Assembly: GCA_013791585.1 (NCBI GenBank) | Contig: VMTK01000018.1 | Location: forward strand, 7,316 to 71,315 | Direction: 5' to 3' | Length of the DNA stretch: 64,000 bases | DNA from: Candidatus Falkowbacteria bacterium | Lineage (GTDB): Bacteria > Patescibacteriota > Patescibacteriia > Patescibacteriales > VMTK01 | The notes under the pieces: model-generated | Seen by the model: only the letters and a program-made list of their open reading frames with translations | Databases searched by the model: none | Told to the model about the DNA's origin: nothing | Translations under genes and position numbers: made by a program | In this document: positions 1-64,000 of the stretch, piece by piece | Layout of the letters: each line of letters opens with the position of its first letter | Position numbering within the stretch: the stretch's first letter is position 1

Positions 1-53
1 TCAGCGCCGATGGTACTTGGGCATTAGCCCTGGGAGAGTAGGCCGCCGCCAGA
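1..53 (+). rRNA. rrf: 5S rRNA, 3' portion (partial, starts outside window)
   Basis: CCGATGGTAC..CTGGGAGAGTAGGCCGCCGCCAG resembles the conserved 3' half of bacterial 5S rRNA (GAGAGTAGG..GCCGCCA); exact 3' end approximate. Confidence 0.6.
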
Positions 54-103
54 ACAATGATGTTTTTTTGTTTGCTTAAAAGCGTTAAAAATGATAGAAT
101 TTC

Positions 104-143
104 TTTGTTAGGTTTGTTAGGATGGGTTTTAAAACCCATCCTA
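104..143. repeat. 40-nt palindromic element, copy 1 (core GGATGGGTTTTAAAACCCATCC)
   Basis: Perfect hairpin; reverse-complement copy at 2857-2900; related palindrome inside topA at 45587-45626. Confidence 0.8.
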
Positions 144-159
144 GCTAAATATATTATTT

Positions 160-1134
160 ATGAAAAAAGCCAAGCAAAAAATAGTTACAATCGGGGGCGG
201 CACGGGAAGCTTCACTTTGCTATCCGGATTAAAAGATTATCCGGTTGAATTGTCAGCTATCGTAAGCATGGCTGACGATGGCGGCTCAACCGGAATTTTG
301 CGCGATGAGCTGGGCGTCCTGCCGCCGGGAGATGTTAGGCAATGCTTGGTGGCTTTATCCGAATCAAGCCGGATACTGCGCGAGCTTTTTAATTATCGCT
401 ATGTTGGCGGCGGCTTAAGCGGGCACAGTTTCGGCAATATTTTTATCTCAACCTTGGAGAAAATTTCCGGCAATTTCAATCAGGCGATTAAAGAGGCAGG
501 GAAGATTTTGAGAATAAAAGGCAAAGTTATTCCGGTTACTTTGAGAAACACAAAACTCGCGGCGTTATTAAGCAGCGGCAAGAAAATAATAGGACAGCAC
601 AATATTGACGAATCTGACTTAACGAATTTAAAGCGGCTGCATTTTATTCCCCGCGCGGACGCTAACCCCGAAGCCATTAAGGCGATCATGGAAGCTGATA
701 AAATAATTATTAATCCGGGCAATTTTTTTTGCAGCATAATACCGAATTTTTTAACTCAAGGCCTTGCGGAAGCAATTGTTAAATCAAAAGCAAAAAAAAT
801 TTATGTGTGCAATTTAATGACAAAATTGGGCCACACTGATAATTTTACGGCGGTTGATTTTATTGCCAATATTAATAAATACGCTGGCGGTGATATTATA
901 GAATATGTAATTTACAACACGGAAAGACCGGAAGATCGGTTAATAAAAAAATATTCCCGCAAAGGGGAATATTTTGTTGAGACAGGAGATATTGATAATT
1001 TAAAAAATATTAAATTTATCGGCAAGGAATTATTAAGCCATAAAGATTATAAACAAAAAAAAGGCGATAAAATAAGGAGAACCTTAATACGCCATGACAG
1101 CCGTAAAATAGCTGAAATAATTTTAATGATTTAG
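160..1134 (+). CDS. YvcK/CofD-family (UPF0052) gluconeogenesis-factor-like protein
   Basis: IVTIGGGTGSFTLLSGLK and MADDGGSTGILRDELGVLPPGDVRQCLVAL match the YvcK signature. Confidence 0.85.
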   Translation: MKKAKQKIVTIGGGTGSFTLLSGLKDYPVELSAIVSMADDGGSTGILRDELGVLPPGDVRQCLVALSESSRILRELFNYRYVGGGLSGHSFGNIFISTLEKISGNFNQAIKEAGKILRIKGKVIPVTLRNTKLAALLSSGKKIIGQHNIDESDLTNLKRLHFIPRADANPEAIKAIMEADKIIINPGNFFCSIIPNFLTQGLAEAIVKSKAKKIYVCNLMTKLGHTDNFTAVDFIANINKYAGGDIIEYVIYNTERPEDRLIKKYSRKGEYFVETGDIDNLKNIKFIGKELLSHKDYKQKKGDKIRRTLIRHDSRKIAEIILMI

Positions 1135-1152
1135 GGATGCGTATAAGCTGTT

Positions 1153-1266
1153 TTACATTTGGCCGTATGAAAGCCAAGCCATAGCCATAATCGCGGAAAA
1201 GCAAACAGTAACAATGCCGATGATTACAGCATACGTAATAACATCATAGGGTTTTAATTTTTTCAT
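1153..1266 (-). CDS. possible 37-aa hydrophobic peptide (MKKLKPYDVITYAVIIGIVTVCFSAIMAMAWLSYGQM)
   Basis: Hand translation; below the ORF-track cutoff; one TM-like segment; no clear SD. Confidence 0.2.
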   Translation of the reverse strand: MKKLKPYDVITYAVIIGIVTVCFSAIMAMAWLSYGQM

Positions 1267-1404
1267 AGTTTTTTTTGGTTATTGTTAATTAATAAAAAGC
1301 GTATTTATATTATACATTATTTTCTAGATTTTGGGAAGTTGATGAAATTTGTTTAACATGGTAAGGTAGAGATATAAAATTTTTAAAAATGATAAGGTGA
1401 ATTC

Positions 1405-2760
1405 ATGAAACAAATAGCTGATTTGCATATTCATTCTAAATATTCCCGCGCCTGCTCTCCGCAATTGACTTTGGAAAATATTGATAAAACTTGCAGGATA
1501 AAAGGAATAGATATTATCGCTACTGGTGATTTTACTTATCCGGATTGGTTTTTTGATATAAAAAATGAATTACAGGAACTAAAGGGCTCGAAAGGGCTTT
1601 ATAAGTTAAAATCAGCAGAAGATGATAAGGTGAGATTTTTACTTTCTACTGAGTTGGCTTTAATTTATAAAAAAAATAACAAGTGCCGGCGGATTCATTT
1701 GGTTGTGCATGCGCCGAATATTAAAGCAGTGGAGGAGCTGAATAAATATTTAGATAAAAAATATAATATCCGCTCTGACGGCAGGCCGATTCTTGGCATG
1801 AGCGCCGAAGAGTTAATGAAATTATGCCTGTCTATCCATCCTAAATATTTAATTTATCCGGCGCATCTTTGGACACCATGGTTTGCCGTATTCGGCTCCA
1901 AGTCCGGTTTTGATTCCATGGGAGAATGTTTTGGAAAGTACACGGAAAATATTTATGCTTATGAAACCGGCTTATCTTCTGATCCTGAAATGAATTGGCG
2001 CTTGTCCTCTTTGGACAAATTAACATTGCTTTCCAATTCTGACGCGCACAGTTTGCCGAATATCGGCAGAGAGGCCAATGTTTTTAATTTAAAAGAGATT
2101 AGCTATGATGAGATATATAACGTGATTAAACACAAAAACACAAAAACACAAAAACACAAAAACAATGAAATGCAAGAACACGAGAACACTTGCCTTGCCG
2201 AATTAAGGTCGACGAAAACGATAAAACATAAATTAAATTCTTTTTTGGATTATACTATTGAATTTTATCCGGAAGAAGGAATGTATCATTATGACGGGCA
2301 TCGCGCTTGCGGAATCAGTTTTTGCCCGAAAGAAACCAAAAAACAAAAAGGAATTTGTCCGGTTTGCAAAAAACCGCTTACTGTCGGCGTTATGAACAGA
2401 GTTGAAGAGCTGGCTGATCGCCCGATTGGATTTAAGCCCAAAAACAAGCCTGGGTTTAAAAAGTTGGTTGAGCTGGACAAGATTATCTGCGAAGCTCTTA
2501 ATATCAAATCGCGCGCTTCAAAAGCAGTGCAGGCAGAATATAATAATTTAATAAATTGCCTTGGCAACGAGCTGGATATTTTAATGAATATTGATTTGAA
2601 TAAGATAAAACAAGCGGCGCGGCCGGAAATCGCTGAAGGCATTAAAAGAGTCCGCGCAGGCAAGCTGATTATTGAGCCGGGCTTTGACGGGCAATACGGC
2701 GCGGTTAAAATTTTCAGCGATGAGGAGAAGAGGGATAATAAACAAAAAAGTTTGTTTTGA
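1405..2760 (+). CDS. PHP-domain endonuclease Q-like protein (COG1379-type, PHP + Zn ribbon)
   Basis: DLHIHSKYSRACS PHP start, GDFTYPDW, CPVCKKPLTVGVMNRVEELA zinc ribbon; carries an in-frame CACAAAAA array (HKNTKTQKHKN, 2131-2164). Confidence 0.65.
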   Translation: MKQIADLHIHSKYSRACSPQLTLENIDKTCRIKGIDIIATGDFTYPDWFFDIKNELQELKGSKGLYKLKSAEDDKVRFLLSTELALIYKKNNKCRRIHLVVHAPNIKAVEELNKYLDKKYNIRSDGRPILGMSAEELMKLCLSIHPKYLIYPAHLWTPWFAVFGSKSGFDSMGECFGKYTENIYAYETGLSSDPEMNWRLSSLDKLTLLSNSDAHSLPNIGREANVFNLKEISYDEIYNVIKHKNTKTQKHKNNEMQEHENTCLAELRSTKTIKHKLNSFLDYTIEFYPEEGMYHYDGHRACGISFCPKETKKQKGICPVCKKPLTVGVMNRVEELADRPIGFKPKNKPGFKKLVELDKIICEALNIKSRASKAVQAEYNNLINCLGNELDILMNIDLNKIKQAARPEIAEGIKRVRAGKLIIEPGFDGQYGAVKIFSDEEKRDNKQKSLF

Positions 2761-2856
2761 GGGCAACCCATCTAAAAAAGAAGGCGCTCCGATGGACATC
2801 GGAGCGCCTTCTTCTTTTTAAAAACAAAAATAGGGCTTGCGTGCTTGAAAGATTTT

Positions 2857-2900
2857 TTTGTTAGGATGGGTTTTAAAACCCATCCTAACAAACCTAACAA
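2857..2900. repeat. 40-nt palindromic element, copy 2 (inverted relative to 104-143)
   Basis: Reverse complement equals TTTGTTAGGTTTGTTAGGATGGGTTTTAAAACCCATCCTA of copy 1; the pair brackets the two genes at 160-2760. Confidence 0.8.
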
Positions 2901-2955
2901 AAAAATTCCAGGCAAAGATCTAATATTTTCATGAAACGCGTAAATCCTAAAAACA

Positions 2956-3016
2956 AAAACTCCGCGTTTATTTACCAAGGAATTATTTTCACGGACAAAT
3001 AAACGCGGAGTTTTTT
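2956..3016. terminator. bidirectional hairpin terminator
   Basis: AAAAACTCCGCGTTTATTT ... AAATAAACGCGGAGTTTTT, A/T tracts on both sides, between convergent genes. Confidence 0.7.
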
Positions 3017-3026
3017 ATGGAAATTT

Positions 3027-3200
3027 TTATTTTTTTCTTTTTGCCGCTTTCTTTTTTCTTTTTGGCGCGGCCTTTTTTCTTTTTGCTACTTTCTTTTTTG
3101 GCGCGGCCTTTTTTCTTTTTGCCACTTTCTTTTTTGGCGCGGCCTTTTTTCTTTTTGGCGCGGCTTTTTTCTTTTTTACTGCTTTCTTTTTTGCTGTCAT
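3027..3200 (-). CDS. Lys/Ala-rich histone H1-like basic protein (57 aa from MTAKKK)
   Basis: Repeats KKAAPKRKK/KKVAKRKK; GGAGGTG SD at 3207-3213 supports the internal Met rather than the ORF-track start at 3248. Confidence 0.6.
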   Translation of the reverse strand: MTAKKKAVKKKKAAPKRKKAAPKKKVAKRKKAAPKKKVAKRKKAAPKRKKKAAKRKK

Positions 3201-3555
3201 AATTTTCACCTCCTTTCTTGAAAGCGGATTGCTAAAAAAGCATTCCACAATTTTATTTTATGAAGATTATATTTCTTAATTATATTTTACCATAAATAAA
3301 ATTAATTAACAATAGTTTCTATAAAAAGTTTTAAAATTAAATTTTTATTTTTAGAAATTGCGCACTTTTTTATTTTTATTATCAATAATGCCTTTTTCTG
3401 TCATTCCCGCGAAGCTTGTCCTCGACCTGATCGGGGAGCGGGAATCCAGAGCTACGAGCGCAAATTATAAATTATCAAACAAATCTTTTCAGGCAGTATT
3501 TTGATTTTTAATTTTTAAATAATTTTCAATGATTAAATTTCTAAATTTTCGCCGT

Positions 3556-3626
3556 GCCACAGTCTCCTCGCAAGGGACTGTGGCGGACAAATGATCGTCG
3601 CAGTCCTCTGCGGAGAGACTGCGACG
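3556..3626. repeat. two adjacent GC-rich hairpins (GCCACAGTC..GACTGTGGC and CGTCGCAGTC..GACTGCGACG)
   Basis: The second matches the elements found in-frame in pth (49199-49269) and valS (24504-24533). Confidence 0.75.
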
Positions 3627-3707
3627 AGGCGGGGGCAATAATATTCAAAAATTTAGTATTCAAATGCGTATTTTTCTTTAATATTAGCAAAGTTGAATGT
3701 AATTTGC

Positions 3708-3736
3708 TTGACTTTTTTTTCTTTGTATGTTAAGCT
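3708..3736 (+). promoter_or_regulatory. sigma70-like promoter TTGACT-17-TAAGCT
   Basis: Read directly; sits upstream of an ORF-free structured region. Confidence 0.4.
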
Positions 3737-3742
3737 GATTTA

Positions 3743-3933
3743 TTGGTTAAAAACATTAAAAAAATAAAGCTCAGTTTTAGCGGGCCAGGCACGACAAGCA
3801 TGGGGATTTTTAAGCAAGGTGTAATTTGGTTTTACTACTGAAGTATTCCTTGCAAAAATTTCTTGCCTGTCCCGCTCAAGCCGAGCTTTTAAAATTCCGC
3901 AGGCAACCATCACAAGACCTGCGGAATTTTTTT
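3743..3933 (+). ncRNA. candidate ~190-nt structured sRNA (long irregular hairpin, 6S-like shape; family not identified)
   Basis: 3769-3791 (GCTCAGTTTTAGCGGGCCAGGCA) pairs with 3864-3886 (TGCCTGTCCCGCTCAAGCCGAGC); inner GCAAGG/CCTTGC stem; hairpin + U-tract terminator at 3895-3933. Confidence 0.35.
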
Positions 3934-4220
3934 ATTCTTTTCTGTTTCGCTATAGTTTTCATGAAACGGACTTTGGCAATAACATCACATAAATCGCTAT
4001 TTTCGCCGCCCAGCCATAAATAGTAGGGTTAGTTTATTGGATTTTCAATCTCGCCAAGGCGGGATATATTTGAAAATGTTAATAGCAATATCCCGCTTCA
4101 GCGGGATTTAAAAATTAAAATATAACCCAGTTATTTATGACTGGGCGGCGAAAGCAAAGTTGTCGTTATTAATTCACAGTTTATGTGTAAAACTAATAAA
4201 TATTGGCGATGTTAATTTTT

Positions 4221-6131
4221 TTATTCTTCTGTTTCTTCTTCTGTTTTATTATCCTCGTTATTAGTTCCCGTCGTTTGTTCATCTCCGTTTATTTTTTCTT
4301 CCTCGCTCAATTTTTCCACGCCGATCAAGCAAACTTCCTGCCATGGTATGTAATGCGATGAAATTTTTTCTTCTTTTACTTCTCCGCCAGCGTAAGTGAC
4401 TTTGTAGTCAAAATAAGCGTCGGCTCCGTTGTGCGCGCGCTCGGTGCATTTTTCTTTGCCGACAGGCAAGTCCAATGTTTCTATGTATTTTGTCGGTCCT
4501 GGTTTTACAATATTATATATAGTTGGTTCTGTTTTTTCCACTACGCGACCATCTTTGGTTCCCCAAAAATCAAAATATAAATTATCGCCTTCAATGCGCG
4601 ATTGTATCAGAATATGGCTTCCGGTGTCATTAATAAAGCGCATATCCGGCCAGGGGCTGTAAATAGTCGCGTCGGTTCCAGCCGGCTCATAATATGAAAC
4701 GCGGTAAGAATGGCTTCGCCTTTGGGTAATCGGCAGGCCTGAGGATAGAGCCGCGCGGAAGATTGTCGTGCCGATCTGGCAAAGTCCGCCTCCGTATTCC
4801 GGTATGGTTTTGTTGCCTTTAATTACCAGCTCGGGCAGATACCCGCTTTCCGCGTCTATTTCTCCTAAAGCGCTGTTTATGGAAAATTCTTCATCCGGCT
4901 TTATCAGCGCTCCGTTCAAAGAATCAGCGCCTGTTTTAATATTGTGGCGCCTATTTTGCGGAGAGCCGGAAAAGTTTGATTCGCCTATGCCGATAATTTC
5001 GTTAATGCCGAGACTATTAACATCGTTAGTGTTAACAGAGCTTTTTAAATCTTTTACCACCAATTCAATTTTATTTTCCTTTGTTTCGTCAAAGCTATAA
5101 TTAGTTAATTTATAATTTATTTTCTCAAAACTGTCTTCAATTTTTAATTTAATGCCGTCTCGGCTGGCTTGGAATTCGGCTACGCGGCCGTCTTTTATTT
5201 CAAATTTAGCGTTAATCGGCTCCTGGTCTATGTCCGGAGCTATTTTTTCTTTTAAAAATTGCTCAACTATATTTTTGTTCAGCCCGATATTAACTAAATC
5301 TTGATTTTTTGCTTCGCTCTTTATTTTTAAGCTCAGCCATTGAGCCAGCTGTTCTTTGTCCACTTCCCATTTATTATCTTCAAAAATTAAAGTTATCGGC
5401 GCTAAAGATAAAATATTTTTTGCTTTAGCTTCTATGTTTAAGCAGTCTTTTTTGTAAATTTCAGGATAATCTGTTTCAGTAGACAGCTGTATCGGCGAGC
5501 TGTTTAGTTTTGATAAATTTATTTTTAATAATTCAAGCGCTTTTTCATAGTTTATAATTTTGCCCAATGTTTCTCCGTTAACAAAAAATTGATTATTTTG
5601 TTCTTTTAATATTAATTTAGCGTTTTCGGCCGGAATTTCAAATTCTGAAAAATTTTCTATTAATATTTTTTTAATTTCTTCTTCGTTCATGGAAAATGAC
5701 AAGCTAATTGCGCGCTTGCGGATTAAGCAGTTTATTTTATTGTTAAGATTTGAAAAAAAATCCTTATCGCGGCCGAGATTGTAAGCCTGATCAACGCTTT
5801 TTTCAGAATCAAAATTTATTATCTGGTAGGCGAAGTCGCTTTCCGTGGAAATTATCGTAGGCATAATAGGCGCTTTGTTTTTTTCATAATAAAATGTTAT
5901 GCCCGACCGGTTAATGTTATTTATTTCTTCATTGATTAAAGATTTTGCTTGTTCAACGGTTTTTCCGCCCAGATTGATTTCACCAATCCATACTCCGGGA
6001 TAAATTTTATCTTGATATTTTTTTTCAAAAACAAAATACAAAGAAGCGGTTATCAAACAAGCGATAAAAAAAACGATTGTCGCGTCAAGCAGCCAGCGGG
6101 GGATATTGATTTTAATTTTAATTCTACTCAT
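4221..6131 (-). CDS. VanW/YoaR-family membrane-anchored protein
   Basis: N-terminal TM segment; GGGLCQIGTTIFRAALSSGLPITQRRSHSYRVSYY is VanW-domain-like. Confidence 0.8.
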   Translation of the reverse strand: MSRIKIKINIPRWLLDATIVFFIACLITASLYFVFEKKYQDKIYPGVWIGEINLGGKTVEQAKSLINEEINNINRSGITFYYEKNKAPIMPTIISTESDFAYQIINFDSEKSVDQAYNLGRDKDFFSNLNNKINCLIRKRAISLSFSMNEEEIKKILIENFSEFEIPAENAKLILKEQNNQFFVNGETLGKIINYEKALELLKINLSKLNSSPIQLSTETDYPEIYKKDCLNIEAKAKNILSLAPITLIFEDNKWEVDKEQLAQWLSLKIKSEAKNQDLVNIGLNKNIVEQFLKEKIAPDIDQEPINAKFEIKDGRVAEFQASRDGIKLKIEDSFEKINYKLTNYSFDETKENKIELVVKDLKSSVNTNDVNSLGINEIIGIGESNFSGSPQNRRHNIKTGADSLNGALIKPDEEFSINSALGEIDAESGYLPELVIKGNKTIPEYGGGLCQIGTTIFRAALSSGLPITQRRSHSYRVSYYEPAGTDATIYSPWPDMRFINDTGSHILIQSRIEGDNLYFDFWGTKDGRVVEKTEPTIYNIVKPGPTKYIETLDLPVGKEKCTERAHNGADAYFDYKVTYAGGEVKEEKISSHYIPWQEVCLIGVEKLSEEEKINGDEQTTGTNNEDNKTEEETEE

Positions 6132-6306
6132 AGCTTGTGAGTTGAAAAACGGCTAATTATAATGTCAAGATTTAATTTCTAAATTATAAATTATAATTTC
6201 TAATAAAATTTCAAATGACTAATGCTTAAATAGCTAAAAAATAATTAGGCATTAGAAATTTTAGCATTAGGCATTTATTAGAAATTAGGAATTATAATTT
6301 AGAAAT

Positions 6307-6522
6307 TTAATCGGTATTCAATATCTCATTCAAAATATCCTTGGCTAATTGTTTTTTTTCTTTTTCCGCCTGAAGATTATCAGTGATATTAAAATTCAAA
6401 ACCATGCCTTCGCGCGCTTGTTCCGGCAGATTGTTTTTTGGCCAGATTATAGAAATGCCCTCCTCGGTTTTAAAGACAGCTTTGTCATTTTCAAAGCGGT
6501 CAATTGTTATTTTAATGTTCAT
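6307..6522 (-). CDS. DUF3006-like small protein (71 aa from MNIKITIDRFE)
   Basis: IDRFENDKAVFKTEEG...LPEQAREGMVL pattern; internal Met chosen because the longer ORF overlaps the upstream gene. Confidence 0.5.
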   Translation of the reverse strand: MNIKITIDRFENDKAVFKTEEGISIIWPKNNLPEQAREGMVLNFNITDNLQAEKEKKQLAKDILNEILNTD

Positions 6523-6541
6523 AGGGTTGATTTTTTTATTT

Positions 6542-7378
6542 TTAGGTTGATAATTTTTTTGTTTCCTTATTTTTAAGGAAATTATTTTTAGAAACGATTG
6601 GGCGCTTAATTCTTCTTTCAATTTGTTTTCTGGCAGTGCCGGCAACTTCACCTCCGGCGCGCGCGTCATCTTTTAATCTTGGCACTCCTTTTGAATTTTT
6701 TGTGCGGTGGATTTCGGTTGTTGTTTTTTCGCCGAGCATGGTTAAAATCAGTTCAAAGTCATCCATGTGGTCGCGCAAATTTTCTTTTTTTAATCCTTTT
6801 AACTTTTTATACTCGCCCGGCTTTATTCCGAATGCGGCTTGCGATATTTCAGCGGTAAGTATTTCATAATCGCGGTTAGTTTCCGCTCCGCGTTTTTGCC
6901 ATTCGCCAGTTAGTTCTTCGCGAATAGCGATTCCGCGCATTCTTTTTTCTATCCAGTCTTCAGGATATCCCTTAAGCTTGTATAATAATTTTGTCCGCTT
7001 GGTTGCCAGTTCAGGATCTTCTATTTCTTGTATCCTCTCATAGCCGACTTTAGCCAGCCAGCGCTTCAGCGGCTCTGCTTTTGGCGAGGGGATTGATTGG
7101 ACAATTCTAAACATGCCCTCGGTATTAGCGCAGTCTGTTTCACGCATTTTGCCATCCTCGGCTTGTAATTTCAACTGTTCCCAAAATGGGAACGGTTGGG
7201 ACATTCCCTTGTCCCTATCTTTCATTTTAGCCCAATAAGTTTTAGATTGCGGGCTGTCTGTTAGTATTCCAATAATATCAACAACAGAAAACCACCATTC
7301 TTTTTGAAAAATGGTTCTGCGAATTTTTTTGCCTTTAAACAAGGCAAGGTGGGTATTTTGATTTTGGATATTATTCAT
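6542..7378 (-). CDS. Bro-N/antirepressor-like DNA-binding protein
   Basis: IRRTIFQKEWWFSVVDIIGILTDS N-terminus; C-terminus resembles the DinD-like protein at 28834. Confidence 0.55.
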   Translation of the reverse strand: MNNIQNQNTHLALFKGKKIRRTIFQKEWWFSVVDIIGILTDSPQSKTYWAKMKDRDKGMSQPFPFWEQLKLQAEDGKMRETDCANTEGMFRIVQSIPSPKAEPLKRWLAKVGYERIQEIEDPELATKRTKLLYKLKGYPEDWIEKRMRGIAIREELTGEWQKRGAETNRDYEILTAEISQAAFGIKPGEYKKLKGLKKENLRDHMDDFELILTMLGEKTTTEIHRTKNSKGVPRLKDDARAGGEVAGTARKQIERRIKRPIVSKNNFLKNKETKKLST

Positions 7379-7422
7379 TTATTTGGCTGGGCTTGATTCG
7401 CTCGGGAGCGTTAAGAAAGGAA

Positions 7423-7935
7423 TTATTTATTTGGATTCACGCTTCCCAATAAAACATAGTAAAAAATACGTTTAATTATTTCAAAAGTAATTAATATTAC
7501 AAATAGTCCTGTAAATAAGTATAAAAATGCAATTTCCAAATTACCAACTGATTTATAAAAAGAAATTAACTGATAATTTTTGGTTTTAGGGGCAATTTTT
7601 GATTCGAACATAAGTTGTGAAAATGATATTTTGCCATTGTTTATTATTGTTGGGTCATTAGGGTCGTAAGAACATAATAATTTGAATTTTTTATCGTTAG
7701 ATAATGATATATAACCGTTTGATCCAAGCAATATATTGTTTTCCTCTAAATTAAATTTTCTTTCATTATCACATAAAATATATGATTTATTATTGTCAAA
7801 AGTTTTTATAGGTACAAAGATAAAGTAAACGCCGAATAAAAATATAATTACCGCTGTTAAAAAACAAAAAATATAACAAATTTTTAATAGTCTATACCAC
7901 CATTTTTTATTAAGTGTTTTTATTGTTATTTCCAT
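7423..7935 (-). CDS. hypothetical membrane protein (2 TM)
   Basis: Long ORF with hydrophobic segments near both ends. Confidence 0.5.
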   Translation of the reverse strand: MEITIKTLNKKWWYRLLKICYIFCFLTAVIIFLFGVYFIFVPIKTFDNNKSYILCDNERKFNLEENNILLGSNGYISLSNDKKFKLLCSYDPNDPTIINNGKISFSQLMFESKIAPKTKNYQLISFYKSVGNLEIAFLYLFTGLFVILITFEIIKRIFYYVLLGSVNPNK

Positions 7936-7994
7936 ATGTTTGTGTTTAAAGATAAAAAATAATTTTATTAAATTCGCCTGAGATAGATTTAATT

Positions 7995-8402
7995 TTAAAA
8001 TTTTAATAATGATAATATAAAAAATAAAATATCAATAATAAAAATTATGTATAAAGTTTCTGGCCAGTGAGCGCTACTTTTAGGTTTTGGCGTATCAAAA
8101 TCTTGCCCAAGTTTTTTAATTTTCATTTCTTGCATTACATTAATAAGATAATACATATTTTCACGTGTTTGATCAATGTAAATAGCAAGGCTTACAAGCG
8201 TTATAAATAAAAAAATAGAAAGCGACATACCTGCTAAAATAGAATTTTGAATTATATTTGTTAGAGTAAAAATAAATCCAAAAATTGCCATAGAGATAGA
8301 ACTAACAATAGCAAGTATTTCAAATCTCAAAATCCCCATTTGTTTTAATTGATTATTGCAATCTAAAATAAGTTGGTATTTTATTTTATTTTCATCATTC
8401 AT
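7995..8402 (-). CDS. hypothetical membrane protein
   Basis: Long ORF with several hydrophobic segments. Confidence 0.5.
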   Translation of the reverse strand: MNDENKIKYQLILDCNNQLKQMGILRFEILAIVSSISMAIFGFIFTLTNIIQNSILAGMSLSIFLFITLVSLAIYIDQTRENMYYLINVMQEMKIKKLGQDFDTPKPKSSAHWPETLYIIFIIDILFFILSLLKF

Positions 8403-8481
8403 AAATTTTTTACCGACAGAATCCTCTACTGAGGAGGTATCTATTGTCTGTCGTCTGCTGTCTGTCGTCTGTCGTCTAAAA

Positions 8482-8943
8482 TTACTTCTCTCTCACCTTG
8501 ATAGAAATCTGTTTTGACACTTTGGCTTTTGGCAGGACAATGGTTAAGACTCCGTTTTCCAGCGACGCTTCTATCTCCTGGGCTTTTATTTCAACCGGCA
8601 GGATTATTGACCGCGAGAAGCTGCCCCAATAGCATTCCCGGTATAAATAATCGTCAGCGTCAATATTTTCCTGCGTTTCTCTCTTGCCTCTTATGGTGAG
8701 CATGTCGTTGTTGATGGAGATGTCAATGTCTTCCGGCTTGACTCCGGCAATGGTTGAGGTGACTATCAGCTTGTCGGGAGTTTGGTAGACATCAATAGAC
8801 AGCTGGCCTTCTTCGTAATCATTTTCAAGCCATTCCTCGCCGGCGTTGCTTTCCGCTGAATCATCAATTTCTTCATCATTGCCTCCGCGGCCTGATAATT
8901 TTTTGTCGGAAAATCCCGCTAATTTTTTAAAAAAGTTGCCCAT
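8482..8943 (-). CDS. Hsp20/alpha-crystallin small heat-shock protein
   Basis: SIDVYQTPDKLIVTSTIAGVKPEDIDISINNDMLTIRGKRE ... ASLENGVLTIVLPK. Confidence 0.9.
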   Translation of the reverse strand: MGNFFKKLAGFSDKKLSGRGGNDEEIDDSAESNAGEEWLENDYEEGQLSIDVYQTPDKLIVTSTIAGVKPEDIDISINNDMLTIRGKRETQENIDADDYLYRECYWGSFSRSIILPVEIKAQEIEASLENGVLTIVLPKAKVSKQISIKVREK

Positions 8944-8993
8944 ATTGTTTTTAGTTTTTAAAATTAATTATGCTGTTATTATAAAATTTTTTA

Positions 8994-9027
8994 GAAAATT
9001 AAGCAAGGGATAGCGGTTAATAAAAAA
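8994..9027. repeat. 34-nt direct repeat, left copy (GAAAATTAAGCAAGGGATAGCGGTTAATAAAAAA)
   Basis: 33/34 identical to 18382-18415, same orientation. Confidence 0.8.
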
Positions 9028-9171
9028 TAGTTTTAGGAGCAGCCGCATTTAAAATAAAAAAATCGCTTGAAAATTATTCAGAATTAGGTAAAATGTAAGT
9101 AGTAATATTATGTTTAATGTAAAGGAATTTCAATATTACCATTCGTATGTCCCGCTGTTATGCCTTCGGCA

Positions 9172-9201
9172 GTCCCACTACAAATGGGACACATTCAAAT
9201 A
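9172..9201 (+). promoter_or_regulatory. hairpin-family copy 1: GTCCCA|CTACAAA|TGGGAC + ACAT TCAAATA
   Basis: 6-bp stem, 7-nt loop and tail shared with copies at 12.3 and 14.4 kb; lies in the 5' leader of the 779-aa gene. Confidence 0.6.
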
Positions 9202-9225
9202 GCGGGTTCGCGAAGCGAATAACTT

Positions 9226-11565
9226 ATGATAAAAGAGCAGAGTTTGCCAAATATAAACAATTTTGAAAAGCAGCCGGTGGAGGCTGAAGGGTTTGATATG
9301 GAAGAAAAGAATCGTGATTACGAATTACCGCTGGAAAAAGAAAAAGAAAGTTCAATGGAAATAATGAAGCAAATGGCAGAATATTACAATAAACTAAAGG
9401 AGCTAAAAGGCAAAAGCGGCACGGAAAAAATTAATAAAATAAAAAATTTTATTGGCGGCTCTAAAAATCAACAAGCAAAAATAAACCGTGTAAAAGCATT
9501 TTTGTCGCTTGAGCAAGATCCGGATATGGGAGATAGGATTATGCATTTAGGCGAGCGATTAAAAGAAAAACCAAAATTAGCGGATAAAGTATTTGCTGAA
9601 TACGCGGCAAATGTGGATAGCGCTGAAAAAAATGCCGATGAATTGGCGAAACTGTATAATGAAATATTTTTTGAAAAACAAATTGATCGTAATAAAGCTA
9701 AAATGGCTATGCTGAAAAATGCTGGAAATTTGTTGTATTGGGCGAATGAAGGATTATTCAGCTGTGAAGAGCAAGAAAAGGAAGATATGATTAATGATTT
9801 AATTTTACAGCTTAGGAGACAGGAAAAAGCGCAAAAAGCAATTTTAAATGATTTAAAAAGTTTGGCTGCAACATTAAACAAGAAGTATAAAGAGATTAAT
9901 GATTTATGGCGAAAAAAAGATTGGGATGAAGAGATAGAACTTCAAGCGCATTTTTTGGAGCAAGATGGATTTTCAAAAAAAGAGATTGAATCTCACATAG
10001 AGGCTATGGATGAACCTATAGAAAATTATATAGCTAGCATAGAAGAAAAAGATGAAATAGATAAACAAAAAAAATATGACAGTGAAAGAATTAAAAAAAT
10101 TATTAATAAATTAGAAAATTATTATAGAGAAAATTTATATCTTGATTCAATTTTAAAGTTAAGTGATTTTGCTAAAATTTGGCAAGTTGATGAAAGTCAA
10201 GCCAAAAAGATATTGGAAGATAAACGATTATATCAAGAAGAAAGATATAAGCCGTTTGTTGGCAAGTTTAAAATTTTATTAAAATTTCAACAAAGTTTTG
10301 AACAAAAGATAGATCAATTTATTTATGGTGATGGAATGCCGGAGTTGCCAGAAGGAGTAAAACAGGAAGCGGCTGATTTAATTTTTCAAAAATACCAGGA
10401 AATTATTGATCAAACTAAAATTACTAAGATTCAGCTTAAAGCTTTATTCAAAAATAAGAAAAAAGTTAGTGATGAGGAGATAGATCAAGCCACGGAAATT
10501 ATTATTAAAAAAGCTGACAACTTATTACATAATTTTGCACAGAGATTTAGCCAAGATGAAAAAATTGACGAGAAAGAAATAATAAATGAATTAGAAAACT
10601 ATAAAGCCAATTTAATCTTAACGGCCAGTGTTTGGAAAGCAGCTGATAAAGAAGGCATTAATTTTGAAGACTTGGAAGACGTTAGCTCTGAGCGGAAAAC
10701 AGCAGGTGAAATTACGGAGCATGGCAAGACCATGAAACTGGTTAATGAAATATACGATAGAGAAACAAGTAAAAAACAGCCTTTTATTCCCGGAGGCAAT
10801 ATAAGAAGCGCGATTTCACAATACGCGGCAGAAGCCAGTCCGGAGGAAAGGGAAAGAGCCGGCGAGATTTTAGAGATGATAAATATTTACAGCAAACAAT
10901 ACGCCCATAAACCGAAACTGCGGGAAAAATTAATACAAGGATTTATAGATAAATTAAATACGGCCGGAGACAAAACCGCGATTTATTCTTTTAAGAAAGG
11001 CGGCCATGTTTTAGCCTTTGACAGGTTTGACGATTTGGGAAAAGGCAAAAAATATTTTGGGTCATTCAACGTCCTGCCCGCGCTTACTGATTCGGCTATT
11101 GGCTCGGCTTTGTTGCGGGCAAGCTTGGACAAAGAAGCGGAGCAGTCAGCAGAAATAGAGGCGGACTGCGAGCCTGAAAAATTAATTAGCTCATATTATA
11201 TTGAAAAAGCCGGGTTTGTGGTAAAAAAAATAATCCCAGATTATGGAGACGCGGGGATTACAGCATTTAATATTTCCAGAAAAAAAGAAAACAGCAAGTA
11301 TTATTACAGGGATTACAAGGCGGAAGATTTAAAGAAAGAGCATGAAAATAATTTTTCTAACAATAAATTTAACAAAGACGATCAATATATAATATTAAAA
11401 TTTGAATCAAACGACGGCAAGCCGATAGAAAACGAACAGCAGATTAAAGAAATACTGGATCAAGCGGGCGATTTGATTAATAGCAATGGCTATGTGATGA
11501 CGAGATATATTTTCAGCAAAGACAGGCGGGCAGTTTACTGCGCGTTAGAAAGAGAAGGAAGCTGA
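9226..11565 (+). CDS. large hypothetical protein, coiled-coil N-terminal region, GNAT-like C-terminal region
   Basis: C-terminal SAIGSALLRASL and YYIEKAGFVV resemble GNAT motif A and the YEK.GF motif; rest unassigned. Confidence 0.55.
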   Translation: MIKEQSLPNINNFEKQPVEAEGFDMEEKNRDYELPLEKEKESSMEIMKQMAEYYNKLKELKGKSGTEKINKIKNFIGGSKNQQAKINRVKAFLSLEQDPDMGDRIMHLGERLKEKPKLADKVFAEYAANVDSAEKNADELAKLYNEIFFEKQIDRNKAKMAMLKNAGNLLYWANEGLFSCEEQEKEDMINDLILQLRRQEKAQKAILNDLKSLAATLNKKYKEINDLWRKKDWDEEIELQAHFLEQDGFSKKEIESHIEAMDEPIENYIASIEEKDEIDKQKKYDSERIKKIINKLENYYRENLYLDSILKLSDFAKIWQVDESQAKKILEDKRLYQEERYKPFVGKFKILLKFQQSFEQKIDQFIYGDGMPELPEGVKQEAADLIFQKYQEIIDQTKITKIQLKALFKNKKKVSDEEIDQATEIIIKKADNLLHNFAQRFSQDEKIDEKEIINELENYKANLILTASVWKAADKEGINFEDLEDVSSERKTAGEITEHGKTMKLVNEIYDRETSKKQPFIPGGNIRSAISQYAAEASPEERERAGEILEMINIYSKQYAHKPKLREKLIQGFIDKLNTAGDKTAIYSFKKGGHVLAFDRFDDLGKGKKYFGSFNVLPALTDSAIGSALLRASLDKEAEQSAEIEADCEPEKLISSYYIEKAGFVVKKIIPDYGDAGITAFNISRKKENSKYYYRDYKAEDLKKEHENNFSNNKFNKDDQYIILKFESNDGKPIENEQQIKEILDQAGDLINSNGYVMTRYIFSKDRRAVYCALEREGS

Positions 11566-12320
11566 TCGTATGCCTTTGAGCGATTCCATGTAAACTTAAA
11601 TAATGATTTATTGAATTGATAAATATTTTTATCATTTATAATCATTGATATAATGCCTTTCGTTGAAAGGGAAATATAGGCTACTTTTCCATCGTAAATT
11701 TCAACAATAGAGTTAAAAGGATATTTTAAATGGTCAATAAAACGAAACTCGCTAACTTTCGGGTGATAGTCTTTGAGATAATTTCTAGCGAACAACGTAT
11801 CAATTACTATAATTTTTTTCATAATATTCAGTTGCTCTCTTTTTTTCGCGTGTTCTCTGTTCAGCTTCTCCATATATTTAACAACCGCTTCAACATCCGC
11901 GAAAGTGCAAATTGTTTCTTTGGCGGTCAGCATATCGTCCAAAACTATTTTTAAGCCGTTTATTCCCTCAAAATACCTTACTCCCGGCTTGCCGGAAACC
12001 AGATTAAAATCCGAAACAATGCCAGATAGATTCGCTTCCAGGGTATTTTTCGCTTTTTTAAATTCGCTTTCTTTCTGCTCGGCAAAATCACGCAGTTTTT
12101 CAGGATGGTCCGGGCTGAAATAAGCGACTTTATCCTTGGTTTTCTGCGATGCCAGCCCCTTTTTAACTAATGCTGTTAAGGCATTATAAACAACTCCGCG
12201 CTTAAGCGGGGTTTTTTTAATGATTTTCCCGGCCGAAGATTCGCCGTTCTTTAATAGATATTCATAGACAACGGCTTCATTGGCCGACAGCCCTATTTGA
12301 GTAAAAATGTCTTTATACAT
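11535..12320 (-). CDS. TrmB-family winged-HTH regulator-like protein
   Basis: IGLSANEAVVYEYLLKNGESSAGKIIKKTPLKRGVVYNALTALVKKGL; 3' end overlaps the convergent 779-aa gene by 31 nt. Confidence 0.7.
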   Translation of the reverse strand: MYKDIFTQIGLSANEAVVYEYLLKNGESSAGKIIKKTPLKRGVVYNALTALVKKGLASQKTKDKVAYFSPDHPEKLRDFAEQKESEFKKAKNTLEANLSGIVSDFNLVSGKPGVRYFEGINGLKIVLDDMLTAKETICTFADVEAVVKYMEKLNREHAKKREQLNIMKKIIVIDTLFARNYLKDYHPKVSEFRFIDHLKYPFNSIVEIYDGKVAYISLSTKGIISMIINDKNIYQFNKSLFKFTWNRSKAYDQLPSLSNAQ

Positions 12321-12520
12321 GTTGTTTGCTTCGCAAAGCCCGGCTGCAAATCGGGCGCATGCGAATTAATGTTTTTTGCTTCGCAAAGCCCGGCTACGAA
12401 TCGGGCACATGCGAATTAATGTTTTTTGCTTCGCAAAGCCCGGCTACGAATCGGGCACATGCGAATTAATGTTTTTTGCTTCGCAAAGCCCGGCTACGAA
12501 TCGGGCACATGCGAATTAGC
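12321..12520. repeat. 4 x 50-nt head-to-tail tandem repeat, each unit a nested hairpin
   Basis: Units start at 12321, 12371, 12421, 12471. TTCGCA AA GCCCGG CTACGAA TCGGGC ACA TGCGAA; unit 1 has loop CTGCAAA. The array fills the whole intergenic gap, from the NTase stop codon to the TrmB-like start codon. Confidence 0.95.
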
Positions 12521-13130
12521 TTATGTTTTCTAGAATATTTTTTCTTAATTTTGCCATTTGCTGATTATTTATTTTTAGCTCTTCAGCCTTGCTTGCCTTG
12601 GTTAAAATTTCTTCAATTTCATTATATAAATTAGTTATCTTATATTCTTGGCTTAATTTTTTGAAAAATTTCCAGTCAATATCAACAGCATCCAACATGC
12701 TGATTATGTCAATTTTATCTTTTTCTCCTTTGATTGAATTTTTACGGTCTTGATAGGCAAATAATTTCAGCAGTAAAAGAACCTCAATTTTAGGAACAAT
12801 AAAACCCTCTATGTTTTGCGCGCAGCCGCTTATCTTTTCCAATGGAAAGCCGATTTTTGAATAATGCGGCAGATAAATATCAATATCAAATTCGCCTAAT
12901 TTTATTTCATATTTTTTCAGCCGCTCATTTTTAATGACTTGGTATTTTTCTTTCAGCTTTCCAAGCTCATTATAATCAATAACTATGTCAATATCTTTTG
13001 ACTTCATTTTTTTTGTCCAAAGATAAACAGCCCAGCCGCCGATTAAAATAAAATTAAATTTTTCATTTAATTCCCGCAGGGCTTGATAGCTTTTATCTGT
13101 TATATTGTCATGCCAAAATTGTTTGGTCAT
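12516..13130 (-). CDS. nucleotidyltransferase-fold protein (AbiEii/MenT-like toxin candidate)
   Basis: FILIGGWAVYLW..KSKDIDIVI..FDIDIY (GG..., DxD pattern); 4-nt overlap with the upstream HTH gene. Confidence 0.55.
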   Translation of the reverse strand: MTKQFWHDNITDKSYQALRELNEKFNFILIGGWAVYLWTKKMKSKDIDIVIDYNELGKLKEKYQVIKNERLKKYEIKLGEFDIDIYLPHYSKIGFPLEKISGCAQNIEGFIVPKIEVLLLLKLFAYQDRKNSIKGEKDKIDIISMLDAVDIDWKFFKKLSQEYKITNLYNEIEEILTKASKAEELKINNQQMAKLRKNILENIS

Positions 13131-13708
13131 ATTTTAATTCTTTCTTTTAATTTTTTTAAAAATTCCTGCGCGCACCAGCTATCATCATTCCATAAGTCAA
13201 CGAAAATCTGCCCCAATGTTCCGCATTGGCCGTAATCCTTTAAATATTCATCCTGCTTTAAAACATAAAGATTTTCAGGGCCTTTTTTCGCTGGAAATCT
13301 TTTTTTGATTTCATCAATGTTGGAGCCGTAAATATAAACTTTGCCATAGTCAGACGGCGTTTCCTTGAATTTATATTTATAAGCGCTAAAACTCGCCCAG
13401 ATAATATCCGAGGGCATATTAGCTTCAATTTTTTCAATCGGCTCGCCAACAAAGGTTTTATAGATTATATCTTTACTAAGCTTCCTGTGCGTTCCCCATA
13501 AATAAAGCATTTTTTCAATATTTATCAGCTTAAAGCCGCTGCCGGATACTTGAATCGCTTTAATTTCACGGGGGATTTTTAAGGCGTTAAAGACAGTTGA
13601 TAAGGAAAAATTGAATTTTTTAGCCAGTTCCTGTTGTTGAAAGTTAAAATTGTTTTTTTCTATTGATTGGTAAAGCATTTCGCGCCAAATCACTTCTTTT
13701 TTGAACAT
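13127..13708 (-). CDS. HTH protein, AbiEi-like antitoxin candidate
   Basis: QQELAKKFNFSLSTVFNALK HTH; coupled to the NTase gene. Confidence 0.5.
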   Translation of the reverse strand: MFKKEVIWREMLYQSIEKNNFNFQQQELAKKFNFSLSTVFNALKIPREIKAIQVSGSGFKLINIEKMLYLWGTHRKLSKDIIYKTFVGEPIEKIEANMPSDIIWASFSAYKYKFKETPSDYGKVYIYGSNIDEIKKRFPAKKGPENLYVLKQDEYLKDYGQCGTLGQIFVDLWNDDSWCAQEFLKKLKERIKI

Positions 13709-13750
13709 ATAATTAAGTTGTTTCTAAAATTGATAATAAAATATAGCTTT

Positions 13751-13770
13751 ATTTCTATTATAGTAGAAAT
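13751..13770. promoter_or_regulatory. palindrome ATTTCTA-N6-TAGAAAT upstream of the HTH/NTase operon (possible operator)
   Basis: Read directly, about 45 nt upstream of the start at 13708. Confidence 0.3.
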
Positions 13771-14007
13771 AGAATAAATGTCAAGTTTATTTTAAAGTGT
13801 TCTATAAAAAATGTGAATCAAGGTATTGGCTGTGCAATTAATTATATCACATCTAAAATAATTGTCAAGAAAAAATGATAAATATAATTATTTGATTGTT
13901 TTATATTGTCATTGAAATATGATAAAAATAGCAAAAATATAAATAATCTATTTAAGCTAAAATTAGCTTAATATTATCGCATTTGACAGAAATAAAGTCA
14001 TATACTC

Positions 14008-14036
14008 TTGACAAGATATAAAGGGTATGCTATACT
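14008..14036 (+). promoter_or_regulatory. near-consensus sigma70 promoter TTGACA-17-TATACT
   Basis: Exact -35, 17-nt spacer, 5/6 -10; fires into the ORF-free region 14.04-15.26 kb. Confidence 0.55.
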
Positions 14037-14160
14037 GGTATATCAAGCTAAAAAGATAGCTTTGATAAAAACAGCACTTTAAATTAAAATAAAATACTTT
14101 TCAGTCTTCTGCTTAGCGGGTTAGAGTGGTAATAGCTATAAATAATTATGGCTTTATCCA

Positions 14161-14323
14161 TTAGACTTGCCGCGTAATTAGTTTCTACTGCAATTTCCAT
14201 ATTTTGGCCAAATTTCCCAAAAATTTTTTCAGCTTAGCTCAGGCTAAACCTCAAAAATTGTTTGAAAAATTTGACTCAAAATCTGAAAATTTCGTTACAA
14301 AACTAATTACGCGGCAAGTCTAA
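14161..14323. mobile_element. MITE-like 163-bp element with 24-bp perfect terminal inverted repeats
   Basis: TTAGACTTGCCGCGTAATTAGTTT (14161-14184) and its exact reverse complement (14300-14323); arms continue imperfectly; flanked by TCCA at 14157-14160 and 14324-14327. Confidence 0.45.
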
Positions 14324-14410
14324 TCCAAAAGGCATAAAATTGAAAAATGCTAGCGAGTGGCATTTCTTTCAAGCCAAATGCTTGTCGGCTTGAAAGAAGT
14401 CCAGTCTCTG

Positions 14411-14497
14411 GGATTTGAAACGCGGCGCTACAAATGCCGCCCATCCGAATAAACGGATTTGAAACGCGGCGCTACAAATGCCGCTCGTGCGAATAGA
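14411..14497 (+). repeat. two 44-nt-spaced units GGATTTGAAAC GCGGCG|CTACAAA|TGCCGC + (CCAT CCGAATA / TCGT GCGAATA)
   Basis: Hairpin-family copies 6 and 7 (stems 14422-14440 and 14466-14484). Confidence 0.85.
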
Positions 14498-14552
14498 ACA
14501 GGGATTAAATAGCACATTAAATTAAAATATTATTGTTCTTTATAAATAAAAC

Positions 14553-14727
14553 GCAATCAAGGAAACTAATGAAGAAGATTATTTATAACTATGATTTATG
14601 GCCAAGGCCTAAGTTAAGGTTATAAAGATCAATAAAATAAGTGCATAAAACAGCAAGGGATATCAAATAATAACTAAGCTCTTTAATAATTCATCTATTG
14701 CTCTTCTTCATCATTTTCTTTGATTGC
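14553..14727. repeat. 26-nt imperfect inverted repeats enclosing about 120 nt
   Basis: GCAATCAAGGAAACTAATGAAGAAGA vs TCTTCTTCATCATTTTCTTTGATTGC, 23/26 complementary. Confidence 0.7.
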
Positions 14728-15140
14728 AAAATCAGCTAAAAGCGATTGCTGTAAATTTTAGAATAAAAGCAGATTAAGCCATGCTTGTAATCTGCTTCCT
14801 AAGATATAATAGCCGCTTTAGTTCGTCCCGCTCCAATATAAATTTGGGCGGGAGATGGAATTAATTTTTGAATTATTATTTTAAATAATTATTCAAAAAA
14901 AGCGTAATCTAAATTGCACGAACCAATTTTGATAACGCGCCGCTTGAGTAAATTGTGATTCAGTTGTCTTTAAAAGATGATGAAATCCATTTTAAAGCGA
15001 TTCTGTCAACTGATGTGTTTGCCTCTCGAAAATCCCGAGGGAAGGACATTGGCTGGACGCAAAGTCTTGAACCCGCTTTGTGTCTAGAAATGTCTTAGCT
15101 AATAATTTAGAGCAATCCCGTTATTTATGACGGAGTAAGC

Positions 15141-15261
15141 GTTCTTTAAAACAAAATTTAAACTGAGGCAAAATGGAAATTAAATTTTTTAGTTTTTATT
15201 TTGTCTCAGTTTAGAGGCATAAACATTGAGCCCAGCCCGAGGGGAAATTCGGGCAAGGAGG
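15141..15261 (+). promoter_or_regulatory. 121-nt structured leader, copy 1 (ends in the SD AAGGAGG)
   Basis: 118/121 identical to 17024-17144; 15-bp stem 15160-15174/15198-15212; CCCGA..TCGGG hairpin 15236-15253 next to the SD. Confidence 0.8.
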
Positions 15262-15265
15262 AAAA

Positions 15266-16219
15266 ATGAATTTTTTTCAAATTGATCCGCGACCTGTCGG
15301 CCGTGGAGCGAATGAAAAGTTTTTTTCCGAGAACAGCAATGTCCTCGGAATTGAAGTAACTATTCCTGAGTGGGCATCTCGATGTTCATTTGGGAATATA
15401 GATCATCACGGCTCACAAGACACGGCGGAAACTCCGTCGGCTTGTGAACAAGCCATAAAGTATGGGACGCGATTTTTCGGTCGCCCCTGTTGCGGCGGTG
15501 GCTGGGATACTTATTCGTGTCCCAAATGTGACGGGGCTGATTGTCCTCCGGTTAAACCGGAGGCAATAGTCACTGTTCGCCCTGATGCGGATTCTGTGAC
15601 GGCAATGGCAGTTGTTTTTTCTTGCCTTTTAGGGGGTGGGCGAGAGATTGATCGCGACCTTGTAAAAATGGTCGGAACATTCGACCGACTTGGACATCAT
15701 GCCGAGCAACGCGATGACCGAGTTGTCGCCATTGCCCGAGTCTCCGCAGATTTCAAGCGTTCGCTCACAGAGCGAGTCGCTTGGGTGCAGGGATTGCTCG
15801 CTGGAAACAGTGAGCAGATGGCTGAGGTGGCTGAACTTGTTGCGGAACGCGATAAAGAATTTGCTGAGGCCAAAGTGGCGAGTGAGATTAATCTTGTCGC
15901 TAACGGTCGGATTGCTACGGTTGTTTCGTCGCATCGTTTTGCGACAAACTTGGGTTATGAGTATGCGACAGTTGTCGTAGCTCAAAACCCTGAAATGCCC
16001 GTGAATTTTCGTGACCCGTTCGCTGGTACATACAATAAATTTACGGTGTGTCGGTATAATTCGCACACACCGTGTAATTTACCGGCGGCACTTGCTGAGC
16101 TCCAAGTATTGGAGCCCGGCTGGGGCGGTCGAGGGGATATCTTCGGATCTCCTCAAGGAGTAAACTCTAAACTAACCCTCAACCAAGTGGTTGAGGTGGT
16201 TCAGAAACACCTCAAATAA
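15266..16219 (+). CDS. hypothetical protein with DHH/DHHA1-like motifs in non-canonical order and a Cys cluster
   Basis: GNIDHHG (aa 43-49), VRPDADS (aa 104-110), GWGGRGDIFGSPQG near the C-terminus; RPCCGGGWDTYSCPKCDGADC; strong SD; higher G+C than its surroundings. Confidence 0.7.
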   Translation: MNFFQIDPRPVGRGANEKFFSENSNVLGIEVTIPEWASRCSFGNIDHHGSQDTAETPSACEQAIKYGTRFFGRPCCGGGWDTYSCPKCDGADCPPVKPEAIVTVRPDADSVTAMAVVFSCLLGGGREIDRDLVKMVGTFDRLGHHAEQRDDRVVAIARVSADFKRSLTERVAWVQGLLAGNSEQMAEVAELVAERDKEFAEAKVASEINLVANGRIATVVSSHRFATNLGYEYATVVVAQNPEMPVNFRDPFAGTYNKFTVCRYNSHTPCNLPAALAELQVLEPGWGGRGDIFGSPQGVNSKLTLNQVVEVVQKHLK

Positions 16220-16286
16220 TATTCATCTCTCCCAAGTAAACGCGCGCTTGGGAGAGTAAAAAAATAGCGCTAAAAAAGGTTCACTT

Positions 16287-16325
16287 CGGGTAGGGATAAG
16301 TAGTTTTATTCCTACCCGCTTTTTC
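16287..16325 (+). terminator. rho-independent terminator
   Basis: CGGGTAGG..CCTACCCG followed by CTTTTT. Confidence 0.6.
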
Positions 16326-16494
16326 CAAGATTATCATTTTTATATTTAATAGTTAAATAATATTTTCATACTGCGGTTTTTGCCACAGGGTAATTTACTT
16401 AATTTAGCAAAAAATATAAATGGTGATTTTAGAGGAAGTAATTCTTTAGATTGTTCTTTATAATTAAATAATACATATTAAAAATTTTCATTGA

Positions 16495-16606
16495 TTTCTC
16501 CCTTTCTTTATAAATTCATTTACCTTTTAAGCTGATAAATATTTTTTAGCTTAAAAGGTAAATGAATAAAAATGCTACATTTTTGGCAAAAAAAGAAAGG
16601 GGGAAA
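16495..16606 (+). promoter_or_regulatory. SD-sequestering leader structure upstream of the 109-aa ORF
   Basis: 16495-16509 (TTTCTCCCTTTCTTT) pairs with 16592-16606 (AAAGAAAGGGGGAAA, includes the SD; one G-U); perfect 20-bp inner hairpin 16514-16533/16548-16567. Confidence 0.5.
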
Positions 16607-16608
16607 AA

Positions 16609-16938
16609 ATGAAAAAAGACAGAAAATTTGAAAGCCTCTTGCGTGAGATTCTTGGAGACCCAAATTTTTGGGTTCCTGGAGTTGGAAATGGAGGAATTGA
16701 GGGCGTCCTTGATGCCCTCAATTCTTTAAACGATGCGGAGATAATCCGCATCATTAGGGGAGGAGACAAAGCTAAATCCACCGCTTCGGTGGATTTTGAG
16801 AAAGAGCTCTCTTTAATAGAAGAGAGCATAAAGCGTCAGACAGCAGGAAGTGATCCTGCTTATGACACCCTCTATTACGCGTATGCCAACGCGTATGGAG
16901 AAGTTTGTGCCCTCATAGAAAACCTGCTAAGGGGTTAA
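16609..16938 (+). CDS. hypothetical protein (109 aa)
   Basis: ORF with a GGGGG SD and its own terminator; no recognisable motif. Confidence 0.6.
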   Translation: MKKDRKFESLLREILGDPNFWVPGVGNGGIEGVLDALNSLNDAEIIRIIRGGDKAKSTASVDFEKELSLIEESIKRQTAGSDPAYDTLYYAYANAYGEVCALIENLLRG

Positions 16939-16948
16939 TTGGTTTAAC

Positions 16949-16984
16949 GGGGAGTTTTTCTTGGTAAAAACTCCCCATCTTTCC
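16949..16984 (+). terminator. hairpin terminator GGGGAGTTTTT..AAAAACTCCCC
   Basis: 11-bp stem, 6-nt loop, T-rich tail. Confidence 0.5.
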
Positions 16985-17023
16985 AAATTCACCAATATGA
17001 TTGGCGGATTTAGAAAGGTGATT

Positions 17024-17144
17024 GTTCTTTAAAACAAAATTTAAACTGAGGCAAAACGGAAATTAAATTTTTTAGTTTTTATTTTGTCTCAATTTAGAGA
17101 CATAAACATTGAGCCCAGCCCGAGGGGAAATTCGGGCAAGGAGG
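17024..17144 (+). promoter_or_regulatory. 121-nt structured leader, copy 2
   Basis: 3 substitutions relative to 15141-15261; ends in AAGGAGG 6 nt before the ATG at 17151. Confidence 0.8.
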
Positions 17145-17150
17145 TGAAAA

Positions 17151-17510
17151 ATGAAGAAGAAGTATTTAGAAATTTTTTTTGATAAATGTACTTTTTCTGC
17201 AGAGGATATTGTTTCTTTAGCAGAAGAGGTAAGAAAGAATTTTACTGAGATAAGAATCGTCCCATCCTCAGTATATTCTTATCAAGGAGGAGAGCACGGT
17301 AGCAATCCTCCTAAAACTCGACCAGATGATTGGTCGGGAGTTATTCCTCGTATAAGTGACGGGGATACCCGTGACGGAGATTATCTTCTGTGCCTCGGCA
17401 CTGAGGATAGATACGGATATGTAGACGAGCGAGGGCTTGTCTACAAAAAGGCTTCCTCAATTGAGGAAGCAAAAAAATTTTTAAAGGGGGTGAATAATGC
17501 AAAAACATAA
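17151..17510 (+). CDS. hypothetical protein (119 aa)
   Basis: Strong SD; no recognisable motif; 14-nt overlap with the next ORF. Confidence 0.6.
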   Translation: MKKKYLEIFFDKCTFSAEDIVSLAEEVRKNFTEIRIVPSSVYSYQGGEHGSNPPKTRPDDWSGVIPRISDGDTRDGDYLLCLGTEDRYGYVDERGLVYKKASSIEEAKKFLKGVNNAKT

Positions 17511-18255
17511 AATTTACCCCTCAGGTCTAGAGCAGTATGAACATGCTCTAGGCCTGTACCAGCCTGTGTCGTATTGGCTGGCGCCAGAAGAGCAGACCTG
17601 CCGAGTGGTCTGCAATTTGCGAAGCCGGACTCATGAAGTATGGCTGAGTGAGCCGGCCTATAGGAGTCCGGAGCTTTTGCTCCCAGACATTGTCCATAAA
17701 CTTTGCCATTGCGCTCTGGCGGAACGAGTGGACACGGCTTTTTCCACGATTTGGTTCACTGAAAAATGGAATCAAATCAGCCGGAAAGAGCCGGGACGGT
17801 TCAGTCAGTCCGCCCGGATGCTCTACTTGGCATGGTGCCATGTGGACATTTGGGTCAATGATCTCCGGCACAAACATTGGCCGGAGTTAATCGCTCAGGA
17901 GCACTCCACCTTTGCTCAAGGAGTTGTTATTTTACTCCAAAGGCATGAGTGGGGCATGCTCTCCAGATCTGAGACGCTTCTCGGCTTGGCTCAGCACCAG
18001 GCCGAGCGGGAGCGGCACGGCCTATCTAAATCAGCTGACCTTTTTGCCGTTTTGTCAGCCCATGGCATAGAGGTTGAAAAAAAGATTAAAGGGCTGGCAG
18101 AATTTTTTAAATTTTTGCCGCGCTTGCGTTTTAAGCCGCGCAAGGATTTGAAAATTTTGGAAAGTTCAGTTGTAGAAGTTGCGCGCCGGCTGGAATTTCC
18201 AATTAGTCCCAAACTCGTGTTTAAAAACGGACTATGGGTTTGGGATTTGGGTTAA
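17497..18255 (+). CDS. hypothetical protein (252 aa) with an HExxH-like HKLCH motif
   Basis: IVHKLCHCALAE (Lys where a metalloprotease Glu would sit); SD AGGGGG upstream; translationally coupled. Confidence 0.6.
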   Translation: MQKHKIYPSGLEQYEHALGLYQPVSYWLAPEEQTCRVVCNLRSRTHEVWLSEPAYRSPELLLPDIVHKLCHCALAERVDTAFSTIWFTEKWNQISRKEPGRFSQSARMLYLAWCHVDIWVNDLRHKHWPELIAQEHSTFAQGVVILLQRHEWGMLSRSETLLGLAQHQAERERHGLSKSADLFAVLSAHGIEVEKKIKGLAEFFKFLPRLRFKPRKDLKILESSVVEVARRLEFPISPKLVFKNGLWVWDLG

Positions 18256-18328
18256 AGATTACTTCGTCCACCCGAGGTTTTGGGTTTAACAGCAAGCAAG
18301 GAGCGGATAAGCTTGCAAGGGTTTTAAA

Positions 18329-18358
18329 AAGGAGACATAATGGATTGTCTCCTTTTTT
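18329..18358 (+). terminator. rho-independent terminator AAGGAGACA..TGTCTCCTT + T-tract
   Basis: Read directly, after the last cassette gene. Confidence 0.7.
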
Positions 18359-18381
18359 ATGATTTTTAAGTTTATTTTTAT

Positions 18382-18415
18382 GAAAATTAAGCAAGGGATG
18401 GCGGTTAATAAAAAA
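18382..18415. repeat. 34-nt direct repeat, right copy
   Basis: GAAAATTAAGCAAGGGATGGCGGTTAATAAAAAA; 33/34 identical to 8994-9027. Confidence 0.8.
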
Positions 18416-18502
18416 GGGCTAAACCGCTCGCAGACGATTTAGCCCCTTTACCGTTTCAAATATCTGATCTGAAATCTGAAATCCGACATCAGAAATCCGA
18501 AA

Positions 18503-18613
18503 TGGTGGGCGACACAAGATTTGAACTTGCGACCTCCACGATGTCAACGTGGCGCTCTAATTTACTCCGGTACGCCCCGCTGGGCTACCGGAGCGAGCTG
18601 AGCTGCTTGTTGT
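18503..18613 (-). pseudogene. tRNA-Val(GAC)-like gene with a 37-nt hairpin inserted in the D-loop and no matching 5' acceptor strand
   Basis: 3' half is canonical (CCACG TTGACAT CGTGG AGGTC GCAAG TTCAAAT CTTGT GTCGCCC A CCA). D arm is GCTC AG[CTCGCTCCGGTAGCCCAGCGGGGCGTACCGGAGTAAA]TTA GAGC. The upstream 7 nt do not pair with GTCGCCC. Confidence 0.4.
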
Positions 18614-18618
18614 TTTTG

Positions 18619-18692
18619 TGGACGACACTGGACTCGAACCAGTGACCTCTTCGATGTCAACGAAGCGCTCTAACCAGCTGAGCTAGCCGTCC
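18619..18692 (-). tRNA. tRNA-Val (anticodon GAC)
   Basis: Hand-folded 74-nt cloverleaf: GGACGGC TA GCTC AGCTGGTTA GAGC G CTTCG TTGACAT CGAAG AGGTC ACTGG TTCGAGT CCAGT GTCGTCC A. Confidence 0.85.
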
Positions 18693-18774
18693 GTATCGGA
18701 TGTCAGATTTCGGATATCTGAAATCAGATTGTTAATTTATCCGAAATCCGAGATCTGAAATCCGATATCCGAAA

Positions 18775-18922
18775 TGGTGGGCATAGATGGATTTGAAGCT
18801 CCTCGGCGCTATCCTCGGTGCCGAAACTGGGAAACGGGGCGACATCCACGTTATAAGCGTGGCGCTCTAATTTACTCCGGTACGCCCCGCTGGGCTACCG
18901 GAGCGAGCTGAGCTAGCCGCCC
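18775..18922 (-). pseudogene. aberrant tRNA-like gene (UAU anticodon loop) with the same D-loop insertion, no foldable T arm, plus a stray tRNA 3' fragment
   Basis: GGGCGGC TA GCTC AG[37-nt insert]TTA GAGC G CCACG CTTATAA CGTGG AT GTCGCCC. GTCGCCC pairs with the 5' acceptor directly after the anticodon arm. The gene then ends ..TTCAAATCCATCTATGCCCACCA. Confidence 0.35.
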
Positions 18923-18939
18923 ATTTTTGAAATCTGAAA

Positions 18940-19015
18940 TGGTGCGCCCAGATGGACTTGAACCATCGACCCCCGGCTTATAAGGCCGGTGCTCTAACCA
19001 CTGAGCTATGGGCGC
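18940..19015 (-). tRNA. tRNA-Ile (anticodon UAU as encoded)
   Basis: Hand-folded 76-nt cloverleaf: GCGCCCA TA GCTC AGTGGTTA GAGC A CCGGC CTTATAA GCCGG GGGTC GATGG TTCAAGT CCATC TGGGCGC A CCA. Confidence 0.8.
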
Positions 19016-19188
19016 GGAAAATAAAAAAAGGATTTTTTATCCTTGTGCTATTTTAAATTTATCACTATATTTACTTTTTTTCAAGCCGTATAAAAATAAT
19101 AAAGTAATAAAATAACAAAATAAGATAATCAAGAGAGATGAAATTTTATTTTATTATTTTTTTTATTTCTATTATTTTGTTATTTTAA

Positions 19189-20397
19189 TTATATCGGCAG
19201 CTTGTTTAATTTTTCTTCTATGGAGCTGATGATTTGTTTTTCCGCTTCTTGAATCGGCGCGTCTAAGGAAGCGAATGCCAGATTTCTATCGCCTTGAGGG
19301 TTGTATTCTTTTATTATGTTTAATGAGTTTATATTTTTTATAGAATGGACTAGTACGTTGGTTTTAAGTTTTGGCGTTTCTCGGCCTTCTTGTTTTATTA
19401 TTTTTTCATAGATTATGATAATAATTTTCGCCTGCGGTATGTTAATAATCAGCTCGTCAATCACATCAGGCAGATCTTTTTCGCTGGAACATGTTTTTTT
19501 AAAATCCGCGGACGACAAAGCGGACCAGACCAATTTATTGTCCAAAGAGCTGGACAGCCGCGCCAAAACTCTGCCCCATAATTTCAGCACGCTTAACGGC
19601 CTGGAGCGGTAAAGATGATTAACGATTTCCTCGCGGCGCGCGCCCATGGAAATTAACTGCGAAGCGGCCAGCAAACAGGCAGGAGTTATATTTGAAGTTT
19701 TAAAGCTTTTGGTTTCGTAAATCATGCCGGCCAGCAGGCAGGTGGCGATATCCTCGTCCATTAAATCCCTGGAGCAGCTGTTGAAAAGAGAAAACAGGAT
19801 TTCTCCTGACGCGACCGCGGTAAGATCCGTATAATTGATTTGCCCGAAATCTTCATTGTTGGAATTGCGGTCAATATTAATGATAGGCATTTTGTAGAAA
19901 AATTCCGTGTCGTTGTCGTAGATTTTTCCCAGCGATTCCAGATCAGGCGAGCCGATAACAATAATCAAGTCATATTTAAATCCGCTTGAATGCGATGTTA
20001 TGTCTTCTTCGGTAAAAAATCCGTCCCGCGGAGAAACTATGAAATTCAGAGAATTCTCTTCCATTTTGTATTTTATCTGGCTTACTTTAGTGTCGGTTAT
20101 ATCCAGGGAAATAATGAATTTGCGCAGATTTTCCAAGGAATTTTTTATCTCGCCGAAGCCGGGAAGAAACGAGAATGTCCGTCCGTCATTGAATTTTTCA
20201 GCAACCAGGTCGGCATTTTTGCCCAGCTTTTTCAAAAAAAGATGCATAGCCAAAGCAGAAGCGACAGCATCGCCGTCCCATGTTTTCTTGAATGTTATTA
20301 AAATATTTTCAGCTTTTTTGATTTGTTCAAAAATCTGCTGTTCCTGGGTTAGCATAGAAAATAATGCGAATCTGCGAATTATATCCAAATACTCCAA
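19189..20397 (-). CDS. DHH/DHHA1-family phosphoesterase (NrnA-like) with a degenerate DHH motif
   Basis: KKTWDGDAVASALAM (motif I/II); IDRN in place of IDHH. The start may be the MLTQEQQ Met at 20355. Confidence 0.65.
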   Translation of the reverse strand: MEYLDIIRRFALFSMLTQEQQIFEQIKKAENILITFKKTWDGDAVASALAMHLFLKKLGKNADLVAEKFNDGRTFSFLPGFGEIKNSLENLRKFIISLDITDTKVSQIKYKMEENSLNFIVSPRDGFFTEEDITSHSSGFKYDLIIVIGSPDLESLGKIYDNDTEFFYKMPIINIDRNSNNEDFGQINYTDLTAVASGEILFSLFNSCSRDLMDEDIATCLLAGMIYETKSFKTSNITPACLLAASQLISMGARREEIVNHLYRSRPLSVLKLWGRVLARLSSSLDNKLVWSALSSADFKKTCSSEKDLPDVIDELIINIPQAKIIIIIYEKIIKQEGRETPKLKTNVLVHSIKNINSLNIIKEYNPQGDRNLAFASLDAPIQEAEKQIISSIEEKLNKLPI

Positions 20398-20618
20398 ATG
20401 CGAATTATCCGAATAACTTTAATTCGATTTACAGTTATTCGGAGCATTAGGATTATAATAGAATTAGTATTTCAATATATCCTATATTTTTATTAGTGTC
20501 AAGCATAAATGGCTTTGACATAGCTGGTTTTTACATTTTTAGCGCTGTTTTTTGCTAATTTTTAAAAAATCTTGCAAGAAAGTAAAAAGTATGATATTAT
20601 ACAAATAGATTAACATAA

Positions 20619-21197
20619 TTGTTAACCTTTATGTCTAATATCACTAAAAAAATATTAAAATTAGCGATTTCAAAAAAATCAGTTTTTACCGCTGATGAGT
20701 TGGCATTGGCATGGAAAATTACAAACAAGAATGTTTTGAGAGTGATGATCAATAGAAGCACTAAAAGCAATATTCTAAAAAAAATCAGGAGAGGAATTTA
20801 TTCGTTGAATGAAAAAGATGTTAATGTTTTTGAGTTAGCGTGCAAGCTTAAAAAAAGATCGTATATTAGTTTTGAAACAGTCCTAAGTAAAGCCGGAATA
20901 ATATTTCAATGGCAGGATAAAATATTTTTAGCCAGCAATAGGACATCGGAGATTAAAAATAAATATGGAAAATTTGTTTATAGAAAAATACCCGATAAAG
21001 CTCTGCATAGCAACGACGGGATAATTAGCAAAGGGAATTATTTTATTGCCACGGAAGAAAGGGCTTTGTGCGATAAAGTCTATAAAGACGGCATAAGTTA
21101 TTTTGACGATTTATCAGGAATAGACAGAAAGAAAATATTGCCAATAGCTAAATTATATAACAAAAGATTAGAGAAAGATATTAGAAAAATAATATGA
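20619..21197 (+). CDS. AbiEi-like type IV TA antitoxin
   Basis: N-terminal wHTH, 4-nt overlap with the AbiEii-like gene. Confidence 0.55.
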   Translation: MLTFMSNITKKILKLAISKKSVFTADELALAWKITNKNVLRVMINRSTKSNILKKIRRGIYSLNEKDVNVFELACKLKKRSYISFETVLSKAGIIFQWQDKIFLASNRTSEIKNKYGKFVYRKIPDKALHSNDGIISKGNYFIATEERALCDKVYKDGISYFDDLSGIDRKKILPIAKLYNKRLEKDIRKII

Positions 21198-21916
21198 AAA
21201 CAGATAAAGAAAAACATAAAAAAATAATGCTGAATATATTGGCTGATATTTCCAAAGATCCTGAATTGTCTGTTAATCTTGGCTTTAAAGGCGGAACTTG
21301 TTGTTATTTTATTTATGGCTTGGATAGATTTTCCGTAGATTTGGATTTTGATTTGCTGAATATGGAGGCAAAAGATTTAGTTATGAAAAAAATGAATGAG
21401 TTATTAAAAAAATATGGAACAGTTAAAAAGGAGGGTGGAGAATCGCGCATGAAATTAAAATATTCAGATGATAGCAGCGCCTTAAAGGTTGATATATCTT
21501 CAAGAGATGAATTAAATTATTTAAATAGCTATGAAATTAAAGATATTGTTTCAAGTGTTCCTTTAAATATATTAAAAAAGGAAGATATTTTTGCCAACAA
21601 GCTTGTGGCTGTTAAAGATAGATTTGAGAATAAATTAGCAAATAAAATAATAGCAAATAGGGATATTTATGATATTAATTTTTTCTTTAATAAAAATTGG
21701 GGGATTAATTATGAAATAATCGCGCTCAGAAGAAAAAAAGACGCGAAATCATACCTTAAAGAATTAATAGAATTTATAGAAAAAAAAGTTGATAATAAAA
21801 GAATTCTAGACGGAATCGGGGCTTTGGTTAGCGATGAAAAAAGAGAATGGGTAAAAAATGAATTAAAAAATGAGGTTATCAAGCAGTTAGCTATTCAAAT
21901 TAAGTCAATGGAGTAA
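21194..21916 (+). CDS. AbiEii/AbiGii-family nucleotidyltransferase toxin
   Basis: FKGGTCCYFIYGLDRFSVDLDFD matches the GGTAL..R.S.DIDF signature. Confidence 0.75.
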   Translation: MKTDKEKHKKIMLNILADISKDPELSVNLGFKGGTCCYFIYGLDRFSVDLDFDLLNMEAKDLVMKKMNELLKKYGTVKKEGGESRMKLKYSDDSSALKVDISSRDELNYLNSYEIKDIVSSVPLNILKKEDIFANKLVAVKDRFENKLANKIIANRDIYDINFFFNKNWGINYEIIALRRKKDAKSYLKELIEFIEKKVDNKRILDGIGALVSDEKREWVKNELKNEVIKQLAIQIKSME

Positions 21917-21926
21917 AATAAATTTT

Positions 21927-24803
21927 ATGATCAAAGAACTGCCAAAGGCGTATGAGCCGTCCAAATATGAAGACGGGATTTATAAAAAATGGGAAAAGTC
22001 CGGTTTTTTTAATCCTGATAATTTAGATTTGCCCAAAAACGCGCCAAGCTATACTATTATTTTGCCGCCGCCAAACATTACTGACAAACTGCATTTAGGG
22101 CATTCTTCCATGCTTGCCATAGAAGATTTGCTGATCCGCTATCATAGGATGAAAGGATTTAGAACACTTTGGCTGCCGGGCACGGATCACGCCGCAATTG
22201 CCACGCAGAATGTTGTTGAAAAAAAGCTATTAAAAGAAGAGGGGAAAACAAGGCAAGATTTGGGCAGGGAAAAATTCTTAGAAAAAGTCTTGGAATTCGT
22301 AAAAATTACCCAGTCTGTTATTTTGCGTCAAACCAGAAAAATGGGAGCTTCTCTGGATTGGTCGCGTGAAGCATTTACTTTGGATAAGCCCAGAGAAGAG
22401 GCAGTCAAGAAAATGTTTATTGATATGTATGAGGCAGGAGTGATTTACCGCGGAGAGAGGATTGTTAATTGGTGTCCGCGCTGCCATTCAACATTGGCTG
22501 ATGATGAAGTGGAATACAAAGACCAACAAGCGAAATTGTACACTTTTAAATATAGCAAGGACTTTCCTTTTACTATTGCCACAACTCGGCCGGAAACAAA
22601 GCTTGGCGATACGGCGGTTGCGGTGAATCCAAAAGACAAAAGGTACAAAAAATATATTGGCAAGGTTTATGAAGTGGATTTTGTCGGGATAAAATTAAAA
22701 CTGAAAATTATCGCTGATCGGCATGTTGAAATGGATTTTGGCACAGGCGCGCTGGGCGTGACGCCGGCGCATTCTATGGCTGATTGGCAGATGGCGGAAG
22801 CAAACGGTTTGGAAATTATAAAAGTAATCGGCGAGGACGGGAAAATTAATAATAACTTCAAAAAATATTCAGGCAAGACAGTTGAGGAAGCTCGGGAGAT
22901 GATTGTTAAAGAGTTAAGAAAAAATAATCTTTTGGAGAAAGAGGAAGAGATAGAAAATAATTTGTCTATTTGCTACAGGTGCAATACTCCCATAGAGCCG
23001 TTGCCGTCTAAGCAGTGGTTTGTAAGTGTTGATAAAAAATTAAAGCGGCTTGGAGGCGAAACACAAAAACACAAAAACACAAAAACACAAAAACACAAAT
23101 TAGATATTGAAGGCAAAACGCTTAAAGAAGCCGCCATAGAAGCTGTTAAATCCGGAAAGATTAAGTTTATTCCGGACAGGTTTGAAAAAAGATATATTGA
23201 TTGGATGGAAAATTTGCATGATTGGTGCATTTCAAGGCAGATTTGGTTTGGGCATAGGATTCCGGTATGGCATAGAACACGAAAACACGAAAACACGAAA
23301 ACACAAAAACACGAAAACACAAAAACACGAAAACACAAAAACACGAAAACACAAAAACACGAAATAGAGGAAATTTATGTCGGGATTGAACCGCCGAAAG
23401 GTGAAGGATGGGTTCAAGATCCGGATTCTTTAGATACTTGGTTTTCTTCTGGGATGTGGACTTTTTCTACATTGGGCTGGCCTGATAATTTTAAAAATGG
23501 GAAAAAGAAAGGGGATCTATCAAGGTTTCATCCTACTCAGGTTTTGGAAACCGGCTATGATATTCTTACGCTTTGGGTTTCTCGCATGATAATGATGTCT
23601 TTGTTCGCTTTGCGGGAAATACCTTTTGAAAATGTTTATCTGCACGGCATGGTTTTGGACGAGCATGGCAAGAAAATGAGCAAGTCAAAAGGCAATGGCA
23701 TTGATCCTGTTGATATGATTGATAAATTCGGCGCGGACGCGGCGCGCCTGTCTTTGCTTATAGGCAATACTCCGGGAAATGATTTGCGGTTAAGCGAAGA
23801 GAAAATCGCCGGGTTTAGGAATTTGGTTAATAAGATTTGGAATGTTTCGAGGTATGTAATTTCAGATTTCAGATTTCAGACCCCGCCCAGCTCCGCTGAC
23901 CGGGGCTGGGTTTCAGATTTCAGATTTAATCAAAAAAATTTAACAGTATCCGACAAATGGATTTTAGGCAAGATGGAAAATCTAATTAAGGAAACAGGCG
24001 ATGATCTGGATAATTACAGATTTTCGCAGGCAGGCGAAAGATTGCGGGAATTTACTTGGAATGATTTCGCGGATTGGTATTTGGAAGTCAGCAAGTTTGA
24101 AAAAAATAAAGAAAAAGGAAAAATACTATCGGTAATTTTAAATGATTTATTGAAATTATGGCATCCTTTTATTCCGTTTGTGACGGAAAAAATTTGGGAA
24201 GAGATGGGGAATGATAAATTTTTAATGATTGAAAAGTGGCCGGTAACCCCCCACCCCCAACCCCTCCCCCACTCCTGTTGTCGCGGGAGAGGGGAGATAG
24301 ATTTTGAATTGATAAAAGATGTTATCACAGCCATACGCAACGCGCGGGCGGAAAACAAGATTGAGCCGGCGCGGAAAATCAAGGCGGTAATTTACGGAGG
24401 CAAATCAGCGGATTTAATCAAGTCGCAGGAGTATTTGATTAAAAACATGCGGACAGGGATTAAAGAATTAGAAATTAAGGAAAAAGCAGATAAAATAAAG
24501 AATCGCCGCAGTCCTCTGCGAGAGGCTGCGGCGGGGCAGAGAATGTGGCATTGTCTTGTTCCTAAAGATGCCATTCATATTGCCGTTGCCGGCATTGAAA
24601 TTTATCTGATCGGCGCGGTTGATGAGGAAAAAGAAAAAATCAGAATTAAAAAAGAACGCGAGAATTTGGAAAAATTAATTATTATGGCAGAAAAAAAATT
24701 ATCCAATAAAGAGTTTGTGGAAAAAGCGCCGGAAAAAATCGTGAAACAGGAAAAAGAGAAATTGAAATTGCGAAAAGAGGAATTGAAAAAGCTAACCAAG
24801 TAA
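21927..24803 (+). CDS. valS: valyl-tRNA synthetase with multiple repeat-derived in-frame inserts
   Basis: PPPNITDKLHLGHS (HIGH), KMSKSKGN (KMSKS), C-terminal coiled coil; inserts at 23060-23099, 23277-23364, 23859-23928, 24245-24296, 24504-24533. Confidence 0.95.
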   Translation: MIKELPKAYEPSKYEDGIYKKWEKSGFFNPDNLDLPKNAPSYTIILPPPNITDKLHLGHSSMLAIEDLLIRYHRMKGFRTLWLPGTDHAAIATQNVVEKKLLKEEGKTRQDLGREKFLEKVLEFVKITQSVILRQTRKMGASLDWSREAFTLDKPREEAVKKMFIDMYEAGVIYRGERIVNWCPRCHSTLADDEVEYKDQQAKLYTFKYSKDFPFTIATTRPETKLGDTAVAVNPKDKRYKKYIGKVYEVDFVGIKLKLKIIADRHVEMDFGTGALGVTPAHSMADWQMAEANGLEIIKVIGEDGKINNNFKKYSGKTVEEAREMIVKELRKNNLLEKEEEIENNLSICYRCNTPIEPLPSKQWFVSVDKKLKRLGGETQKHKNTKTQKHKLDIEGKTLKEAAIEAVKSGKIKFIPDRFEKRYIDWMENLHDWCISRQIWFGHRIPVWHRTRKHENTKTQKHENTKTRKHKNTKTQKHEIEEIYVGIEPPKGEGWVQDPDSLDTWFSSGMWTFSTLGWPDNFKNGKKKGDLSRFHPTQVLETGYDILTLWVSRMIMMSLFALREIPFENVYLHGMVLDEHGKKMSKSKGNGIDPVDMIDKFGADAARLSLLIGNTPGNDLRLSEEKIAGFRNLVNKIWNVSRYVISDFRFQTPPSSADRGWVSDFRFNQKNLTVSDKWILGKMENLIKETGDDLDNYRFSQAGERLREFTWNDFADWYLEVSKFEKNKEKGKILSVILNDLLKLWHPFIPFVTEKIWEEMGNDKFLMIEKWPVTPHPQPLPHSCCRGRGEIDFELIKDVITAIRNARAENKIEPARKIKAVIYGGKSADLIKSQEYLIKNMRTGIKELEIKEKADKIKNRRSPLREAAAGQRMWHCLVPKDAIHIAVAGIEIYLIGAVDEEKEKIRIKKERENLEKLIIMAEKKLSNKEFVEKAPEKIVKQEKEKLKLRKEELKKLTK

Positions 24804-24860
24804 TTAAAATAATTTTGTGTTACGCGTTCCCCCGCCCGTTTTTCGCGCGGCGGGGCAGGC

Positions 24861-25952
24861 ATGTTATGCGTTATGCGATATAAATTTATGTTCAACCAAT
24901 TCATCATCAACAATCCATTTTTGCAAATTGAAATTTTTAATAATACGGCATTTGTTTGGCTAAAGGCGATTGCTGTTTTTTTTATTGTCTTGTTGATTTT
25001 AAAACTTTTCCAATCAATTTTGATTGTCCGGCTCAAAAAAACATTTGCCAAAACCAAAACCCGGATTGATGATTTGGTCATCAATGCAATAGACGCGATT
25101 TATTGGCCGTTTTATGTTTTTGCTTCCCTGTATATCGCTATGCAGTTTATCGTTGCTCCGGAAATTATCAGCAAGTGGTCTTTTTATGTTTTTATGGTTG
25201 TTGTCGCCTACTACGCGATCAAATTTTTAGCAGAATTGATTGATTTTGGCGCCAAAATGATTATTAAGAAAAAAGGCGGAGAGCAGGATGTTGAAATAAT
25301 CAAACTAATAAGTTCGGTGGCAAAGGTTTTATTATGGCTGGGCGCGGCTGTTTTAGTCCTCGCCAACATGGGCTATAATGTGACTTCGTTAATAACCGGC
25401 TTGGGCATCGGCGGAATTGCTATTGCTTTGGCTTTGCAGAATATTCTGGGGGATTTGTTCAGCTCTTTGGCTATATATTTTGACAAGCCGTTCAAGGTCG
25501 GGGACTTTATTGTCCTGGGAGACAAGATGGGCTCGGTGAAAAAAATAGGCATCAAGACAACCAGAATCCAGACTCCGCAAGGCGAGGAGCTGGTGGTGCC
25601 GAACAGCGAATTAACAAAATCGCAAATTCAAAATTTTGGCGTGATGGAGCGTCGGCGCAATCTCCAGCTTATCGGCGTAACTTATAATACTCCGGCGGAG
25701 AAGCTAAAGCGCATCCCGGATATTATTAAAACAGCTATAGAAAACACAGGCAATCTGGAATTTGACCGCGTTAATTTTAAATCGTTTGGGGATTCCAGTT
25801 TGGTTTTTGAATCTGTTTATTATGTGCTGTCCGGCGATTACAAGGAATTTATGGATATGCAGGAAAAGGTTAATCTGGCTATTGTTGAGAAGTTTGAACA
25901 GGAGAATATTGAGATTGCTTATCCTACGCAGACGGTTTATTTGAAGAAGTAA
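24861..25952 (+). CDS. MscS-family mechanosensitive channel
   Basis: TM segments, then FKVGDFIVLGDKMGSVKKIGIKTTRIQTPQGEELVVPNSEL; the true start may be a downstream Met. Confidence 0.85.
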   Translation: MLCVMRYKFMFNQFIINNPFLQIEIFNNTAFVWLKAIAVFFIVLLILKLFQSILIVRLKKTFAKTKTRIDDLVINAIDAIYWPFYVFASLYIAMQFIVAPEIISKWSFYVFMVVVAYYAIKFLAELIDFGAKMIIKKKGGEQDVEIIKLISSVAKVLLWLGAAVLVLANMGYNVTSLITGLGIGGIAIALALQNILGDLFSSLAIYFDKPFKVGDFIVLGDKMGSVKKIGIKTTRIQTPQGEELVVPNSELTKSQIQNFGVMERRRNLQLIGVTYNTPAEKLKRIPDIIKTAIENTGNLEFDRVNFKSFGDSSLVFESVYYVLSGDYKEFMDMQEKVNLAIVEKFEQENIEIAYPTQTVYLKK

Positions 25953-26000
25953 TAGGCGGTAATTTGAAATTAGAAATTAGAAATTTGGTTTTTGAGATAT

Positions 26001-26043
26001 AAAAAACCGCTCCGAGATGTGTGAACTGGGAGCGGTTTTTGGT
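26001..26043. terminator. bidirectional hairpin terminator (A6 CCGCTCC .. GGAGCGG T5)
   Basis: Read directly downstream of the MscS gene. Confidence 0.7.
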
Positions 26044-26056
26044 TTATGCGTAAAAT

Positions 26057-26112
26057 CAGGGTGTTTTTTGTATGTTAAAACTCGGTTATTTTGGTGCAAA
26101 TCAGCCGAGTTG
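26057..26112. repeat. 56-nt module CAGGGTGTTTTTTGTATGTTAAAAC + hairpin with loop TTTGGTGCAAA, copy 1
   Basis: Second copy at 57087-57142 has a different but still complementary stem. Confidence 0.7.
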
Positions 26113-26152
26113 CGCTATGGTTTATGGAAGGCGTTTAATGTCTTGTTTGGAT

Positions 26153-26180
26153 TGAAAAATTTTAGGGGAAATGGTAGAGT
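26153..26180 (+). promoter_or_regulatory. shared promoter TTGAAA-16-(TGg)TAGAGT, copy A
   Basis: TTGAAAAATTTTAGGGGAAATGGTAGAGT; near-identical copies at 31241 and 58009. Confidence 0.55.
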
Positions 26181-26207
26181 GGAGGTAATCATCTAATTAA
26201 CAAAATT

Positions 26208-27311
26208 ATGGCAAACAGCAATCTTACAAACGCAAAAAGAGCGAAGAACGACGAGTTTTATACTCAGTATGGCGATATTCAAAAAGAGATTGGAGCGTAT
26301 TTGGAATACAACGGAGATGTATTTCGCGGCAAAGTGGTGTATTGCAACTGCGACGATCCGTTTGAGAGCAATTTCTTTCGCTATTTCGCGCTTAATTTCA
26401 ACAAGATTGGATTAAAACAGCTGATCACCACCAGCTATAAACCCTCGCCCGTAGCCAACACGCAATTGAGTTTGTTCGGCGATGATAAAACTCTCACACG
26501 AAATCACCTGTGCGCCTCTGGCGCAAAAGGCCGTCCAAAGGTAACCGCCAACAAATTTATTATCAACGAGGCGCGCGACATAGACGGCGACGGAGAGTTC
26601 AATTTGAAGGACATTGCCAAGCAGTTAAAAGCGAACAAAAACAATGAATGGACGCCGTTAGAAAATGACGGCGATTTCCGCAGTGATGAATGTATAAAAT
26701 TACTTAAGCAATCCGACATCGTGATTACCAATCCTCCGTTCAGTTTGTTTCGCGAATATGTTAAGCAACTTTTTGATTACAATAAAAAGTTCGTCATTAT
26801 CGGCAGTATGAACGCGATTACTTACAAAGAAATATTTCCACTGATTAAAAATAATAAGATGTGGCTGGGAAATGGTTTTCGCGCCGGCAACGCATATTTT
26901 TTTACGCCAAACGCAAGGGAATACGCCAGCGGCGTACTTGATGACAAAACAGGGCTTGTCAAATTTCGTAATTGCCATTGGTTCACCAACCTTGACCACG
27001 GCCGTCGCCATCAATCATTGCAATTAATGACAATGAAAAATAATTTGAAATACAGCAAGCACAAAGAAATTCAAGGCAAAAAAGCGTATGATAAATACGA
27101 TAATTACAATGCCATAGAAGTGCCGTTTACCGATTCTATCCCGAGCGATTATGACGGCGTGATGGGCGTGCCGATTAGTTTTTTGGATAAATATTGTCCG
27201 GAGCAGTTTGAGATTGTAAAATTTAGACACGGAAACGATGATAAGGATTTGAGATTAAAAGATGGAAAATGTCCGTATTTTAGAGTTTTAATTAAACATA
27301 AGAAGAAATAA
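26208..27311 (+). CDS. N6-adenine DNA methyltransferase, EcoRI-methylase-like family
   Basis: KNDEFYTQYGDIQKEI..VYCNCDDPFESNFFRYF N-terminus and the TNPPF catalytic motif. Confidence 0.75.
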   Translation: MANSNLTNAKRAKNDEFYTQYGDIQKEIGAYLEYNGDVFRGKVVYCNCDDPFESNFFRYFALNFNKIGLKQLITTSYKPSPVANTQLSLFGDDKTLTRNHLCASGAKGRPKVTANKFIINEARDIDGDGEFNLKDIAKQLKANKNNEWTPLENDGDFRSDECIKLLKQSDIVITNPPFSLFREYVKQLFDYNKKFVIIGSMNAITYKEIFPLIKNNKMWLGNGFRAGNAYFFTPNAREYASGVLDDKTGLVKFRNCHWFTNLDHGRRHQSLQLMTMKNNLKYSKHKEIQGKKAYDKYDNYNAIEVPFTDSIPSDYDGVMGVPISFLDKYCPEQFEIVKFRHGNDDKDLRLKDGKCPYFRVLIKHKKK

Positions 27312-27316
27312 TTTTT

Positions 27317-27805
27317 ATGAATAAATATCTCTTCCAGCGAACTGCTAAATATTGGAATGATTGGGCTTGTCAGTCAGTTAAACTAGTTAAAGATTTTCTA
27401 GTGAGCGACATTACCGAAGACGAACCCCGTTTCAGGTCATATTATATTTTACTTTCATACGCTTTTGAATTGATGCTTAAATCTAGATTGGTAATGGTTA
27501 CTAACATTTCCGAAGATGAACTCATCAAAATATACGGACACGATGTCAAAAAAATATTACAGAAGTTGAAAGATTTAAACGAATTAAAAAATATAGGGAT
27601 TAAGGATTTACCCGAAGTAATAAAGCAATATATCTATAAAATCGAAACAACCGATAGTAAAATATTCTATATCTATGATTTCACCAATATCAGGTATTAT
27701 CCCAAAGAAGACAAAGATTCTTGGGAAACAGCAAATATCATTCTTTGTACGGCTGATATAATGTTAAGCATTTCAAATAAAATTCGTGCAATTGAAGTAA
27801 AATAA
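27317..27805 (+). CDS. hypothetical helical protein coupled to the methylase
   Basis: 5-nt gap after the methylase; YAFELMLKSRL...YGHDVKKILQKL is loosely HEPN-like, but no Rx4-6H motif. Confidence 0.5.
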   Translation: MNKYLFQRTAKYWNDWACQSVKLVKDFLVSDITEDEPRFRSYYILLSYAFELMLKSRLVMVTNISEDELIKIYGHDVKKILQKLKDLNELKNIGIKDLPEVIKQYIYKIETTDSKIFYIYDFTNIRYYPKEDKDSWETANIILCTADIMLSISNKIRAIEVK

Positions 27806-27837
27806 AATAACATGACAAGTTGCATTAAAATAAAAAT

Positions 27838-28734
27838 ATGAACGATTTAATAAACATAAAAGTTATCCAAAAAGATTTTAATGGTGAAAAGAAAAGGTTT
27901 GTTAATGCGCGCGAATTGCACAACTGGCTTAAAGTCGGCAGAGATTTTTCCACTTGGATAAAAGACAGGATAGAAAAATATGATTTTACAGAAAATTTGG
28001 ATTATTTTATAGCCTTCCCCCAATTTGGGGATGGACTAAAACCCAATAAAACAGGGAGAATTGTGGATTCTAAAAAAGGAACTATTTTACCAAAAGAATA
28101 CATTTTATCAGTGGATATGGCCAAAGAATTGGCTATGATTGAAAATAGCGAAATCGGCAAGCAAGTAAGAAAATATTTTATCCGAGTAGAGGGCGAATTT
28201 AAAAAAGTCATGCGGATCGCCACCATGGATCCCAAAACGATCAATCAATTGACTGAACAATTTTGGGAAACCAGAAATGAAACCAAAGAATACCGCCGAG
28301 ATTTTACTGACTGCATCAAAGATTTTGTGGCTGTTAAAAATTATGGAACTTATACCGATATGTTCTATAAATTTTTATTTTTGGAAAGAGCTAAAGAATA
28401 CAGAAAACTTTTAAGATTGATTAAAAAAGATTTTACCCGCAATTATATGTATGAGGAAATTTTATTGATTATCGGCGCGTTTGAAACAGGATTAGCAGGC
28501 GAGGTTGAAAAAGAATTTAAAAAATTGAAAAGACATCTAACCCAAAAAGAATTTGAAAAAATATTTAAAGAATTTTCGTCGCAGAGAAATTGGAAAGTTT
28601 ACCAAAAACGCGCCAGAAATATTATGGCTACTTATGATGAGGAATTAAGAAATATCAAGCATCCGAAATTGATTGATTATAAAAAGGAATTTAGCCAGGA
28701 AGACATTCAAAAATTAATTGGCAAGGAAAAATAA
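27838..28734 (+). CDS. AntA/AntB-type phage antirepressor-like protein
   Basis: RFVNARELHNWLKVGRDFSTWIKDRIEKYDFTENLDY. Confidence 0.65.
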   Translation: MNDLINIKVIQKDFNGEKKRFVNARELHNWLKVGRDFSTWIKDRIEKYDFTENLDYFIAFPQFGDGLKPNKTGRIVDSKKGTILPKEYILSVDMAKELAMIENSEIGKQVRKYFIRVEGEFKKVMRIATMDPKTINQLTEQFWETRNETKEYRRDFTDCIKDFVAVKNYGTYTDMFYKFLFLERAKEYRKLLRLIKKDFTRNYMYEEILLIIGAFETGLAGEVEKEFKKLKRHLTQKEFEKIFKEFSSQRNWKVYQKRARNIMATYDEELRNIKHPKLIDYKKEFSQEDIQKLIGKEK

Positions 28735-28833
28735 TATGAAAATTAAAATGCGTTTAGTTTATATCTCGCTTGCCAATATAAACAAAATAGCCCAAAACGT
28801 TTACATTACTAAGACCAATATAAACTAAAATAT

Positions 28834-29649
28834 ATGAAAGAAAATCAATTCGAAAAGATAAAGAGATTAGACGAAAACGGTAAAGAGTACTGGTCGTCTC
28901 GGGAACTTGCCAAAGAGCTTGATTATGTTGATTACCGTAATTTTTTGACCGCAGTTAATAAGGCTAAAACTGCTTGTGAAAATAGCGGCGAAGTTATCCA
29001 CAACCATTTCGTTGACGCCAACGAGATGGTTCAAATTGGCTCTGGAGCGGAAAAACCGCTGGAAACCATATATCTCTCGCGATATGCCTGCTATCTGATA
29101 GTCCAAAACTCTAACCCGACAAAAGTTGTTGTGGCAAAAGGACAAACATATTTTGCGATTCAAACTCGTCGACAGGAAAAGACAGATAATCTAATTGAAG
29201 ATCACAACCGCGTTTTCTTGCGTGAGGAAATGAAGAAGCACAATATAAACTTGATGCATACTGCTTCCGAGGCTGGAGTCGAAAGTTATGCAATTTTTCA
29301 AAATTATGGTTATAAAGGGCTGTATGGCGGATTAACAATGCAAGATATTCATGCAAAAAAGAAGTTAAAGAAACCGCAAAAAATTCTTGACCATATGAAT
29401 AGCGAAGAGCTAGCGGCCAATCTATTCCGCGCCACTCAAACAGATGCAAAGATAAAACGTGAAAATATAAAAGGGCAGGGAAATGCAAACCTTGCGCATT
29501 ATGAAGTTGGCCAAAAAGTTCGAAATACAATCACGGCTTTAGGTGGAACTATGCCAGAAAAACTTCCAACCCCAGATGCTATTGGAAAAGCGCAAACGAG
29601 AATAAAGAAATCAAAAAATAAGAAATTATTAGGTGGAAATAAAAAATAA
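28834..29649 (+). CDS. DNA damage-inducible protein D (DinD)-like
   Basis: FEKIKRLDENGKEYWSSRELAKELDYVDYRNFLTAVNKAKTACENSG..HFVD. Confidence 0.65.
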   Translation: MKENQFEKIKRLDENGKEYWSSRELAKELDYVDYRNFLTAVNKAKTACENSGEVIHNHFVDANEMVQIGSGAEKPLETIYLSRYACYLIVQNSNPTKVVVAKGQTYFAIQTRRQEKTDNLIEDHNRVFLREEMKKHNINLMHTASEAGVESYAIFQNYGYKGLYGGLTMQDIHAKKKLKKPQKILDHMNSEELAANLFRATQTDAKIKRENIKGQGNANLAHYEVGQKVRNTITALGGTMPEKLPTPDAIGKAQTRIKKSKNKKLLGGNKK

Positions 29650-29793
29650 TTATGGCAAAAATAAAACATCCAATTAAAGAATTTTGGGAATCAGACAAAA
29701 AATCTAATTATCTTGAAGTATCAAAAACAAAAGATAGTTCGGTAAAGATAGTGAAATTTATAAAACCAAAATCGAAAAACAAGAAAAAATAAT

Positions 29794-30960
29794 ATGAAAA
29801 CAATTTTAAAAACCGACATCACTGTTAAAGATATTTGCGAGGGGTTCGTCTATAACGAACTGGAAGGCAAGGGTTTGTTTGGCTTGTCCGGCAAGTTGAC
29901 TATTCAGCCGGAGTATCAGCGAAATTACATCTATGCGTCTGACGGCGGAAAAAGAGAGATGGCTGTTATTGAATCACTGCTTAAAGATTACCCGATAGGT
30001 TTGATTTATTTTAATAAGGTTTCTGAAAATAATTTGGAAGTTTTGGACGGACAGCAGCGCATCACCAGTGTTGGGCGTTTTGTGACTGACAAATTTGCAA
30101 TAAAAGATGAAAACGGGATGCAATATTTTGGCGGCATGGCAAAAGACAAGAAAGCCAAGATTTTGGAAACAAAACTGCTCATTTATGAATGCGAAGGCAC
30201 GGAAAGCCAGATAAAAGAGTGGTTTAAGACGATTAATATTGCCGGAGTTCCGCTCGTCTCCCAAGAATTGTTAAATGCGATCTATTCCGGACCATTCGTT
30301 ACTCTGGGCAAAGAAGAGTTCAGCAACAGCCAAAATGCCAATATTCAAAAATGGAGCGCGTATGTAAAGGGCAGCGCAAACCGACAGGCATTTTTTGAGA
30401 GGGCTTTAGACTGGGCGAGTAAAGGAAATATTGATGATTATATGAGCATTCATCGCCACGACAAAAATATCAATGAGTTAAAAAAATATTTCAACAGCGT
30501 GATTGACTGGGTTTCCGGTGTATTTATTGATGTAGAAAGCGAGATGCGCGGACTTGAGTGGGGACGAATGTATGAGCAGTATCACAAGAAAGCATATAAC
30601 CCTGCAAAAGTGTCGGCAGAAGCTCAAAAACTCTACGGCGATCCTTATATTAAAAATCGCAAGGGCATCTTTGAGTATATTCTCGGCGGCTCCATTGACA
30701 CAAAATTGCTTGAAGTTCGCGTTTTTGATGACGCGACCAAAAAAGCAGTTTATGCAGCGCAAACTGCCAAAGCAAAGAAAAAAGGCAAGTCAAATTGCCC
30801 GCATTGCGCTATTGGACACGACGCAAACAAAGAGAAAATTTGGAGTTTAAGCGATATGGACGCCGACCATGTTGCGGCTTGGAGCAAGGGCGGCGCGACT
30901 TCGGCAAAGAATTGTCAGATGCTTTGCAAGACGCATAATAGGGCAAAGGGAAATCGTTAA
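29794..30960 (+). CDS. DUF262 (GmrSD N-terminal-like) + C-terminal HNH nuclease
   Basis: [12 protein letters not shown] (DGQQR) and [32 protein letters not shown] (HNH). Confidence 0.8.
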
Positions 30961-31240
30961 AATACTAAAAGCGTAAAAATGAAAACTTAATGGTCATTTT
31001 GTTTCAGTTTACCTCAAACATATTCGCGCAATGCGACAAATTGATTTTGAAAAAATTTGGAAAAATAAAGATGGAGACTTAGAATTATTAGAAAATAAAT
31101 TGTATAAAATGAAGAAAAAATAATGAGTTTATGGGCAAGTGGCAACTCACCTCCTTAGTTTTTCTATGTTTAATAAATAAAAATTAAAATACATCAAAAA
31201 AAATACCCTAATCTCAGGGTGTTTTTATTTTTGCCACGCA

Positions 31241-31269
31241 TTGAAAAATTTTAGGGAAAATGGTAGAGT
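31241..31269 (+). promoter_or_regulatory. shared promoter, copy B (upstream of tyrS)
   Basis: TTGAAAAATTTTAGGGAAAATGGTAGAGT. Confidence 0.55.
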
Positions 31270-31304
31270 ATAGGCAGGAGATTATTAAAATAACATATAT
31301 CATT

Positions 31305-32513
31305 ATGCCAAAAATCATAACGGACAAGAATAAAATCAAGGAATTATTAACAAGGGGGGTTGTTGATGTTATTGTTAAAAAAAGTTTGGAGAAAAAGCTG
31401 ATGAGCGGCAAGCAGTTGAGGATAAAGCACGGCGTTGATCCCACAGGGCCTAAAATTCATCTTGGCAGGGCTTCCACTTTGCGCAAGCTGGCAAAATTTC
31501 AGGAGCTTGGCCATAAGGTGGTTTTAATTATAGGCGACTTTACAGCTTTAATCGGGGATGCGTCTGATAAAGATGAAGAGCGGACAATGCTTACTCGCGC
31601 GCAAGTCAAAGAAAACATGAAAGGGTATCTTAAGCAAATGGGGAATATTTTTAATATAGAAAAGGCGGAAATTCATTATAACAGCGAATGGCTGAGCAAA
31701 CTGAATTATTATGATATATGCAGACAGGCAAACGCTTTTTCAGCCGCGCAGATATTGGATAGGGATAATTTTTCAAAGCGCTTTAAAGCAGGCGAGAGGA
31801 TTTCTTTGCGTGAAATGTTTTATCCTTTAATGCAGGGCTATGACAGCGTCGCGATAAAATCCGACATTGAAATAGGAGGAAGCGACCAGTTGTTTAATGT
31901 TTTGGCAGGCAGGGAATTGCAGCGGCTGTATAAGCAGGAGCCGCAGGATATTATTACTTTTAAATTAATGGATGGCATTGACGGAAGGAAAATGAGCACG
32001 AGCTGGGGCAATGTTATCTGCGTTGTTGAAGATCCAAAAGATATTTACGGCAAGATTATGTCAATGCGCGATGAAATTATCGCGCAATATTTTGAATTAG
32101 CCACGGATATTTTTTTAAGCGAAATTAAAAAGTATGAGCAAGAAATGAAAGCTAACAAAATCAATCCCCGTGATTTAAAAATGAAATTGGCGCGTGAAAT
32201 TGTAAGAATTTACCATGGCGATAAAAAAGCGAAACAAGCGGAAGAGCATTTTATCAAAACAGTTCAGAAAAAAGAAGCGCCGGACGAAGTAAGAAGTAAG
32301 AAGTTAGAAGTAAGAAGTATGAATATAATTAATTTACTAATGGAAGTAAAATTAGTCGGCAGCAAAGGAGAAGCAAGGCGTTTAATAGCGCAGAACGGAA
32401 TTAAAGTTGACGGTAAAATAGTTGAAGATGCTAACAGGGAAATTAAAATAAGCAAAAAAGAAATGTTATTGCAAAGAGGCAAGAGGCAATTTGTTAAAGT
32501 AATTGGAAATTAG
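31305..32513 (+). CDS. tyrS: tyrosyl-tRNA synthetase (start taken at MPKIITDK)
   Basis: HGVDPTGPKIHLGRA, KMSTSWGN, C-terminal S4-like RRLIAQNGIKVDG; the -10 box lies inside the longer ORF-track start; in-frame 7-nt repeat at 32286-32320. Confidence 0.85.
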   Translation: MPKIITDKNKIKELLTRGVVDVIVKKSLEKKLMSGKQLRIKHGVDPTGPKIHLGRASTLRKLAKFQELGHKVVLIIGDFTALIGDASDKDEERTMLTRAQVKENMKGYLKQMGNIFNIEKAEIHYNSEWLSKLNYYDICRQANAFSAAQILDRDNFSKRFKAGERISLREMFYPLMQGYDSVAIKSDIEIGGSDQLFNVLAGRELQRLYKQEPQDIITFKLMDGIDGRKMSTSWGNVICVVEDPKDIYGKIMSMRDEIIAQYFELATDIFLSEIKKYEQEMKANKINPRDLKMKLAREIVRIYHGDKKAKQAEEHFIKTVQKKEAPDEVRSKKLEVRSMNIINLLMEVKLVGSKGEARRLIAQNGIKVDGKIVEDANREIKISKKEMLLQRGKRQFVKVIGN

Positions 32514-32561
32514 AAATTGGCGATTTGGATATAAAATAGAATTTTATTTTTGCGTTTTTTT

Positions 32562-35500
32562 ATGAGCGGTTTAACGGAAAAATTAAATAAAGAACAATCG
32601 CAGGCCGTTACTCATAGAGAAGGGCCGCTTTTAATAGTGGCGGGCGCCGGGACAGGAAAAACCACTGTCATAACTCAGCGCATCGCTTATATCATAGAGC
32701 GGGGCTGGGCAAAATCAGATGAGATTTTGGCTTTAACTTTTACGGAAAAAGCAGCCGGCGAGATGGAGGAAAGAGTTGATCGGCTTCTGCCGATGGGTTA
32801 TCTGGATTTGTGGATTTCAACTTTTCACAGCTTTGGCGAACGGATTTTAAAAGAGCATGGGCTGGAGATCGGCTTGCCGGCTGATTTTAAATTGCTTAAT
32901 GAATTTGAGCAGTGGTCGCTGGTTAGAAAAAATTTGGATAAATTCAACTTGGATTATTACCGGCCAATGGGCAACCCGGCCAAGTTTATCCATGCTTTAA
33001 TCAAGCATTTTTCCCGCGCCAAAGATGAAGATATTTCGCCGGCGGATTACCTCCAATACGCGGAAGGGTTGAGGGAGAATTTGGACGGGATGTTGAGCGG
33101 AGCAATTACAAAAAACACAAAAACACAAAAACACAAAAACACAAAAACAAATATAGACGGAGAGAATAGTAAAGAAATTGCGGAGCAGGAAATTTTAAGG
33201 ATTAATGAGGTTGCGAACGCATATCATGTTTATCAGCAGTTATTATTGGACAACAGCGCTTTGGATTTTGGGGATTTGATAAATTATTCTTTGAAATTAT
33301 TCAGGGAGCGGCCGGCAGTGCTGGAAAAATACAGGAAGCAATTTAAATATATTTTGCTTGACGAATTTCAGGACACGAATTGGGCGCAGTATGAATTGAT
33401 AAAAATACTGGCTCAGCCAAGGAATAATTTGGCGGTTGTTGGAGACGATGATCAGAGCATTTATAAATTCCGCGGGGCGTCAATATCAAATATTCTGCAG
33501 TTTAAAAAAGATTTTCCAAAGTCCAAAGAGATTTTTTTGGTTAATAATTACCGCAACAAGCAGAATGTGCTGGATTTGTCTTATGAATTTATTAAATTAA
33601 ATAATCCAAATAGATTGGAATATCAGTTGAACACGAAAACACGAAAACACAAAAACACGGAAAACACGAAAACACTCGGCCTGCGGCCTCAAAACACAAA
33701 AACACTCAGCTTCGCCTCAAAACACGAAAACACGAAAACACGAAAACACGAAAACACTGAAACACATGAGTTAAATAAAAAGTTGTTGGCGCAGGGAAAG
33801 GGCGAGGGCGTGATTGAGGTGATTCAGGGAAGTGATTTGCAGGATGAGGTTGGCCGAGTGGTGGAAAAAATTGCCGATTTAAAAATTCAGAGCAAGAACT
33901 CCAGCTGGAATGATTTTGCCATATTGGTTCGGGCGAATGACAGCGCCAAGGATTTTTGCAACGCGCTGGAAATTGCCGGCTTGCCTTACCAATTTTTATC
34001 TTCCCGCGGGCTTTATGCCAAGCCGGTGATTATGGATTTGACGGCTTACTTGAAATTGCTTGACGACTATCATGAAAGCGCGGCTGTGTACAGAATTTTA
34101 AATTTGCCTGTTTTAGATTTTTCTTATCAGGAATTGGTTAATTTTAATTATATCGCCAGAAAAAAAGCTTGGTCGCTTTATACTGTTTTGCGCGATTCGC
34201 GCGGCAGATTAGGCAGCGCAATTCAGCAAAAGATTGATAGAATTTTATCTTTGATAGGCAAGCATACCGCTTTGGCAAGAGAGAAAAGCGTTAGTGAAAT
34301 TATTATAGCTTTTTTAAACGATAGCGGCTATTTAAAATATTTGACCTCACCCCCCGCCCCCTCTCCTTCGCATGTCCCTGGCTTGAACAGGGAAGAGGGG
34401 GAATATGAGCGGGAAAGCAGAGAGAACATGAATTTGCTTAACCAATTTATGAAAAGAATAAAAAAGTTTGAATCAGCAAGCGACGATAAAAGCGTTAAAG
34501 CGTTTTTGGCTGAACTGAATATGGAGATTGATTCCGGTGAGCAGGGCTCTTTGTCTCCGGATATTGAATCCGGTCCGGAAGCGATTAAGATTATGACAAT
34601 ACACGGATCTAAAGGCCTTGAATTCAAATATGTGTTTATCGCCAATATGGTTGACAAGCGGTTCCCGACAATAGAGCGTCAAGAGCAGATTTTGATTCCG
34701 GACGCTTTGATCAAGGAAATTCTGCCGGAAGGGGATATTCACCTTGAAGAAGAGCGCCGGCTTTTTTACGTGGCCATGACGCGGGCTAAAAATGACCTTT
34801 ATTTTTCCTGGGCGCCTGATTATGGAGGGGTTCGGAAAAAGAAACCTTCAAGGTTTTTGGCGGAATGCGGGTTGATTCACGAAAACACGAAAACACTAAA
34901 ACACTCGGCTTCGCCTCAAAACACGAAAACACTCGGCTTCGCCTCAAAACACGAAAACACAAAAACACGAAAACACGAAAACACGAAAACAGCAATATCA
35001 GATATTGGCGAGAGCGCAAAGCGCAAAGTACAAATTACTAAAACCGAAACGGAGATGCAAATTCCAAATTATTTTTCCTATACTCAGCTGGCGGCGTTTT
35101 CAAATTGTCCGTACCAATACCGCTTTGCGCATATTTTGCGGGTTCCGATGACAGGCAAGCCGGTTTTTTCATTCGGCAAAACCATGCACTCTGTTTTGCA
35201 GAAGACATTTGAGCTGGTTAATGAAAAGAAGGGATTGGGGCAGGGGGATTTGTTTTCCCTCACCCCCCAGCCCCCTCTCCCGGCTGGGAGAGGGGGAGGC
35301 GATTCCAGCTCCGCGCCTCGTCGCGCAGCCGCCTCTGCTAAACAGTATATGGGGAGTATTGAAAATAGTCCCCCCTCCTGTTTAGGAGGGGCAGGGGGAG
35401 GTATAAATATTAGCTTGGAAGAAATTTTGAAATTATACGAACAAAGCTGGATTGATGACTGGTATGAATCTGACAAGCAAAAGCAGGAATACAAAAAGAA

Positions 35501-36050
35501 AGGCAGGGAAATTTTGAAAGAGTTTTACGCAAAGCATCAGGATAACTGGCCGCACGCGGCATATTTGGAAAAGGGATTTAATATTAAGCTGCGCGGAACA
35601 CGAAAACACGAAAACACGAAAACACAAAAACACGAAAACACGAAAACACAAAAACACGAAAACATTGGGACAACAGCGGTTGGAGGCGAGGTGTATACTG
35701 TGCGCGGCGTGATAGACAGAATTGACGAGGAGGACGGCAAGTTGAAAATTGTTGACTACAAAACAGGAAGCCCGAAAGACAAATTAACTTTTAATGAAAA
35801 AGAGCAATTGCTTATTTATCAAATGGCGGTAAGCGAAATATTCAGGCAAGAAATCAGTTCGCTGGCTTTTTATTATTTGAATAATAATTCAGAAGTTGAA
35901 TTTTTGGGCACAGATGAGGAATTAGACAAAACTAAAGATAAAATTTTAAATATTATTAAAGATATTAAAAAAGGAGAATTCCCGGCCAAGCCCAGCCAAT
36001 TGTGCAAGTTTTGCGATTTTTATAGTATTTGCGAATTTCGGAAAAGTTAA
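32562..36050 (+). CDS. UvrD/PcrA-type helicase fused to a PD-(D/E)XK Cas4/AddB-like nuclease, with large repeat inserts
   Basis: AGAGTGKTTV, LLDEFQDTN, VVGDDDQSIY; C-terminal CPYQYRF, DRID..DYKTG, CKFCDFYSIC; inserts at 33108-33150, 33631-33775, 34347-34401, 34878-34991, 35258-35402, 35598-35664. Confidence 0.85.
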   Translation: MSGLTEKLNKEQSQAVTHREGPLLIVAGAGTGKTTVITQRIAYIIERGWAKSDEILALTFTEKAAGEMEERVDRLLPMGYLDLWISTFHSFGERILKEHGLEIGLPADFKLLNEFEQWSLVRKNLDKFNLDYYRPMGNPAKFIHALIKHFSRAKDEDISPADYLQYAEGLRENLDGMLSGAITKNTKTQKHKNTKTNIDGENSKEIAEQEILRINEVANAYHVYQQLLLDNSALDFGDLINYSLKLFRERPAVLEKYRKQFKYILLDEFQDTNWAQYELIKILAQPRNNLAVVGDDDQSIYKFRGASISNILQFKKDFPKSKEIFLVNNYRNKQNVLDLSYEFIKLNNPNRLEYQLNTKTRKHKNTENTKTLGLRPQNTKTLSFASKHENTKTRKHENTETHELNKKLLAQGKGEGVIEVIQGSDLQDEVGRVVEKIADLKIQSKNSSWNDFAILVRANDSAKDFCNALEIAGLPYQFLSSRGLYAKPVIMDLTAYLKLLDDYHESAAVYRILNLPVLDFSYQELVNFNYIARKKAWSLYTVLRDSRGRLGSAIQQKIDRILSLIGKHTALAREKSVSEIIIAFLNDSGYLKYLTSPPAPSPSHVPGLNREEGEYERESRENMNLLNQFMKRIKKFESASDDKSVKAFLAELNMEIDSGEQGSLSPDIESGPEAIKIMTIHGSKGLEFKYVFIANMVDKRFPTIERQEQILIPDALIKEILPEGDIHLEEERRLFYVAMTRAKNDLYFSWAPDYGGVRKKKPSRFLAECGLIHENTKTLKHSASPQNTKTLGFASKHENTKTRKHENTKTAISDIGESAKRKVQITKTETEMQIPNYFSYTQLAAFSNCPYQYRFAHILRVPMTGKPVFSFGKTMHSVLQKTFELVNEKKGLGQGDLFSLTPQPPLPAGRGGGDSSSAPRRAAASAKQYMGSIENSPPSCLGGAGGGINISLEEILKLYEQSWIDDWYESDKQKQEYKKKGREILKEFYAKHQDNWPHAAYLEKGFNIKLRGTRKHENTKTQKHENTKTQKHENIGTTAVGGEVYTVRGVIDRIDEEDGKLKIVDYKTGSPKDKLTFNEKEQLLIYQMAVSEIFRQEISSLAFYYLNNNSEVEFLGTDEELDKTKDKILNIIKDIKKGEFPAKPSQLCKFCDFYSICEFRKS

Positions 36051-36188
36051 ATGTGATGCGAGATTGAGGCTAAAGCCTCAAAACCTGACTTAAAAGTCGG
36101 TAGAAGTTTTTGATTTGCGCATATTTTAATCAGGGGTTGAAAATTCGCAAAGAAAATGATAAAGTAGTATCATATAACGCGCAACAAA

Positions 36189-36644
36189 ATGACTTTAAAA
36201 GCATATTTAATCATAATGTCAATAACAACTCTGCTTTGCTGGCTGGCTTTTGGGTTTATTCTGCGGAGCATTGATCCGTATGTTACTAACTGGGTTGGAT
36301 TTTTGCTGTTTTACGGCTCTTTATTTTTAACCATGGCGGGAACAAGCGCGATAATCGGCTTTTTGATCAGATTCGCCCCGCACCCTTTTGGCAGTATTAT
36401 TCCGAAATGTTTTAGAAAGGCAAACACTGAACTCTGCCAAAAGGGTGCGGGGTTAAAGCATGAGCTTGTTTTTAATTCAGTTAGAAATGCTTTTCGCCAG
36501 TCATTTTTTTTCGCTTTTTTAATTATAGCGGCTTTGATTTTACTGTCAAAGGATTTGTTTACATGGGGTAATTTGATTTTATTAATATCAAGCTTGTCGG
36601 TTTTGGAATTTTTTATGATAAGCTATGGATCGCGTAATGCGTAG
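36189..36644 (+). CDS. hypothetical membrane protein interrupted by a 19-bp-arm palindrome
   Basis: 4 TM-like segments; CCCCGCACCCTTTTGGCAG (36376-36394) and its exact reverse complement (36434-36452) lie in-frame. Confidence 0.55.
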   Translation: MTLKAYLIIMSITTLLCWLAFGFILRSIDPYVTNWVGFLLFYGSLFLTMAGTSAIIGFLIRFAPHPFGSIIPKCFRKANTELCQKGAGLKHELVFNSVRNAFRQSFFFAFLIIAALILLSKDLFTWGNLILLISSLSVLEFFMISYGSRNA

Positions 36645-36942
36645 CGCATAACGCGTAACGCGTAAAACTTTATTGTCATTCCTCCGTACATTGTCATCCC
36701 GTAAAAATTTTGCGTGTGAGCAAAATTTTATACGGGATCCAGGGTTAAAATCAACGAATTATATTTTAGAATACGCAAGTTAAAAGCTATAAATACGATT
36801 AACAAAGCATTAAGCTTAAGCGTGTCTAATCCTGTATTCCGCATCATTTAATAATAAAAAAAATAATGAGTGTGCGGGATGACAAAAAAATCATATAAAT
36901 CATATAAATCCCTGCTAAATAAAAGGGCAGAGATATAAGATA

Positions 36943-37986
36943 ATGAAAGAGAGACTATTACAACTTAAACAAGAAATATTGGATAATTTGGGCAAGGCAA
37001 AAGACTTGTCAGTTTTGCGTAATTTAGAAACTAAATATTTAGGGCGCAAAGGAGAACTGACCAAAATATTGCGGGGCATTTCCAGCATGGCAGGGGAAGA
37101 AAAAAAGAATATCGGCAAATTAGCCAATGAAATTAAAACAGAATTGCGAAATAAATTTGAACAAGTTGAAAGATCCTTGAGCGGAAGCGCTGACAAAGCC
37201 GGTTTTTTAGATGTAACTTTGCCGGGCAAAAAAATAAAACAGGGCCATCTTCACCCCATAACCATAATTCAAAATGAATTGGAAGACTTATTCACTTCCA
37301 TGGGATTTATGGTGCTGGACGGCCCTGAGCTGGAAAGCGATTATTATAATTTTGAAGCATTGAACATACCCGGCAATCATCCGGCCAGAGATATGCAGGA
37401 TACTTTTTATGTTGCCCCCGGCCCCTCCCCCGCTGGCGCGGGAGAGTGGAGGAGCGATATGGTGATGCGGACGCATACTTCGCCGGTGCAGATTCGGGCT
37501 ATGCGGAAATACGGCGCGCCGTTAAGGTGCGTGGTTCCCGGCAGGGTTTTCAGATGCGAAGCGACAGACGCCTGCCATGACACCACTTTTGATCAGCTGG
37601 AAGGTTTTATGATTGATAAAAATATTTCAATTTCAAACCTTATTTCAGTGTTGAAAGAAATGCTTTCCGGAATTTTCAAGCAGGAAGTAAAAATCAGAGT
37701 GCGGCCGGGATATTTTCCTTTTGTTGAGCCGGGATTGGAAGTTGATGTGAACTGTACGATTTGCGATGGGAAAGGGTGCCCGAGCTGCAAACATAGCGGC
37801 TGGCTGGAAATGATTGGCGCCGGCATGATCCATCCCAATGTTTTAAAATACGGCGGAATAGATTCAAAGGAATATTCCGGCTTTGCTTTCGGCTTGGGAT
37901 TGACCAGATTAGCCATGATGAAATACGGCATTGATGATATTAGATTATTTAATAGCGGGGATTTGAAATTTTTGGAGCAATTTTAA
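36943..37986 (+). CDS. pheS: phenylalanyl-tRNA synthetase alpha subunit
   Basis: HPARDMQDTFY, VPGRVFRCEATDACHDTTFDQLEG, GAGMIHPNVL; GC-rich insert APGPSPAGAGEWRS. Confidence 0.95.
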   Translation: MKERLLQLKQEILDNLGKAKDLSVLRNLETKYLGRKGELTKILRGISSMAGEEKKNIGKLANEIKTELRNKFEQVERSLSGSADKAGFLDVTLPGKKIKQGHLHPITIIQNELEDLFTSMGFMVLDGPELESDYYNFEALNIPGNHPARDMQDTFYVAPGPSPAGAGEWRSDMVMRTHTSPVQIRAMRKYGAPLRCVVPGRVFRCEATDACHDTTFDQLEGFMIDKNISISNLISVLKEMLSGIFKQEVKIRVRPGYFPFVEPGLEVDVNCTICDGKGCPSCKHSGWLEMIGAGMIHPNVLKYGGIDSKEYSGFAFGLGLTRLAMMKYGIDDIRLFNSGDLKFLEQF

Positions 37987-38047
37987 TCGCATAACTCATA
38001 TCGCATATCGCATAACGCATAACGCATAACGCATAACATAAATATAT

Positions 38048-38791
38048 ATGGAAACAAAAAAAATCGTAAAATATTGCGAGGATTATCTTAAAGTCAAAGA
38101 TTTTGAAGATTATTGCGTTAATGGCCTTCAGGTTGAAGGCGCGCCAAAAGTAAGCAAAATTATTACCGGAGTCAGCTTGTCGGAGAAATTAATCAGAGAA
38201 GCAATCAAGAAGCAAGCCAAGATGATAATGGTCCATCACGGTTTATTTGTTAAGCAAATCGGCAAGCCGCCATGCGTCAAAGCCGTTGTCAGAAATAGAT
38301 TAAAATTGCTTTTGGAAAACGATATTAATCTTTGCGGCTTTCACCTGCCGCTTGACGCGCATCCGGTGATTGGCAATAATATCAGCTTGTGCAAACTGTT
38401 TAACATTCAAAAAACCGAGCCGTTTGATGTTGGATTCGTGGGCGAGTTAAAGCAAGCGATAGCGCTTGAAGATTTTTATAATTTAATTTGCGATGAATTG
38501 GAAACTCAGCCCTATATAATACCGGCAGGTCCGAAGAAAATAAAGAAAATCGGCGTTATTTCCGGCGGAGCTTCTCCCGACTTTCAACAAGCGGTTGAGC
38601 TTGGCGCGGATACTTATTTATGCGGCGACGCGCGCGAGGAAGTGGTTGAAGCGGTCCAAGAAGCAAAAATTAATTTTATCAATGCCGGACATTATAATAC
38701 AGAGAAGCTTGGCATTCAGAATTTGGGAAATTTAATCGCCAAGAAGTTTAAAATAAAAGTTGAATTCGTTGATGTGCCTTGCGATGTATAA
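38048..38791 (+). CDS. Nif3-like dinuclear metal centre protein
   Basis: NGLQVEG, MIMVHHG, CGFHLPLDAHP, NAGHYNTE. Confidence 0.8.
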   Translation: METKKIVKYCEDYLKVKDFEDYCVNGLQVEGAPKVSKIITGVSLSEKLIREAIKKQAKMIMVHHGLFVKQIGKPPCVKAVVRNRLKLLLENDINLCGFHLPLDAHPVIGNNISLCKLFNIQKTEPFDVGFVGELKQAIALEDFYNLICDELETQPYIIPAGPKKIKKIGVISGGASPDFQQAVELGADTYLCGDAREEVVEAVQEAKINFINAGHYNTEKLGIQNLGNLIAKKFKIKVEFVDVPCDV

Positions 38792-38874
38792 GGAGTTATT
38801 CTTTATTGGTATTTGACATATTCACCAAAAGGATATATATTTAAGTGAGTATATTCACCTAAATACTATTTTTT

Positions 38875-39999
38875 ATGAACATAAAAAGACAAATACAAAA
38901 GAATATAGAACAAAACCTTTTTAAAGGTAAAATAATTATTATTTATGGGGCAAGGCAGGTAGGAAAGACAACTTTAGTTAAGGAGATACAAAAAAAATAT
39001 TTTGCTAAAGCTAACTATTTTAATTGCGACGAAATAGACATAAGAGATGCTTTGACGGATAAAACATCTACTGAAATTAAAGCGTTTTTAGGACATAAGA
39101 AATTGATTATTCTTGATGAAGCTCAAAGAGTAAAAAATATCGGTTTAACTTTAAAATTGATTATTGATAATTTTCCTGATTTGCAAATAATAGCTACGGG
39201 ATCATCTTCTTTTGATTTGTCCAATAAAATCGTTGAGCCGCTAACCGGCAGAAAAATAGAGTATTATTTATACCCTTTTTCATTAGGTGAATTAAGATCA
39301 ATTTATTCAGCCATAGAAACTGATCGGCTTTTGGAAACAAGAATGATTTTCGGGATGTATCCTGAAATCGCGCAAAACCAAGATAATATCGCGCAAAATT
39401 TAAAAAGCGTTGCCAGAAGTTACGCGTATAAAGATGTTTTGCAATATCAAAATATAAAAAATCCTGAAATATTGGAAAAATTATTGCAAGCGATAGCCTT
39501 GCAGATTGGAAATGAGGTCTCTTATAATGAATTGTCAAATATAATAGGCATTGATAAAAACACGGTTTCAAATTACATCTCAATTTTAGAAAAATCTTTT
39601 ATTATATTTCGCTTAAATCCATTTAGCAGAAATTTAAGAAATGAATTAAAAAAATTAAGAAAAATATATTTTTATGACAACGGAATCAGAAACGCGCTTA
39701 TTAATAATTTAAACCCTTTAAATTTAAGGCAAGATGTCGGCGCTTTATGGGAAAATTTTATGATTAGCGAAAGATTAAAATATAATAATAATTATAATAT
39801 AGATCAGAATATTTATTTTTGGAGAACAAAACAGAAGCAAGAGATTGATTATTTAGAGGAGAGAGGCGGAAAATTGCAAGGTTTTGAATTTAAGTGGAAT
39901 AAAGGCGGTTTTAAAAAACCGAAAATTTTTTTATCCGCTTACCCGGAAAGTTCCATTGAACTAGTTAACAGAGAAAATTATAAAAATTTTGTTTTGTAA
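38875..39999 (+). CDS. AAA-type ATPase (COG1373-like, AAA_14 + DUF4143)
   Basis: IYGARQVGKTTL Walker A, ILDEAQ Walker B. Confidence 0.75.
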   Translation: MNIKRQIQKNIEQNLFKGKIIIIYGARQVGKTTLVKEIQKKYFAKANYFNCDEIDIRDALTDKTSTEIKAFLGHKKLIILDEAQRVKNIGLTLKLIIDNFPDLQIIATGSSSFDLSNKIVEPLTGRKIEYYLYPFSLGELRSIYSAIETDRLLETRMIFGMYPEIAQNQDNIAQNLKSVARSYAYKDVLQYQNIKNPEILEKLLQAIALQIGNEVSYNELSNIIGIDKNTVSNYISILEKSFIIFRLNPFSRNLRNELKKLRKIYFYDNGIRNALINNLNPLNLRQDVGALWENFMISERLKYNNNYNIDQNIYFWRTKQKQEIDYLEERGGKLQGFEFKWNKGGFKKPKIFLSAYPESSIELVNRENYKNFVL

Positions 40000-40008
40000 A
40001 TAAAACAT

Positions 40009-42543
40009 ATGTATCTATCGCTAAACTGGCTAAAAGATTTTGTTAATATTCCGAAATCAATAACTCCGGAAGAGTTAGGTTTGCGCTTAACTATGCATAC
40101 GGTGGAGATTGACGGAGTGGAAAAGCAGGCAGATAAGCTTGCTCATATTGTTGTGGGAAAAATTTTAGAAATCAAGAAACACCCTGATGCTGATCGCTTG
40201 CAACTGGTTAAAGTTGATATTAAGGATAAAAAATTAGATATAGTTTGCGGCGCTTCAAACATTGAAATAGGACAGTCAGTTCCAGTGGCTTTGGCAGGCG
40301 CTATTTTACCTAATGGAGCGGAAATTAAAGAAACTGAGGTGAGGGGAGAAAAATCTTTCGGCATGCTTTGCGCTGAAGATGAATTGGGGCTGGGCGATGA
40401 TCATAGAGGTATTATGATATTGGACAAGGGCGCAAAGATCGGACAGAGTTTAGGAGAGTATTTGAAATTAAAAGATGTTATTTTTGAAGTTGACAATAAG
40501 TCAATTACCAATCGCCCTGATCTGTGGGGGCATTACGGAATGGCGCGGGAGATCGCGGCTTTTTTAAGTGTTAAATTAAGACCTCACCCCGTCCCTCTCC
40601 TTAGTAAGGAGAGGGTGCCTGATAAGGCGGGTGAGGTTAAGATAGATGTTAAGGTTGAGAATTTTAAATTATGCCCTCGCTATATGGCGGTATGCTTGGA
40701 CGGAATCAAGATTGAAGATTCGCCCAAATGGATGCGGGAGCGGCTGATAGCCGTAGGCATGCGGCCGATAAATAATATTGTTGATATAACCAATTATGTG
40801 ATGCTGGAATTGGGACAGCCCTTGCATGCGTTTGATGTTAGAACAATCTTAGGCGATGAAATTCCAAATAACAAATTTCAAATAACAAACCCCGCAACAT
40901 CGCTGCGCGACAACGGGGCAGGTAAATCTCAAATTCCAAATCTCAAATTCCAAAATGATATTAAGATAGTTGTGAGGCGGGCTAAAAAAGGCGAGGTGAT
41001 GGAAACTTTAGACGGGGAGAAAAAAGAATTAGACAATGAAATGCTGGTGATAGCCGATGATAAAAAGCCGATTGCCATAGCCGGTGTAATGGGAGGCGCC
41101 AACAGCGAGATAAGAAATGAAACCAATTCCATTATCATGGAATGCGCCAATTTTGACTTTGCTTCAATCAGAAAAACATCGCAGAAACTGGGTTTGCGCA
41201 CGGAATCTTCAATGCGATTTGAAAAAGGGCTGGATCCTAATCTTTGCGAATTGGCTTTGGCGCGCGCCGTTGAGCTGGTTAAAAAAATATGCCCTAAAGT
41301 AAAAGTCGTCAGTGAATTAGCGGATGAAAAAAAGTTTACGATAAATCAAGGCCCGATTAAGCTGAATTTAGACTGGCTGAATCAGAGTTTAGGCGAAATA
41401 ATTGAAGAAAAAAAAGCAGTAAATATTTTAGAAAATCTGGGTTTTGGCGTTAAGAAGATTAAAGATGAGCTGGATGTTACAATTCCAACATGGCGCGCCG
41501 GCCGGGACATTTCCATTCCCGAGGACTTGCTTGAGGAAGTCGCGAGGATTTTCGGCTATAACAATTTAAAGCCCGCTATGCCCAAGGTTGCCATGAAAGC
41601 TCCTGAACTTAATCAAGAGCGGTTGTTTGAGCGCGAGATAAAAAATATTTTGTCCAACGGCGCGGGCTTGTCGGAAGTTTATAATTATTCTTTTGTCGGA
41701 GAAGATCAGCTCACAAAGCTTGGCATTGATTTTTCTTCGCACATTAAATTGGCCAATCCGATAGCTGTTCATCAAACATTGCTCCGCCAGAATTTGGCTC
41801 CGAATTTGATCAATAATATCAAAACAAATCAAGCTAAATTTGAGCAGTTTGGCTTTTTTGAAATAGGCAGTGTTTATTTAAGCACTCCGGGGGATATTAA
41901 CAAAGACAATAGCGGCAAAGAGCATCTTCCTTATCAGGAAAAACGGATCGGCATTGTTTTGGCGGCTGATAAAAAAACAGATGTTTTCAGCCAAGCCAAA
42001 GGAGCGGTTGAATATTTGTTGTCATCGTTGAACTTGCCGGTTGATTTTACAGCGATTGAATCCGGCCCGGGCTGGGCTGATGAAAATATCGCCGCGGATA
42101 TTAATTGCCAAAAAAATAAAATAGGAATAGCGGCCAAGCTGAATGAAAAATCAGCCAAAGCTTTGGGCGTGAAAAAAGAAGCCGCGATAGTTGAGATAAT
42201 TTTGAGCGAGCTGTATAAACTAGCCGGCAAGCAAGCCGTTAAGAAATATCAGGAGTATGAAAAATATCCGCCGCTTGTCAGGGATTTGGCTTTTGTGGTT
42301 AGCGAGAAAATATTGTATAATAACATCAGGAATGATATAATTAATTTTAGTGAATTAATAAGGAGCGCTGAATTGTTTGATGTTTATTATGGCGGCAAGC
42401 TGGGATTTGGCAAAAAAAGCTTGGCGTTTCACATTGTTTATCAAGCCGGCAGAACATTAACAACGGAAGAAATTGATATTTTGCAAAAACAGTTAATTCA
42501 GAGGTTGGAAGAGAAATTTGACGCGAAGATTAGGGACTTTTGA
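40009..42543 (+). CDS. pheT: phenylalanyl-tRNA synthetase beta subunit
   Basis: N-terminal tRNA-binding domain (HPDADRLQLVKVD), B3/4, B5 and C-terminal FDX-ACB-like regions; inserts at 40582-40636 and 40860-40960. Confidence 0.95.
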   Translation: MYLSLNWLKDFVNIPKSITPEELGLRLTMHTVEIDGVEKQADKLAHIVVGKILEIKKHPDADRLQLVKVDIKDKKLDIVCGASNIEIGQSVPVALAGAILPNGAEIKETEVRGEKSFGMLCAEDELGLGDDHRGIMILDKGAKIGQSLGEYLKLKDVIFEVDNKSITNRPDLWGHYGMAREIAAFLSVKLRPHPVPLLSKERVPDKAGEVKIDVKVENFKLCPRYMAVCLDGIKIEDSPKWMRERLIAVGMRPINNIVDITNYVMLELGQPLHAFDVRTILGDEIPNNKFQITNPATSLRDNGAGKSQIPNLKFQNDIKIVVRRAKKGEVMETLDGEKKELDNEMLVIADDKKPIAIAGVMGGANSEIRNETNSIIMECANFDFASIRKTSQKLGLRTESSMRFEKGLDPNLCELALARAVELVKKICPKVKVVSELADEKKFTINQGPIKLNLDWLNQSLGEIIEEKKAVNILENLGFGVKKIKDELDVTIPTWRAGRDISIPEDLLEEVARIFGYNNLKPAMPKVAMKAPELNQERLFEREIKNILSNGAGLSEVYNYSFVGEDQLTKLGIDFSSHIKLANPIAVHQTLLRQNLAPNLINNIKTNQAKFEQFGFFEIGSVYLSTPGDINKDNSGKEHLPYQEKRIGIVLAADKKTDVFSQAKGAVEYLLSSLNLPVDFTAIESGPGWADENIAADINCQKNKIGIAAKLNEKSAKALGVKKEAAIVEIILSELYKLAGKQAVKKYQEYEKYPPLVRDLAFVVSEKILYNNIRNDIINFSELIRSAELFDVYYGGKLGFGKKSLAFHIVYQAGRTLTTEEIDILQKQLIQRLEEKFDAKIRDF

Positions 42544-42697
42544 ATTAAATAATAAAATAGTAAAATAATAAAATAATTAACTAAATTTGAGTCTAAAATT
42601 TAACGCAACACTCTTTATTAAAGCAGTATTAAAATGTTCGTTGAAGCTAATTAAATTAATTTTATTATTTTATTATTTTACTATTTAATTATTTTTT

Positions 42698-43018
42698 ATG
42701 TTTGAAACAACTCAAGATTTATTAAACACAGTCAAAGCCGTTTCTATCTTCGGCTTGGCTTTTTTCGCCTGCTGGGCGATTTTTTATCTGGCAATGATTT
42801 TGCGCCAAGGGTTTAAAATCATAAAAGACACCAGAGAGCGCCTGCATAAAGTTGACGAAGTAATCAAGGCGCTGAAAGAAAAAATAGAGCACAGCGCTTC
42901 GTATTTGCTGTTGATTGGCGAAGGGGTCAAGAAATTGGTTGACATGGCCAAGGAGTATTCTGGCAAGGGGGAGAAGAAAGCAAGAAGCAAGAAGCAAGAA
43001 GTGAGAAGCAAGAAGTGA
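42698..43018 (+). CDS. hypothetical small membrane protein
   Basis: One TM segment; the C-terminal tail is encoded by the 7-nt repeat AGAAGTG/AGAAGCA. Confidence 0.45.
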   Translation: MFETTQDLLNTVKAVSIFGLAFFACWAIFYLAMILRQGFKIIKDTRERLHKVDEVIKALKEKIEHSASYLLLIGEGVKKLVDMAKEYSGKGEKKARSKKQEVRSKK

Positions 43019-43068
43019 GAAGTGAGAAGTGAGAAAAAATAGTTAAATGCGTAAAATTATTTTTTATT

Positions 43069-43118
43069 ATGCTGGAATTTTTGCAGGAGAATTTTAATTT
43101 GTATAAGGAGCTGTATTA
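43069..43118. repeat. 50-nt direct repeat, left copy, flanking the DUF433/DUF5615 cassette
   Basis: ATGCTGGAATTTTTGCAGGAGAATTTTAATTTGTATAAGGAGCTGTATTA; 49/50 identical to 43779-43828. Confidence 0.9.
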
Positions 43119-43163
43119 AGAATTTTGACAATAAAAAATATTTGTGATAGTTTTATAAATAAT

Positions 43164-43415
43164 ATGATAAATAAATATAAAAATAGAATAATTATTGATC
43201 CTGAAATAATGGTCGGCAAGCCGATTATTAAAGGGACTAGGATTACCGTGGAATTGATTTTAAAATTACTTGCCCAAGGGCAACCCACTGAAGAGATTCT
43301 AAATGCTTATCCTCATCTTAAAAATAAGGATATTTACGCATGCTTAGAATATGCCGGCGGGATTGTTGAAGAAGAAAGAGTTTTGCCTTTAAGCCGTAAA
43401 TTAAAATTCGCATAG
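43164..43415 (+). CDS. DUF433-family antitoxin-like protein
   Basis: IIIDPEIMVGKPIIKGTRITVELILKLLAQG. Confidence 0.7.
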   Translation: MINKYKNRIIIDPEIMVGKPIIKGTRITVELILKLLAQGQPTEEILNAYPHLKNKDIYACLEYAGGIVEEERVLPLSRKLKFA

Positions 43416-43417
43416 TT

Positions 43418-43768
43418 ATGAAATTTCTTTTTGATGAAAATATAGGATGGCGCGTTGTTGAATTTTTCAAGATGCAAGATTATGACATTAAATCAGCATT
43501 AGATGAATTAAGAGGCGAGAGCGATAAAAAAATATTAAAAATCGCTTATCAAGAAAAGAGAATTATTGTGACATTGGATAAGGATTTTTGTAGTTTTATT
43601 TTCAAGGATTTTATCCATTGCCACGGGGTAATTTTATTAAGATTGTCCAACGAATCGCAGGAAAATATTATTAACGCGCTAAAAAATGTTTTAGAAAATA
43701 CAGGCGATGAGCTTCATGGCAGCTTCTTGGTTGTCAATGATGATAATGTGAGAATCCGCAAGATATGA
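43418..43768 (+). CDS. DUF5615 (PIN/Mut7-C-like) toxin-like protein
   Basis: MKFLFDENIG...IIVTLDKDF pattern, adjacent to the DUF433 gene. Confidence 0.65.
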   Translation: MKFLFDENIGWRVVEFFKMQDYDIKSALDELRGESDKKILKIAYQEKRIIVTLDKDFCSFIFKDFIHCHGVILLRLSNESQENIINALKNVLENTGDELHGSFLVVNDDNVRIRKI

Positions 43769-43778
43769 TTTTATATTA

Positions 43779-43828
43779 ATGCTGGAATTTCTGCAGGAGA
43801 ATTTTAATTTGTATAAGGAGCTGTATTA
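43779..43828. repeat. 50-nt direct repeat, right copy
   Basis: One T/C difference from 43069-43118. Confidence 0.9.
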
Positions 43829-43851
43829 GTTTGAACTAATAGAATAATATA

Positions 43852-43970
43852 AACACGAAAACACGAAAACACGAAAACACACGGTCTAACGGCCTAAACA
43901 CAAAAAACACTATTTATTTTTTTAGTGTTTTCGTGTTTTGAGGCGAAGCCGAGTGTTTTCGTGTTTTTTT
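43852..43970. repeat. intergenic inverted pair of CACGAAAA arrays (hairpin between convergent genes)
   Basis: AAACACGAAAACACGAAAACACGAAAACAC ... GTGTTTTCGTGTTTTGAGGCGAAGCCGAGTGTTTTCGTGTTTTT; same words as the intragenic arrays. Confidence 0.85.
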
Positions 43971-46215
43971 ATTTCGCATACCCGCATCCCTTGGCCGAAC
44001 ACTTAACCCCTCCCTCTTTGCCCTCAACCAGCAGCGCTTCGCAGTCAGGGCATTTTTCGCCGGTCGGCTTGCCCCAAAAAGCGGTTTTGCAGTCCGGGTA
44101 TTGGTCGCAGGCGTAGAAAATTCCGCGCTTGCTTCTTTTTTGCACGATTTCGCCTTGGCCGCAGACAGGGCATTTTACTCCGGTTGAATTATTATTTTCT
44201 TTGATGTTTTTGATGTTTTTGCAGTTTGGATAAGCCGTGCAGGCGAGGAAAGGGCCGAATTTGCCGCTTTTGATCGCCATATCAGCTCCGCATTTTTCGC
44301 ATTTTTCTCCGTTATATTTTTCTTCCAGCTTCTTGATGTCCTCGCTTTTTTCTTTACCGCCGCTGTTTTTATTCCCGTTTAAACCTTTTATATTTTTACA
44401 GTCAGGGAAAGCGCCGCAGGCAAGGAATTTGCCGTAGCGTCCGATTTTAATTATCATGTTCGCGCCGCATTTGTCGCAAACTTCTTTTGATTTTTCTTCA
44501 GGCATAATGTCTTTTTTATTAAGTTTATTATACTTATTAGTTAAATTTTCGTGGAATGGCTGGTAAAAATCATTTATAACCGGCTGCCATTGGACTTTGC
44601 CGCGGGCAATGTCGTCTAAATTATTTTCCAGCTTGGCCGTAAACTCATAATCAACAATATGCGGAAAATGCGCGACTAACAAATCAATAACAACAAACGC
44701 AATGTCAGTCGGGGCTAATTTTTTATTTTCATCCCGGTTTACGTAATTTCTTGCTTCAATCGTGGAAATGGTCGGCGCGTAAGTGGAAGGCCGGCCGATT
44801 CCGTATTTTTCTAATTCTTTAACTAATCCGGCGTCGCTATATCTTGCCGGCGGCTTGGTAAAATGCTGTTCCGGATTTAATTTAATCAAATCAAGCTGTT
44901 CGTCTTTCTCTACATCCGGCATTTCAATCTCCTTGCTCTTCTCCGGATAAATTTTTAAGTAGCCGTCAAATTTTAAAATTTGGCCGGTAGCGCGGAATTG
45001 GTATTTTGTATTGTTAGCGTCAATGTCAATGACAGTAGCGTCAACAATAGCTTCAGGCATTTGGCCGGCCAAGCTTCTTTGCCAGATCAATTTGTATAAT
45101 CTGTATTGGTTATTATCAAGCTTTGATTTAAGCGCTTCAGGATCATTCGCGGCTTCAGTCGGACGGATTGCTTCATGCGCTTCTTGCGCGCCTTTGCTTT
45201 TGGTTTTGAATTCGCGCGGTTCCGCCAAGCTGTAATTTTGGCCCAAATTTTTAATTAAAAATTCTTTCGCTTCTCGCAAAAACTTGTTAGACAGATTAAG
45301 CGAATCAGTCCTCATGTATGTAATCAAGCCGTTTTCATAAAGCCGCTGGGCAAGCATCATGGTTTGCTTGGCGGAAAAGCCCAGCCAGCGGTTGGCGGTT
45401 TGCTGAAGAGTTGAAGTGGTAAACGGCTTGGGCGGATTTTTTTTTGTTTGCTTTTTTACAATGTCAGAAATGACATATTCGGCATTTTTTAAATCAGATA
45501 AAATTTTATCAGCTTGCTCTTTATTTTTTATTTCCAATTTGCTTATGGTTTTATTATTGATTTTGTTTAACTGTGCTTCAAATTCAAAAATGTTAGCTTG
45601 GGTTTTAAAACCCAAGCTAACATTTTTTCGCAGCAACGCCGCAATACCCCAATATTCTTTAGAATCAAAAGTTTGTATTTCGCGCTCGCGCTCCACCACC
45701 AAGCGCACGGCAACGCTCTGCACTCGTCCGGCAGACAGTCCTCTGGCGACTTTTTTCCACAAGAAAGGCGACATTTCATAGCCGACCAGCCGATCTAAAA
45801 TGCGGCGCGCTTGCTGGGCGTCCACCATTTTCATATCAATTTTTCGCGGATTAGCCAGCGCGTTTTGGATAGCGTCTTTGGTTATTTCGTGGAAAGCAAT
45901 CCGCTCAATTTTGCTTTTAGGCAGGTCAAGAGCTTTTGCCAAATGCCAGGCGATAGCTTCTCCCTCCCGGTCTTCATCCGGCGCAAGTATTACTTTGTCG
46001 GCTTTCGCCGCGCCGCTTTTCAGCTTCGCGACTGTTTTAAGGCATTTGTCAGGTATGATGTATTCCGGCTCAAAATTATTTTCTATATCAATGCCCATTT
46101 TGCTTTTCGGCAAGTCGCGGATATGCCCGAAAGACGATTCAATTTTGTATTCTTTGCCCAAAAACTTGGTAATAGTTTTTGCTTTGGTCGGACTTTCCAC
46201 GATAACTAGATTCAT
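43969..46215 (-). CDS. topA: DNA topoisomerase I with C-terminal zinc ribbons
   Basis: MNLVIVESPTKAKTI, Toprim DEDREGEAI, YMRTDS active-site region, repeated C..C zinc ribbons; 40-nt palindrome in-frame at 45587-45626. Confidence 0.95.
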   Translation of the reverse strand: MNLVIVESPTKAKTITKFLGKEYKIESSFGHIRDLPKSKMGIDIENNFEPEYIIPDKCLKTVAKLKSGAAKADKVILAPDEDREGEAIAWHLAKALDLPKSKIERIAFHEITKDAIQNALANPRKIDMKMVDAQQARRILDRLVGYEMSPFLWKKVARGLSAGRVQSVAVRLVVEREREIQTFDSKEYWGIAALLRKNVSLGFKTQANIFEFEAQLNKINNKTISKLEIKNKEQADKILSDLKNAEYVISDIVKKQTKKNPPKPFTTSTLQQTANRWLGFSAKQTMMLAQRLYENGLITYMRTDSLNLSNKFLREAKEFLIKNLGQNYSLAEPREFKTKSKGAQEAHEAIRPTEAANDPEALKSKLDNNQYRLYKLIWQRSLAGQMPEAIVDATVIDIDANNTKYQFRATGQILKFDGYLKIYPEKSKEIEMPDVEKDEQLDLIKLNPEQHFTKPPARYSDAGLVKELEKYGIGRPSTYAPTISTIEARNYVNRDENKKLAPTDIAFVVIDLLVAHFPHIVDYEFTAKLENNLDDIARGKVQWQPVINDFYQPFHENLTNKYNKLNKKDIMPEEKSKEVCDKCGANMIIKIGRYGKFLACGAFPDCKNIKGLNGNKNSGGKEKSEDIKKLEEKYNGEKCEKCGADMAIKSGKFGPFLACTAYPNCKNIKNIKENNNSTGVKCPVCGQGEIVQKRSKRGIFYACDQYPDCKTAFWGKPTGEKCPDCEALLVEGKEGGVKCSAKGCGYAK

Positions 46216-46378
46216 ATATTTTTTTTAAATTAATTATTATTTAGTTAACGGGTTAGCGAGTTAACGGGTTGTTATTTTATTATCGCTTCGCTATTTATTA
46301 AAATTAATAAACTAATACATTAATAAAATATCTATATTTTTATTATTTAATTAACCCGTTAATTCGTTAACTAAAAAA

Positions 46379-47467
46379 TTAAACAATAATATACTGCATC
46401 CCTCCCAAATTTTTCACCATTCCCTTCATCTCCATCATGGCCAGGGCGCTGTTGATAATTGATGTGTTAAGTTCGGTTTTGCGCACCAGTTCATTTATAT
46501 GCTCCGGCTCGCGCGTCAGGCATGATAATATTTTTTCTTCTTCCGCTGATTCCGGGATTATTTTTTTATTGTCAATATAGGCGCTAACTTGATTTAAGTC
46601 AAGCGCCTCCATAATATCGGCCGCGTTTTTTACCGGCTTGGCGCCCAGCTCTATCAGCTTGTTCGGCCCTTTTGACGTTTCGGAATAGATGCTGCCCGGC
46701 ACGGCGAAAACATCACGATTTTGCTCCAGGGCGCAGTTGGCCGTGATAAGCGCGCCTGATTTCTCGCCTGCCTCAACAACCAATACGCCAAGGGAAATTC
46801 CGGCAATAATTCTGTTGCGCTGGGGAAAATTATACCTGAGCGGCTGAGTGCCCAAAGGGAATTCGGAAATTATCGCTCCGCCGGATTCCGCGATTTTTTC
46901 CGCCAGATAGCGGTTGGCTGAAGGGTAGATGCTTTCCTTGTCTATTCCGGAGCCAAGCACGGCGATAGTTTTGCCGCGCGCTTCTACTGCCGCGGAATGC
47001 GCGATCGCGTCAATTCCCAGCGCCAGGCCGCTTATGATGGTCAAATTGTTTTTTGCCAAATCCCCGGTTATTTCTTCGGCGGCTCTTTTGCCGTAGCCGG
47101 TGTATTTTCTGGAGCCGACTACGGCCAATGATAATTCATTGCCGCTTTCCAACTCTCCTTTATAATAAATAATCTGCGGCGGATTGTAAATTTCCAAAAG
47201 CAATTTAGGATAATTTGCGTCATCAACAGTTATAATTTTAATATTTTCTTTATTTAATCTTTCCGCCAGTTCATCGGGATTAATGCTTATTCTGGCAGAT
47301 ACAAATTCTTCGGCAATATTTTTTTCAATCCCGGCTTTTTCCAGTTCGCTTGAGGACGCGTTAAAAGCATGCTCGTATTCCGCGAAATATTTTTTTATTT
47401 TTTTTAATCTTACCGGCCCGAATTTAGGGAAATGGCTCAAGCCAACCCAGTATTTTAATTTGTCCAT
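46379..47467 (-). CDS. dprA: DNA processing protein DprA/Smf
   Basis: AVVGSRKYTGYG, ISGLALGIDAIAHSAAV, C-terminal wHTH. Confidence 0.9.
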   Translation of the reverse strand: MDKLKYWVGLSHFPKFGPVRLKKIKKYFAEYEHAFNASSSELEKAGIEKNIAEEFVSARISINPDELAERLNKENIKIITVDDANYPKLLLEIYNPPQIIYYKGELESGNELSLAVVGSRKYTGYGKRAAEEITGDLAKNNLTIISGLALGIDAIAHSAAVEARGKTIAVLGSGIDKESIYPSANRYLAEKIAESGGAIISEFPLGTQPLRYNFPQRNRIIAGISLGVLVVEAGEKSGALITANCALEQNRDVFAVPGSIYSETSKGPNKLIELGAKPVKNAADIMEALDLNQVSAYIDNKKIIPESAEEEKILSCLTREPEHINELVRKTELNTSIINSALAMMEMKGMVKNLGGMQYIIV

Positions 47468-47714
47468 AGTTTAGAAATTAGAAATTATGGCTCCCTGTCA
47501 TTGCGAGTGGAGCGATAGCGGAACGAAGCAATCTCGCGAAAAGCAGGCAGTTCGTAATACACGGGATTGCTTCGTCGCTTCCAGTAAATATTATTTTTGC
47601 GTATTAGCTGTATTTAGCGCAAAAATAAAATAAAACTTTTAAAAATATAACGCTCCTCGCAATGGGCATAAAGCGCGTCCCTTGACTAAAAATGTTAAAT
47701 GTGATAATGTGGTA

Positions 47715-47860
47715 TATCGCGCGATACAAATACCATTCAGCTTGCTGTTTGCCTAGAGGCGCTGATTTTATAAATAAACTTCCTCCTTGATTATTTATAA
47801 ATGAATTGTCCTTAACGGGGGCAACCCCTGAAGGCAAGCGGCAAATTGGATGGTATTTTG
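47715..47860 (+). ncRNA. candidate structured RNA (family unknown)
   Basis: TTGACT-15-TGtGATAAT at 47682-47708. The 21-bp stem 47733-47753/47833-47853 has four G-U pairs that exist only on the plus strand. Inner GGGG-GCAA-CCCC GNRA hairpin. Confidence 0.3.
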
Positions 47861-48150
47861 CGGGAATTAGGAATATTGAATATCAAATTTTTTAAATTTG
47901 CCATAATCCATTATTCATAATTCCTTATTCCTAATTCATTTTTTATAATAGCATATTTTGATTATTTAAAATAGTTTTCAGATTTTTGCCTAGGAGTGAT
48001 GAAAGCCAAGCCACCCTCCTGGCGCGGCCGGAGTCTTCGCGCGGGGCCTTGTGCCCCTGCTCCTAGGCAATAATTTGGAGGGTATTTAAAAGCCCCTCAT
48101 CGCAGTATTGATGAGGGGCTTTTATTTTTTAAAATAATATAAACATTTTT

Positions 48151-48489
48151 CTACCGAAAACTAACCACCAATTCCTTGTTAAGCGCAAAAGCTATTTTTT
48201 GTAAAGTTTCAATGGTGAGGTTTTGCTTGCCGGCTTCAATCCTGCCGACAGCGCTTTGCTTCATCCCGATTTTTTCAGCCAGCTTTGCCTGGCTTACTTT
48301 TTTCTTTTTGCGCAAATTGATTATAGACAAAGACATTTCCAGCTTTTTCTTTTCCATTTCAAACCCTCTCCTAAATTCAGGATCTTTTAATTCTTCCTTG
48401 ATTATTTTACCAAAATCAATTAATGTCGCCCCGCCAATTTTTACCAATGGCGGATTTTTCATATATTCTTTTAATTTTTTAGTGCTCAT
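48151..48489 (-). CDS. XRE-family HTH antitoxin (HigA-like)
   Basis: KKKVSQAKLAEKIGMKQSAVGRIEAGKQNLTIETLQKIA. Confidence 0.75.
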   Translation of the reverse strand: MSTKKLKEYMKNPPLVKIGGATLIDFGKIIKEELKDPEFRRGFEMEKKKLEMSLSIINLRKKKKVSQAKLAEKIGMKQSAVGRIEAGKQNLTIETLQKIAFALNKELVVSFR

Positions 48490-48854
48490 AATTTTATAAA
48501 GTTTAAATTATCAATAAAGTCATCATAGTTATTTTTAGCTTTTTTAATTTCTTTAGACGGTGTTTTATTGGTTTTTTTATTAAAGCCGTGAAGAAAGACA
48601 ATTTGTTTTCCGGTAAAGATGAAATAAAATATTCTGTAGTAATTTTTATCAAAATCAACACGCAATTCCCATATTTTATCAAGAATATGCCTGGAATACG
48701 GCATACCTAATTTGCCATTATTTTCTATAAGCAGTGAAATATACAATGCAATTTTTATTTTTTTATCTAAATTTTTATAATAATCAAAAATTGGAGACTT
48801 GCCGTTTGAGTTGCGATAAAAAAGTAAATTTTCTAAAATTTTATTTATATCCAT
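48486..48854 (-). CDS. Gp49/HigB-like RelE-superfamily toxin
   Basis: LDKIWELRVDFDKNYYRIFYFIFTGKQIVFLHGFNKKTNKTP; 4-nt overlap with the HTH gene. Confidence 0.7.
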   Translation of the reverse strand: MDINKILENLLFYRNSNGKSPIFDYYKNLDKKIKIALYISLLIENNGKLGMPYSRHILDKIWELRVDFDKNYYRIFYFIFTGKQIVFLHGFNKKTNKTPSKEIKKAKNNYDDFIDNLNFIKL

Positions 48855-48908
48855 AATAATAACATATATGTTATAAAAGTCAAGTAGGGGCAGAACAATG
48901 TTCTGCCC

Positions 48909-49553
48909 CTACTTTGATTCAGCGATTATTTCCAAAATTAAATTATTAATAATTTCCATCTCTTCTTCGCTAAATTTTTGCAAGACAAATTTCTCTACAG
49001 GTATTTTATCAGCCGTTTCTGTTTTAATTCCGATTCTAATTCGTTTAAATTTTTTGGTTTTAAGATGATTGATAATTGACTGTACTCCGTTGTGCCCGGC
49101 GCTTCTTGAATCAGTTGAGATTTTATATTTGCCCAGCTCAATGTCAATATCATCGTGGATTACCGTGAGGATATCGGATAGATTAACCTTTTTCGCCTCG
49201 TCGCAGTCTCTCCGCAGAGGACTGCGACGGAACAGGAATCGCCGCAGTCCCCTTCGGGAGACTGCGGCGGAGCAGTGGGAGGGTAGTAATTTATAATAAG
49301 ACAAAATCGCTTGAACCGCTTGTCCGGAATTATTCATAAAAGTTTGCGGTTTGGCAAGAATTAATCTCCCGCTTTCTCCCTCTCCTTGCGAAGGAGAGGG
49401 TTGGGGCGAGGTAATATCAGCGTTGAATTTTTTATTAAATTTCCAAACTGAATTATATTTTTCAGCCAGAGCGTCAACTGCCATAAAACCGGCATTGTGG
49501 CGGGTGAGTTTGTATTTTTCGCCCGGGTTGCCCAGGCCGATTATTATTCGCAT
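48909..49553 (-). CDS. pth: peptidyl-tRNA hydrolase with two palindrome-derived inserts
   Basis: MRIIIGLGNPGEKYKLTRHNAGF, PQTFMNNSG, SAGHNGVQSI; inserts encoded at 49199-49269 and 49366-49411. Confidence 0.9.
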   Translation of the reverse strand: MRIIIGLGNPGEKYKLTRHNAGFMAVDALAEKYNSVWKFNKKFNADITSPQPSPSQGEGESGRLILAKPQTFMNNSGQAVQAILSYYKLLPSHCSAAVSRRGLRRFLFRRSPLRRDCDEAKKVNLSDILTVIHDDIDIELGKYKISTDSRSAGHNGVQSIINHLKTKKFKRIRIGIKTETADKIPVEKFVLQKFSEEEMEIINNLILEIIAESK

Positions 49554-49681
49554 AACGCGTAACTTATAAATAATTAAAATATTATTTAGTTAGCGAGTTA
49601 ACGGGTTAACGAGTTATTGTTTAAAATTTGATTAACTCGTTAACTCTTTAACCCGTTAATTAAAAAACTAAATAATTTTCG

Positions 49682-51109
49682 TTATGCGTTGCGCGCCACG
49701 CTCTCGTCATGCATGCCATGGACAACCCGGCCCTTTGTTATTCTGGTGGTGAGGGGAGTGCCCATGAAGCCGTATTGCTCCCGCAGGCGGTTTTCTATGA
49801 ACCGGACATAAGAAAAATGCAGAGTGTCTTTCGGCCCGATGCGCAGCTCAAATTTCGGCGGATCCGAGCGCGTTTGCTTTAATTCATAAATTCTAGGGTG
49901 TTTTGTCCCCTTGGCTTTGGCCGGCTTGTGCCTTTTTACGATTTTTACCAAAAATTTATTCAATTGGGAATCGCCGAGCTTTTTTCCTCTTTGCTCCTTG
50001 ATTTCCAAAACAAGATCAAGGACTTTTTTTGTTTTTTCTCCGGTCAGCGCGGAAGTGAATTGTATGGGCGCGAAATGCGCGAAAGGAAATTGAGCGTAAA
50101 TATATTTAGTATATCTTTTCGTGTCCCGTTCTTCAATCAAATCCCACTTATTGGCCACAATGATTAAGCTTTTTTTTCTGTCAAATATTTCTTCCACCAA
50201 TTTAGCGTCTTGATGGGTGATGTTTTTATTGATATCCAAAATAAGAAGCGCTATGTCAGCTTTATTCAGGGCGGATAGCGATTTTTCAATGCCGTATTTT
50301 TCCAGGCCGTCGGTTTTGGCTCCTTTTCTGTTTATTCCCGCTGTGTCAATTAAATTTATAATTTGATTATTGTATTCTATTTTAGTGTCTTGCGGCTCCC
50401 GCGTAGTGTGCGGCGCGGCGCTTACGATAACTCTTTCATATCCTAATATTGAATTAATCAAGCTGGATTTGCCGACATTCGGCTTGCCGATGATGCAAAC
50501 ATTTACCGGATGTCGGATGTCGGATGTCGGATGTCGGATGTCGGATGTTGATTTAATTTTAAGGTTTTTAATAATAATATCTAAAAGGTCGCCAGTGCCG
50601 GAGCCGCTGGACGCTGACACAGGAATCGGCTCTCCCATGGATAATTTATGGAATTCGGCTGTTTTCGCCCTTTGTTTCGGGCTGTCTACTTTATTGGCGG
50701 TCAGAATAATTTTTTTCTGCTGTTTTTTTGGCAGATTTTTTTTAAGGAATAGCGCCATTTGCTTGTCCTGCGGCAATAGCCCTGTTTTGTTGTCAACCAT
50801 AAACAGAATTAAATTTGCTTTATTCAAATATTCCAGCGCTTGTTTTTGAACCTTGGATTCAACATCTTCGGTTTTGTCTTTTTTGCCGGTTAAATATTTC
50901 AGATCAATTATTCCGCCGGTGTCAATTAAATCAAAAGTTTTTCCTCCCCAGCTTACCTGGCCGATATTGCTGTCTCTGGTAACGCCCTCTTGGTCGGCAA
51001 CCAGCGCCTGCCTTTTTTCCGTAAGGCAGTTAAACAACGTTGATTTGCCGACATTGGTGCGGCCGAATATTACCACTAAGGGCATTTTTTTATTATTTAT
51101 ATAACTCAT
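49682..51109 (-). CDS. der: GTPase Der/EngA (two G domains + KH-like)
   Basis: GRTNVGKSTLFN and GKPNVGKSSLIN P-loops; linker carries the TCGGATGT array (SDIRHPTSDIRHP, 50505-50550). Confidence 0.9.
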   Translation of the reverse strand: MSYINNKKMPLVVIFGRTNVGKSTLFNCLTEKRQALVADQEGVTRDSNIGQVSWGGKTFDLIDTGGIIDLKYLTGKKDKTEDVESKVQKQALEYLNKANLILFMVDNKTGLLPQDKQMALFLKKNLPKKQQKKIILTANKVDSPKQRAKTAEFHKLSMGEPIPVSASSGSGTGDLLDIIIKNLKIKSTSDIRHPTSDIRHPVNVCIIGKPNVGKSSLINSILGYERVIVSAAPHTTREPQDTKIEYNNQIINLIDTAGINRKGAKTDGLEKYGIEKSLSALNKADIALLILDINKNITHQDAKLVEEIFDRKKSLIIVANKWDLIEERDTKRYTKYIYAQFPFAHFAPIQFTSALTGEKTKKVLDLVLEIKEQRGKKLGDSQLNKFLVKIVKRHKPAKAKGTKHPRIYELKQTRSDPPKFELRIGPKDTLHFSYVRFIENRLREQYGFMGTPLTTRITKGRVVHGMHDESVARNA

Positions 51110-51161
51110 AACTCATAACTCATAATCGGTTTAAGACGAGTTATAAGTTATAAGTTATGGG

Positions 51162-51545
51162 TTATTTTTTATTATTATTCATTTGAATTTTTGTGTTGCA
51201 TATTAAGCCATTAATTTTGCTATCAACTTTTTCAATTTGTTTTATAAATCTGCTAAACATTTCTTTACTAATATAGCCAACATCATAACTTAAATGAATA
51301 TCGCTTTTAACTTCGCGCAAGCATCCTTGAGCAATATCATAAAATCTCATACTTTCTCTATAAAAATATCTGCCGAACCCCTCGCCAATATTGCCCATTA
51401 CGCCTCTTCCGCTTTCCCTTAAATGCTTAACTATATTATACTTTTCAGATTTAGGAAATGTTTTAGTGATTTCATAAATACCTTTACATAATTTTTTTGC
51501 TTCCTGCCACGCCTCTAAGTCTTCTAATCTTCTTATAGTGGCCAT
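51162..51545 (-). CDS. four-helix-bundle protein (23S rRNA intervening-sequence protein family)
   Basis: LEAWQEAKKLCKGIYEIT..NIGEGFGRYFYRESMRFYDIAQGCLREV. Confidence 0.8.
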   Translation of the reverse strand: MATIRRLEDLEAWQEAKKLCKGIYEITKTFPKSEKYNIVKHLRESGRGVMGNIGEGFGRYFYRESMRFYDIAQGCLREVKSDIHLSYDVGYISKEMFSRFIKQIEKVDSKINGLICNTKIQMNNNKK

Positions 51546-51646
51546 AGAATATTTACATTTAACATTTTATAACTAATAACCCATAACTCATAACTATTCT
51601 TTAAGCTAACTATAGGTTATATTTTAATTCATAGTCATATTATAAG

Positions 51647-53149
51647 CTATTTTTCAGTATTTTCTACTCCCGACGCTGTCGGATCCGCGTTTTGGCCTAA
51701 AATCAAGATAAAGTCCGGCTGGACAGGATTTGCTTCCTCCGCCAATTCTTCCGCTATTTCATCAATCAGCCATTGTGGCAGGCCGAATGAAACATTAGCG
51801 TTTGTTTTTTCTTTCAGCACGGTTAATGATTTCATTTTTTCGCCGTAAGTAAGGTCGTAGATAACTGATTTTTGAAAATCCTGCCGGCTGCAGCCGCCGA
51901 CGCGGATGACATTGAAGCCGTATTTTTCTATATCCAAAGCGGCTTGGCTGGCCAGCCCGTTAATCCATGTTCCGTTTCGCACTTCAACGGAAGAGTTTTC
52001 GTTAAGCACAACCTCTTTTATTCTAATCGGCGCGTCGGAAAATATATTGCTTACCATATATTGAATTTCCGCGAAATCGCCGCTTCTGGGGACCAATATA
52101 TACGCTCCGTCTTCATTGATCATATCAATTAGCAGGCCGTTCGCGCTGTTATCAAGAGCCTTGTTTGAAATATCGCTTTCCTTAACATCCTTGAACATGT
52201 CCCATAATTTTACAATTTCCCAAATTTTTAAATTAGCGCTGAAATGCGCCTGCGCTTCACTGATAATATTCATTATTTTATTGGGTTGAAATAAAAAGTT
52301 CGTTGAAAGCATTTTTTCTTTTACCGCTCCCAGTACTTTTTGCTGGCGCCGCCCGCGCCCGAAATCAGATCCTTCAACTCCGGGCGTGTGCCTGGAGCGG
52401 GCGTATTTGAGCGCTAAATCGCCGTTCATTTTTTGCAGGCCTTTTTCAATATAAAGATGCTCAAATCTTGATTCATACGGCTCGGCTTCTTCCATGCCCA
52501 TGACAGGGTAGCTGTAGTCGTCTATGGTATTTTCAACATTTATTTCCACTCCGCCCAATTCGTCAATAATTTTTACAAAGCCGGCAAAATCAATCCTTAT
52601 GTAATAATCAATCGGGATATCCAAAACATCGCTTATGGCCTGGCTCACGGCCATGCCGCCGCTGCCCGGATTTTTCGTTTCGGCAAAAGCATTGATATTG
52701 TTTATTTTCCTCCAACCCATATCTTCCATGGGAATAGTCGTATCCCGCGGAATGGACAGCATGGCGGCTTTTTTCGCGGACGGCTGCAGGCTGGCTAAAA
52801 TTATCGTGTCTGTCAGATAGCCGCCTTGGTGGTTTTTGCCGCCCATGCCAAGCAAAAGAATATTAATCCTGTCTTCTGACTCGCCTTTTAATTCCTTGTC
52901 AGCGCTTTCAACCAAATGCTTGAATTTTCCAATAATAGGTATTTTATCAATCCATGATGATGTGTTTTGTTCTGAAATGTTGGCATTGGCTGAAAACAAC
53001 ACAAAAGCGACAATAAAAAAAACAGAAACATAAGCGAACAATTTCCTTTTTCTTTTAGGTTTTTCACGCTTTTCTTCTTGGTTATTTTTATTGAATTTAT
53101 TTATTTCTTCTTTTTCCATTAGATCAAGAAGGTTAATGTCTTTGGGCAT
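51647..53149 (-). CDS. LytR-CpsA-Psr (LCP) family protein with a LytR_C domain
   Basis: INILLLGMGGKNHQGGYLTDTIILASL; membrane anchor. Confidence 0.85.
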   Translation of the reverse strand: MPKDINLLDLMEKEEINKFNKNNQEEKREKPKRKRKLFAYVSVFFIVAFVLFSANANISEQNTSSWIDKIPIIGKFKHLVESADKELKGESEDRINILLLGMGGKNHQGGYLTDTIILASLQPSAKKAAMLSIPRDTTIPMEDMGWRKINNINAFAETKNPGSGGMAVSQAISDVLDIPIDYYIRIDFAGFVKIIDELGGVEINVENTIDDYSYPVMGMEEAEPYESRFEHLYIEKGLQKMNGDLALKYARSRHTPGVEGSDFGRGRRQQKVLGAVKEKMLSTNFLFQPNKIMNIISEAQAHFSANLKIWEIVKLWDMFKDVKESDISNKALDNSANGLLIDMINEDGAYILVPRSGDFAEIQYMVSNIFSDAPIRIKEVVLNENSSVEVRNGTWINGLASQAALDIEKYGFNVIRVGGCSRQDFQKSVIYDLTYGEKMKSLTVLKEKTNANVSFGLPQWLIDEIAEELAEEANPVQPDFILILGQNADPTASGVENTEK

Positions 53150-53501
53150 AGTTTATGAATAATGAATTAGGAATAATGAATTATGAATTATGAATTATGA
53201 ATAAAATTTTAAAACCCTAATTCCTAATTCATAATTCTTTATTCAAGTTAATTATACAAGTGTTTTTCTTTTTTGACAAATTTTTTTCAATTTGCTTTTT
53301 TTCCACTAGCTTGTTATAATGCCATTATAGACAGTTTCCAAGAATCGTGGGCTTGTTAAAGCAAATTAATAAGCCCAAGTTATTGTTTTGAGAATTAGAA
53401 ATAATAAAATAATAAAATAACAAAAATAATAAAATAACAAAAAAAGTATAAAAAATTTTAAAATAATATTTTTTTATTTTTTTATTTTATTATTTTAATC
53501 T

Positions 53502-54065
53502 ATGATAAGAAATTTTTTCAGCTTTACTTTTGAATTGATTAAAGTGGTGATAATATCGTTAGTGATTATTATTCCAATCAGGTATTTTTTGATTCAGCCG
53601 TTTTACGTCAAAGGCGCTTCAATGGAGCCGAGTTTTTTTGACCATGAATATTTAATCATTGACGAAATAAGCTACCGGCTTAATGATCCGGAAAGAGGAG
53701 ATATCGTGGTTTTTCGCTATCCCAAGAATCCCCAGGAATATTTTATCAAACGAGTAATCGGCTTGCCCGGAGAAAGAGTGCAGATTAAAGAAGGGCAGGT
53801 TTATGTGTACAACCAAGAAAATCCGGACGGCGTAAAGCTGTGGGAGCCGTACTTGACTGATGGCATTAAGACTTACAGCTTGAGCGAGGAGATAATTATT
53901 TTAGCCGAAGATGAATATTACCTTTTGGGCGACAACAGAAACTCTTCAAAAGATTCTAGGAGTTTCGGCCCGGTGAAACAAAGCTTTGTCATAGGCAAAG
54001 TGCTGCTGCGCGGCTGGCCGTTCAACCGCATCAAGCTATTTGAAACTTTGGAGTATCAATATTAA
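53502..54065 (+). CDS. lepB: signal peptidase I
   Basis: KGASMEPSF, GDIVVF, IKRVIGLPGE, GDNRNSSKDSR. Confidence 0.9.
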   Translation: MIRNFFSFTFELIKVVIISLVIIIPIRYFLIQPFYVKGASMEPSFFDHEYLIIDEISYRLNDPERGDIVVFRYPKNPQEYFIKRVIGLPGERVQIKEGQVYVYNQENPDGVKLWEPYLTDGIKTYSLSEEIIILAEDEYYLLGDNRNSSKDSRSFGPVKQSFVIGKVLLRGWPFNRIKLFETLEYQY

Positions 54066-54224
54066 GGAAATTTGAAATTAGAAATTGGAAATTGGAAATT
54101 TGGGCATTAGTTTTTGTTTAATAAAACATATTTTAGCGGTTTTAAAATTCAGTTCTTTTTTATATTTTTCTTTATTTCTAATTTCAAATTTCTAATTACA
54201 AACATATTTCTAATTTCAAAAATT

Positions 54225-54626
54225 ATGGCAAATCAAAACTATATTACTCTAGGTAATTTGCAAGTTTATCAATTATCAAGGCAATTATCAAGACAGGCAT
54301 GGACAGTTTATAAAAACATGGATTGGCAAATAAAGAAAGTGATCGGAGATCAATTTATTAGAGCAACTGATTCAATAGGAGCTAATATCGCGGAAGGATA
54401 CGGCAGGTATCATTATTTAGACAAAATCAAATTTTATTATAACGCAAGAGCATCGCATTATGAAGCTATAGCTCATTGGCTGGATTTGTTATTTGAAAGA
54501 TTATTAATAGAAAAAAAAGATTATTTAAGTATATTAAAAATATCAAGTGAACTTGCGCCAAAGCTTAATGGCTTTATTTCATCAACTTATAATGCTAAAC
54601 AAAATTATCAAATTTCTAATTTCTAA
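54225..54626 (+). CDS. four-helix-bundle protein (23S IVS protein family), start at MANQNY
   Basis: LQVYQLSRQLSRQAWTVY..SIGANIAEGYGRYHYLDKIKFYYNARAS; the upstream part of the ORF-track ORF is repeat-derived. Confidence 0.8.
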   Translation: MANQNYITLGNLQVYQLSRQLSRQAWTVYKNMDWQIKKVIGDQFIRATDSIGANIAEGYGRYHYLDKIKFYYNARASHYEAIAHWLDLLFERLLIEKKDYLSILKISSELAPKLNGFISSTYNAKQNYQISNF

Positions 54627-54646
54627 TTTCTAATTTCCGTAAATAT

Positions 54647-56002
54647 ATGCCAAAAATAAATTTTAAAAAGAAAAATATTAAAAAAGACGGCCAGATGAAA
54701 GATAACGGCAAGAGAAAAAGAAGGTTCGCCCGGCTCAGGGGCATGAGGGATGTTTTGCCTGACGAATATAAATATTGGAATTTGGTGCTTTGCAAAGCGG
54801 CCAAATTGGCTGAAACGTACAGCTTCAACCGAATTGACATTCCGGTTTTGGAGCAGATGGATTTATACGAACGTTCAAGCGGAAAAACCAGCGATATCGT
54901 CACCAAGGAGATGTTTTCCTTTGTTGACAAAAGCGGGGACAGGATCGCTTTGCGCCCGGAAGCGACTCCCGGCATGGTCAGATCCTATATTGAGCATGGA
55001 ATGTTCAATCTTCCCCAGCCGGTGAAATTATTTCTGCTCGGGCCGCTGTTCCGCCACGAAAAGCCCCAGTCCGGCAGGTACAGGCAGCATAACCAGTTTG
55101 ATTTGGAAATATTCGGCGAAAGCAATCCGGCGGCTGACGCGCAGTTGATTTTAATAGCTTATAATTTTTTCCGCGAATTGCAAATTGAAGTCCAGATTCA
55201 AATCAACAGCATCGGATGCGAAGAATGCCGGGAAGAGTATTGCCGGCAGCTGGTTGAATTTTATAAAGAAAGGGGCAAAAGAGCCAAGCTGTGCAATGAC
55301 TGCAAAAAAAGATTGGCTAAAAATCCTTTGCGCCTGCTGGACTGCAAAGAAGCGCCATGCATTGAGCTGAAAGAGGAAGCCCCGCAAATAGTTGATTCCT
55401 TGTGCGATAATTGCCGCAACCATTTTATCAAAGTTTTGGAATACTTGGACGAGCTGGATGTCGCTTATAATCTGGACCCGCATTTGGTAAGAGGATTGGA
55501 TTATTACAACAAAACAGTTTTTGAAATTTTTCCGCTCAACAGCGAAGATCAGGGCAGGCAGATTTCTTTGGGCGGAGGCGGGCGCTATGACGGATTGGTT
55601 GAGCAAATGGGAGGCAGGCCCACGCCTGCTTGCGGCTTTGGCATAGGGATTGAGCGCGCGGTTTCGCAAGTTAAAGAAAAAAATATACCAATCAAAGAAA
55701 ACAACAAGGCGGATATTTTTTTGGCCCAATTGGGAGAGCAGGCCAGGCAGAAGGCCATGGTTTTGTTTGAAGAATTGCGCCGGGCGGGATTTCAAATCAG
55801 GGAAGCGTTCACCAAAGACAGCTTAAGGTCCCAGCTTGAAATAGCCAACCGCATGGGAGTAAAATTCAGCTTGATTTTGGGGCAGAAAGAAATAATGGAC
55901 AAGACTATTTTAATTAGGGATATGGAATCAGGCATTCAGGAAGTGGTTGACTGCAAAAAGCTGATTTTGGAAATTGAAAAAAGATTAAATAATGGGAAAT
56001 AG
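54647..56002 (+). CDS. hisS: histidyl-tRNA synthetase
   Basis: RGMRDVLP, ALRPEATP, GPLFRHEKPQSGRYRQHNQFD, GGGRYDGL; the start may be a downstream Met. Confidence 0.9.
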   Translation: MPKINFKKKNIKKDGQMKDNGKRKRRFARLRGMRDVLPDEYKYWNLVLCKAAKLAETYSFNRIDIPVLEQMDLYERSSGKTSDIVTKEMFSFVDKSGDRIALRPEATPGMVRSYIEHGMFNLPQPVKLFLLGPLFRHEKPQSGRYRQHNQFDLEIFGESNPAADAQLILIAYNFFRELQIEVQIQINSIGCEECREEYCRQLVEFYKERGKRAKLCNDCKKRLAKNPLRLLDCKEAPCIELKEEAPQIVDSLCDNCRNHFIKVLEYLDELDVAYNLDPHLVRGLDYYNKTVFEIFPLNSEDQGRQISLGGGGRYDGLVEQMGGRPTPACGFGIGIERAVSQVKEKNIPIKENNKADIFLAQLGEQARQKAMVLFEELRRAGFQIREAFTKDSLRSQLEIANRMGVKFSLILGQKEIMDKTILIRDMESGIQEVVDCKKLILEIEKRLNNGK

Positions 56003-56237
56003 ATGATTTTAATGACCTTGTTTGATTATAAAAAGTTCATTGATTTTAATGCGGTTTTGTTAAATTAGTTCTTAGTTAAAGGATGGTAAAATAAAACATA
56101 AAAATCAAGAATATAGAATTAATTTAACGTATTTAACTAAGAACAAAAACTGTAATTAAAATAATTAAATTATTACTTGTTAATAATATGCGGTTTACAT
56201 AATGTGAACCTTGATTTTCTAGATCGGAGGTATTTTT

Positions 56238-56474
56238 ATGGTAGAGTTTAAAAGAAAAAAAGGCGAAAGCTTTGAGGCCTTTTTAAGAAGATTCAATAAG
56301 CGGCTGCAGCAAAGCGGCAAGCTGTACCTTGCGCGCCAGATTCAGTATTTGCAGCCGGAAAAAAGCAGAGACGAAAAAAAGAAAAGCGCTTTGATCAGAA
56401 AAAAATTTCGCGAAGGCAAGGAATATTTAAGAAAAATCGGAAAATTAAAAGAAGAGAATACCAGACGATGGTAA
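56238..56474 (+). CDS. rpsU: ribosomal protein bS21
   Basis: MVEFKRKKGESFEAFLRRFNKRLQQSGKL. Confidence 0.85.
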   Translation: MVEFKRKKGESFEAFLRRFNKRLQQSGKLYLARQIQYLQPEKSRDEKKKSALIRKKFREGKEYLRKIGKLKEENTRRW

Positions 56475-56582
56475 GAAATTTTCTACCGCTCTTTAGAGCG
56501 GGTTCAAGAGGCTTTAGCCTCTTTCGGTTTTGATGCTAAAGCATCTTGAACCCGAACTAAAATTCGGTAGAAGAATAAAAAT

Positions 56583-57044
56583 ATGCCTAAATTGCGACAA
56601 CAAATAAATAATGACTTAAAGCAGGCAATGCTCAACAAGGAAGCTGAAACATTGTCTGTTTTAAGGATGCTGATCAGCTCAATCAGAAACCAGGAAATCG
56701 CTTTGAGAAAAGGCGAGGATGTGAGTTTGACCGACGAACAGATTGTCAAAGTTTTAAGAAGTGAAATAAAAAAAAGAAAAGATTCTGTTTTAGCGTATGA
56801 ACAAGGCAACCGGCAGGACTTGGCTGAAAAAGAAAAGAGTGAAATGCAAATTCTGGAAAAATATTTGCCGCCGGAATTAAGCGATGAAGAAGTAGAAAAA
56901 ATTATCAAAGAAGTTTTGTCGGGATGCGCCGGCGCGTCCATGAAAGCATTTGGCAAAATCATGGGGCAGGTTATGGCGAAAGTAAGCGGCAAGGCGGACG
57001 GGGGCATGGTTGGCGGGAAGATTAAGGAGATGTTGGAAAAGTAA
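56583..57044 (+). CDS. GatB/YqeY-domain protein
   Basis: INNDLKQAMLNKEAETLSVLRMLISSIRNQEI..LTDEQIVKVL..KYLPPELSDEEVEKII. Confidence 0.85.
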   Translation: MPKLRQQINNDLKQAMLNKEAETLSVLRMLISSIRNQEIALRKGEDVSLTDEQIVKVLRSEIKKRKDSVLAYEQGNRQDLAEKEKSEMQILEKYLPPELSDEEVEKIIKEVLSGCAGASMKAFGKIMGQVMAKVSGKADGGMVGGKIKEMLEK

Positions 57045-57086
57045 AAGAATAAATACAGGAAAATATATAAAAAAGCACCCTAAACC

Positions 57087-57142
57087 CAGGGTGTTTTTTG
57101 TATGTTAAAACTTGTATCATTTGGTGCAAATGATACAAGTTG
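57087..57142. repeat. 56-nt module, copy 2 (stem AACTTGTATCA/TGATACAAGTT, loop TTTGGTGCAAA)
   Basis: Shares the 26-nt 5' part and the loop with 26057-26112. Confidence 0.7.
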
Positions 57143-57144
57143 TT

Positions 57145-57981
57145 TTATTTGCTATTTACCGGTTTGTAGAATATGTTTGACTTTGCGCCAAACCTGATTA
57201 ATTTTCCTTGTTTTTTTAATATATTAAGGTAGCGGACAGCTTGAACATGCTTTACTCCGGTCAACCTCTCCACATCATCATTTGTTATTCTTTGTGTTTC
57301 TTTGCCGTATTCCATTATTTTATCCAAGTTTTTTTGTACTTTTTCGCTTCGTTTTTGATTAGCTTGTTGCCTGAATTCAGTTAGTTTGTTTTTGAATTTG
57401 GTTATAAAAGGCACTGTTGGCTCTGCGGCCGGCCCGCCTTCACTTTGTTTCGGCGTGGCAAGTTGGACTGTTTGGATTGGTTTAGTTGGCTGGACTGGAG
57501 TAGTTTGAATGGGTGGTTGAGCGGTTGGCTCGGTTGATTTGTCGGTTTTAATTTCAGCAGGTGGTATTGGTTTAATCTCTTCAGTAGGCCCGCCTTCACT
57601 TTGTTTCGGCGTGGCAAGTAATTCAGTTTTTTGCTTTTCAGACAATTCTTCTACAACCTGCGGCTGTTTTTCTTCTGCTTGTTCAGTTTTTTCTTGGGTT
57701 GGTGTCGCAAGTTGCGGTTCTGGTTCAATAGCTTGTTTTAGTTCTGCTTCCGCGGGCAAGGCGGCTGGCTCTTCTGCTGGGACAATTGGTTTTGATATTT
57801 CTGCTTTTGTTGGCGCGGGAGGAGATGGCGCGGGAGTTGGTGGGTTATCAGCAGGGGATTGCGCTGGTTCCGGTGTAGGATTGTTTACTGGTGCGGGTTC
57901 ACTCCCGCCTTCACTTTGTTTCGGCGTGGCAAGCGCAACAGGATTATTTTCTGTTTGAATTGTTTTGTTTTCTTCGGTCAT
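57145..57981 (-). CDS. Pro/Thr/Glu-rich repeat protein with a C-terminal wHTH-like domain
   Basis: Three LATPKQSEGG(P/S) copies encoded by the repeat CTTGCCACGCCGAAACAAAGTGAAGGCGGG; C-terminal ITNDDVERLTGVKHVQAVRYLNILKKQGKL. Confidence 0.6.
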   Translation of the reverse strand: MTEENKTIQTENNPVALATPKQSEGGSEPAPVNNPTPEPAQSPADNPPTPAPSPPAPTKAEISKPIVPAEEPAALPAEAELKQAIEPEPQLATPTQEKTEQAEEKQPQVVEELSEKQKTELLATPKQSEGGPTEEIKPIPPAEIKTDKSTEPTAQPPIQTTPVQPTKPIQTVQLATPKQSEGGPAAEPTVPFITKFKNKLTEFRQQANQKRSEKVQKNLDKIMEYGKETQRITNDDVERLTGVKHVQAVRYLNILKKQGKLIRFGAKSNIFYKPVNSK

Positions 57982-58008
57982 GCTTATAGTTTAGCAGATT
58001 TGCGGGGG

Positions 58009-58038
58009 TTTGAAAAATTTTAGGGGAAATGGTAGAGT
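58009..58038 (+). promoter_or_regulatory. shared promoter, copy C
   Basis: TTGAAAAATTTTAGGGGAAATGGTAGAGT. Confidence 0.55.
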
Positions 58039-58080
58039 AGAGGTAGGAGATTGATCGCGGTTTCCCCAATATTTTTAAAT

Positions 58081-58905
58081 ATGGCAGCAAAAAATAAAAT
58101 TTTAAGCAATATAAAAAATAAACCTTATTTCGTAAAGGATAATTTTGTATTGTATAAAAATGATTGTTTAAAAATCCTAGAACAAATTCCCGAGAATTCA
58201 ATTGATATGATTTTTGCCGATCCGCCTTATTTTTTATCATCAGGAACATTCAGCTGCCAAAACGGAAAAATGGTAAGTGTTAAAAAGGGGAACTGGGATT
58301 TAAGCAATGGACTGAAAAAGGATTTTGATTTTCATATAGCTTGGACTAAAGCTTGTCATAGAGTTTTAAAACCAGGCGGGACTATTTGGATTAGCGGAAC
58401 TTATCATTCAATTTATCAGTGCGGATTTGCTTTGCAAGTTAATAAATTTCATATTTTAAACGACATAGCATGGTTCAAGCCGAATGCGTCGCCGAATTTA
58501 AGCTGCCGTTTTTTTACTGCCAGCCATGAAACCTTAATTTGGGCTAGAAAAGACAAAAAAGGAAAGCATAAATTTAATTATAAATTAATGAAAGAGGGTA
58601 ATTGGCCTGAAGATTTTATTAAAAAGCCGGGACTTCAAATGAGAAGCGTTTGGGCGATGGGGACGCCAAAGCCGGCAGAAAAAAAATTCGGCAAGCATCC
58701 GACTCAAAAGCCGATAGATTTGTTGGTTAGAATAGTTATGGCAAGCACGGACAAGAATGATGTTGTGCTTGATCCGTTTGCAGGATCATCAACAACCGGC
58801 TTGGCGTCCGCTTTGAATAATAGAAAATTTATCGGGATTGATTTAGAAAAACAATATTTGGATTTGTCTGTGAAAAGATTTAAGGATTTAAAAAATATTA
58901 AATAA
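58081..58905 (+). CDS. beta-class N4/N6 DNA methyltransferase (start at MAAKNK)
   Basis: IFADPPYF (DPPY) early, HPTQKP and VLDPFAGSSTTG late. Confidence 0.85.
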   Translation: MAAKNKILSNIKNKPYFVKDNFVLYKNDCLKILEQIPENSIDMIFADPPYFLSSGTFSCQNGKMVSVKKGNWDLSNGLKKDFDFHIAWTKACHRVLKPGGTIWISGTYHSIYQCGFALQVNKFHILNDIAWFKPNASPNLSCRFFTASHETLIWARKDKKGKHKFNYKLMKEGNWPEDFIKKPGLQMRSVWAMGTPKPAEKKFGKHPTQKPIDLLVRIVMASTDKNDVVLDPFAGSSTTGLASALNNRKFIGIDLEKQYLDLSVKRFKDLKNIK

Positions 58906-58909
58906 AATT

Positions 58910-59548
58910 ATGCAAACAAATAAAAAACAAGAAAAAAATACTTTAAGCTTACTCGGCAATCTAGAAGTTATTCGTTGGTGCTATGAGGGAATTACGGATG
59001 TTACCATGAAAGATACCAGCAATCAAAATGTTTTAAATGAAGCAAAGATGATAGAAAAAAAATGGGGTAATGCTGCGGTTGGCGGCGACGGGGGCGGACA
59101 ATGGACAACTAAATTATGTGAAGATTTAGTTATGGAAGGATTGATTAAGCTGGGCAGAAAGAATGTGAGAAAAACCACGCCCATAAAAAGCTCATTAAGG
59201 AATAAAAAATACAATCCTGATTTGGAATGTGATGATTATGTCTACGAAGTAAAAGGCAGTAATTGGTGCGTTACCGGCACAGCTGGGGAAAAAATTCTTG
59301 GCGTTCCCTTAAAATATGGGGAAGTGCCGAGACTATTTAAAAAACCGCTGCAAATAATATTGGTAGGATATCAAGAATACGAAGCCCGAATGGGCTATGC
59401 TTTTGGTGATTTATTGGATGAGAATAATCAAACAAAAGAATTACATGCAAGTCTAGCTTTTTACAAAGAACAAGACATTGAATATGTTGCATTTACTGAT
59501 ATATTGCAAGCGATAGGGCTTAATGATGGCTGCTGGAATAATAATTAA
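58910..59548 (+). CDS. putative type II restriction endonuclease partner
   Basis: Directly follows the methylase; PDLECDDYVYEVKG gives a D..(D/E)xK-like motif; no family recognised. Confidence 0.4.
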   Translation: MQTNKKQEKNTLSLLGNLEVIRWCYEGITDVTMKDTSNQNVLNEAKMIEKKWGNAAVGGDGGGQWTTKLCEDLVMEGLIKLGRKNVRKTTPIKSSLRNKKYNPDLECDDYVYEVKGSNWCVTGTAGEKILGVPLKYGEVPRLFKKPLQIILVGYQEYEARMGYAFGDLLDENNQTKELHASLAFYKEQDIEYVAFTDILQAIGLNDGCWNNN

Positions 59549-59643
59549 ATTTTAAAAACACACCAAAAAAACACCCCCTCAGGGTGTTTTTGCATTTTCC
59601 CGCAACGTGAAAAAACCATATAACAATATAACTATATAAATAA

Positions 59644-61110
59644 TTATATCCCATGAATCAATCTTTTGATATTTTCCAGCCGTGAATGCGTAGCCGATTG
59701 CTTTATTTTGCTGCTGGCGCGGTGGGTTTTTACGAATTTCAGCCAGTCGCGGTTCGGGCCTTTTCTGTTTTTATCAATAATAATCTCCACCACATCGCCG
59801 TTTTTTAATTCTCGGTCAAGAGTCGCTATGCTGTTGTTGACCAGCGCCCCGCTTGCTTGGCTGCCGACATCAGTATGGACCGCGTAGGCGAAGTCAACCG
59901 GAGTCGCGTTTTCCGGCAGATCAAAGACATCGCCTTTCGGGGAAAAGACAAAAATGCGGCCGCGGAAAACATCAAATTTCATTTGCGCTATAAAGTCATT
60001 GGTATTTTCCGCGTTTCTTTGGATTTGCAGTATTTTTCTTATCCATTTCGGCTGGCTGTCCGCCTGTTTGGCCGAGCCGATTTTTTGCTTGTAATACCAA
60101 TGGGCGGCAATTCCATAATGCGCTTCCTCATCCATTTCCCGGGTTCTGATTTGGAATTCCGTTGCCTTGCCTTCTATGCCGAAGACGGTAGTGTGCAAGC
60201 TGCGGTATCCGTTGGGTTTTGGCACGGCAATATAATCTTTAAAGCGCTTGGTGTTCGGCTTCCACAAAGTGTGGATTGTGCCTAGTGTTTTATAACAGTC
60301 TGATATGGTGGGCACGATGATGCGCAGAGCGAACACATCTTGAATTTCATTGAATTTTCTTTCTTTCTTTTGCATTTTTTGGTAAATACTGTAAAGATGC
60401 TTGAATCTGCCTTGTATTTCATAAGAAATATCCGCTTCATTAAGCTTTTGGCCAAGTATATTTTTTATTTTTTGGATATATTGGTTGCGCTCAACTTTTT
60501 TTTCAACCTCGTATTTAAATTCCAGATTTTTATATTCTTCCGGATAAAGATGCTTGAAGCAGATGTCTTCCATCTGCCATTTCAGGCGCCAGATGCCGAG
60601 CAGGCCAGCTATCGGCGCGTAAATTTCCAGAGTTTCCTGGGCGATGCGCAGCCGCTTCTCGCGCGGCAGAGCGTCCAACGTCCTTAAATTATGCAGGCGA
60701 TCGGCAAACTTGATTAAAATAACCCTTAAGTCCCGCGCCATTGATAAAAACATTTTGCGCAGGCTTTCCCTATATCTTTCAATGCCGCGGTATTTTATCT
60801 TGCTTAATTTGGTTATTCCCTCAACTAAATTCGCCACTTCTCGCCCGAAGTTTTTTTCAACTTCTTCCAAAGTATATTCGGTGTCTTCAGGCACATCATG
60901 CAGAATGCCGGCGATTATCGTGTTCAAATCGGCTTTCATCCCGGCTAAAATAAAAGCAGTGTGCAAACTATGCTGGATATACGATTCGCCGCTTTTTCGC
61001 TTCTGGTTCTTATGGGCTTTTTGCGCGAATTCATGCGCCAGCTCCAGCATGGTAGTGTCTGCTTTGGGGTTGTTTTTTTTAACTTTGCCGATAATTTGGC
61101 CTATGGTCAT
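59644..61110 (-). CDS. RelA/SpoT-homolog bifunctional (p)ppGpp synthetase/hydrolase (HD + synthetase + TGS, short form)
   Basis: HSLHTAFILAG..GILHDVPEDT, DYIAVPKPNGYRSLHTTV, IFVFSPKGDVFDLPENATPVDFAYAVHTDVG. Confidence 0.9.
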   Translation of the reverse strand: MTIGQIIGKVKKNNPKADTTMLELAHEFAQKAHKNQKRKSGESYIQHSLHTAFILAGMKADLNTIIAGILHDVPEDTEYTLEEVEKNFGREVANLVEGITKLSKIKYRGIERYRESLRKMFLSMARDLRVILIKFADRLHNLRTLDALPREKRLRIAQETLEIYAPIAGLLGIWRLKWQMEDICFKHLYPEEYKNLEFKYEVEKKVERNQYIQKIKNILGQKLNEADISYEIQGRFKHLYSIYQKMQKKERKFNEIQDVFALRIIVPTISDCYKTLGTIHTLWKPNTKRFKDYIAVPKPNGYRSLHTTVFGIEGKATEFQIRTREMDEEAHYGIAAHWYYKQKIGSAKQADSQPKWIRKILQIQRNAENTNDFIAQMKFDVFRGRIFVFSPKGDVFDLPENATPVDFAYAVHTDVGSQASGALVNNSIATLDRELKNGDVVEIIIDKNRKGPNRDWLKFVKTHRASSKIKQSATHSRLENIKRLIHGI

Positions 61111-61419
61111 ATGTTTGTAATTAGTAATTTGAAATTTGAAATTTGGGCATTAGTTTTTGTTTAATAAAGCGCATTTTAGAATTTTGGAATTTTTTGTATT
61201 TTTCATTTTCATTTTTTAAAATAATAGAATAAATCCAAATTTCCAGTTTCCAGTTTCCAATTTCCAAACTTTTGCTTTCTTTTTGTATTTTATGTTATAA
61301 TAACATTATATATTAAACTGTGGATTAGTCAATTTCGCATAACGCATAATGCATAACGCATAACGCATAACGCATATAACATGTTATGTGTTGTGTGTTA
61401 TGCGTTATGCGCGTTCCCC

Positions 61420-63225
61420 ATGCTTAAATTATTAAAACTAAATAAACATTTTATAACAGGCATATTTATTGTCGCGATGTGCGCTGTTTTTTTATTGCCG
61501 AATTCAGTTCTCGCGCAAAATAATATTGATATTGGCATGGAATACGGCAATCAGCTGGGTTTGAGCAGCGAGGATCCGCGCATTATAATAGTAAAAATTA
61601 TTAGGATATTGCTGGGATTTTTAGGGCTGATCGCGGTCTCATTTATAATGTACGCCGGCTGGCTGTGGATGACCAGCGAAGGAGATGAGCAAAAGATAAG
61701 GAAAGCCAAGGATACATTAAAAAGCGCGATTATCGGGCTGGTTATCATGCTGGCGTCTTTTGCCATAGTTAGCTTTATTTTGCAACAAATGCAAGGCGCG
61801 CTGGGCGGCATCGGTCCGGGCGGCGCCCCCCCTGACCTAAGGGTTGGAATCAATGCTTTGGGCGGAGGCATAATTGAGGCGCATTACCCTTCGCGCAACC
61901 AGACAGATGTTCCGCGCAACACCAAAATAGCGATTACTTTCAAAGAGCCGATGCGGCTGGCTGATATTATCAGCGATACCAATGGCTCAGGCAGCTGGGG
62001 AGACTGGATTGACGACGGCGACAGCATAATGGAAGACGGGGAGTATGACAAGATTAATTCAAGCAATATTTTAATATACAAAACAGTTGTCGGCTCAGGC
62101 GGGCCTTTTACTGATGATTTATACGCCGCTTCAACCGCTGATAAAAAGTCATTTGTGTTCAGGCAGGTTGATCCGTCAAATTATATCGGCAGCCCGTCGG
62201 AAAACATCTGGTATTCCATAGCGCTCACCAAAGATATCAAGAAAGACAACGGAGACAGCGCTTTTCAAGGAGTCGTAGGGGATATTGCTTACGAATGGTC
62301 GTTTCAAGTAAGCACAATTATTGACATTACGCCCCCGCAGATCATAGATGTTATTCCGGAGCCGAATAATACTTACGCGCGCAATATAGTGGTTCAAATT
62401 AATTTTAATGAAGCGGTTGATCCTTTGCTATCAAGCGGCGAAACCATAAACGGCTTTACAAACATTGAAGTTCAGGATTTGGGTTCAGGTCTTAATACAG
62501 AAGGCGCATTTTATGTTTCAAACCAATACAAGACAGTTGAATTCTTGACAACCGATGCTTGCGGAGTTAATTCATGCGGCGGCACAATTTACTGCTTGCC
62601 CGGCAATGCCAATGTGCAAAGCTTGATTAAGGCCGCTGACTTAGCTTCGTTTTTGGGAGGCATAGCCGATATGGCTGACAATTCTCTAGACGGCAATGCT
62701 GACGGCACAGCCCAAGGCCCGGTGTCTGATTGCGATTTAGCCGGCTTGCCGGACAGGCCGACCTGCCTCGCTGATGGTGATAATGCTTTTTGGCAGTTCA
62801 GCACCAATAATACGATTGATTTGACTCCGCCGGAAATAGAAGCAATATTGCCGGCGAGCGGCCAGAGCGCGGTAAGCTTAAGCGCTGTTCCGGAAGCTAT
62901 TTTCAGCAAGTATCTTTTAAGCGCCACATTAAATACAACCAATATTATTATGAGCAGCGATCCGGTTCATTTGTTTAATCATTGGATCGGCAAAAATAAC
63001 GACACTGTCCTTGGCAGAACATCCGCTTATATTTACCACGACCAATTTGAAGAAGACACTGATTACGCGCCGCTGTTTTTTTCAGAGATTTTGGATGTCT
63101 ACCAGAATTGCTACAATCCGGCCGCTGGCCCGGGCTGCGCCCCAAACCCGCCGAGTCAGCCGTATTGCTGCCCCAACCCTTCCCTGCCAGGCAGTTTTAT
63201 TTTAAGCGCGAGTTCGTGCCCGTAG
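61420..63225 (+). CDS. secreted/surface protein with a TrbC/VirB2-type pilin-like N-terminus (start at MLKLLK)
   Basis: FIMYAGWLWMTSEGDEQKIRKAKDTLKSAIIGLVIMLASF; Ig-like middle region, Cys/Pro-rich end; the upstream part of the ORF-track ORF is a CGCATAAC palindrome. Confidence 0.55.
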   Translation: MLKLLKLNKHFITGIFIVAMCAVFLLPNSVLAQNNIDIGMEYGNQLGLSSEDPRIIIVKIIRILLGFLGLIAVSFIMYAGWLWMTSEGDEQKIRKAKDTLKSAIIGLVIMLASFAIVSFILQQMQGALGGIGPGGAPPDLRVGINALGGGIIEAHYPSRNQTDVPRNTKIAITFKEPMRLADIISDTNGSGSWGDWIDDGDSIMEDGEYDKINSSNILIYKTVVGSGGPFTDDLYAASTADKKSFVFRQVDPSNYIGSPSENIWYSIALTKDIKKDNGDSAFQGVVGDIAYEWSFQVSTIIDITPPQIIDVIPEPNNTYARNIVVQINFNEAVDPLLSSGETINGFTNIEVQDLGSGLNTEGAFYVSNQYKTVEFLTTDACGVNSCGGTIYCLPGNANVQSLIKAADLASFLGGIADMADNSLDGNADGTAQGPVSDCDLAGLPDRPTCLADGDNAFWQFSTNNTIDLTPPEIEAILPASGQSAVSLSAVPEAIFSKYLLSATLNTTNIIMSSDPVHLFNHWIGKNNDTVLGRTSAYIYHDQFEEDTDYAPLFFSEILDVYQNCYNPAAGPGCAPNPPSQPYCCPNPSLPGSFILSASSCP

Positions 63226-63267
63226 GATAGAAAGTAAAAAATTTTGTTTTAAATTTAATTTTTTAAT

Positions 63268-64000
63268 ATGACTCATTTAAATAAACCAAAAAATAGCGAA
63301 GTTGACGCTTATACATATATTAAAGAAGAATTAGAAAAACTTGGCTGGGTTGTTAAGAATCCGGCAAGGGTTGCCGGCGGTGAAGTTTATAAACAAAATG
63401 AAGCGCTTTACAACAAAGAGTTAAAAAAGTTTCTAATTAGAGATATGCCGGAAGCTGTTGTAAAACTTAGCGATGATGAATTTTGGGCAATTGAAAGCAA
63501 GAGAGACAGAGACAATATAGATCAGGCGCTTGATGAAGCAAAAAATCAGTATGCAAAAAAAATAAATCAAAGTAAAAAAGTAAGATGTGTTTTAATTTCA
63601 GGTGTTGCCGGCAATGATACGGATGGATATAAAGTAAGAAATCAGTATTTGAAAAATGGAAAATGGGAAGATGTTCTTTTGGAAAAAGGCAAGATAAAAA
63701 ATATTTTACTTTCTAAAAAACAAGCTCAATATATTTTAAAGCATGACACTTTTGATTGGCAAGAAGTCCCGGATCTTCCGGAAGAAAAATACATTGACTC
63801 CGCTTTAGAAATAAATGAAATTTTACATAATGCAGGAATAAATAAAAACAAAAGAGCAAGATTTATTGCAGGACTTGTTTTGTCGATGTCTGATAATTCT
63901 CCAATCAATTTAAGAGAGGATGACACTACAACTTTAGTTGAAAGTGTTAATTCTTTAATAAAAAAGAAATTAAGAGAAGTAAAAAAAGATAACTTTTACC
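63268..64000 (+). CDS. partial ORF (runs off window end), possible restriction-enzyme N-terminal PD-ExK-like domain
   Basis: Hand translation is open from the ATG at 63268 to the window end; LSDDEFWAIESKRD gives a D..ExK-like motif. Confidence 0.4.
   Translation, partial: MTHLNKPKNSEVDAYTYIKEELEKLGWVVKNPARVAGGEVYKQNEALYNKELKKFLIRDMPEAVVKLSDDEFWAIESKRDRDNIDQALDEAKNQYAKKINQSKKVRCVLISGVAGNDTDGYKVRNQYLKNGKWEDVLLEKGKIKNILLSKKQAQYILKHDTFDWQEVPDLPEEKYIDSALEINEILHNAGINKNKRARFIAGLVLSMSDNSPINLREDDTTTLVESVNSLIKKKLREVKKDNFY

Follow-up and report, generated by a model that had tools for sequence, protein, structure and literature searches.

MITEs such as Correia, RUP and ERIC are small, non-autonomous bacterial elements with terminal inverted repeats (TIRs), and Correia elements are flanked by TA and co-transcribed with neighboring genes. 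The structured noncoding RNAs (ncRNAs) GOLLD and ROOL tend to occur in mobile islands near tRNA genes. Polycistronic operons punctuated by hammerhead ribozymes are known from prophage-like regions (Perreault et al. 2011, PMC3088659).

We analyzed a 1.2-kb region (14008-15265) within a stretch of 64,000 nt, here called the window, that the original prediction had read as a possible large ncRNA or very long 5′ untranslated region (UTR). How does this locus compare with the described systems? Like Correia, RUP and ERIC, an element at 14160-14324 is ~160 bp long, with 25-nt perfect TIRs, TA flanks, no open reading frame (ORF), a site in an intergenic region or 5′ UTR, and a copy elsewhere; it differs from them in that its sequence is unrelated to the named families, its copies are few, its host belongs to the Patescibacteria and no parent transposase was identified. 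Like tRNA-adjacent genomic islands, the surrounding insertion is absent in syntenic relatives, has a short direct repeat and a distinct gene composition, and lies ~125 nt from a tRNA 3′ end, but it lacks an integrase, its far end does not duplicate a tRNA 3′ segment, and it spans only 4.6 kb. As in the prophage-like operons, hammerheads lie upstream in relatives, and the leader in the window has the layout that follows the ribozyme; the window itself lacks a hammerhead and has in its place a 137-nt multi-stem element with no catalytic core.

We favor, with moderate confidence, a reading in which 14008-15265 is the non-coding front end (the 5′ quarter) of an accessory insertion of ~4.6 kb, in which a promoter is followed by a MITE, by palindromes and by a structured leader before four genes. 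The region is, in our assessment, fairly probably a mosaic of three kinds of sequence: mobile DNA, AT-rich DNA palindromes, and a strand-specific RNA leader of ~270 nt (15000-15265). The apparent giant structured RNA would then be mostly ordinary intergenic patchwork in the margin of a small genomic island. The gains are a documented Patescibacteria MITE family, a clean pair of insertion and empty site beside a tRNA cluster, and a ribozyme-associated cassette leader in a version without the hammerhead.

The insertion and its boundaries

Three syntenic relatives (L069, L070 and L071) are entirely without window positions ~13794-18378. Their homologs of the neighboring 193-aa gene are 76-92% identical and syntenic with the window. 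The alignments of L069 and L070 run to window position 13785 and then jump to the region of ~18405, and in all three relatives the homolog of 13785 lies within ~50 nt of the hairpin/tRNA of ~18405-18503. Since this interval is missing in three syntenic relatives, the 1.2 kb constitutes the 5′ quarter of a strain-specific 4.6-kb insertion. Its presence or absence against syntenic relatives, together with an 11-bp direct repeat at both ends, marks it as a genomic island. The repeat is AT-rich and could in principle be fortuitous, and the relatives could in principle have lost the island by deletion in their own lineages. The boundaries are as follows.

13783-13793, no strand assigned: left copy of the 11-bp direct repeat AAGTTTATTTT, read from the sequence, at the insertion junction
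13794-18367, + strand: insertion body (promoter, 1.2-kb leader, four genes, terminator), absent from L069, L070 and L071
18326-18357, + strand: terminator-like hairpin GGAGACA..TGTCTCC followed by a T-run, at the 3′ end of the island, likewise read from the sequence
18368-18378, no strand assigned: right copy of the 11-bp direct repeat AAGTTTATTTT

The island sits between a host toxin-antitoxin-like gene pair and the tRNA cluster. The GC content of its coding sequences (CDSs) is 46-59% versus ~30-37% in the neighborhood. None of the four island proteins had a recombinase match in Pfam, PHROG or PADLOC that would indicate a mobility gene, and no recombinase or transposase was found within the 4.6 kb.

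Promoters, transcription and a MITE

The 5′ part of the insertion carries the following features.

13841-13868, − strand: perfect consensus promoter TTGACA-16-TATAAT with TG, inside the left end of the insertion, reading outward to the host 193-aa gene
14008-14036, + strand: near-consensus extended −10 promoter TTGACA-17-TATACT with upstream TG, the probable start of the island transcript
14042-14067, + strand: imperfect palindrome or hairpin ATCAAGCT/AGCTTTGAT, at ~+1 to +25 of the promoter (z −3.8)
14069-14091, + strand: first of two copies (91%) of a 23-nt direct repeat, the other being at 14507-14529
14160-14324, no strand assigned: MITE of 165 bp with a 157-bp core (14164-14320), perfect TIRs, TA on both flanks and no ORF

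The consensus promoter at 14008 had been named in the original prediction and is present. It is one of only 10 sites scoring at least 11/12 in the 64 kb and the only good + strand promoter in the 1,557-nt intergenic region. It is also 85% identical over 34 nt to the promoter that heads a homologous cassette array in L022 (6196-6228). No promoter-like site of at least 9/12 was found between 14290 and 15266, and no intrinsic-terminator-like site (a hairpin followed by a U-run) was found on the + strand between the 14008 promoter and 16287. We infer from this arrangement that transcription begins at 14008 and reads through into the genes; most probably, a single long transcript from this promoter crosses the 1.2 kb and enters all four of them. 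A very long 5′ UTR is plausible given this sole good promoter, the lack of a terminator before the ATG at 15266 and the + strand specificity of the last ~270 nt, and a long, mosaic 5′ UTR would be the best reading of the 1.2 kb.

Promoter-to-ATG distances in relatives are ~300-600 nt, and the 1.2-kb leader is far longer; the other near-consensus promoters in the 64 kb lie 30-220 nt upstream of genes. These short spacings would suit an alternative in which a small RNA or other regulatory transcript starts at 14008 and runs for no more than a few hundred nucleotides, perhaps to the MITE hairpin, while the genes depend on a promoter nearer 15266. Such a promoter could be weak and have gone unrecognized, and the 183-nt MITE hairpin (−62 to −85 kcal/mol) could stop transcripts or lead to their processing. 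The two negative scans above, for a terminator before 16287 and for a promoter-like site from 14290 to 15266, both argue against a short transcript, which we consider very unlikely. Logan contigs that start 34 nt upstream of the ATG were rejected as marking transcript ends: these starts are an assembly artifact of a 44-nt exact stretch common to the two copies of the leader (k = 31).

On the opposite strand, the perfect consensus promoter at 13841-13868 lies beyond a native promoter (13757-13784) that is conserved and present in relatives too. The hairpin at 14042-14067, the first in the original prediction, is possibly an operator or a 5′ stem-loop. The core of the 23-nt repeat, CACTTTAAAWTAAA, also occurs inverted at the left terminus of the insertion (13786-13799). 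This repeat may mark nested insertions; because it is AT-rich, the resemblance could also be due to chance.

The TIR element had been given as 163 bp at 14161-14323, and we find perfect 25-nt arms at 14160-14184 and 14300-14324. Its ends read GACTTGCCGCGTAATTAG, and its only internal ORF encodes 39 aa with a TTG start, as for a short TIR-bounded element without a coding gene. In another Patescibacteria MAG (L026) a homolog of ~190 bp precedes an unrelated gene; it shares the ends of the element and is likewise bordered by TA. L025 has a solo end. These homologs are at unrelated sites, and the copies across genomes amount to only two full elements and one solo end. In both full copies TA, a short and palindromic sequence, directly flanks GAC/TTTGCC...GGCAAGTC. 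Five independent assemblies break inside the MITE, a hint that more copies exist in the source genome. One scan of the genome contigs returned no full-length insertion sequence with the MITE ends and no cognate transposase; 16 viral-contig matches to the MITE-end pattern were dismissed as chance, being without extended similarity. The element folds strongly on both strands (z −10 on +, −13 on −). Between the promoter and the genes, mobile DNA has probably accumulated: the TA-flanked MITE and possibly further nested fragments with terminal repeats.

Folding of the region and its central palindromes

The minimum free energy of 14040-15265 is −391 kcal/mol versus −266 ± 8 for dinucleotide shuffles (z −16.2 on the + strand and −9.9 on the − strand). 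When the TIR element was left out, z was −10.0 (+) and −8.7 (−). Does the region form a single structured ncRNA of ~1.2 kb, of the GOLLD, ROOL or OLE kind, transcribed from the 14008 promoter and folded as one unit? The very strong fold against shuffles (z −16), the strong promoter directly upstream and the position in a mobile island adjoining tRNA genes would all fit, and the kilobase scale, the many hairpins and the mobile setting by tRNA genes are traits of GOLLD, ROOL, OLE and HEARO. However, a search of Rfam, as suggested in the original prediction, gave no family match to the 1.2 kb, even at E ≤ 10. At the gathering score, Rfam 15 matched two tRNAs only in the whole 64 kb, and at E ≤ 10 it returned on 13700-18600 only miRNA/snoRNA noise on hairpins. 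In 48 related loci, the DNA preceding the homologous genes had no counterpart of the 1.2 kb except for the MITE and the promoter, and phage and plasmid collections (blastn, distant setting) gave no match. A MITE with an independent existence elsewhere breaks up the region, the AT-rich sequence contains perfect palindromes, and no terminator sets a 3′ end. Moreover, its central 676 nt (14325-15000) have no strand preference, with z −9.6 on + and −9.5 on −; because they fold equally on both strands, we read them as DNA palindromes and not as strand-specific RNA. Unlike the named RNAs, then, the 1.2 kb has no covariance-model match, is conserved in one species only, is a mosaic containing a MITE and lacks strand bias over half its length. 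A single large ncRNA is unlikely and largely refuted, and one folded unit in particular strikes us as exceedingly improbable.

No compensatory change in homologous regions was found, the relatives being without any homologous region, and same-species copies are 99.4-100% identical and thus uninformative on the conservation of structure. The original prediction had seen no protein-coding signal reaching 60 aa on either strand, and indeed the longest ORFs inside the region encode 48 aa (−) and 47 aa (+). The 47-aa ORF is located at 14955-15098.

The palindromes between the MITE and the leader are listed here.

14364-14398, + strand: perfect 12-bp hairpin TTCTTTCAAGCC/GGCTTGAAAGAA, extendable to 14358-14404 (z −6.3 on +, −5.0 on −)
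14411-14495, + strand: two tandem 44-nt units, each with a GCGGCG..GCCGC hairpin (14411-14451 and 14455-14495, 93% identical)
14533-14727, + strand: box TTGTTCTTTATAA (14533-14545), then an inverted repeat with 26-nt arms (14553-14727; z −5.8/−4.9)
14767-14797, + strand: 10-bp hairpin AAGCAGATTA/TAATCTGCTT (z −4.5 on +, −5.3 on −)
14826-14899, + strand: GC-rich hairpin TCCCGC..GCGGGA (14826-14853) and AT palindrome with 17-nt arms (14865-14899)

Every hairpin of the original prediction exists, one of them misplaced by 11 nt: AAGCAGATTA..TAATCTGCTT is real and lies at 14767-14797, not at 14778-14808. The hairpin TTCTTTCAAGCC/GGCTTGAAAGAA had been described with 10-bp arms, which measure 12 bp. 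The two CTACAAA hairpins are inside the 44-nt tandem repeat, the arms of the 26-nt inverted repeat (14553-14578 and 14702-14727) are 88% complementary, and the further GC-richer stems correspond to 14826-14853 and 15000-15136. Strain L004 carries three substitutions in or beside the 12-bp hairpin (14363, 14366 and 14395), and all three keep + strand pairing through G-U or C-G. The 44-nt units do not fold significantly on their own (z −0.7 to −1.6), and no other copies of them were found. An origin from tRNA fragments (att) was rejected for want of a tRNA-like score, and a CRISPR-like array was rejected because there are only two units with spacers of ~3 nt. An integron attC reading of the boxes and hairpins was discarded as well, since the recurring box TTGTTCTTTAWAA misfits the GTTRRRY of attC cores (RYYYAAC...GTTRRRY) and no integrase is present.

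The strand symmetry of the palindromes in 14325-15000 would also be expected if they served the mobile island as DNA, forming cruciforms or binding sites in, for instance, an oriT, a replication origin, a recombination site or a protein-binding array. Repeated 26-nt motifs around the divergent promoters, a TraG-like coupling protein near the homologous genes in L024 and a TrmB-family regulator neighboring both the island in the window and the L024 genes point in the same direction. Yet the island has no relaxase, replication initiator or recombinase, its elements are heterogeneous rather than iterated like origin iterons, and relatives have no homologous sites. We regard a DNA-level site as quite improbable.

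The segment at 14533-14727 resembles the start of the 119-aa gene of the island, and the arms of its inverted repeat hold a gene-start-like sequence (SD-ATG-AAG-AAG) with no gene after it. It may be an orphan cassette junction that has lost its gene; this idea, like that of a replaced hammerhead (see below), comes from resemblance and not from homology statistics. If the whole region derived from one or more decayed gene cassettes, with their small genes destroyed and their junction hairpins and boxes left behind, this orphan box and inverted repeat would be explained, and the spacing from 14533 to 15139 approximates one small cassette. L022 does have two ORFs of ~110 aa between the promoter and the gene for the DHH-like protein. 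Against decay, tblastx found no protein remnant, either in 369 kb of loci from the relatives or in the remainder of the window, and the GC content of the non-coding region is 24-36% versus 44-59% in intact cassette CDSs. We judge decayed cassettes to be unlikely and retain the mosaic 5′ UTR as the preferred reading.

The strand-specific leader, hammerheads in relatives and the island genes

The 3′ end of the region and the genes that follow it comprise four features.

15000-15136, + strand: multi-stem RNA element closed by UUCUGUCA/UGACGGAG, in the position of the relatives' hammerhead
15139-15265, + strand: 121-nt leader module with box GTTCTTTAAAA, 26-28-bp hairpin (15159-15213), GC hairpin (15238-15257) and SD, duplicated at 17022-17150
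15266-16219, + strand: first gene of the island, encoding a 317-aa DHH/DHHA1-fold phosphoesterase-like protein
16609-18255, + strand: three more island genes, encoding proteins of 109, 119 and 252 aa without a family match

For 15000-15136, z was −5.67 on the + strand, where none of 200 shuffles folded as well, versus −0.53 on the − strand. Structure was specific to the + strand over 14998-15140 and the leader. The leader is duplicated, as had been claimed: 15141-15261 matches 17024-17144 at 97.5%, and the second copy of the module precedes a second gene. Its layout of box, long hairpin, short hairpin and SD is also found after the hammerhead in L021, L022, L027, L028, L031, L033, L034, L037 and L056. 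In the orthologous leader of the 109-aa gene, which is outside the 1.2 kb, the long hairpin is kept in L021 despite sequence change. The long 5′ hairpins may play a role in mRNA processing or stabilization, as an RNase III target or a 5′ protective stem, and may control ribosome access.

In relatives of the DHH-like gene, type III hammerheads that covary occupy the same strand 150-250 nt before the gene; a locus often has several of them, and they are frequently below Rfam’s threshold. Hammerheads lie at 25-98 in L021 and at 7822-7879 in L022, and in L027, L028 and L034 they flank genes. In these relatives, the type III hammerhead before the leader module would cut the polycistronic RNA into single-gene mRNAs. 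Within 13700-18600, neither a regular-expression search for the hammerhead core (CUGANGA...GAAA) nor the Rfam hammerhead models at E ≤ 10 gave a match. With our custom model R1, held-out relatives reached 39-42 bits, but the highest score in the whole window was 12.8 bits (E 0.2). A candidate hammerhead relic at 15003-15020 (UCUGUC..CUGAUGUG), which by eye is like the 5′ part of the L021 hammerhead, is no more than speculative: it is without stem I, A9 and GAAA and scores nothing with either model.

A broader and decidedly speculative reading, which we think very unlikely, takes the 1.2 kb as the leader of a hitherto undescribed type of mobile Patescibacteria array built from accessory cassettes, whose whole sense strand, CDSs included, is strongly selected for RNA structure and which is punctuated by hammerheads in relatives. 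If so, the function of the ribozyme would have passed to the element at 15000-15136 together with the long perfect hairpins, possibly as a new self-cleaver or a new element for processing, and an RNA-level stage of the life cycle, with processed stable RNAs or circular RNAs, may exist. A mechanism of processing or mobility centered on RNA would, if real, be a new feature of mobile genes in reduced bacteria. The more interesting lead adjoins the 1.2 kb: genes with homologs in many Patescibacteria, far richer in GC than their hosts, extraordinarily structured as RNA and frequently flanked by hammerheads.

The 317-aa protein has 129 homologs in which D-H-H is invariant, and its AlphaFold model (pLDDT 89.7) matches NrnA/Rv2837c, GdpP and RecJ-like structures. 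Viral contigs contained no relative of this protein. A metagenome scan with the single 317-aa query returned nothing, and an alignment-based rescan returned 42 loci, none of which had DNA similarity to the 1.2 kb. The GC content of the cassette genes is up to ~70% in relatives, as much as 30 points above the host flanks; among the homologs of the DHH-like gene, ~30 are GC-rich. The coding sequences of the island were themselves hyper-structured, which was unexpected: against synonymous-codon shuffles, island-type genes had z of −7 to −11 versus −1 to −3 for housekeeping genes.

Composition of the 1.2-kb region

The genome under study is a low-GC Patescibacteria (CPR) genome that encodes T4SS pilin, VanW, LytR, and aminoacyl-tRNA synthetases, and protein matches to the window bear the name "Patescibacteria group bacterium." The 1.2 kb sits within a 1557-nt intergenic gap. 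This gap is bordered on one side by a divergent 193-aa HTH gene and its DUF6036/AbiEii-like nucleotidyltransferase partner, both encoded on the - strand, and on the other by four consecutive + strand genes (317, 109, 119, and 252 aa), the last of which stops ~250 nt short of a tRNA cluster. We read positions 13500-16000, listing ORFs and repeats, and located every feature named in the original prediction, with two corrections: the hairpin at 14364-14398 has arms of 12 bp rather than 10 bp, and the AAGCAGATTA/TAATCTGCTT hairpin had been placed 11 nt too far to the right. The absence of a coding signal of at least 60 aa was confirmed, the longest ORFs in the 1.2 kb being 47-48 aa, and tblastx detected no protein remnants there.

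Features of the 1.2-kb region (z, folding energy relative to shuffled sequences)
14008-14036, + strand: promoter TTGACA-17-TATACT with TG
14042-14067: small hairpin, z -3.8
14160-14324: element with perfect 25-nt inverted ends (MITE)
14364-14398: perfect hairpin, 12 bp
14411-14495: two CTACAAA hairpins, which are units of a 44-nt tandem repeat
14553-14727: inverted repeat with 26-nt arms, 88% complementary
14767-14797: hairpin AAGCAGATTA/TAATCTGCTT
14826-14853 and 15000-15136: GC-richer stems
15141-15261: duplicated leader, 97.5% identical to 17024-17144

Single hairpins of the region gave z values from -3.8 to -6.3, and the minimum free energy of the whole 1226 nt was -391 kcal/mol, versus -266 ± 8 for shuffles (z of -16 on the + strand and -10 on the - strand). 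On the basis of both scores, the density of hairpins is real and nonrandom. Matches of at least 11/12 to the sigma-70 consensus occur at only 10 sites in 64 kb; three of these cluster at 13757-14036, and most other near-consensus sites lie ~30-220 nt upstream of genes. The promoter at 14008 is 85% identical over 34 nt to the promoter heading a homologous gene array in a related contig (L022). It would drive a transcript of ~4.3 kb, and no terminator-like sites were found on the + strand before 16287.

The 1.2 kb is part of an insertion

The gap was present in 20 same-species contigs from independent assemblies, which were nearly uninformative for comparison because it is 99.4-100% identical among them. 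Strain L004 differs from the window at just 26 positions over the 9.9 kb compared; 9 of the 26 fall in the 66 nt to the right of the MITE (14330-14395) and 10 in 8877-8993, a clustering suggestive of patches of local recombination or of further copies of those segments.

Homologues of the 193-aa gene (76-92% identity) were located on three contigs of relatives (L069, L070, and L071), where the gene order is as in the window: VanW, DUF3006, HSP20, DUF6036, and the 193-aa gene, then tRNAs, DHH, and ValRS. In all three, no more than ~50 nt separate the counterpart of window position 13785 from the downstream hairpin and tRNA (window ~18405-18503); thus, ~13794-18378 is missing from them, and with it the promoter, the 1.2 kb, and all four genes. 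An 11-bp direct repeat, AAGTTTATTTT, occurs at both junctions (13783-13793 and 18368-18378), and deleting the interval together with one AAGTTTATTTT copy yields a spacer equal in length to the relatives' empty site. The coding parts of the island have a GC content of 46-59%, versus ~30-37% around it, and a terminator-like hairpin stands at the end of the unit (18326-18357). None of the four encoded proteins is a recombinase. The 1.2 kb therefore belongs to an insertion that carries its own promoter and terminator.

Just within the left end of the island, a perfect consensus promoter (13841-13868, - strand) points outward toward the host 193-aa/DUF6036 genes, which also have a conserved native promoter (13757-13784); the former is predicted to be an outward-reading promoter of the inserted element. 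The tRNA site appears to have taken up insertions repeatedly, since L071 carries a different insertion between the same tRNAs. In the cluster (18500-19015, - strand), the only called tRNAs are tRNA-Val(GAC) (18618-18692) and tRNA-Ile(UAU) (18940-19015). A weak second tRNA-Val-like copy (18506-18577, 28.5 bits) and a segment with the appearance of a tRNA broken up by insertions (18775-18925) both carry a ~35-nt hairpin insert, TTTACTCCGGTACGCCCCGCTGGGCTACCGGAGCG; the D-arm of L069 is intact there. The tRNAs are separated by simple tctgaaatccga repeats. On either side of this hotspot stands an AbiEii/DUF6036-type nucleotidyltransferase pair of toxin-antitoxin or abortive-infection-like character (12516-13708 and 20619-21916). 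On the far side of the toxin-antitoxin-like genes, a pair made up of a 779-aa protein and a TrmB-family regulator (9226-12320) is likewise absent from the syntenic L069 and L071 and is homologous to a 668-aa/TrmB pair directly adjoining the DHH-like gene in another relative (L024); therefore, two related accessory modules flank the same toxin-antitoxin-like pair. Between the TrmB and DUF6036 genes lies a tandem repeat with a 50-bp period (12319-12518; ~4 units, 96-97% identical).

A mosaic region with a structured 3' leader

Is the 1.2 kb a single large noncoding RNA or a long 5' UTR? The original prediction allowed for both. Part of the region is mobile DNA: the MITE lies within the leader. 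When its terminal 19-mer was scanned against 185,579 species genomes, matches were obtained in two Patescibacteria MAGs, one with a full-length homologue of ~190 bp in another context (L026; same ends, interior ~70% identical, TA on both flanks) and the other with a solo end (L025). Five short assemblies end inside the MITE, as expected for a repeat.

Next comes the stretch 14325-15000, with the 12-bp hairpin, the 44-nt repeats, several palindromes, and an orphan pairing of a box with a 26-nt inverted repeat. It folds alike on both strands (z of -9.6 and -9.5), and we read this as a DNA-palindrome signature. The core of a 23-nt direct repeat (14069-14091 and 14507-14529) is found again, inverted, at the very end of the island (13786-13799), which hints at nested terminal-repeat fragments, although the core is AT-rich and could recur by chance. 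All three L004 substitutions within the hairpin 14364-14398 retain + strand pairing, weakly suggesting that this part may also be read as + strand RNA (p ~0.125 for the strand choice).

Unlike the rest of the 1.2 kb, positions 15000-15265 fold in a + strand-specific manner: 14998-15140 gave a z of -5.67 on the + strand (0/200 shuffles as good) versus -0.53 on the - strand, and the leader is likewise more stable on the + strand. This segment has the character of a genuine RNA structure on the coding strand of the genes that follow. We consider it probable that the 1.2 kb is a long, mosaic 5' UTR, which retains one part of the prediction; with a MITE and a strand-equal middle, a single large noncoding RNA is very improbable. 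The AT-rich first ~900 nt would be passenger DNA built up between the promoter and the genes, the long perfect hairpins 5' of each gene could be cut by RNase III or protect the 5' end as stems, and translation may be tuned by the GC or outer stems beside the SD.

Hairpin density is, moreover, a property of the whole island rather than of a discrete noncoding RNA gene, because the island genes are themselves hyper-structured. In a scan of 200-nt tiles across the whole window (background z of ~-1), 15/15 tiles from 15001 to 18000 had z of -4.0 to -8.6 on the + strand; tile 18001-18200 fell short of -3.5. With 40 dinucleotide shuffles per tile, the sense strands of the four genes (15266-18255) had mean z of -3.5 to -7.0, and seven host control genes (five housekeeping genes plus the 193-aa and 779-aa neighbours) had +0.3 to -1.6. 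Shuffling only synonymous codons gave -7.1 to -10.6 for island genes versus -0.8 to -3.4 for housekeeping genes. Cassette blocks in relatives (L021, 323-1800; L022, 6000-9000; L024, 7600-11400) are similarly structured, as are most homologues with at least 45% protein identity, whose gene GC is 10-30 points above host flanks; in distant homologues with a GC content like that of the host, such structure is lacking. Possible reasons for this hyper-structure of coding sequences are selection for stable RNA and a step in cassette biology that takes place at the RNA level.

The DHH-like gene and its hammerhead-associated relatives

The "hypothetical" 317-aa protein (15266-16219) has no Pfam match. 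Its 129 homologues, nearly all from Patescibacteria metagenomes, have in common an invariant D-H-H motif and GWGGRG. Its AlphaFold model (pLDDT 89.7) matches NrnA/Rv2837c, GdpP, and RecJ-like DHH/DHHA1 phosphoesterases, so the protein is a candidate nanoRNase or cyclic-nucleotide phosphodiesterase. None of 46 related loci shares DNA with the 1.2 kb. In many of them, a type III hammerhead ribozyme lies on the same strand as the DHH-like gene, 150-250 nt upstream of it, and several have further hammerheads between neighbouring genes. Standard annotation would miss these, since they score below the Rfam gathering threshold (37.7 versus 48.5 bits). Their core is perfect and their stems covary (95.5% of cells paired; 13/16 pairs changed on both sides). 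A family model built from 11 examples recovered both of two held-out hammerheads, for a total of 15 in relatives.

Type III hammerheads in relatives, by contig or locus
L021: 28-98
L022: 7822-7879
L027: 884-941, 2096-2153
L028: 110-195, 767-852, 2043-2112
L031: 1269-1338
L033: 3933-3990
L034: 4100-4157, 5813-5870, 12400-12457 (- strand)
L037: 1700-1765
L056: 898-955
L063: 8946-9003

The typical order in relatives is hammerhead, GTTCTTT, a 20- to 36-bp near-perfect hairpin, a shorter hairpin, and the SD. The 121-nt module of the window has exactly the same layout (box at 15139, 26- to 28-bp hairpin, GC hairpin, SD), which the leaders preceding the 109-aa and 119-aa genes also show; in the orthologous 109-aa leader of L021, the long hairpin is kept despite many substitutions. 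The 3' leader with which the 1.2 kb ends has a + strand-specific structure and shares its architecture with ribozyme-associated cassettes. [quoted passage not shown] 2011, PMC3088659). Relatives of the DHH-like gene resemble these hammerhead-flanked genes, whereas the window lacks a hammerhead: it contains no core motif and no Rfam hammerhead match at E ≤ 10, and the best family-model score was 12.8 bits.

The region combines elements of known kinds, namely, a genomic island, a MITE, and, from a ribozyme-associated gene family, a structured mRNA leader; in this lineage such elements have seldom been described. The 1.2 kb itself is of modest interest; the GC-rich, hyper-structured, hammerhead-associated cassettes merit separate study. 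Upstream of their cassette arrays, three relatives (L022, 6372-6442; L024, 7681-7743; L029, 5723-5785) carry a further, conserved leader motif, ARAATAGCGARG...(variable hairpin)...GTTATTCCTCTTYG, which the window lacks. The ends of this motif are apparently complementary, and it could be an undescribed cis-regulatory RNA.

Follow-up and report, generated by a model that had tools for sequence, protein, structure and literature searches.

A recently duplicated 121-nt leader, probably a modular promoter and 5' UTR, heads unrelated cassettes in an accessory island of a Patescibacteria genome

How do two unrelated transcription units of one bacterial island come to have nearly the same leader, and does the shared sequence place them under common control? 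The question is raised by a block of small genes in the stretch of DNA analysed here (the window, 64 kb in length), in which the following leaders and genes were distinguished.

15141..15261, + strand: leader copy A, 5' of the 317-aa gene, 118/121 identical to copy B
15266..16219, + strand: 317-aa gene, of a Patescibacteria-wide family with a predicted DHH/DHHA1 phosphoesterase-like fold
16453..16608, + strand: leader of the 109-aa gene, with a box, a long hairpin (16514-16567) and a Shine-Dalgarno sequence (SD), differing in sequence from the 121-nt leader
16609..16938, + strand: 109-aa gene, whose orthologue in the related locus L007 is 75% identical and comes first in an operon with a 317-like gene
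17024..17144, + strand: leader copy B, 5' of the overlapping 119-aa/252-aa gene pair
17151..17510, + strand: 119-aa gene, with two known homologue clusters only
17497..18255, + strand: 252-aa gene, of a family with a zincin-like motif

The initial annotation described the two copies as near-identical leaders of unrelated coding sequences, and both parts of this description were borne out: the copies are 97.5% identical, and the 317-aa and 252-aa proteins show no meaningful similarity (BLASTP E=0.42). The copies differ at 15174 (T in A, C in B), 15209 (G/A) and 15217 (G/A); two of these differences disrupt pairs and none compensates. Beyond a 2-nt indel, the similarity extends through ATGAA to 15270 in copy A and 17155 in copy B. 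A third copy was not found in the 64 kb window (blastn, word size 7). Six contigs from this population contain the repeat (three from NCBI MAGs, two from ENA and one from JGI); five of them cover both copies, and the sixth (L006) stops short of copy B. Since the same repeat with the same three differences is seen in all five spanning contigs, which are independent assemblies, an assembly artefact was ruled out. The repeat is recent and is fixed in every assembly that spans both copies; the closest genes from other species encode proteins of 77-83% identity, versus 97.5% identity between the leader copies. We consider it probable that the repeat is a modular promoter-plus-5' UTR leader, recently duplicated or recombined and specific to this lineage, which heads accessory-gene cassettes.

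Each copy contains two hairpins followed by a strong SD.

15157..15215, + strand: hairpin 1 of copy A, a 59-nt palindrome whose 28 bp enclose a 3-nt loop
17040..17098, + strand: hairpin 1 of copy B, interrupted by two C-A mismatches, -18.9 kcal/mol
15235..15254, + strand: hairpin 2 of copy A (GCCCGAGGGGAAATTCGGGC), immediately 5' of the SD
17118..17137, + strand: hairpin 2 of copy B, identical to that of copy A
15255..15261, + strand: SD AAGGAGG of copy A, 4 nt 5' of the ATG at 15266
17138..17144, + strand: SD AAGGAGG of copy B, 6 nt 5' of the ATG at 17151

The whole leader RNA of copy A is predicted to fold at -48 kcal/mol (z = -6.4). A 15-bp stem with one G-U pair had been reported; this stem is real, but it is only the core of the 28-bp hairpin 1, which in copy A has 23 Watson-Crick and five G-U pairs and zero mismatches. 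Because all five non-Watson-Crick pairs are G-U, the minus strand is only about half as stable when folded (-14.7 kcal/mol, against -29.1 kcal/mol and z = -9.8 for the plus-strand RNA). The same feature points to selection on the plus-strand RNA, and the predicted folds thus support a plus-strand-specific action of the long hairpin at the RNA level. Hairpin 1 is AT-rich and the sequence directly 3' of it is GAGGCAUAAAC rather than a U tract. A Rho-independent terminator or attenuator was rejected, as the terminator scan calls neither hairpin and a U tract follows neither.

The long helix may instead be a 5' stabiliser or a site of processing by RNase III. Substrates of this enzyme have continuous double-stranded RNA of around 20 bp or more, and the mismatch-free helix of copy A has 28 bp. 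RNase III processes hairpins between the early genes of phage T7 and unmasks the adhE ribosome-binding site in E. coli; the likeness to these systems lies in a long, near-perfect helix in the leader, just 5' of the ribosome-binding site, and in sister leaders (see below) whose SD is predicted to fall inside a helix around the long hairpin. The T7 sites have internal loops, whereas the copy A helix has none, and cleavage here is putative. Stabilising hairpins at the 5' terminus are found in the ompA leader and in the Bacillus aprE and ermC leaders, which likewise pair a strong SD with a stable hairpin close to the 5' end; here, a 5'-terminal position of the hairpin is putative.

The leader as a unit is not a conserved regulatory RNA family: it has no Rfam match, and the 121-mer is missing from homologous cassettes of other species, one of the outcomes that the initial annotation had listed as refuting its proposal. 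When the whole 121-mer was searched against 23 related loci by nhmmer and permissive blastn, matches were confined to the source population. Parts of it do recur. The first 17 nt of copy B (GTTCTTTAAAACAAAAT) agree at 16/17 positions with a leader in L072 that precedes a 119-like gene, and the L072 leader departs from GTTCTTTAAAACAAAAT-type sequence precisely where the palindrome starts. The 3' part of copy B resembles the leaders of 252-like genes: in L014, L065 and L063 these have the box described below and the small hairpin, and the long palindrome is absent. A CCGAGGG..TCGG hairpin with the SD is conserved before the 252-like genes of all three loci, in L014 and L065 in the order box, 10-19 nt, hairpin and SD, and in L014 the outer stem pairs of the small hairpin are A-T/T-A instead of G-C/C-G. 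In L007, the closest relative, the 317-like gene (83% identical) is without a leader of its own and lies in an operon behind a 109-like gene. On these comparisons the leader is a mosaic of reusable parts in which the 59-nt palindrome is an extra piece, and the relatives suggest that the duplication ran from B to A.

An extra piece of this kind could alternatively be a small mobile or invasive element, MITE- or REP-like, that landed in an older and shorter leader made of the box, hairpin 2 and SD and was copied along with it, in which case the near-identity would not be regulatory. The orthologous leaders that lack the palindrome (L014, L065, L063 and L072) and the exact end of the L072 identity at its left edge are consistent with this. 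Such elements are expected in many dispersed copies, with terminal inverted repeats and a target-site duplication. However, the 64 kb contain just two copies, both within the same wider 121-nt context; there are none in the 23 related loci, in the set of one genome per GTDB species or in IMG/VR. The hairpin-arm pattern gave in the GTDB set two chance matches (a Clostridia MAG and Enterococcus), the window's own copies not being returned, and pattern scans of IMG/VR gave 0 matches. Furthermore, a target-site duplication is not visible, and non-Watson-Crick pairs that are exclusively G-U point to selection on plus-strand RNA. We therefore regard a mobile palindrome as unlikely.

Is the leader then a sensor, that is, a riboswitch, an RNA thermometer or a protein-titrated switch that gates the ribosome-binding site of both units by one signal? 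The CCCGA..TCGGG hairpin at 15235-15254 does adjoin the SD at 15255-15261, as first described, and in copy A the box (UUCUUU in the RNA) is predicted to pair with the SD (P = 0.80). There is also a sister type of leader, found before the 109-aa gene and in L007, L063 and L067, in which the SD is predicted to be sequestered in a long-range helix enclosing the long hairpin (P = 0.76-1.0). The leader of the 109-aa gene folds at -50.8 kcal/mol (z = -11.4), and a pyrimidine tract (16495-16509) is predicted to mask its SD (P(SD paired) = 1.00). Between the sister leaders of L007 and L063, 8/8 differing pairs remain paired (2 compensatory, 4 one-sided, 0 broken), which adds to the case for a hairpin acting as RNA. 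In the 121-nt leader, though, the SD sits outside hairpin 2; the pairing of box and SD is missing in copy B (P = 0.00) and weak in L014 and L065, whose box reads UUCAUU, so that a general anti-SD role of the box was rejected as a rule, the pairing being predicted for copy A alone. The structure consists of two plain hairpins with no conserved junction or pocket, and the element is not kept in orthologous cassettes. Nor does it belong to a known RNA family: a scan of the whole window at the Rfam gathering thresholds gave two tRNAs only, and at E up to 5 the region 13600-19200 gave only generic miRNA and snoRNA hairpin-model matches over the element. The pattern of hairpin 2 plus SD had 47 matches in the JGI metagenome contig collection, which excludes the source population and L014, and these were essentially all high-GC and box-less. 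A sensor is accordingly improbable. The claim of a shared cis-regulatory element survives to the extent that a cis-acting, plus-strand expression leader stands before two unrelated units. Co-control, as originally proposed, is plausible by way of the recent duplication, and evidence of a dedicated sensor RNA was not obtained; with no Rfam match, no 121-mer in homologous cassettes and no compensating change between A and B, it is best taken as a plausible consequence of duplication.

The 5' end of the repeat is marked by an 11-nt box, GTTCWTTAWAA, which recurs in the window.

14535..14545, + strand: box GTTCTTTATAA, heading a ~600-nt non-coding stretch; a homologous box lies in L063 at 377
15141..15151, + strand: box GTTCTTTAAAA of copy A, the 5' boundary of the repeat
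16453..16463, + strand: box GTTCTTTATAA, heading the leader of the 109-aa gene
17024..17034, + strand: box GTTCTTTAAAA of copy B, an exact GTTCWTTAWAA match

A recurring box had been noted before, and its four exact sites in the window uphold this; its start needs correction, because copy A has GC instead of TT before GTTC, which places the start of the repeat at GTTC rather than GATT. The four sites share the plus strand and fall within 2.5 kb of one another, compared with 0.80 expected from shuffles, and 0/100 shuffles reach four. Cassette leaders of five further contigs likewise start with it. Across 143.7 kb of non-redundant Patescibacteria loci, 11 exact boxes compare with 0.87 expected, and all but one (10/11) are intergenic and co-oriented with the downstream gene. 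In L007 another leader type is present in two copies, which are also box-initiated (98 and 1839) and flank a cassette encoding proteins of 124 aa and 314 aa. The 124-aa protein is the orthologue of the 109-aa protein; homology between it and the 119-aa protein was considered and not found. The 5' boundary of every shared leader segment is a box.

The box, acting in DNA or in RNA, may be a promoter, an operator or an RNA boundary signal. The box at 16453 lies inside the spacer of a promoter-like TTTAGA-16-AATAAT (16445-16472), and that of L063 at 377 also lies inside the spacer of a promoter-like -35/-10 pair. The promoter scan found no site at 15141 or 17024, and by manual inspection a consistent sigma-70 -35/-10 spacing could not be placed across the 11 boxes. 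A -35 element was rejected, as the hexamer 17 nt downstream is mostly not -10-like; a -10 role, which is possible, would have to do without a conserved T at the final position and without a common -35. In two relatives (L007 and L063) a hammerhead-like ribozyme ends 3-4 nt upstream of the box, and so a box within the transcript fits better than a box that is a promoter. A type III hammerhead was defined by the CUGAUGA...GAAA core, three stems and a score of at least 48.5 bits with RF00008. The core motifs are present in both relatives, and their scores are below this gathering threshold, at 37.7 bits for L007 29-96 (E = 6e-6) and 33.6 bits for L063 1556-1608 (E = 1.4e-4). Both loci run from the hammerhead-like ribozyme through the box and the long hairpin to the SD. 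No hammerhead was found in the window at 13600-19200.

The cassettes lie in a variable island between toxin-antitoxin modules and a tRNA cluster, and the gene order of syntenic islands varies among the window, L007, L063 and L073. Further features of the island are as follows.

11535..12320, - strand: TrmB-type HTH gene (261-aa protein), left of the cassette block, with two TA genes and non-coding DNA in between (Pfam TrmB E = 6e-12)
14735..15100, + strand: conserved non-coding stretch that follows the first box and precedes leader A, a candidate structured RNA
16287..16318, + strand: terminator-like hairpin 3' of the 317-aa gene, from the terminator scan
16949..16976, + strand: hairpin GGGGAGTTTTT..AAAAACTCCCC 3' of the 109-aa gene, with a weak T tail, read by eye and unflagged by the terminator scan
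18326..18357, + strand: terminator-like hairpin 3' of the 252-aa gene, closing the cassette block, from the terminator scan

Every unit thus has a hairpin at its 3' end, those after the 317-aa and 252-aa genes being flagged as terminator-like. The stretch 14735..15100 is conserved in L063 (nhmmer E = 1e-24), and RNAalifold gives 86 pairs with 17 compensatory changes from an alignment of two sequences only; no ORF above 47 aa was found in it.

The TrmB-type protein is a candidate regulator, and the box could be its operator, the duplication having put two units under one repressor. In the window, L063 and L073 alike, a TrmB-family gene stands at the left border (window and L073 proteins 40% identical), and the promoter-like spacers around the boxes at 16453 and L063 377 would suit an operator. 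The box is non-palindromic, however, its exact form is missing from L073, and L007 and L065 have boxes while the TrmB gene is absent from the contig parts examined. We give this reading little credence, although it is compatible with a duplicated modular leader rather than exclusive of it. A reading of the box, alone or with the hairpin, as a target of site-specific recombination like integron attC/attI, with the repeat as a scar of a recombinase-assembled array, is very improbable: the box as 5' limit of all shared segments, the direct repeats flanking the L007 cassette and the differing gene order of the islands would agree with it, but there is no integrase, transposase or recombinase domain within ~10 kb on either side, the element lies 5' of genes on the coding strand together with an SD, and an integron attC was rejected because the arms TTTAAAC/GTTTAGA do not fit the RYYYAAC/GTTRRRY cores, copy A has no extrahelical base and an integrase is absent among the neighbouring genes.

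The closest described arrangement is that of the PeSL cassettes of T4-type phages, in which a consensus sigma-70 early promoter (-35, -10 and an AT-rich region upstream) is combined with a G/C-rich terminator stem-loop upstream (PMC2839356; PMC4122927). PeSLs repeat before unrelated orphan genes in hypervariable regions of the phages, and the genes are shuffled as module-plus-ORF cassettes (PMC2839356; PMC4122927). As in our window, these are short composite modules, a start signal plus a stem-loop, repeated before unrelated orphan genes, and rearrangement breakpoints fall where the copies end; here the shared segments are box-initiated and gene order differs across islands, which lie between TA modules and tRNAs and carry ORFs belonging to no Pfam family. 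In contrast to PeSLs, a sigma-70 consensus could not be placed in the 121-nt leader, the hairpin is AT-rich, has 28 bp and follows the box within the presumed 5' UTR, and the host is an island of a bacterial chromosome and not a phage; there is no sequence similarity. A second parallel is with an engineered system. RiboJ is a synthetic insulator in which a hammerhead-type ribozyme and then a hairpin precede the ribosome-binding site; by analogy, the order in L007 and L063 would follow the same insulator logic and give the mRNA a defined 5' end. The window leaders differ in having no hammerhead; the matches in the relatives score below the gathering threshold, and self-cleavage there is putative.

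On the preferred reading of a recently duplicated modular leader, the module comprises four parts: the box, a 28-bp hairpin formed only in plus-strand RNA, the small hairpin adjacent to the ribosome-binding site, probably inherited from the leaders of the 252-aa gene family, and the strong SD. The leader would be transcribed as the 5' UTR of the downstream genes. It would supply the 317-aa gene and the 119/252-aa pair with common start signals and a common 5' RNA structure. Recombination between the short conserved ends, box and SD/ATG, is the most likely origin of the duplication, and would have separated the 317-aa gene from its usual upstream partner of the 109-aa family and given it a leader of its own.

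Searches of Pfam, PADLOC, PHROGs, NCBIfam and PDB sequences with the four cassette proteins were all empty, and structure prediction gave the sole lead, for the 317-aa protein alone. This protein has 129 homologues with invariant D46, H47, H48, D107, D109 and D140, and its AlphaFold2 model (pLDDT 88.6) matches Rv2837c, GdpP, RecJ2 and NrN among PDB structures (Foldseek, E 1e-5 to 1e-3); at the level of the modelled fold, it is DHH-phosphoesterase-like. In the 252-aa family H-x-x-x-H..E is invariant and nearly all members have HExxH, the window copy reading HKLCH; the model (pLDDT 95.5) has no significant structural neighbour in the PDB.

To our knowledge, almost nothing is known of how transcripts are started, insulated and processed in Patescibacteria (CPR), which are uncultured and whose promoters and leaders are unmapped. 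It is possible, and we suggest this only tentatively, that accessory islands in one group of these bacteria follow a previously undescribed cassette grammar of a box, an interchangeable structured leader, hammerheads in some cases, and a TrmB-type gene and non-coding RNA at the left border. The leader would then be a long, plus-strand-only helix that often encloses or precedes a masked SD; a self-cleaving hammerhead directly 5' of the box would, in some cassettes, be nature's equivalent of the engineered ribozyme insulators; the left border would carry a conserved TrmB-type regulator together with a structured non-coding RNA of ~370 nt; and the 121-nt duplication would represent a single visible case of shuffling. 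As an evolutionary event the duplication is ordinary, and its value is as a pointer to a modular system: the recurring cassette-start box and the interchangeable leaders, some of which are linked to hammerhead-like ribozymes, would provide concrete, testable handles on expression and gene shuffling in Patescibacteria.

The two leaders, A (15141-15261, upstream of the 317-aa gene) and B (17024-17144, upstream of the 119-aa/252-aa pair), are identical at 118 of 121 positions, the mismatches being T/C at 15174, G/A at 15209 and G/A at 15217, and beyond a 2-nt indel the similarity resumes and runs through ATGAA. The proteins encoded behind them are unrelated, as the initial annotation had supposed. 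No third copy was found in the 64-kb window. Six contigs that are separate assemblies of one population carry the repeat. All five that extend over A and B have the same three differences, so that the repeat is real and predates the diversity of the sampled population. It arose long after the split from the nearest other species, where the proteins are 77-83% identical.

The window sequence is identical to contig JAHIIL010000034, part of the 'Patescibacteria group bacterium' MAG GCA_018899175.1, and its housekeeping genes are bacterial (topoisomerase I, Der, RelA/SpoT, ValRS, PheT, LytR). The stretch holding both leaders is a variable region, in which the 317-, 109-, 119- and 252-aa genes have G+C contents of 0.50, 0.45, 0.39 and 0.50, compared with 0.38 across the window and 0.36 in the leader.

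Cassette block and leader anatomy
11535-12320, minus strand: TrmB-type HTH gene, left border of the block
Left border, after the TrmB-type gene, minus strand: DUF6036/AbiEii-like nucleotidyltransferase gene and its 193-aa partner
Between the borders, all plus strand: an ORF-free stretch of about 1.5 kb, followed by the 317-, 109-, 119- and 252-aa genes
Right border: tRNA-Val, tRNA-Ile, a DHH-domain gene and an AbiEi/AbiEii pair
Leader positions 1-11: box GTTCTTTAAAA
Leader positions 17-75: hairpin 1, a 28-bp helix with a 3-nt loop
Immediately 5' of the SD: hairpin 2, GCCCGAGGGGAAATTCGGGC
4 or 6 nt 5' of ATG: SD AAGGAGG

The stem first described as 15 bp is present and longer, the full helix of hairpin 1 being 28 bp; the CCCGA..TCGGG hairpin does lie directly 5' of AAGGAGG. 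In copy A, hairpin 1 has 23 Watson-Crick and 5 G-U pairs with no mismatch, and folds at -29.1 kcal/mol (z = -9.8) as plus-strand RNA and at only -14.7 as minus-strand RNA. Read on the plus strand, each of the five non-Watson-Crick positions is a G-U, for which we estimate a chance of about 1e-4 (2 of the 12 non-Watson-Crick combinations are G-U or U-G). This points to selection on the plus-strand RNA and not on a DNA palindrome, and speaks against a rival explanation, a mobile palindrome. In copy B the hairpin has two C-A mismatches and folds at -18.9 kcal/mol; both A/B substitutions within it break pairs and neither is compensated. The predicted probability that box and SD pair is 0.80 for copy A against 0.00 for copy B, and masking of the SD is not a robust prediction for this leader.

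Rfam gave no match to the leader at gathering thresholds or at E up to 5, apart from generic hairpin hits to miRNA/snoRNA models; a dedicated ligand sensor, another of the rivals, is unlikely.

The leader is not conserved as a whole in homologous cassettes elsewhere: among the closest and several more distant family members, the 121-mer was absent from all fetched contigs by nhmmer and blastn. Nor was it found in IMG/VR, or in one genome per GTDB species and JGI metagenome contigs, from both of which the source population is evidently missing. Parts of it do recur. The box-proximal 17 nt match the leader of a 119-like gene on the related contig L072 at 16 of 17 positions, and this likeness stops exactly where the palindrome starts. 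The CCGAGGG..TCGG hairpin and SD of its 3' part also stand in the leaders of 252-like genes on the related contigs L014, L065 and L063; on the first two of these the box is just 10-19 nt upstream and the long palindrome is absent. Compared with the window, L014 has A-T/T-A in place of G-C/C-G at the two outer stem pairs, which lends a structure weak support, because L014 can also fold otherwise. On contig L007 a 317-like gene (83% identical) has no leader and overlaps the stop codon of a 124-aa gene, the orthologue (75% identical) of the window's 109-aa gene, and alignment with L063 points to the remains of a box and leader start, apparently decayed, near 15095, 5' of leader A. The recurring parts, the leaderless gene and this remnant together suggest that copy B lies in the more ancestral context, copy A having been put before the 317-aa gene by recombination between box and SD/ATG, a direction that we infer.

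The box, GTTCWTTAWAA, is indeed found elsewhere in the window (4 occurrences against 0.8 expected), and it occurs 11 times against 0.87 expected in 143.7 kb of non-redundant related loci, 10 of the 11 being intergenic and in the orientation of the next gene. Every leader segment that is shared has the box at its 5' edge, A/B identity itself beginning at GTTC, a pattern that also counts in favour of the rival reading as a recombination site. On L007 another leader type (box, TTGAATAATACAGATTAAAA, then 9-nt tandem repeats) occurs twice, at 98 and 1839, both copies beginning with the box and flanking a two-gene cassette. By promoter scan and inspection, no -35/-10 geometry fits all boxes; those at 16453 and at L063 377 lie within the spacer of promoter-like pairs. 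The remaining rival is a TrmB operator: in the window, L063 and the related contig L073, a TrmB-type HTH gene flanks the cassette block on its left, encoded on the opposite strand and, in the latter two, directly adjoining the non-coding region, and as speculation its product is a candidate box-binding regulator.

The plan of box, long AT-rich hairpin and SD is shared by the leaders of the window's 109-aa gene, the L007 cassette, two L063 genes and a 119-like gene on the related contig L067 (box degenerate), with varying hairpin sequences. For the longer leaders, folding predicts that a pyrimidine tract upstream of the SD pairs with it, the helix enclosing the long hairpin (P = 0.76-1.0). In the homologous hairpins of L007 and L063, 8 of 8 differing pairs still pair (2 compensatory, 4 one-sided, 0 broken), which supports an RNA structure in this family.

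Type III hammerhead-like sequences at L007 29-96 and L063 1556-1608, in two different Patescibacteria, end 3-4 nt before the cassette-leader box GTTCTTTAAAA. Their CUGAUGA and GAAA cores are intact and they score 37.7 and 33.6 bits, both below the Rfam gathering score of 48.5; none was found at 13600-19200 of the window. If these putative ribozymes are active, the box there would be inside the RNA, an arrangement resembling a ribozyme insulator. A full-text literature search returned no paper discussing hammerheads in Patescibacteria or CPR genomes, only two incidental co-mentions.

Located between the first box and leader A, about 370 nt of non-coding sequence (14735-15100, plus strand) are conserved with L063 432-778 (nhmmer E = 1e-24). 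From these two sequences, the predicted consensus has 86 pairs, 17 of them compensatory, and includes a 12-bp terminal hairpin with 4 double changes. The stretch has neither an Rfam match nor any ORF longer than 47 aa and is a candidate for a new structured RNA.

Searches of Pfam, PADLOC, PHROG, NCBIfam and PDB sequences gave no match to the four cassette proteins. At least 129 members, apparently all of Patescibacteria-type origin, make up the 317-aa family, and 16 the 252-aa family; for the 119-aa protein there are two other clusters only. The AlphaFold2 model of the 317-aa protein (pLDDT 88.6) matches the DHH/DHHA1 phosphoesterases Rv2837c, GdpP, RecJ2 and NrN, and the DHH, DxD and D residues are invariant across the family. 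In the 252-aa family H-x-x-x-H..E is invariant and the second-position Glu (HExxH) nearly so; the window protein has Lys there (HKLCH), and this copy of a putative zincin-like protein may therefore be catalytically inactive. Its model (pLDDT 95.5) has no significant PDB neighbour. On L008 (6422-8612), a high-GC relative, the 317-like gene is preceded by an ART-PolyVal (ADP-ribosyltransferase-like) gene and a 240-aa gene rich in Cys; the called 203-aa product seems 5'-truncated, because the frame with the conserved N-terminus begins near 7670.

Other repeats were observed. Adjoining canonical tRNA-Val(GAC) and tRNA-Ile(UAU) are two extra minus-strand tRNA-like genes (18506-18610, 18785-18930) with matching anticodon loops (TTGACAT, CTTATAA), an encoded CCA and the same hairpin-forming D-loop insertion of about 36 nt, TCGCTCCGGTAGCCCAGCGGGGCGTACCGGAGTAAA; the Ile-like copy is also interrupted close to its T arm by another insertion. 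They share a 76-nt repeat (18529-18604/18839-18914, 93% identity); ARAGORN misses both and Rfam tRNA scores one at 28.5 bits. The UAU anticodon of tRNA-Ile (18940-19015) is genomically encoded, which is unusual for bacteria. Starting at the TrmB-type start codon, a 50-nt tandem repeat (12319-12518) has 4 copies, and 2 in the strain contig L002; a related 44-nt repeat (2 copies, 14411-14498) conserves the hairpin loop GCTACRAAT with different stems (GCCCG/CGGGC versus GCGGC/GCCGC). Arrays of the 8-nt unit AAACACGA/AAACACAA (2128-2170, 23059-23100, 23275-23364, 33113-33154, 33629-33770, 34875-34996, 35594-35672) lie mostly within long ORFs (ValRS, 21927-24803; UvrD/PD-(D/E)XK helicase-nuclease, 32550-36050), where they would yield repetitive peptide inserts in housekeeping proteins. 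Varied 7-9-nt tandem repeats (CGCATAA, GGGTTAACGA-like, CTCATAA, TTTCGGAT) lie directly upstream of many genes and around tRNAs, as follows.

Window: 37984-38044, 61318-61378, 46226-46277, 49571-49622, 51097-51125, 51565-51593, 18460-18530, 18700-18780
L007: 118-232, 1868-2081

On L007 the in-leader AAAGTCCGT array has grown from about 5 to about 17 units between two leader copies, and short tandem repeats look like a lineage-wide feature of leaders. A 54-nt motif with TTGAAAAATTTTAGGGGAAATGGTAGAGT (TTGAAA-17-TAGAGT), upstream of plus-strand genes at 26141-26194, 31230-31283 and 57999-58052, is probably a conserved sigma-70-type promoter with fixed spacer.

The duplication is thus confirmed as an observation, and the co-control first proposed for it, by a shared cis-regulatory RNA or promoter-operator, is partly supported, a duplicated expression module being our best estimate. 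In this reading, which we consider reasonably probable as a whole, both units would carry the repeat in their transcripts as a 5' UTR; the box would set the cassette start, as a promoter/operator element or RNA boundary; the 28-bp helix would work in the mRNA, either stabilising its 5' end or serving as an RNase III site; translation initiation would be set by the small hairpin and strong SD; and, through the shared module, the DHH-like phosphoesterase would be co-expressed with the 119/252 pair. Most similar among known systems are the PeSL regulatory cassettes of T4-type phages, which likewise combine a composite start signal with a stem-loop, are repeated before orphan genes and mark shuffling breakpoints (PMC2839356). 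All defining sequence features differ, the window leaders having no sigma-70 consensus and another hairpin position and composition, and they reside in a bacterial genome rather than a phage. The duplication itself is ordinary; its interest lies in the modular leader grammar that it exposes in Patescibacteria.

Follow-up and report, generated by a model that had tools for sequence, protein, structure and literature searches.

Aberrant tRNA copies beside the tRNA-Ile and tRNA-Val genes of a Candidatus Parcubacteria genome as probable remnants of earlier tRNA genes

Two aberrant tRNA copies, A1 and A2, accompany the tRNA-Ile(UAU) and tRNA-Val(GAC) genes that a Candidatus Parcubacteria (CPR) genome has immediately downstream of its DHH phosphoesterase gene. 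They are probably non-functional remnants of earlier tRNA-Val and tRNA-Ile genes at a hotspot of recombination or integration. An earlier note on this DNA had offered two readings, pseudogenes that repeated integration and recombination at tRNA 3' ends had left behind, or tRNAs that need an unusual D-loop excision. The first one stands for the pseudogene scars, the variable copies, the mosaic constitution of A2 and the strain-variable cargo at the border of the cluster, but not for the confinement to 3' ends, since the D-arm, anticodon loop and T-arm contain breaks as well.

The window, which is the complete stretch of 64,000 nucleotides that was analysed, carries the cluster on its minus strand in the order tRNA-Ile, A2, repeat spacer, tRNA-Val and A1 (Table 1). 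The two canonical genes described previously are called by both ARAGORN and Rfam, with the correction that they lie on the minus strand, and ARAGORN makes no other tRNA call in the whole 64 kb. The tRNA finders, including ARAGORN in its intron mode, thus accept only the canonical pair and reject A1 and A2. Each aberrant copy has the anticodon loop of the canonical gene immediately upstream: A2, with UAU, comes after Ile(UAU) and A1, with GAC, after Val(GAC), a partial copy adjoining an intact gene of the same anticodon. With a promoter-like site on one side and a terminator-like hairpin on the other, the pieces are probably transcribed together with the working tRNAs, and their transcripts would be unable to mature into tRNAs. 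A hairpin homologous to the terminator-like one is found 3' of the dead Val copy in the related locus L034 and directly 3' of the working Val gene in L008.

Table 1. Features of the tRNA cluster and of a related repeat (positions in the window).
Feature	Position	Strand	Basis or remark
Promoter-like TTGAAA-17-TAAATT, 5' of tRNA-Ile	19056..19084	-	consensus scan; motif kept in relatives
Working tRNA-Ile(UAU), allele Ile_c1	18940..19015	-	ARAGORN; Rfam 78.4 bits; CCA encoded; L008 copy identical
A2, mosaic tRNA pseudogene, UAU anticodon loop	18775..18922	-	Rfam 16.1 bits; no ARAGORN call
A2 5' end GGGCGGCTAGCTCAG, 5' acceptor strand and D-stem of old tRNA-Val allele	18908..18922	-	15 nt identical to 5' end of L011 working tRNA-Val
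Hairpin insert in D-loop, A2 copy	18871..18907 (stem-loop proper 18875-18903)	-	exact repeat; perfect 8-bp stem by hairpin scan
A2 middle GAGCGCCACGCTTATAACGTGGATGTCG, D-stem 3' strand, anticodon arm and variable loop of Ile allele	18840..18867	-	28/28 identical to L007 and L009 working tRNA-Ile
43-nt non-tRNA module (core TTCGGCACCGAGGA; also given as TTCGGCNCCRAGG), in place of 5' T-stem strand	18798..18840	-	no stable fold
A2 3' end, T-loop, 3' T-stem, 3' acceptor TATGCCC and ACCA, third allele	18775..18797	-	TATGCCC pairs with GGGCATA of L007 orphan 5' fragment F1
Spacer of ATNTCRG heptamers, long imperfect inverted repeat	18693..18774	-	L008 identical; L034 shorter version
Working tRNA-Val(GAC)	about 18619..18692 (ARAGORN 18618-18692)	-	Rfam 66 bits; no encoded CCA; L008 copy identical
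A1, old tRNA-Val without 5' acceptor strand, hairpin in D-loop	18503..18604	-	Rfam 28.5 bits; absent from L008
Hairpin insert in D-loop, A1 copy	18561..18597 (stem-loop proper 18565-18593)	-	exact repeat; hairpin scan; folding
Terminator-like hairpin and T-run, end of tRNA transcription unit past A1	18410..18446	-	read from sequence
Two tandem 44-nt tRNA-scrap-like repeats (GGGCGGC..TAGCGCCG..TTCAAATCC)	14411..14495	-	inside strain-specific block 13.8-18.4 kb

A1 is an old Val gene minus its 5' acceptor strand. All that had been reported for this copy is seen in it: the anticodon arm and the T arm are intact, the 3' acceptor with its CCA is present (GTCGCCC-ACCA) and there is no 5' partner for that acceptor, CAAAAACAACAAGC standing before the D-stem instead. 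ARAGORN does not call A1 as a tRNA even with the intron mode on, and its score with Rfam family RF00005, which falls short of the gathering score of 29 bits, depends on a GGGCG borrowed from the hairpin as acceptor strand. The 5' end of A2 pairs with the GTCGCCC at the A1 3' end. Joined in silico to A1, it gives a perfect cloverleaf (-53 kcal/mol, z = -5.0) from whose D-loop the hairpin protrudes; ARAGORN calls the join as tRNA-Val(GAC) after removal of the 33-nt insert. The perfect tRNA-Val formed by this join indicates that the two pieces belong to one old gene around the current Val gene.

A2 is a four-part fusion of an old-Val 5' end, an old-Ile middle, the 43-nt module and the T-loop-to-CCA end of another Ile allele. 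Compared at the sequence level, it appears as a mosaic of at least three tRNA alleles and a non-tRNA module. The organization described for it in the earlier note was recovered, with GGGCGGC at its start, GTCGCCC directly after the anticodon arm and an unrelated T-loop, acceptor and CCA sequence (TTCAAATCCATCTATGCCCACCA) at its end; its start was moved to 18922, 6 nt further 5' than in the reading from 18916. The terminal 23 nt on the 3' side are the partner of the L007 orphan 5' fragment F1. Within A2 the acceptor strands GGGCGGC and TATGCCC pair at 5/7 positions and there is no T-stem, 43 unrelated nucleotides occupying the place of its 5' strand. ARAGORN leaves A2 uncalled in intron mode and also after removal of the hairpin, and the Rfam score of 16.1 bits is below the gathering score of 29. 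The pairing of GGGCGGC with GTCGCCC inside A2 looks coincidental because GTCGCCCCGTTT is part of the module and is present in L034 and L007 without a preceding GGGCGGC. A tRNA without T-arm closed by these two strands is excluded on the same ground, the modules of both relatives having GTCGCCCCGTTT without that 5' strand. A2 changes faster than the DNA around it: between the window and L008 there are 4/148 differences in A2 and 0/249 in the four neighbouring segments of tRNAs and spacers.

The two aberrant copies share an exact block of 57 nt (18548-18604 and 18858-18914), confirmed as previously described and not extendable. It lies within a wider repeat of 76 nt that is 93% identical, with five differences, four falling within the anticodon loop and a fifth within the variable loop. 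The stable 37-nt hairpin noted to split the D arm is also verified, with two exact copies in the window, both in tRNA scraps, versus 0 expected from shuffled sequences, and a folding energy of -23.9 kcal/mol (z = -5.2). Its predicted fold has stems of 8 bp and 4 bp with one 1-nt bulge, and a 5 x 6 nt internal loop separates the stem from the D-stem. The D-loop of A1 and A2 reads AGCTCG-hairpin-TTA, with G18 replaced, and its G18-G19 pair is lost, CG being found in the window copies and TG in L007. The five hairpin copies known are all identical. There is no target-site duplication at the junctions of the insert and no window copy outside A1 and A2. The 29-mer of the hairpin has zero matches in 185,579 species-representative genomes and zero in IMG/VR. 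Its 19-mer core has 16 matches in JGI metagenomes, of which 15 are chance matches to high-GC coding sequence and one is an L007-type locus. The hairpin 5' arm was rejected as a 5' end derived from a tRNA of phage or other origin, as all seven viral matches are to high-GC coding sequence and none to a tRNA. From this distribution the hairpin appears confined to one near-species clade. It is probably a recent local insertion and gives no evidence for a new kind of tRNA processing.

The 43-nt module occurs at the same tRNA position in the dead Ile copy of L034 and in the dead Val copies of L013 and L040. Folded alone it is not stable (z = +0.98), and with no conserved or covarying structure across five lineages it was rejected as a structured RNA. 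A pattern search for it in species-representative genomes returned the L013 contig only. Searches of viral contigs with the module and with the repeats at 14.4 kb gave no match save one chance coding one, L036. Those repeats lie about 0.6 kb from the far end of the strain-specific block, which is absent from L008, and have TAGCGCCG and TTCAAATCC in common with the module end of A2.

Comparison of the cluster in relatives of the same Parcubacteria clade, as the earlier note had proposed, reveals variable wreckage at the same place and supports the pseudogene alternative. Relatedness of the loci is given here as identity of the DHH protein alone. The simplest state of the locus is DHH followed by tRNA-Ile(UAU) and tRNA-Val(GAC); L009/L010 and L042/L043 have Ile and Val only. 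In L008 (DHH 94% identical) Ile is followed by A2, the spacer and Val, without A1. In L007 and L021, whose DHH protein is that of L008, a hairpin-bearing orphan 5' fragment is followed by an entire tRNA-Ile of a different allele and then by an orphan 3' fragment; in L007 the TATGCCC of the 3' fragment pairs with the GGGCATA of the 5' fragment, an old Ile gene being split around a new one. L034 (84%) has the four-module layout of the window with truncated Ile and Val copies that lack the hairpin: its dead Ile begins at the 3' strand of the D-stem and its truncated dead Val has a normal D-loop and a palindrome replacing the anticodon arm. L038 shows the nesting unambiguously: a third tRNA-Val gene lies inside two successive older ones that are split in the anticodon loop and whose joined halves are called tRNA-Val. 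One of the inserts is placed exactly at position 37/38 and has long paired ends, and the other shows terminal inverted repeats of 14 nt together with a duplicated TTGA; an independent assembly shows the arrangement with identity over 480 nt. L040 features an intact Val gene, a 1.7-kb island bounded by repeats of 12/12 and 20/22 nt, and a displaced 3' half with the same kind of module at the same position. A partial copy beside an intact gene of the same anticodon is thus found also in L034, L013, L040 and L038. The presence, truncation point and content of the aberrant copies differ between strains and lineages. Nearly every lineage has a different tRNA-Val allele at this locus, next to the remains of the preceding one.

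The DNA downstream of Val is also different in every lineage. Between the cluster and HSP20 the window has about 9.5 kb of accessory genes, against about 0.1-0.7 kb between Val and HSP20 in most relatives, and the cargo differs among the window, L008, L011 and L040. Island proteins encoded in the window, in L011 and in L040 show no relation to one another, and none of them matches an integrase or transposase family. Pfam and PHROGs searches of the tested ORFs of the window, up to about 40 kb, and of the L009, L011 and L040 flanks detected no integrase, transposase or other recombinase. The displaced 3' ends of the three CCA-bearing units that might mark island borders have no other copy in the window at up to 3 mismatches. 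The dead copies of the window abut the live genes, and the block at 13.8-18.4 kb holds scrap-like repeats only, near its far end.

The relatives show that in this clade incoming DNA has struck the Ile and Val genes again and again and has supplied or restored a functional copy, with pieces of the previous copy staying beside it. The module would be an attachment-site arm or another insertion scar. A lineage-specific palindrome inserted into the D-loop of a copy that was dead or dying may have given the 29-nt hairpin (33 nt including the TAAA tail). The exact block of 57 nt may have arisen by duplication or by gene conversion between copies 310 nt apart, which its tRNA-conserved flanks (AGCTCAG and TAGAGCGCC) would assist. 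The 57-nt overlap of the old-Val pieces is unlike a simple insertion and would require a Campbell-type event or gene conversion. In several lineages a dead copy abuts a live one without an island, a situation that needs a later deletion or a non-classical mechanism. It is possible, though unlikely, that in this clade small self-inserting cassettes carrying a complete replacement tRNA land in the resident gene of the same anticodon, which would be destroyed while the insert became indispensable, a destroy-and-replace process amounting to an addiction-like turnover of single-copy tRNAs. The observations behind such cassettes are the old-Val pieces around Val in the window, the old-Ile halves around Ile in L007 and the two-deep nesting in L038; the D-loop hairpin would then be the emptied pair of cassette ends.

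The flawless cloverleaf of the A2-A1 join, with its hairpin as an additional arm, and the presence of the same insert at the same D-loop point of three tRNA bodies (GGGCGGC, GGGCATA and the acceptor-less A1) could also mean that genes with the hairpin are, or recently were, working tRNAs. Some activity would excise the hairpin or it would be tolerated as an extra arm, A1 and A2 being products of a recent break-up, and their source might be a mobile element whose tRNAs all bear the arm. This is very improbable. No intact tRNA bearing the hairpin was found at any searched locus or collection, canonical Val and Ile genes are always alongside, and the G18 position is C in the window and T in L007, as expected without constraint. 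The five identical hairpin copies offer no covariation in support of a selected structure. The D-loop excision put forward in the earlier note is not supported: removal of the hairpin in silico yields no tRNA from A1 or A2, neither a bulge-helix-bulge (BHB) motif nor a group I match is present, and the lost G18-G19 pair and the hairpin-free homologous dead copies of L034 oppose it further. For a BHB intron the fold lacks the two opposite-strand 3-nt bulges and the 4-bp helix at the exon-intron junctions. Bacteria are not known to have the EndA splicing endonuclease, and no match to this family was found among the tested ORFs of the 64-kb window. Non-canonical BHB introns of Archaea, which also occupy D-loop positions (PMC4090602, PMC3241643), resemble the insert by their short length, non-anticodon position and occurrence in more than one tRNA body; short introns moving between archaeal tRNAs are known at least as PMC10714607 cites Fujishima 2010. 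Unlike them, the hairpin has no succession of 3-nt bulge, 4-bp helix and 3-nt bulge, and its excision would not restore A1 or A2. A group I or II intron is excluded for an insert of 29-37 nt in a D-loop, with no match to any Rfam intron family in 18300-19300 at E values of up to 10. Group I introns of tRNA genes are much longer, usually measuring about 200 nt or more. Those of Patescibacteria are self-splicing ribozymes placed in the anticodon loop (PMC13011429); they share with the present case the phylum and the property of making standard finders miss tRNA genes, in contrast to a 29-nt D-loop hairpin without an intron-model match in the interval searched.

The window and L034 have the order Ile, dead Ile, Val, dead Val in common, the dead Val retains its T-arm and 3' end well and the spacer does not vary between strains, so that the scraps may have some role. 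A1 and A2 could be functional tRNA-like RNAs, either decoys or processing and stability elements, that are co-transcribed and kept for that role. Their position between promoter-like and terminator-like signals, the anticodon loop that each copy has in common with the preceding gene and the four-module layout of L034 agree with this, and a gene for a tRNA-related AbiEii nucleotidyltransferase toxin lies 1.6 kb away, a link that is speculation. Such a role is nevertheless very improbable: A1 is dispensable, being absent from L008, each lineage has its own truncation points and inserts, no fold of the module is conserved and the matching anticodon loops are explained by descent from the Val and Ile genes. 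Variation also affects the AbiE pair, which L007, L013 and L040 lack. Least probable of all is an artefact of metagenome assembly in which the repeat of 57-76 nt led to a misjoining of strain variants. The sequence comes from a k141 metagenome contig of the MEGAHIT style, and five other assemblies with an identical DHH gene break 282-304 nt past DHH, inside the repeat. However, k = 141 exceeds the 76-nt repeat, and two real copies would cause breaks at the repeat, while the L008 sample, without A1, assembles straight through. A2 and the hairpin recur in independent assemblies of other samples (L008, L007, L021), and a direct repeat in two copies permits no other linear order save loss of the middle.

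The interpretation of A1 and A2 as remnants has precedents. Displaced tRNA fragments left by integration of genomic islands and prophages are collected in the Islander database (PMC4383910), and their mis-annotation is treated in PMC9897764. The resemblance to such fragments lies in a partial copy adjoining an intact gene of the same anticodon, strain-variable cargo beside it, the classical order tRNA, island and displaced 3' half in L040, and fragment scores below the gene-finder threshold. The present locus departs from them by the failure to find an integrase, orphan 5' as well as 3' pieces, breaks in the D-arm, anticodon loop and T-arm, dead copies that often abut the live gene, and extra inserts in the fragments (the hairpin and the 43-nt module). 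The tRNA-Thr locus of Caldiarchaeum subterraneum in a natural archaeal population, where a tRNA gene is disrupted by a mobile element (PMC3293823), shares population heterogeneity at one locus, an orphan 5' fragment adjoining an entire gene of a different allele, short additional sequences in the tRNA and integration or recombination of mobile DNA as the proposed cause. In that archaeon the inserts are introns cut by the splicing endonuclease and a 1.8-kb element encoding a recombinase was identified, whereas the present host is a bacterium, neither a splicing motif nor a recombinase is seen and the copies that were hit appear dead. A literature search for nested or split tRNA genes in bacteria gave archaeal and eukaryotic cases only. 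REP- and MITE-like elements and the Rickettsia palindromic elements are small palindromic insertions that land inside genes. The D-loop hairpin is similarly a GC-rich imperfect palindrome of about 30 nt inside a gene of a small AT-rich genome; it differs in matching no palindrome family of the window, in having, within the 64 kb, no copy outside tRNA scraps and in the lack of a target-site duplication. Other GC palindromes of the same genome are found in frame inside the ValRS gene.

A1 and A2 are pseudogene scars of a known kind with unusual detail. In annotation they should be labelled tRNA pseudogene fragments and not unusual tRNAs, decoding by Val(GAC) and Ile(UAU) in this genome depending on the two canonical genes. 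CPR genomes are tiny and most of their tRNAs are single-copy, yet the locus points to a fast, horizontally driven turnover of essential RNA genes and to some machinery that targets essential tRNA genes. Should the nested tRNA-in-tRNA inserts of the relatives prove to be a genuine class of mobile cassettes, they would represent a new way for selfish DNA to become unlosable.

The cluster of tRNA sequences lies between the DHH-family phosphoesterase gene, itself accompanied by the AbiEi/AbiEii pair and the valyl-tRNA synthetase (ValRS) gene, and a terminator-like hairpin. Two canonical genes, for tRNA-Ile(UAU) and tRNA-Val(GAC), alternate with two aberrant copies, A2 and A1. The canonical genes are the only ones called by ARAGORN in the whole 64 kb, and Rfam called the same two with 78 (Ile) and 66 (Val) bits. 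Under permissive Rfam settings A1 attained 28.5 bits (gathering score 29), and this only with GGGCG from inside its D-loop hairpin as a substitute acceptor strand, while A2 scored 16.1 bits. The block common to A1 and A2 is exactly 57 nt (18548-18604 = 18858-18914) and is not extendable; the 37-nt insert is found exactly twice in the window, with 0 occurrences expected by chance, and folds into a hairpin of 8 bp plus 4 bp (-23.9 kcal/mol, z = -5.2). The gene calls, the exact block, the insert count and the fold therefore confirm on all material points the description in the earlier note of two normal genes beside two rearranged copies sharing a hairpin.

Features of the tRNA cluster, its surroundings and related elements
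Feature	Position	Strand	Remark
AbiEi/AbiEii toxin-antitoxin pair	20619-21916		between ValRS and DHH; absent from L007, L013, L040
DHH-family phosphoesterase	19189-20397	minus	flanking gene
Promoter-like TTGAAA-17-TAAATT, then small hairpin and T-run	19023-19084	minus	ends ~8 nt 5' of tRNA-Ile
tRNA-Ile(UAU)	19015-18940	minus	first in sense direction
Spacer, 17 nt	between tRNA-Ile(UAU) and A2	minus	
A2, aberrant copy	18922-18775	minus	
Spacer, 82 nt	between A2 and tRNA-Val	minus	ATNTCRG heptamers, long imperfect inverted repeat
tRNA-Val(GAC)	18692-18619	minus	
Spacer, 14 nt	between tRNA-Val and A1	minus	
A1, aberrant copy	18604-18503	minus	
Further heptamers, then terminator-like hairpin and T-run	18446-18410 (hairpin/T-run)	minus	3' of A1
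DUF6036 nucleotidyltransferase and 193-aa partner	12516-13708		downstream of tRNA cluster; common to L008
GC-rich palindromes, two families	3556-3627, 24504-24533, 49199-49269; also 35271-35296, 40593-40615, 49378-49400		
Nested Val genes	L038:1579-1958 (GCA_974770705.1)		identical in L039

Six relatives (L009, L011, L013, L034, L038 and L040) have the same layout of promoter, hairpin and T-run 5' of tRNA-Ile; the stem has changed on both sides. The small hairpin could act in the leader, as a terminator or attenuator, or it could terminate DHH.

The window is part of a metagenome contig of 81.8 kb. It was compared with loci of relatives (L numbers), taken as the DNA downstream of DHH homologues with 94% to 70% protein identity; the closest homologues are named by their sources as Candidatus Parcubacteria, Patescibacteria or Falkowbacteria. 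The order ValRS, DHH, tRNA-Ile(UAU), tRNA-Val(GAC) is kept wherever the contig reaches, ValRS being absent beside DHH in L033 only. A few lineages have other genes (AbiE pair, 207-aa ORF) between ValRS and DHH, and an HSP20 gene follows tRNA-Val in most relatives. In L009/L010 and L042/L043 the two tRNAs are 4-21 nt apart with nothing else. This bare pair is the simplest and probably the ancestral state of the locus, as judged by parsimony with DHH identity, not a tree, as proxy for relatedness.

Outside these four loci each lineage has its own, different tRNA wreckage. L008 (94%) has Ile, A2 with 4 substitutions, an identical spacer and Val followed directly by the terminator, with no A1. L007, whose DHH protein is the same as that of L008, and the independent metagenome contig L021 start with an orphan 5' piece (GGGCATA-TA-GCTC-AG-[hairpin]-TAGAGCGCCTGCTTA) that stops in the anticodon loop. 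Next comes an entire tRNA-Ile, of a different allele and identical to that of L009, and the series ends with an orphan 3' piece that extends from the anticodon stem as far as TATGCCC-ACCA. Since GGGCATA and TATGCCC are complementary, the orphans are halves of one old Ile around a newer one. L034 (84%) keeps the order Ile, dead Ile, heptamer spacer, Val, dead Val, terminator. Its dead Ile starts only at the D-stem 3' strand; in its dead Val the 5' acceptor strand is missing, as in A1, the D-loop is normal (AATTGGTTA) and a GC palindrome replaces the anticodon arm.

In L013 (73%) and L040 (70%) the live Val is followed by the 3' half of a dead one. A 1.7-kb island with 2 ORFs separates the two in L040, its ends marked by repeats (12/12 and 20/22 nt), which is the textbook layout; in L011 (74%) 3.3 kb separate Ile from Val. 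An N run between identical ~60-nt copies of the tRNA-Ile 3' part (L013:5420-5530) looks like a scaffolding artefact of that assembly. L038 (72%), identical over 480 nt to the separate assembly L039, has the 5' halves of 2 different old tRNA-Val genes, both of which stop in the anticodon loop, then an intact third Val, and after it the two 3' halves in reverse order. The joined inner halves are called tRNA-Val(GAC) by ARAGORN, as are the outer halves only after 2 GC hairpins, both within the T-loop of the 3' half, are cut out. Folding of the inner pair plus its insert gives one tRNA inside the anticodon loop of a second (-81.9 kcal/mol, z = -6.2). The inner insert lies exactly at position 37/38 and has ~17-nt paired ends, and the outer one is bounded by inverted ends of 14 nt (CCCCGTTAGATAAC) and accompanied by a TTGA duplication.

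On sequence comparison A2 is a mosaic. The initial 15 nt (GGGCGGCTAGCTCAG) are identical to those of the working tRNA-Val in L011 at its 5' end, and the 28 nt of the middle part (GAGCGCCACGCTTATAACGTGGATGTCG) to a stretch of the working tRNA-Ile in L007 and L009. In place of the 5' T-stem strand there are then 43 nt of other sequence, and the terminal 23 nt form the counterpart of the orphan 5' piece in L007. A1 is an old tRNA-Val that lacks the 5' acceptor strand; its 3' strand GTCGCCC is complementary to the GGGCGGC now heading A2. Joining the A2 5' end to A1 in silico yields a perfect cloverleaf (-53 kcal/mol, z = -5.0), called tRNA-Val(GAC) by ARAGORN once 33 nt (CTCCGG...CCGGAGTAAA) are removed. 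An old Val is therefore present in the window as two pieces, one on either side of the current Val as in L038, and the upstream piece has also become joined to what is left of an old Ile. Both pieces contain the 57-nt block, an overlap that plain insertion would not give; it may have arisen by a Campbell-type event, or by gene conversion between copies at a distance of 310 nt. Identity of A1 and A2 past the block, along the anticodon-stem 3' strand, is unremarkable because working Ile and Val alleles of the clade share the CCACG/CGTGG stem; the anticodon loop itself is that of Val in A1 and of Ile in A2.

The 43-nt stretch of A2 (module) has relatives with the core TTCGGCNCCRAGG at the same place, between variable loop and T-loop, in three other loci: L034, within the dead Ile, and L013 and L040, within the dead Val. 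It has no stable fold (z = +0.98), and a five-lineage alignment gave a weak consensus structure with no favourable covariation. Short direct repeats are present (CCGAGGA twice; CCCCGTTT twice in L008). We infer a DNA-level sequence, either an attachment-site arm or another insertion scar. The module starts with the GTCGCCC that the earlier note had paired with GGGCGGC inside A2, a pairing that looks coincidental because GTCGCCC also occurs in L034 and L007 where there is no GGGCGGC.

The hairpin is carried only by the window, L008 and L007/L021 (5/5 copies identical). No match was found in 185,579 species-representative genomes or in IMG/VR, and the L007-type locus is its only occurrence in JGI metagenomes. 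It is absent from the whole L034 locus, whose homologous dead copies lack it, so the hairpin entered after the split from L034. No target-site duplication is present, its 5' arm searched as a tRNA 5' end gave chance matches only, and it falls outside all GC-palindrome families seen in the window. The alternative in the earlier note, that A1 and A2 are tRNAs awaiting an unusual D-loop excision, is unsupported: the predicted fold does not match a bulge-helix-bulge motif, no intron family was matched in the region even at E up to 10, and ARAGORN made no call for A1, A2, A2 without hairpin, or the reconstructed old Ile of L007. The hairpin also breaks the D-loop, turning the universal G18-G19 into CG in the window and TG in L007.

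Compared with L008, the window has 0/249 differences in its two canonical tRNAs plus both spacers, 4/148 in A2 and 13/173 in the upstream intergenic region. By our arithmetic the chance that all 4 differences fall in A2 is ~2% if they are random over the 397 cluster positions, which, with such small numbers, agrees with relaxed constraint or patchy conversion. The HSP20 gene, ~0.1-0.7 kb from Val in most relatives, is 9.5 kb away in the window, behind accessory genes. This DNA includes a ~4.6-kb block (13.8-18.4 kb) of higher G+C (40-42%) that is absent from L008. The ORFs of the block (317, 119 and 252 aa) had no match among Pfam or PHROG families, and two of them are preceded by copies of a direct repeat of 126 nt (15141-15266 and 17024-17149, 96%). 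Near its far end (14411-14495) 2 tandem 44-nt repeats with GGGCGGC, TAGCGCCG and TTCAAATCC resemble collapsed tRNA scraps and the module 3' end. Island proteins of different lineages are mutually unrelated. No integrase or transposase family was detected in the tested ORFs (window ~1-40 kb; flanks of L009, L011 and L040), and the absent recombinase is the main gap in an integration model.

The genome takes up GC-rich palindromes inside genes; among several families, two are CGYCGCAGTC...GACTGCGRCG and CCCTCTCC...GGAGAGGG. Two palindromes are in-frame parts of the ValRS gene and vary from strain to strain; one copy is near the C-terminus, where L007 has a larger nested version. Within the ValRS CDS (21927-24803), positions 23855-23930 carry in-frame (ATTTCAG)n heptamers around a GC-rich core (translation SDFRFQTPPSSADRGWVSDFRF); L007 has 5 heptamers without core there, and L011 another heptamer and GC core at the same codon position. 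The window's ValRS heptamer also builds the tRNA spacers. AAACACA-type repeats at 23030-23090 and ~23260-23330, encoding KHKNTKTQKH-like peptide repeats, are present in the window and L007 and absent from L011 and L013, and the 1153-aa ValRS of L009 (L009:1-3054) has a Ser_hydrolase / alpha-beta hydrolase domain inside the synthetase. Short elements ending CCCCGTTA(A/G)ATA / TAT(C/T)TAACGGGG (L011:8504-8603, L011:126-260, L013:5245-5265), one with a TTTA duplication just upstream of tRNA-Val, share their end motif with the outer L038 insert, which suggests a MITE-like family in the relatives; none was seen near the window tRNAs.

Displaced tRNA fragments are standard markers of island ends (PMC4383910), and their misannotation as tRNAs is documented (PMC9897764). 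Unlike such fragments, this locus has orphan 5' pieces besides 3' pieces, whole replacement genes within old ones, extra inserts in dead copies and no visible recombinase. The nearest published parallel comes from an archaeal population: one tRNA locus there combines an orphan 5' fragment with short additional inserts and an element that carries a recombinase (PMC3293823). The group I introns known from the anticodon loops of patescibacterial tRNAs (PMC13011429) are different from the window's inserts. It is likely that A1 and A2 are tRNA pseudogene fragments at a hotspot, a known type of feature with unusual local detail. More tentatively, and on balance doubtfully, L038 and L007 above all hint that in this clade small full-tRNA cassettes may enter the resident gene and take its place.
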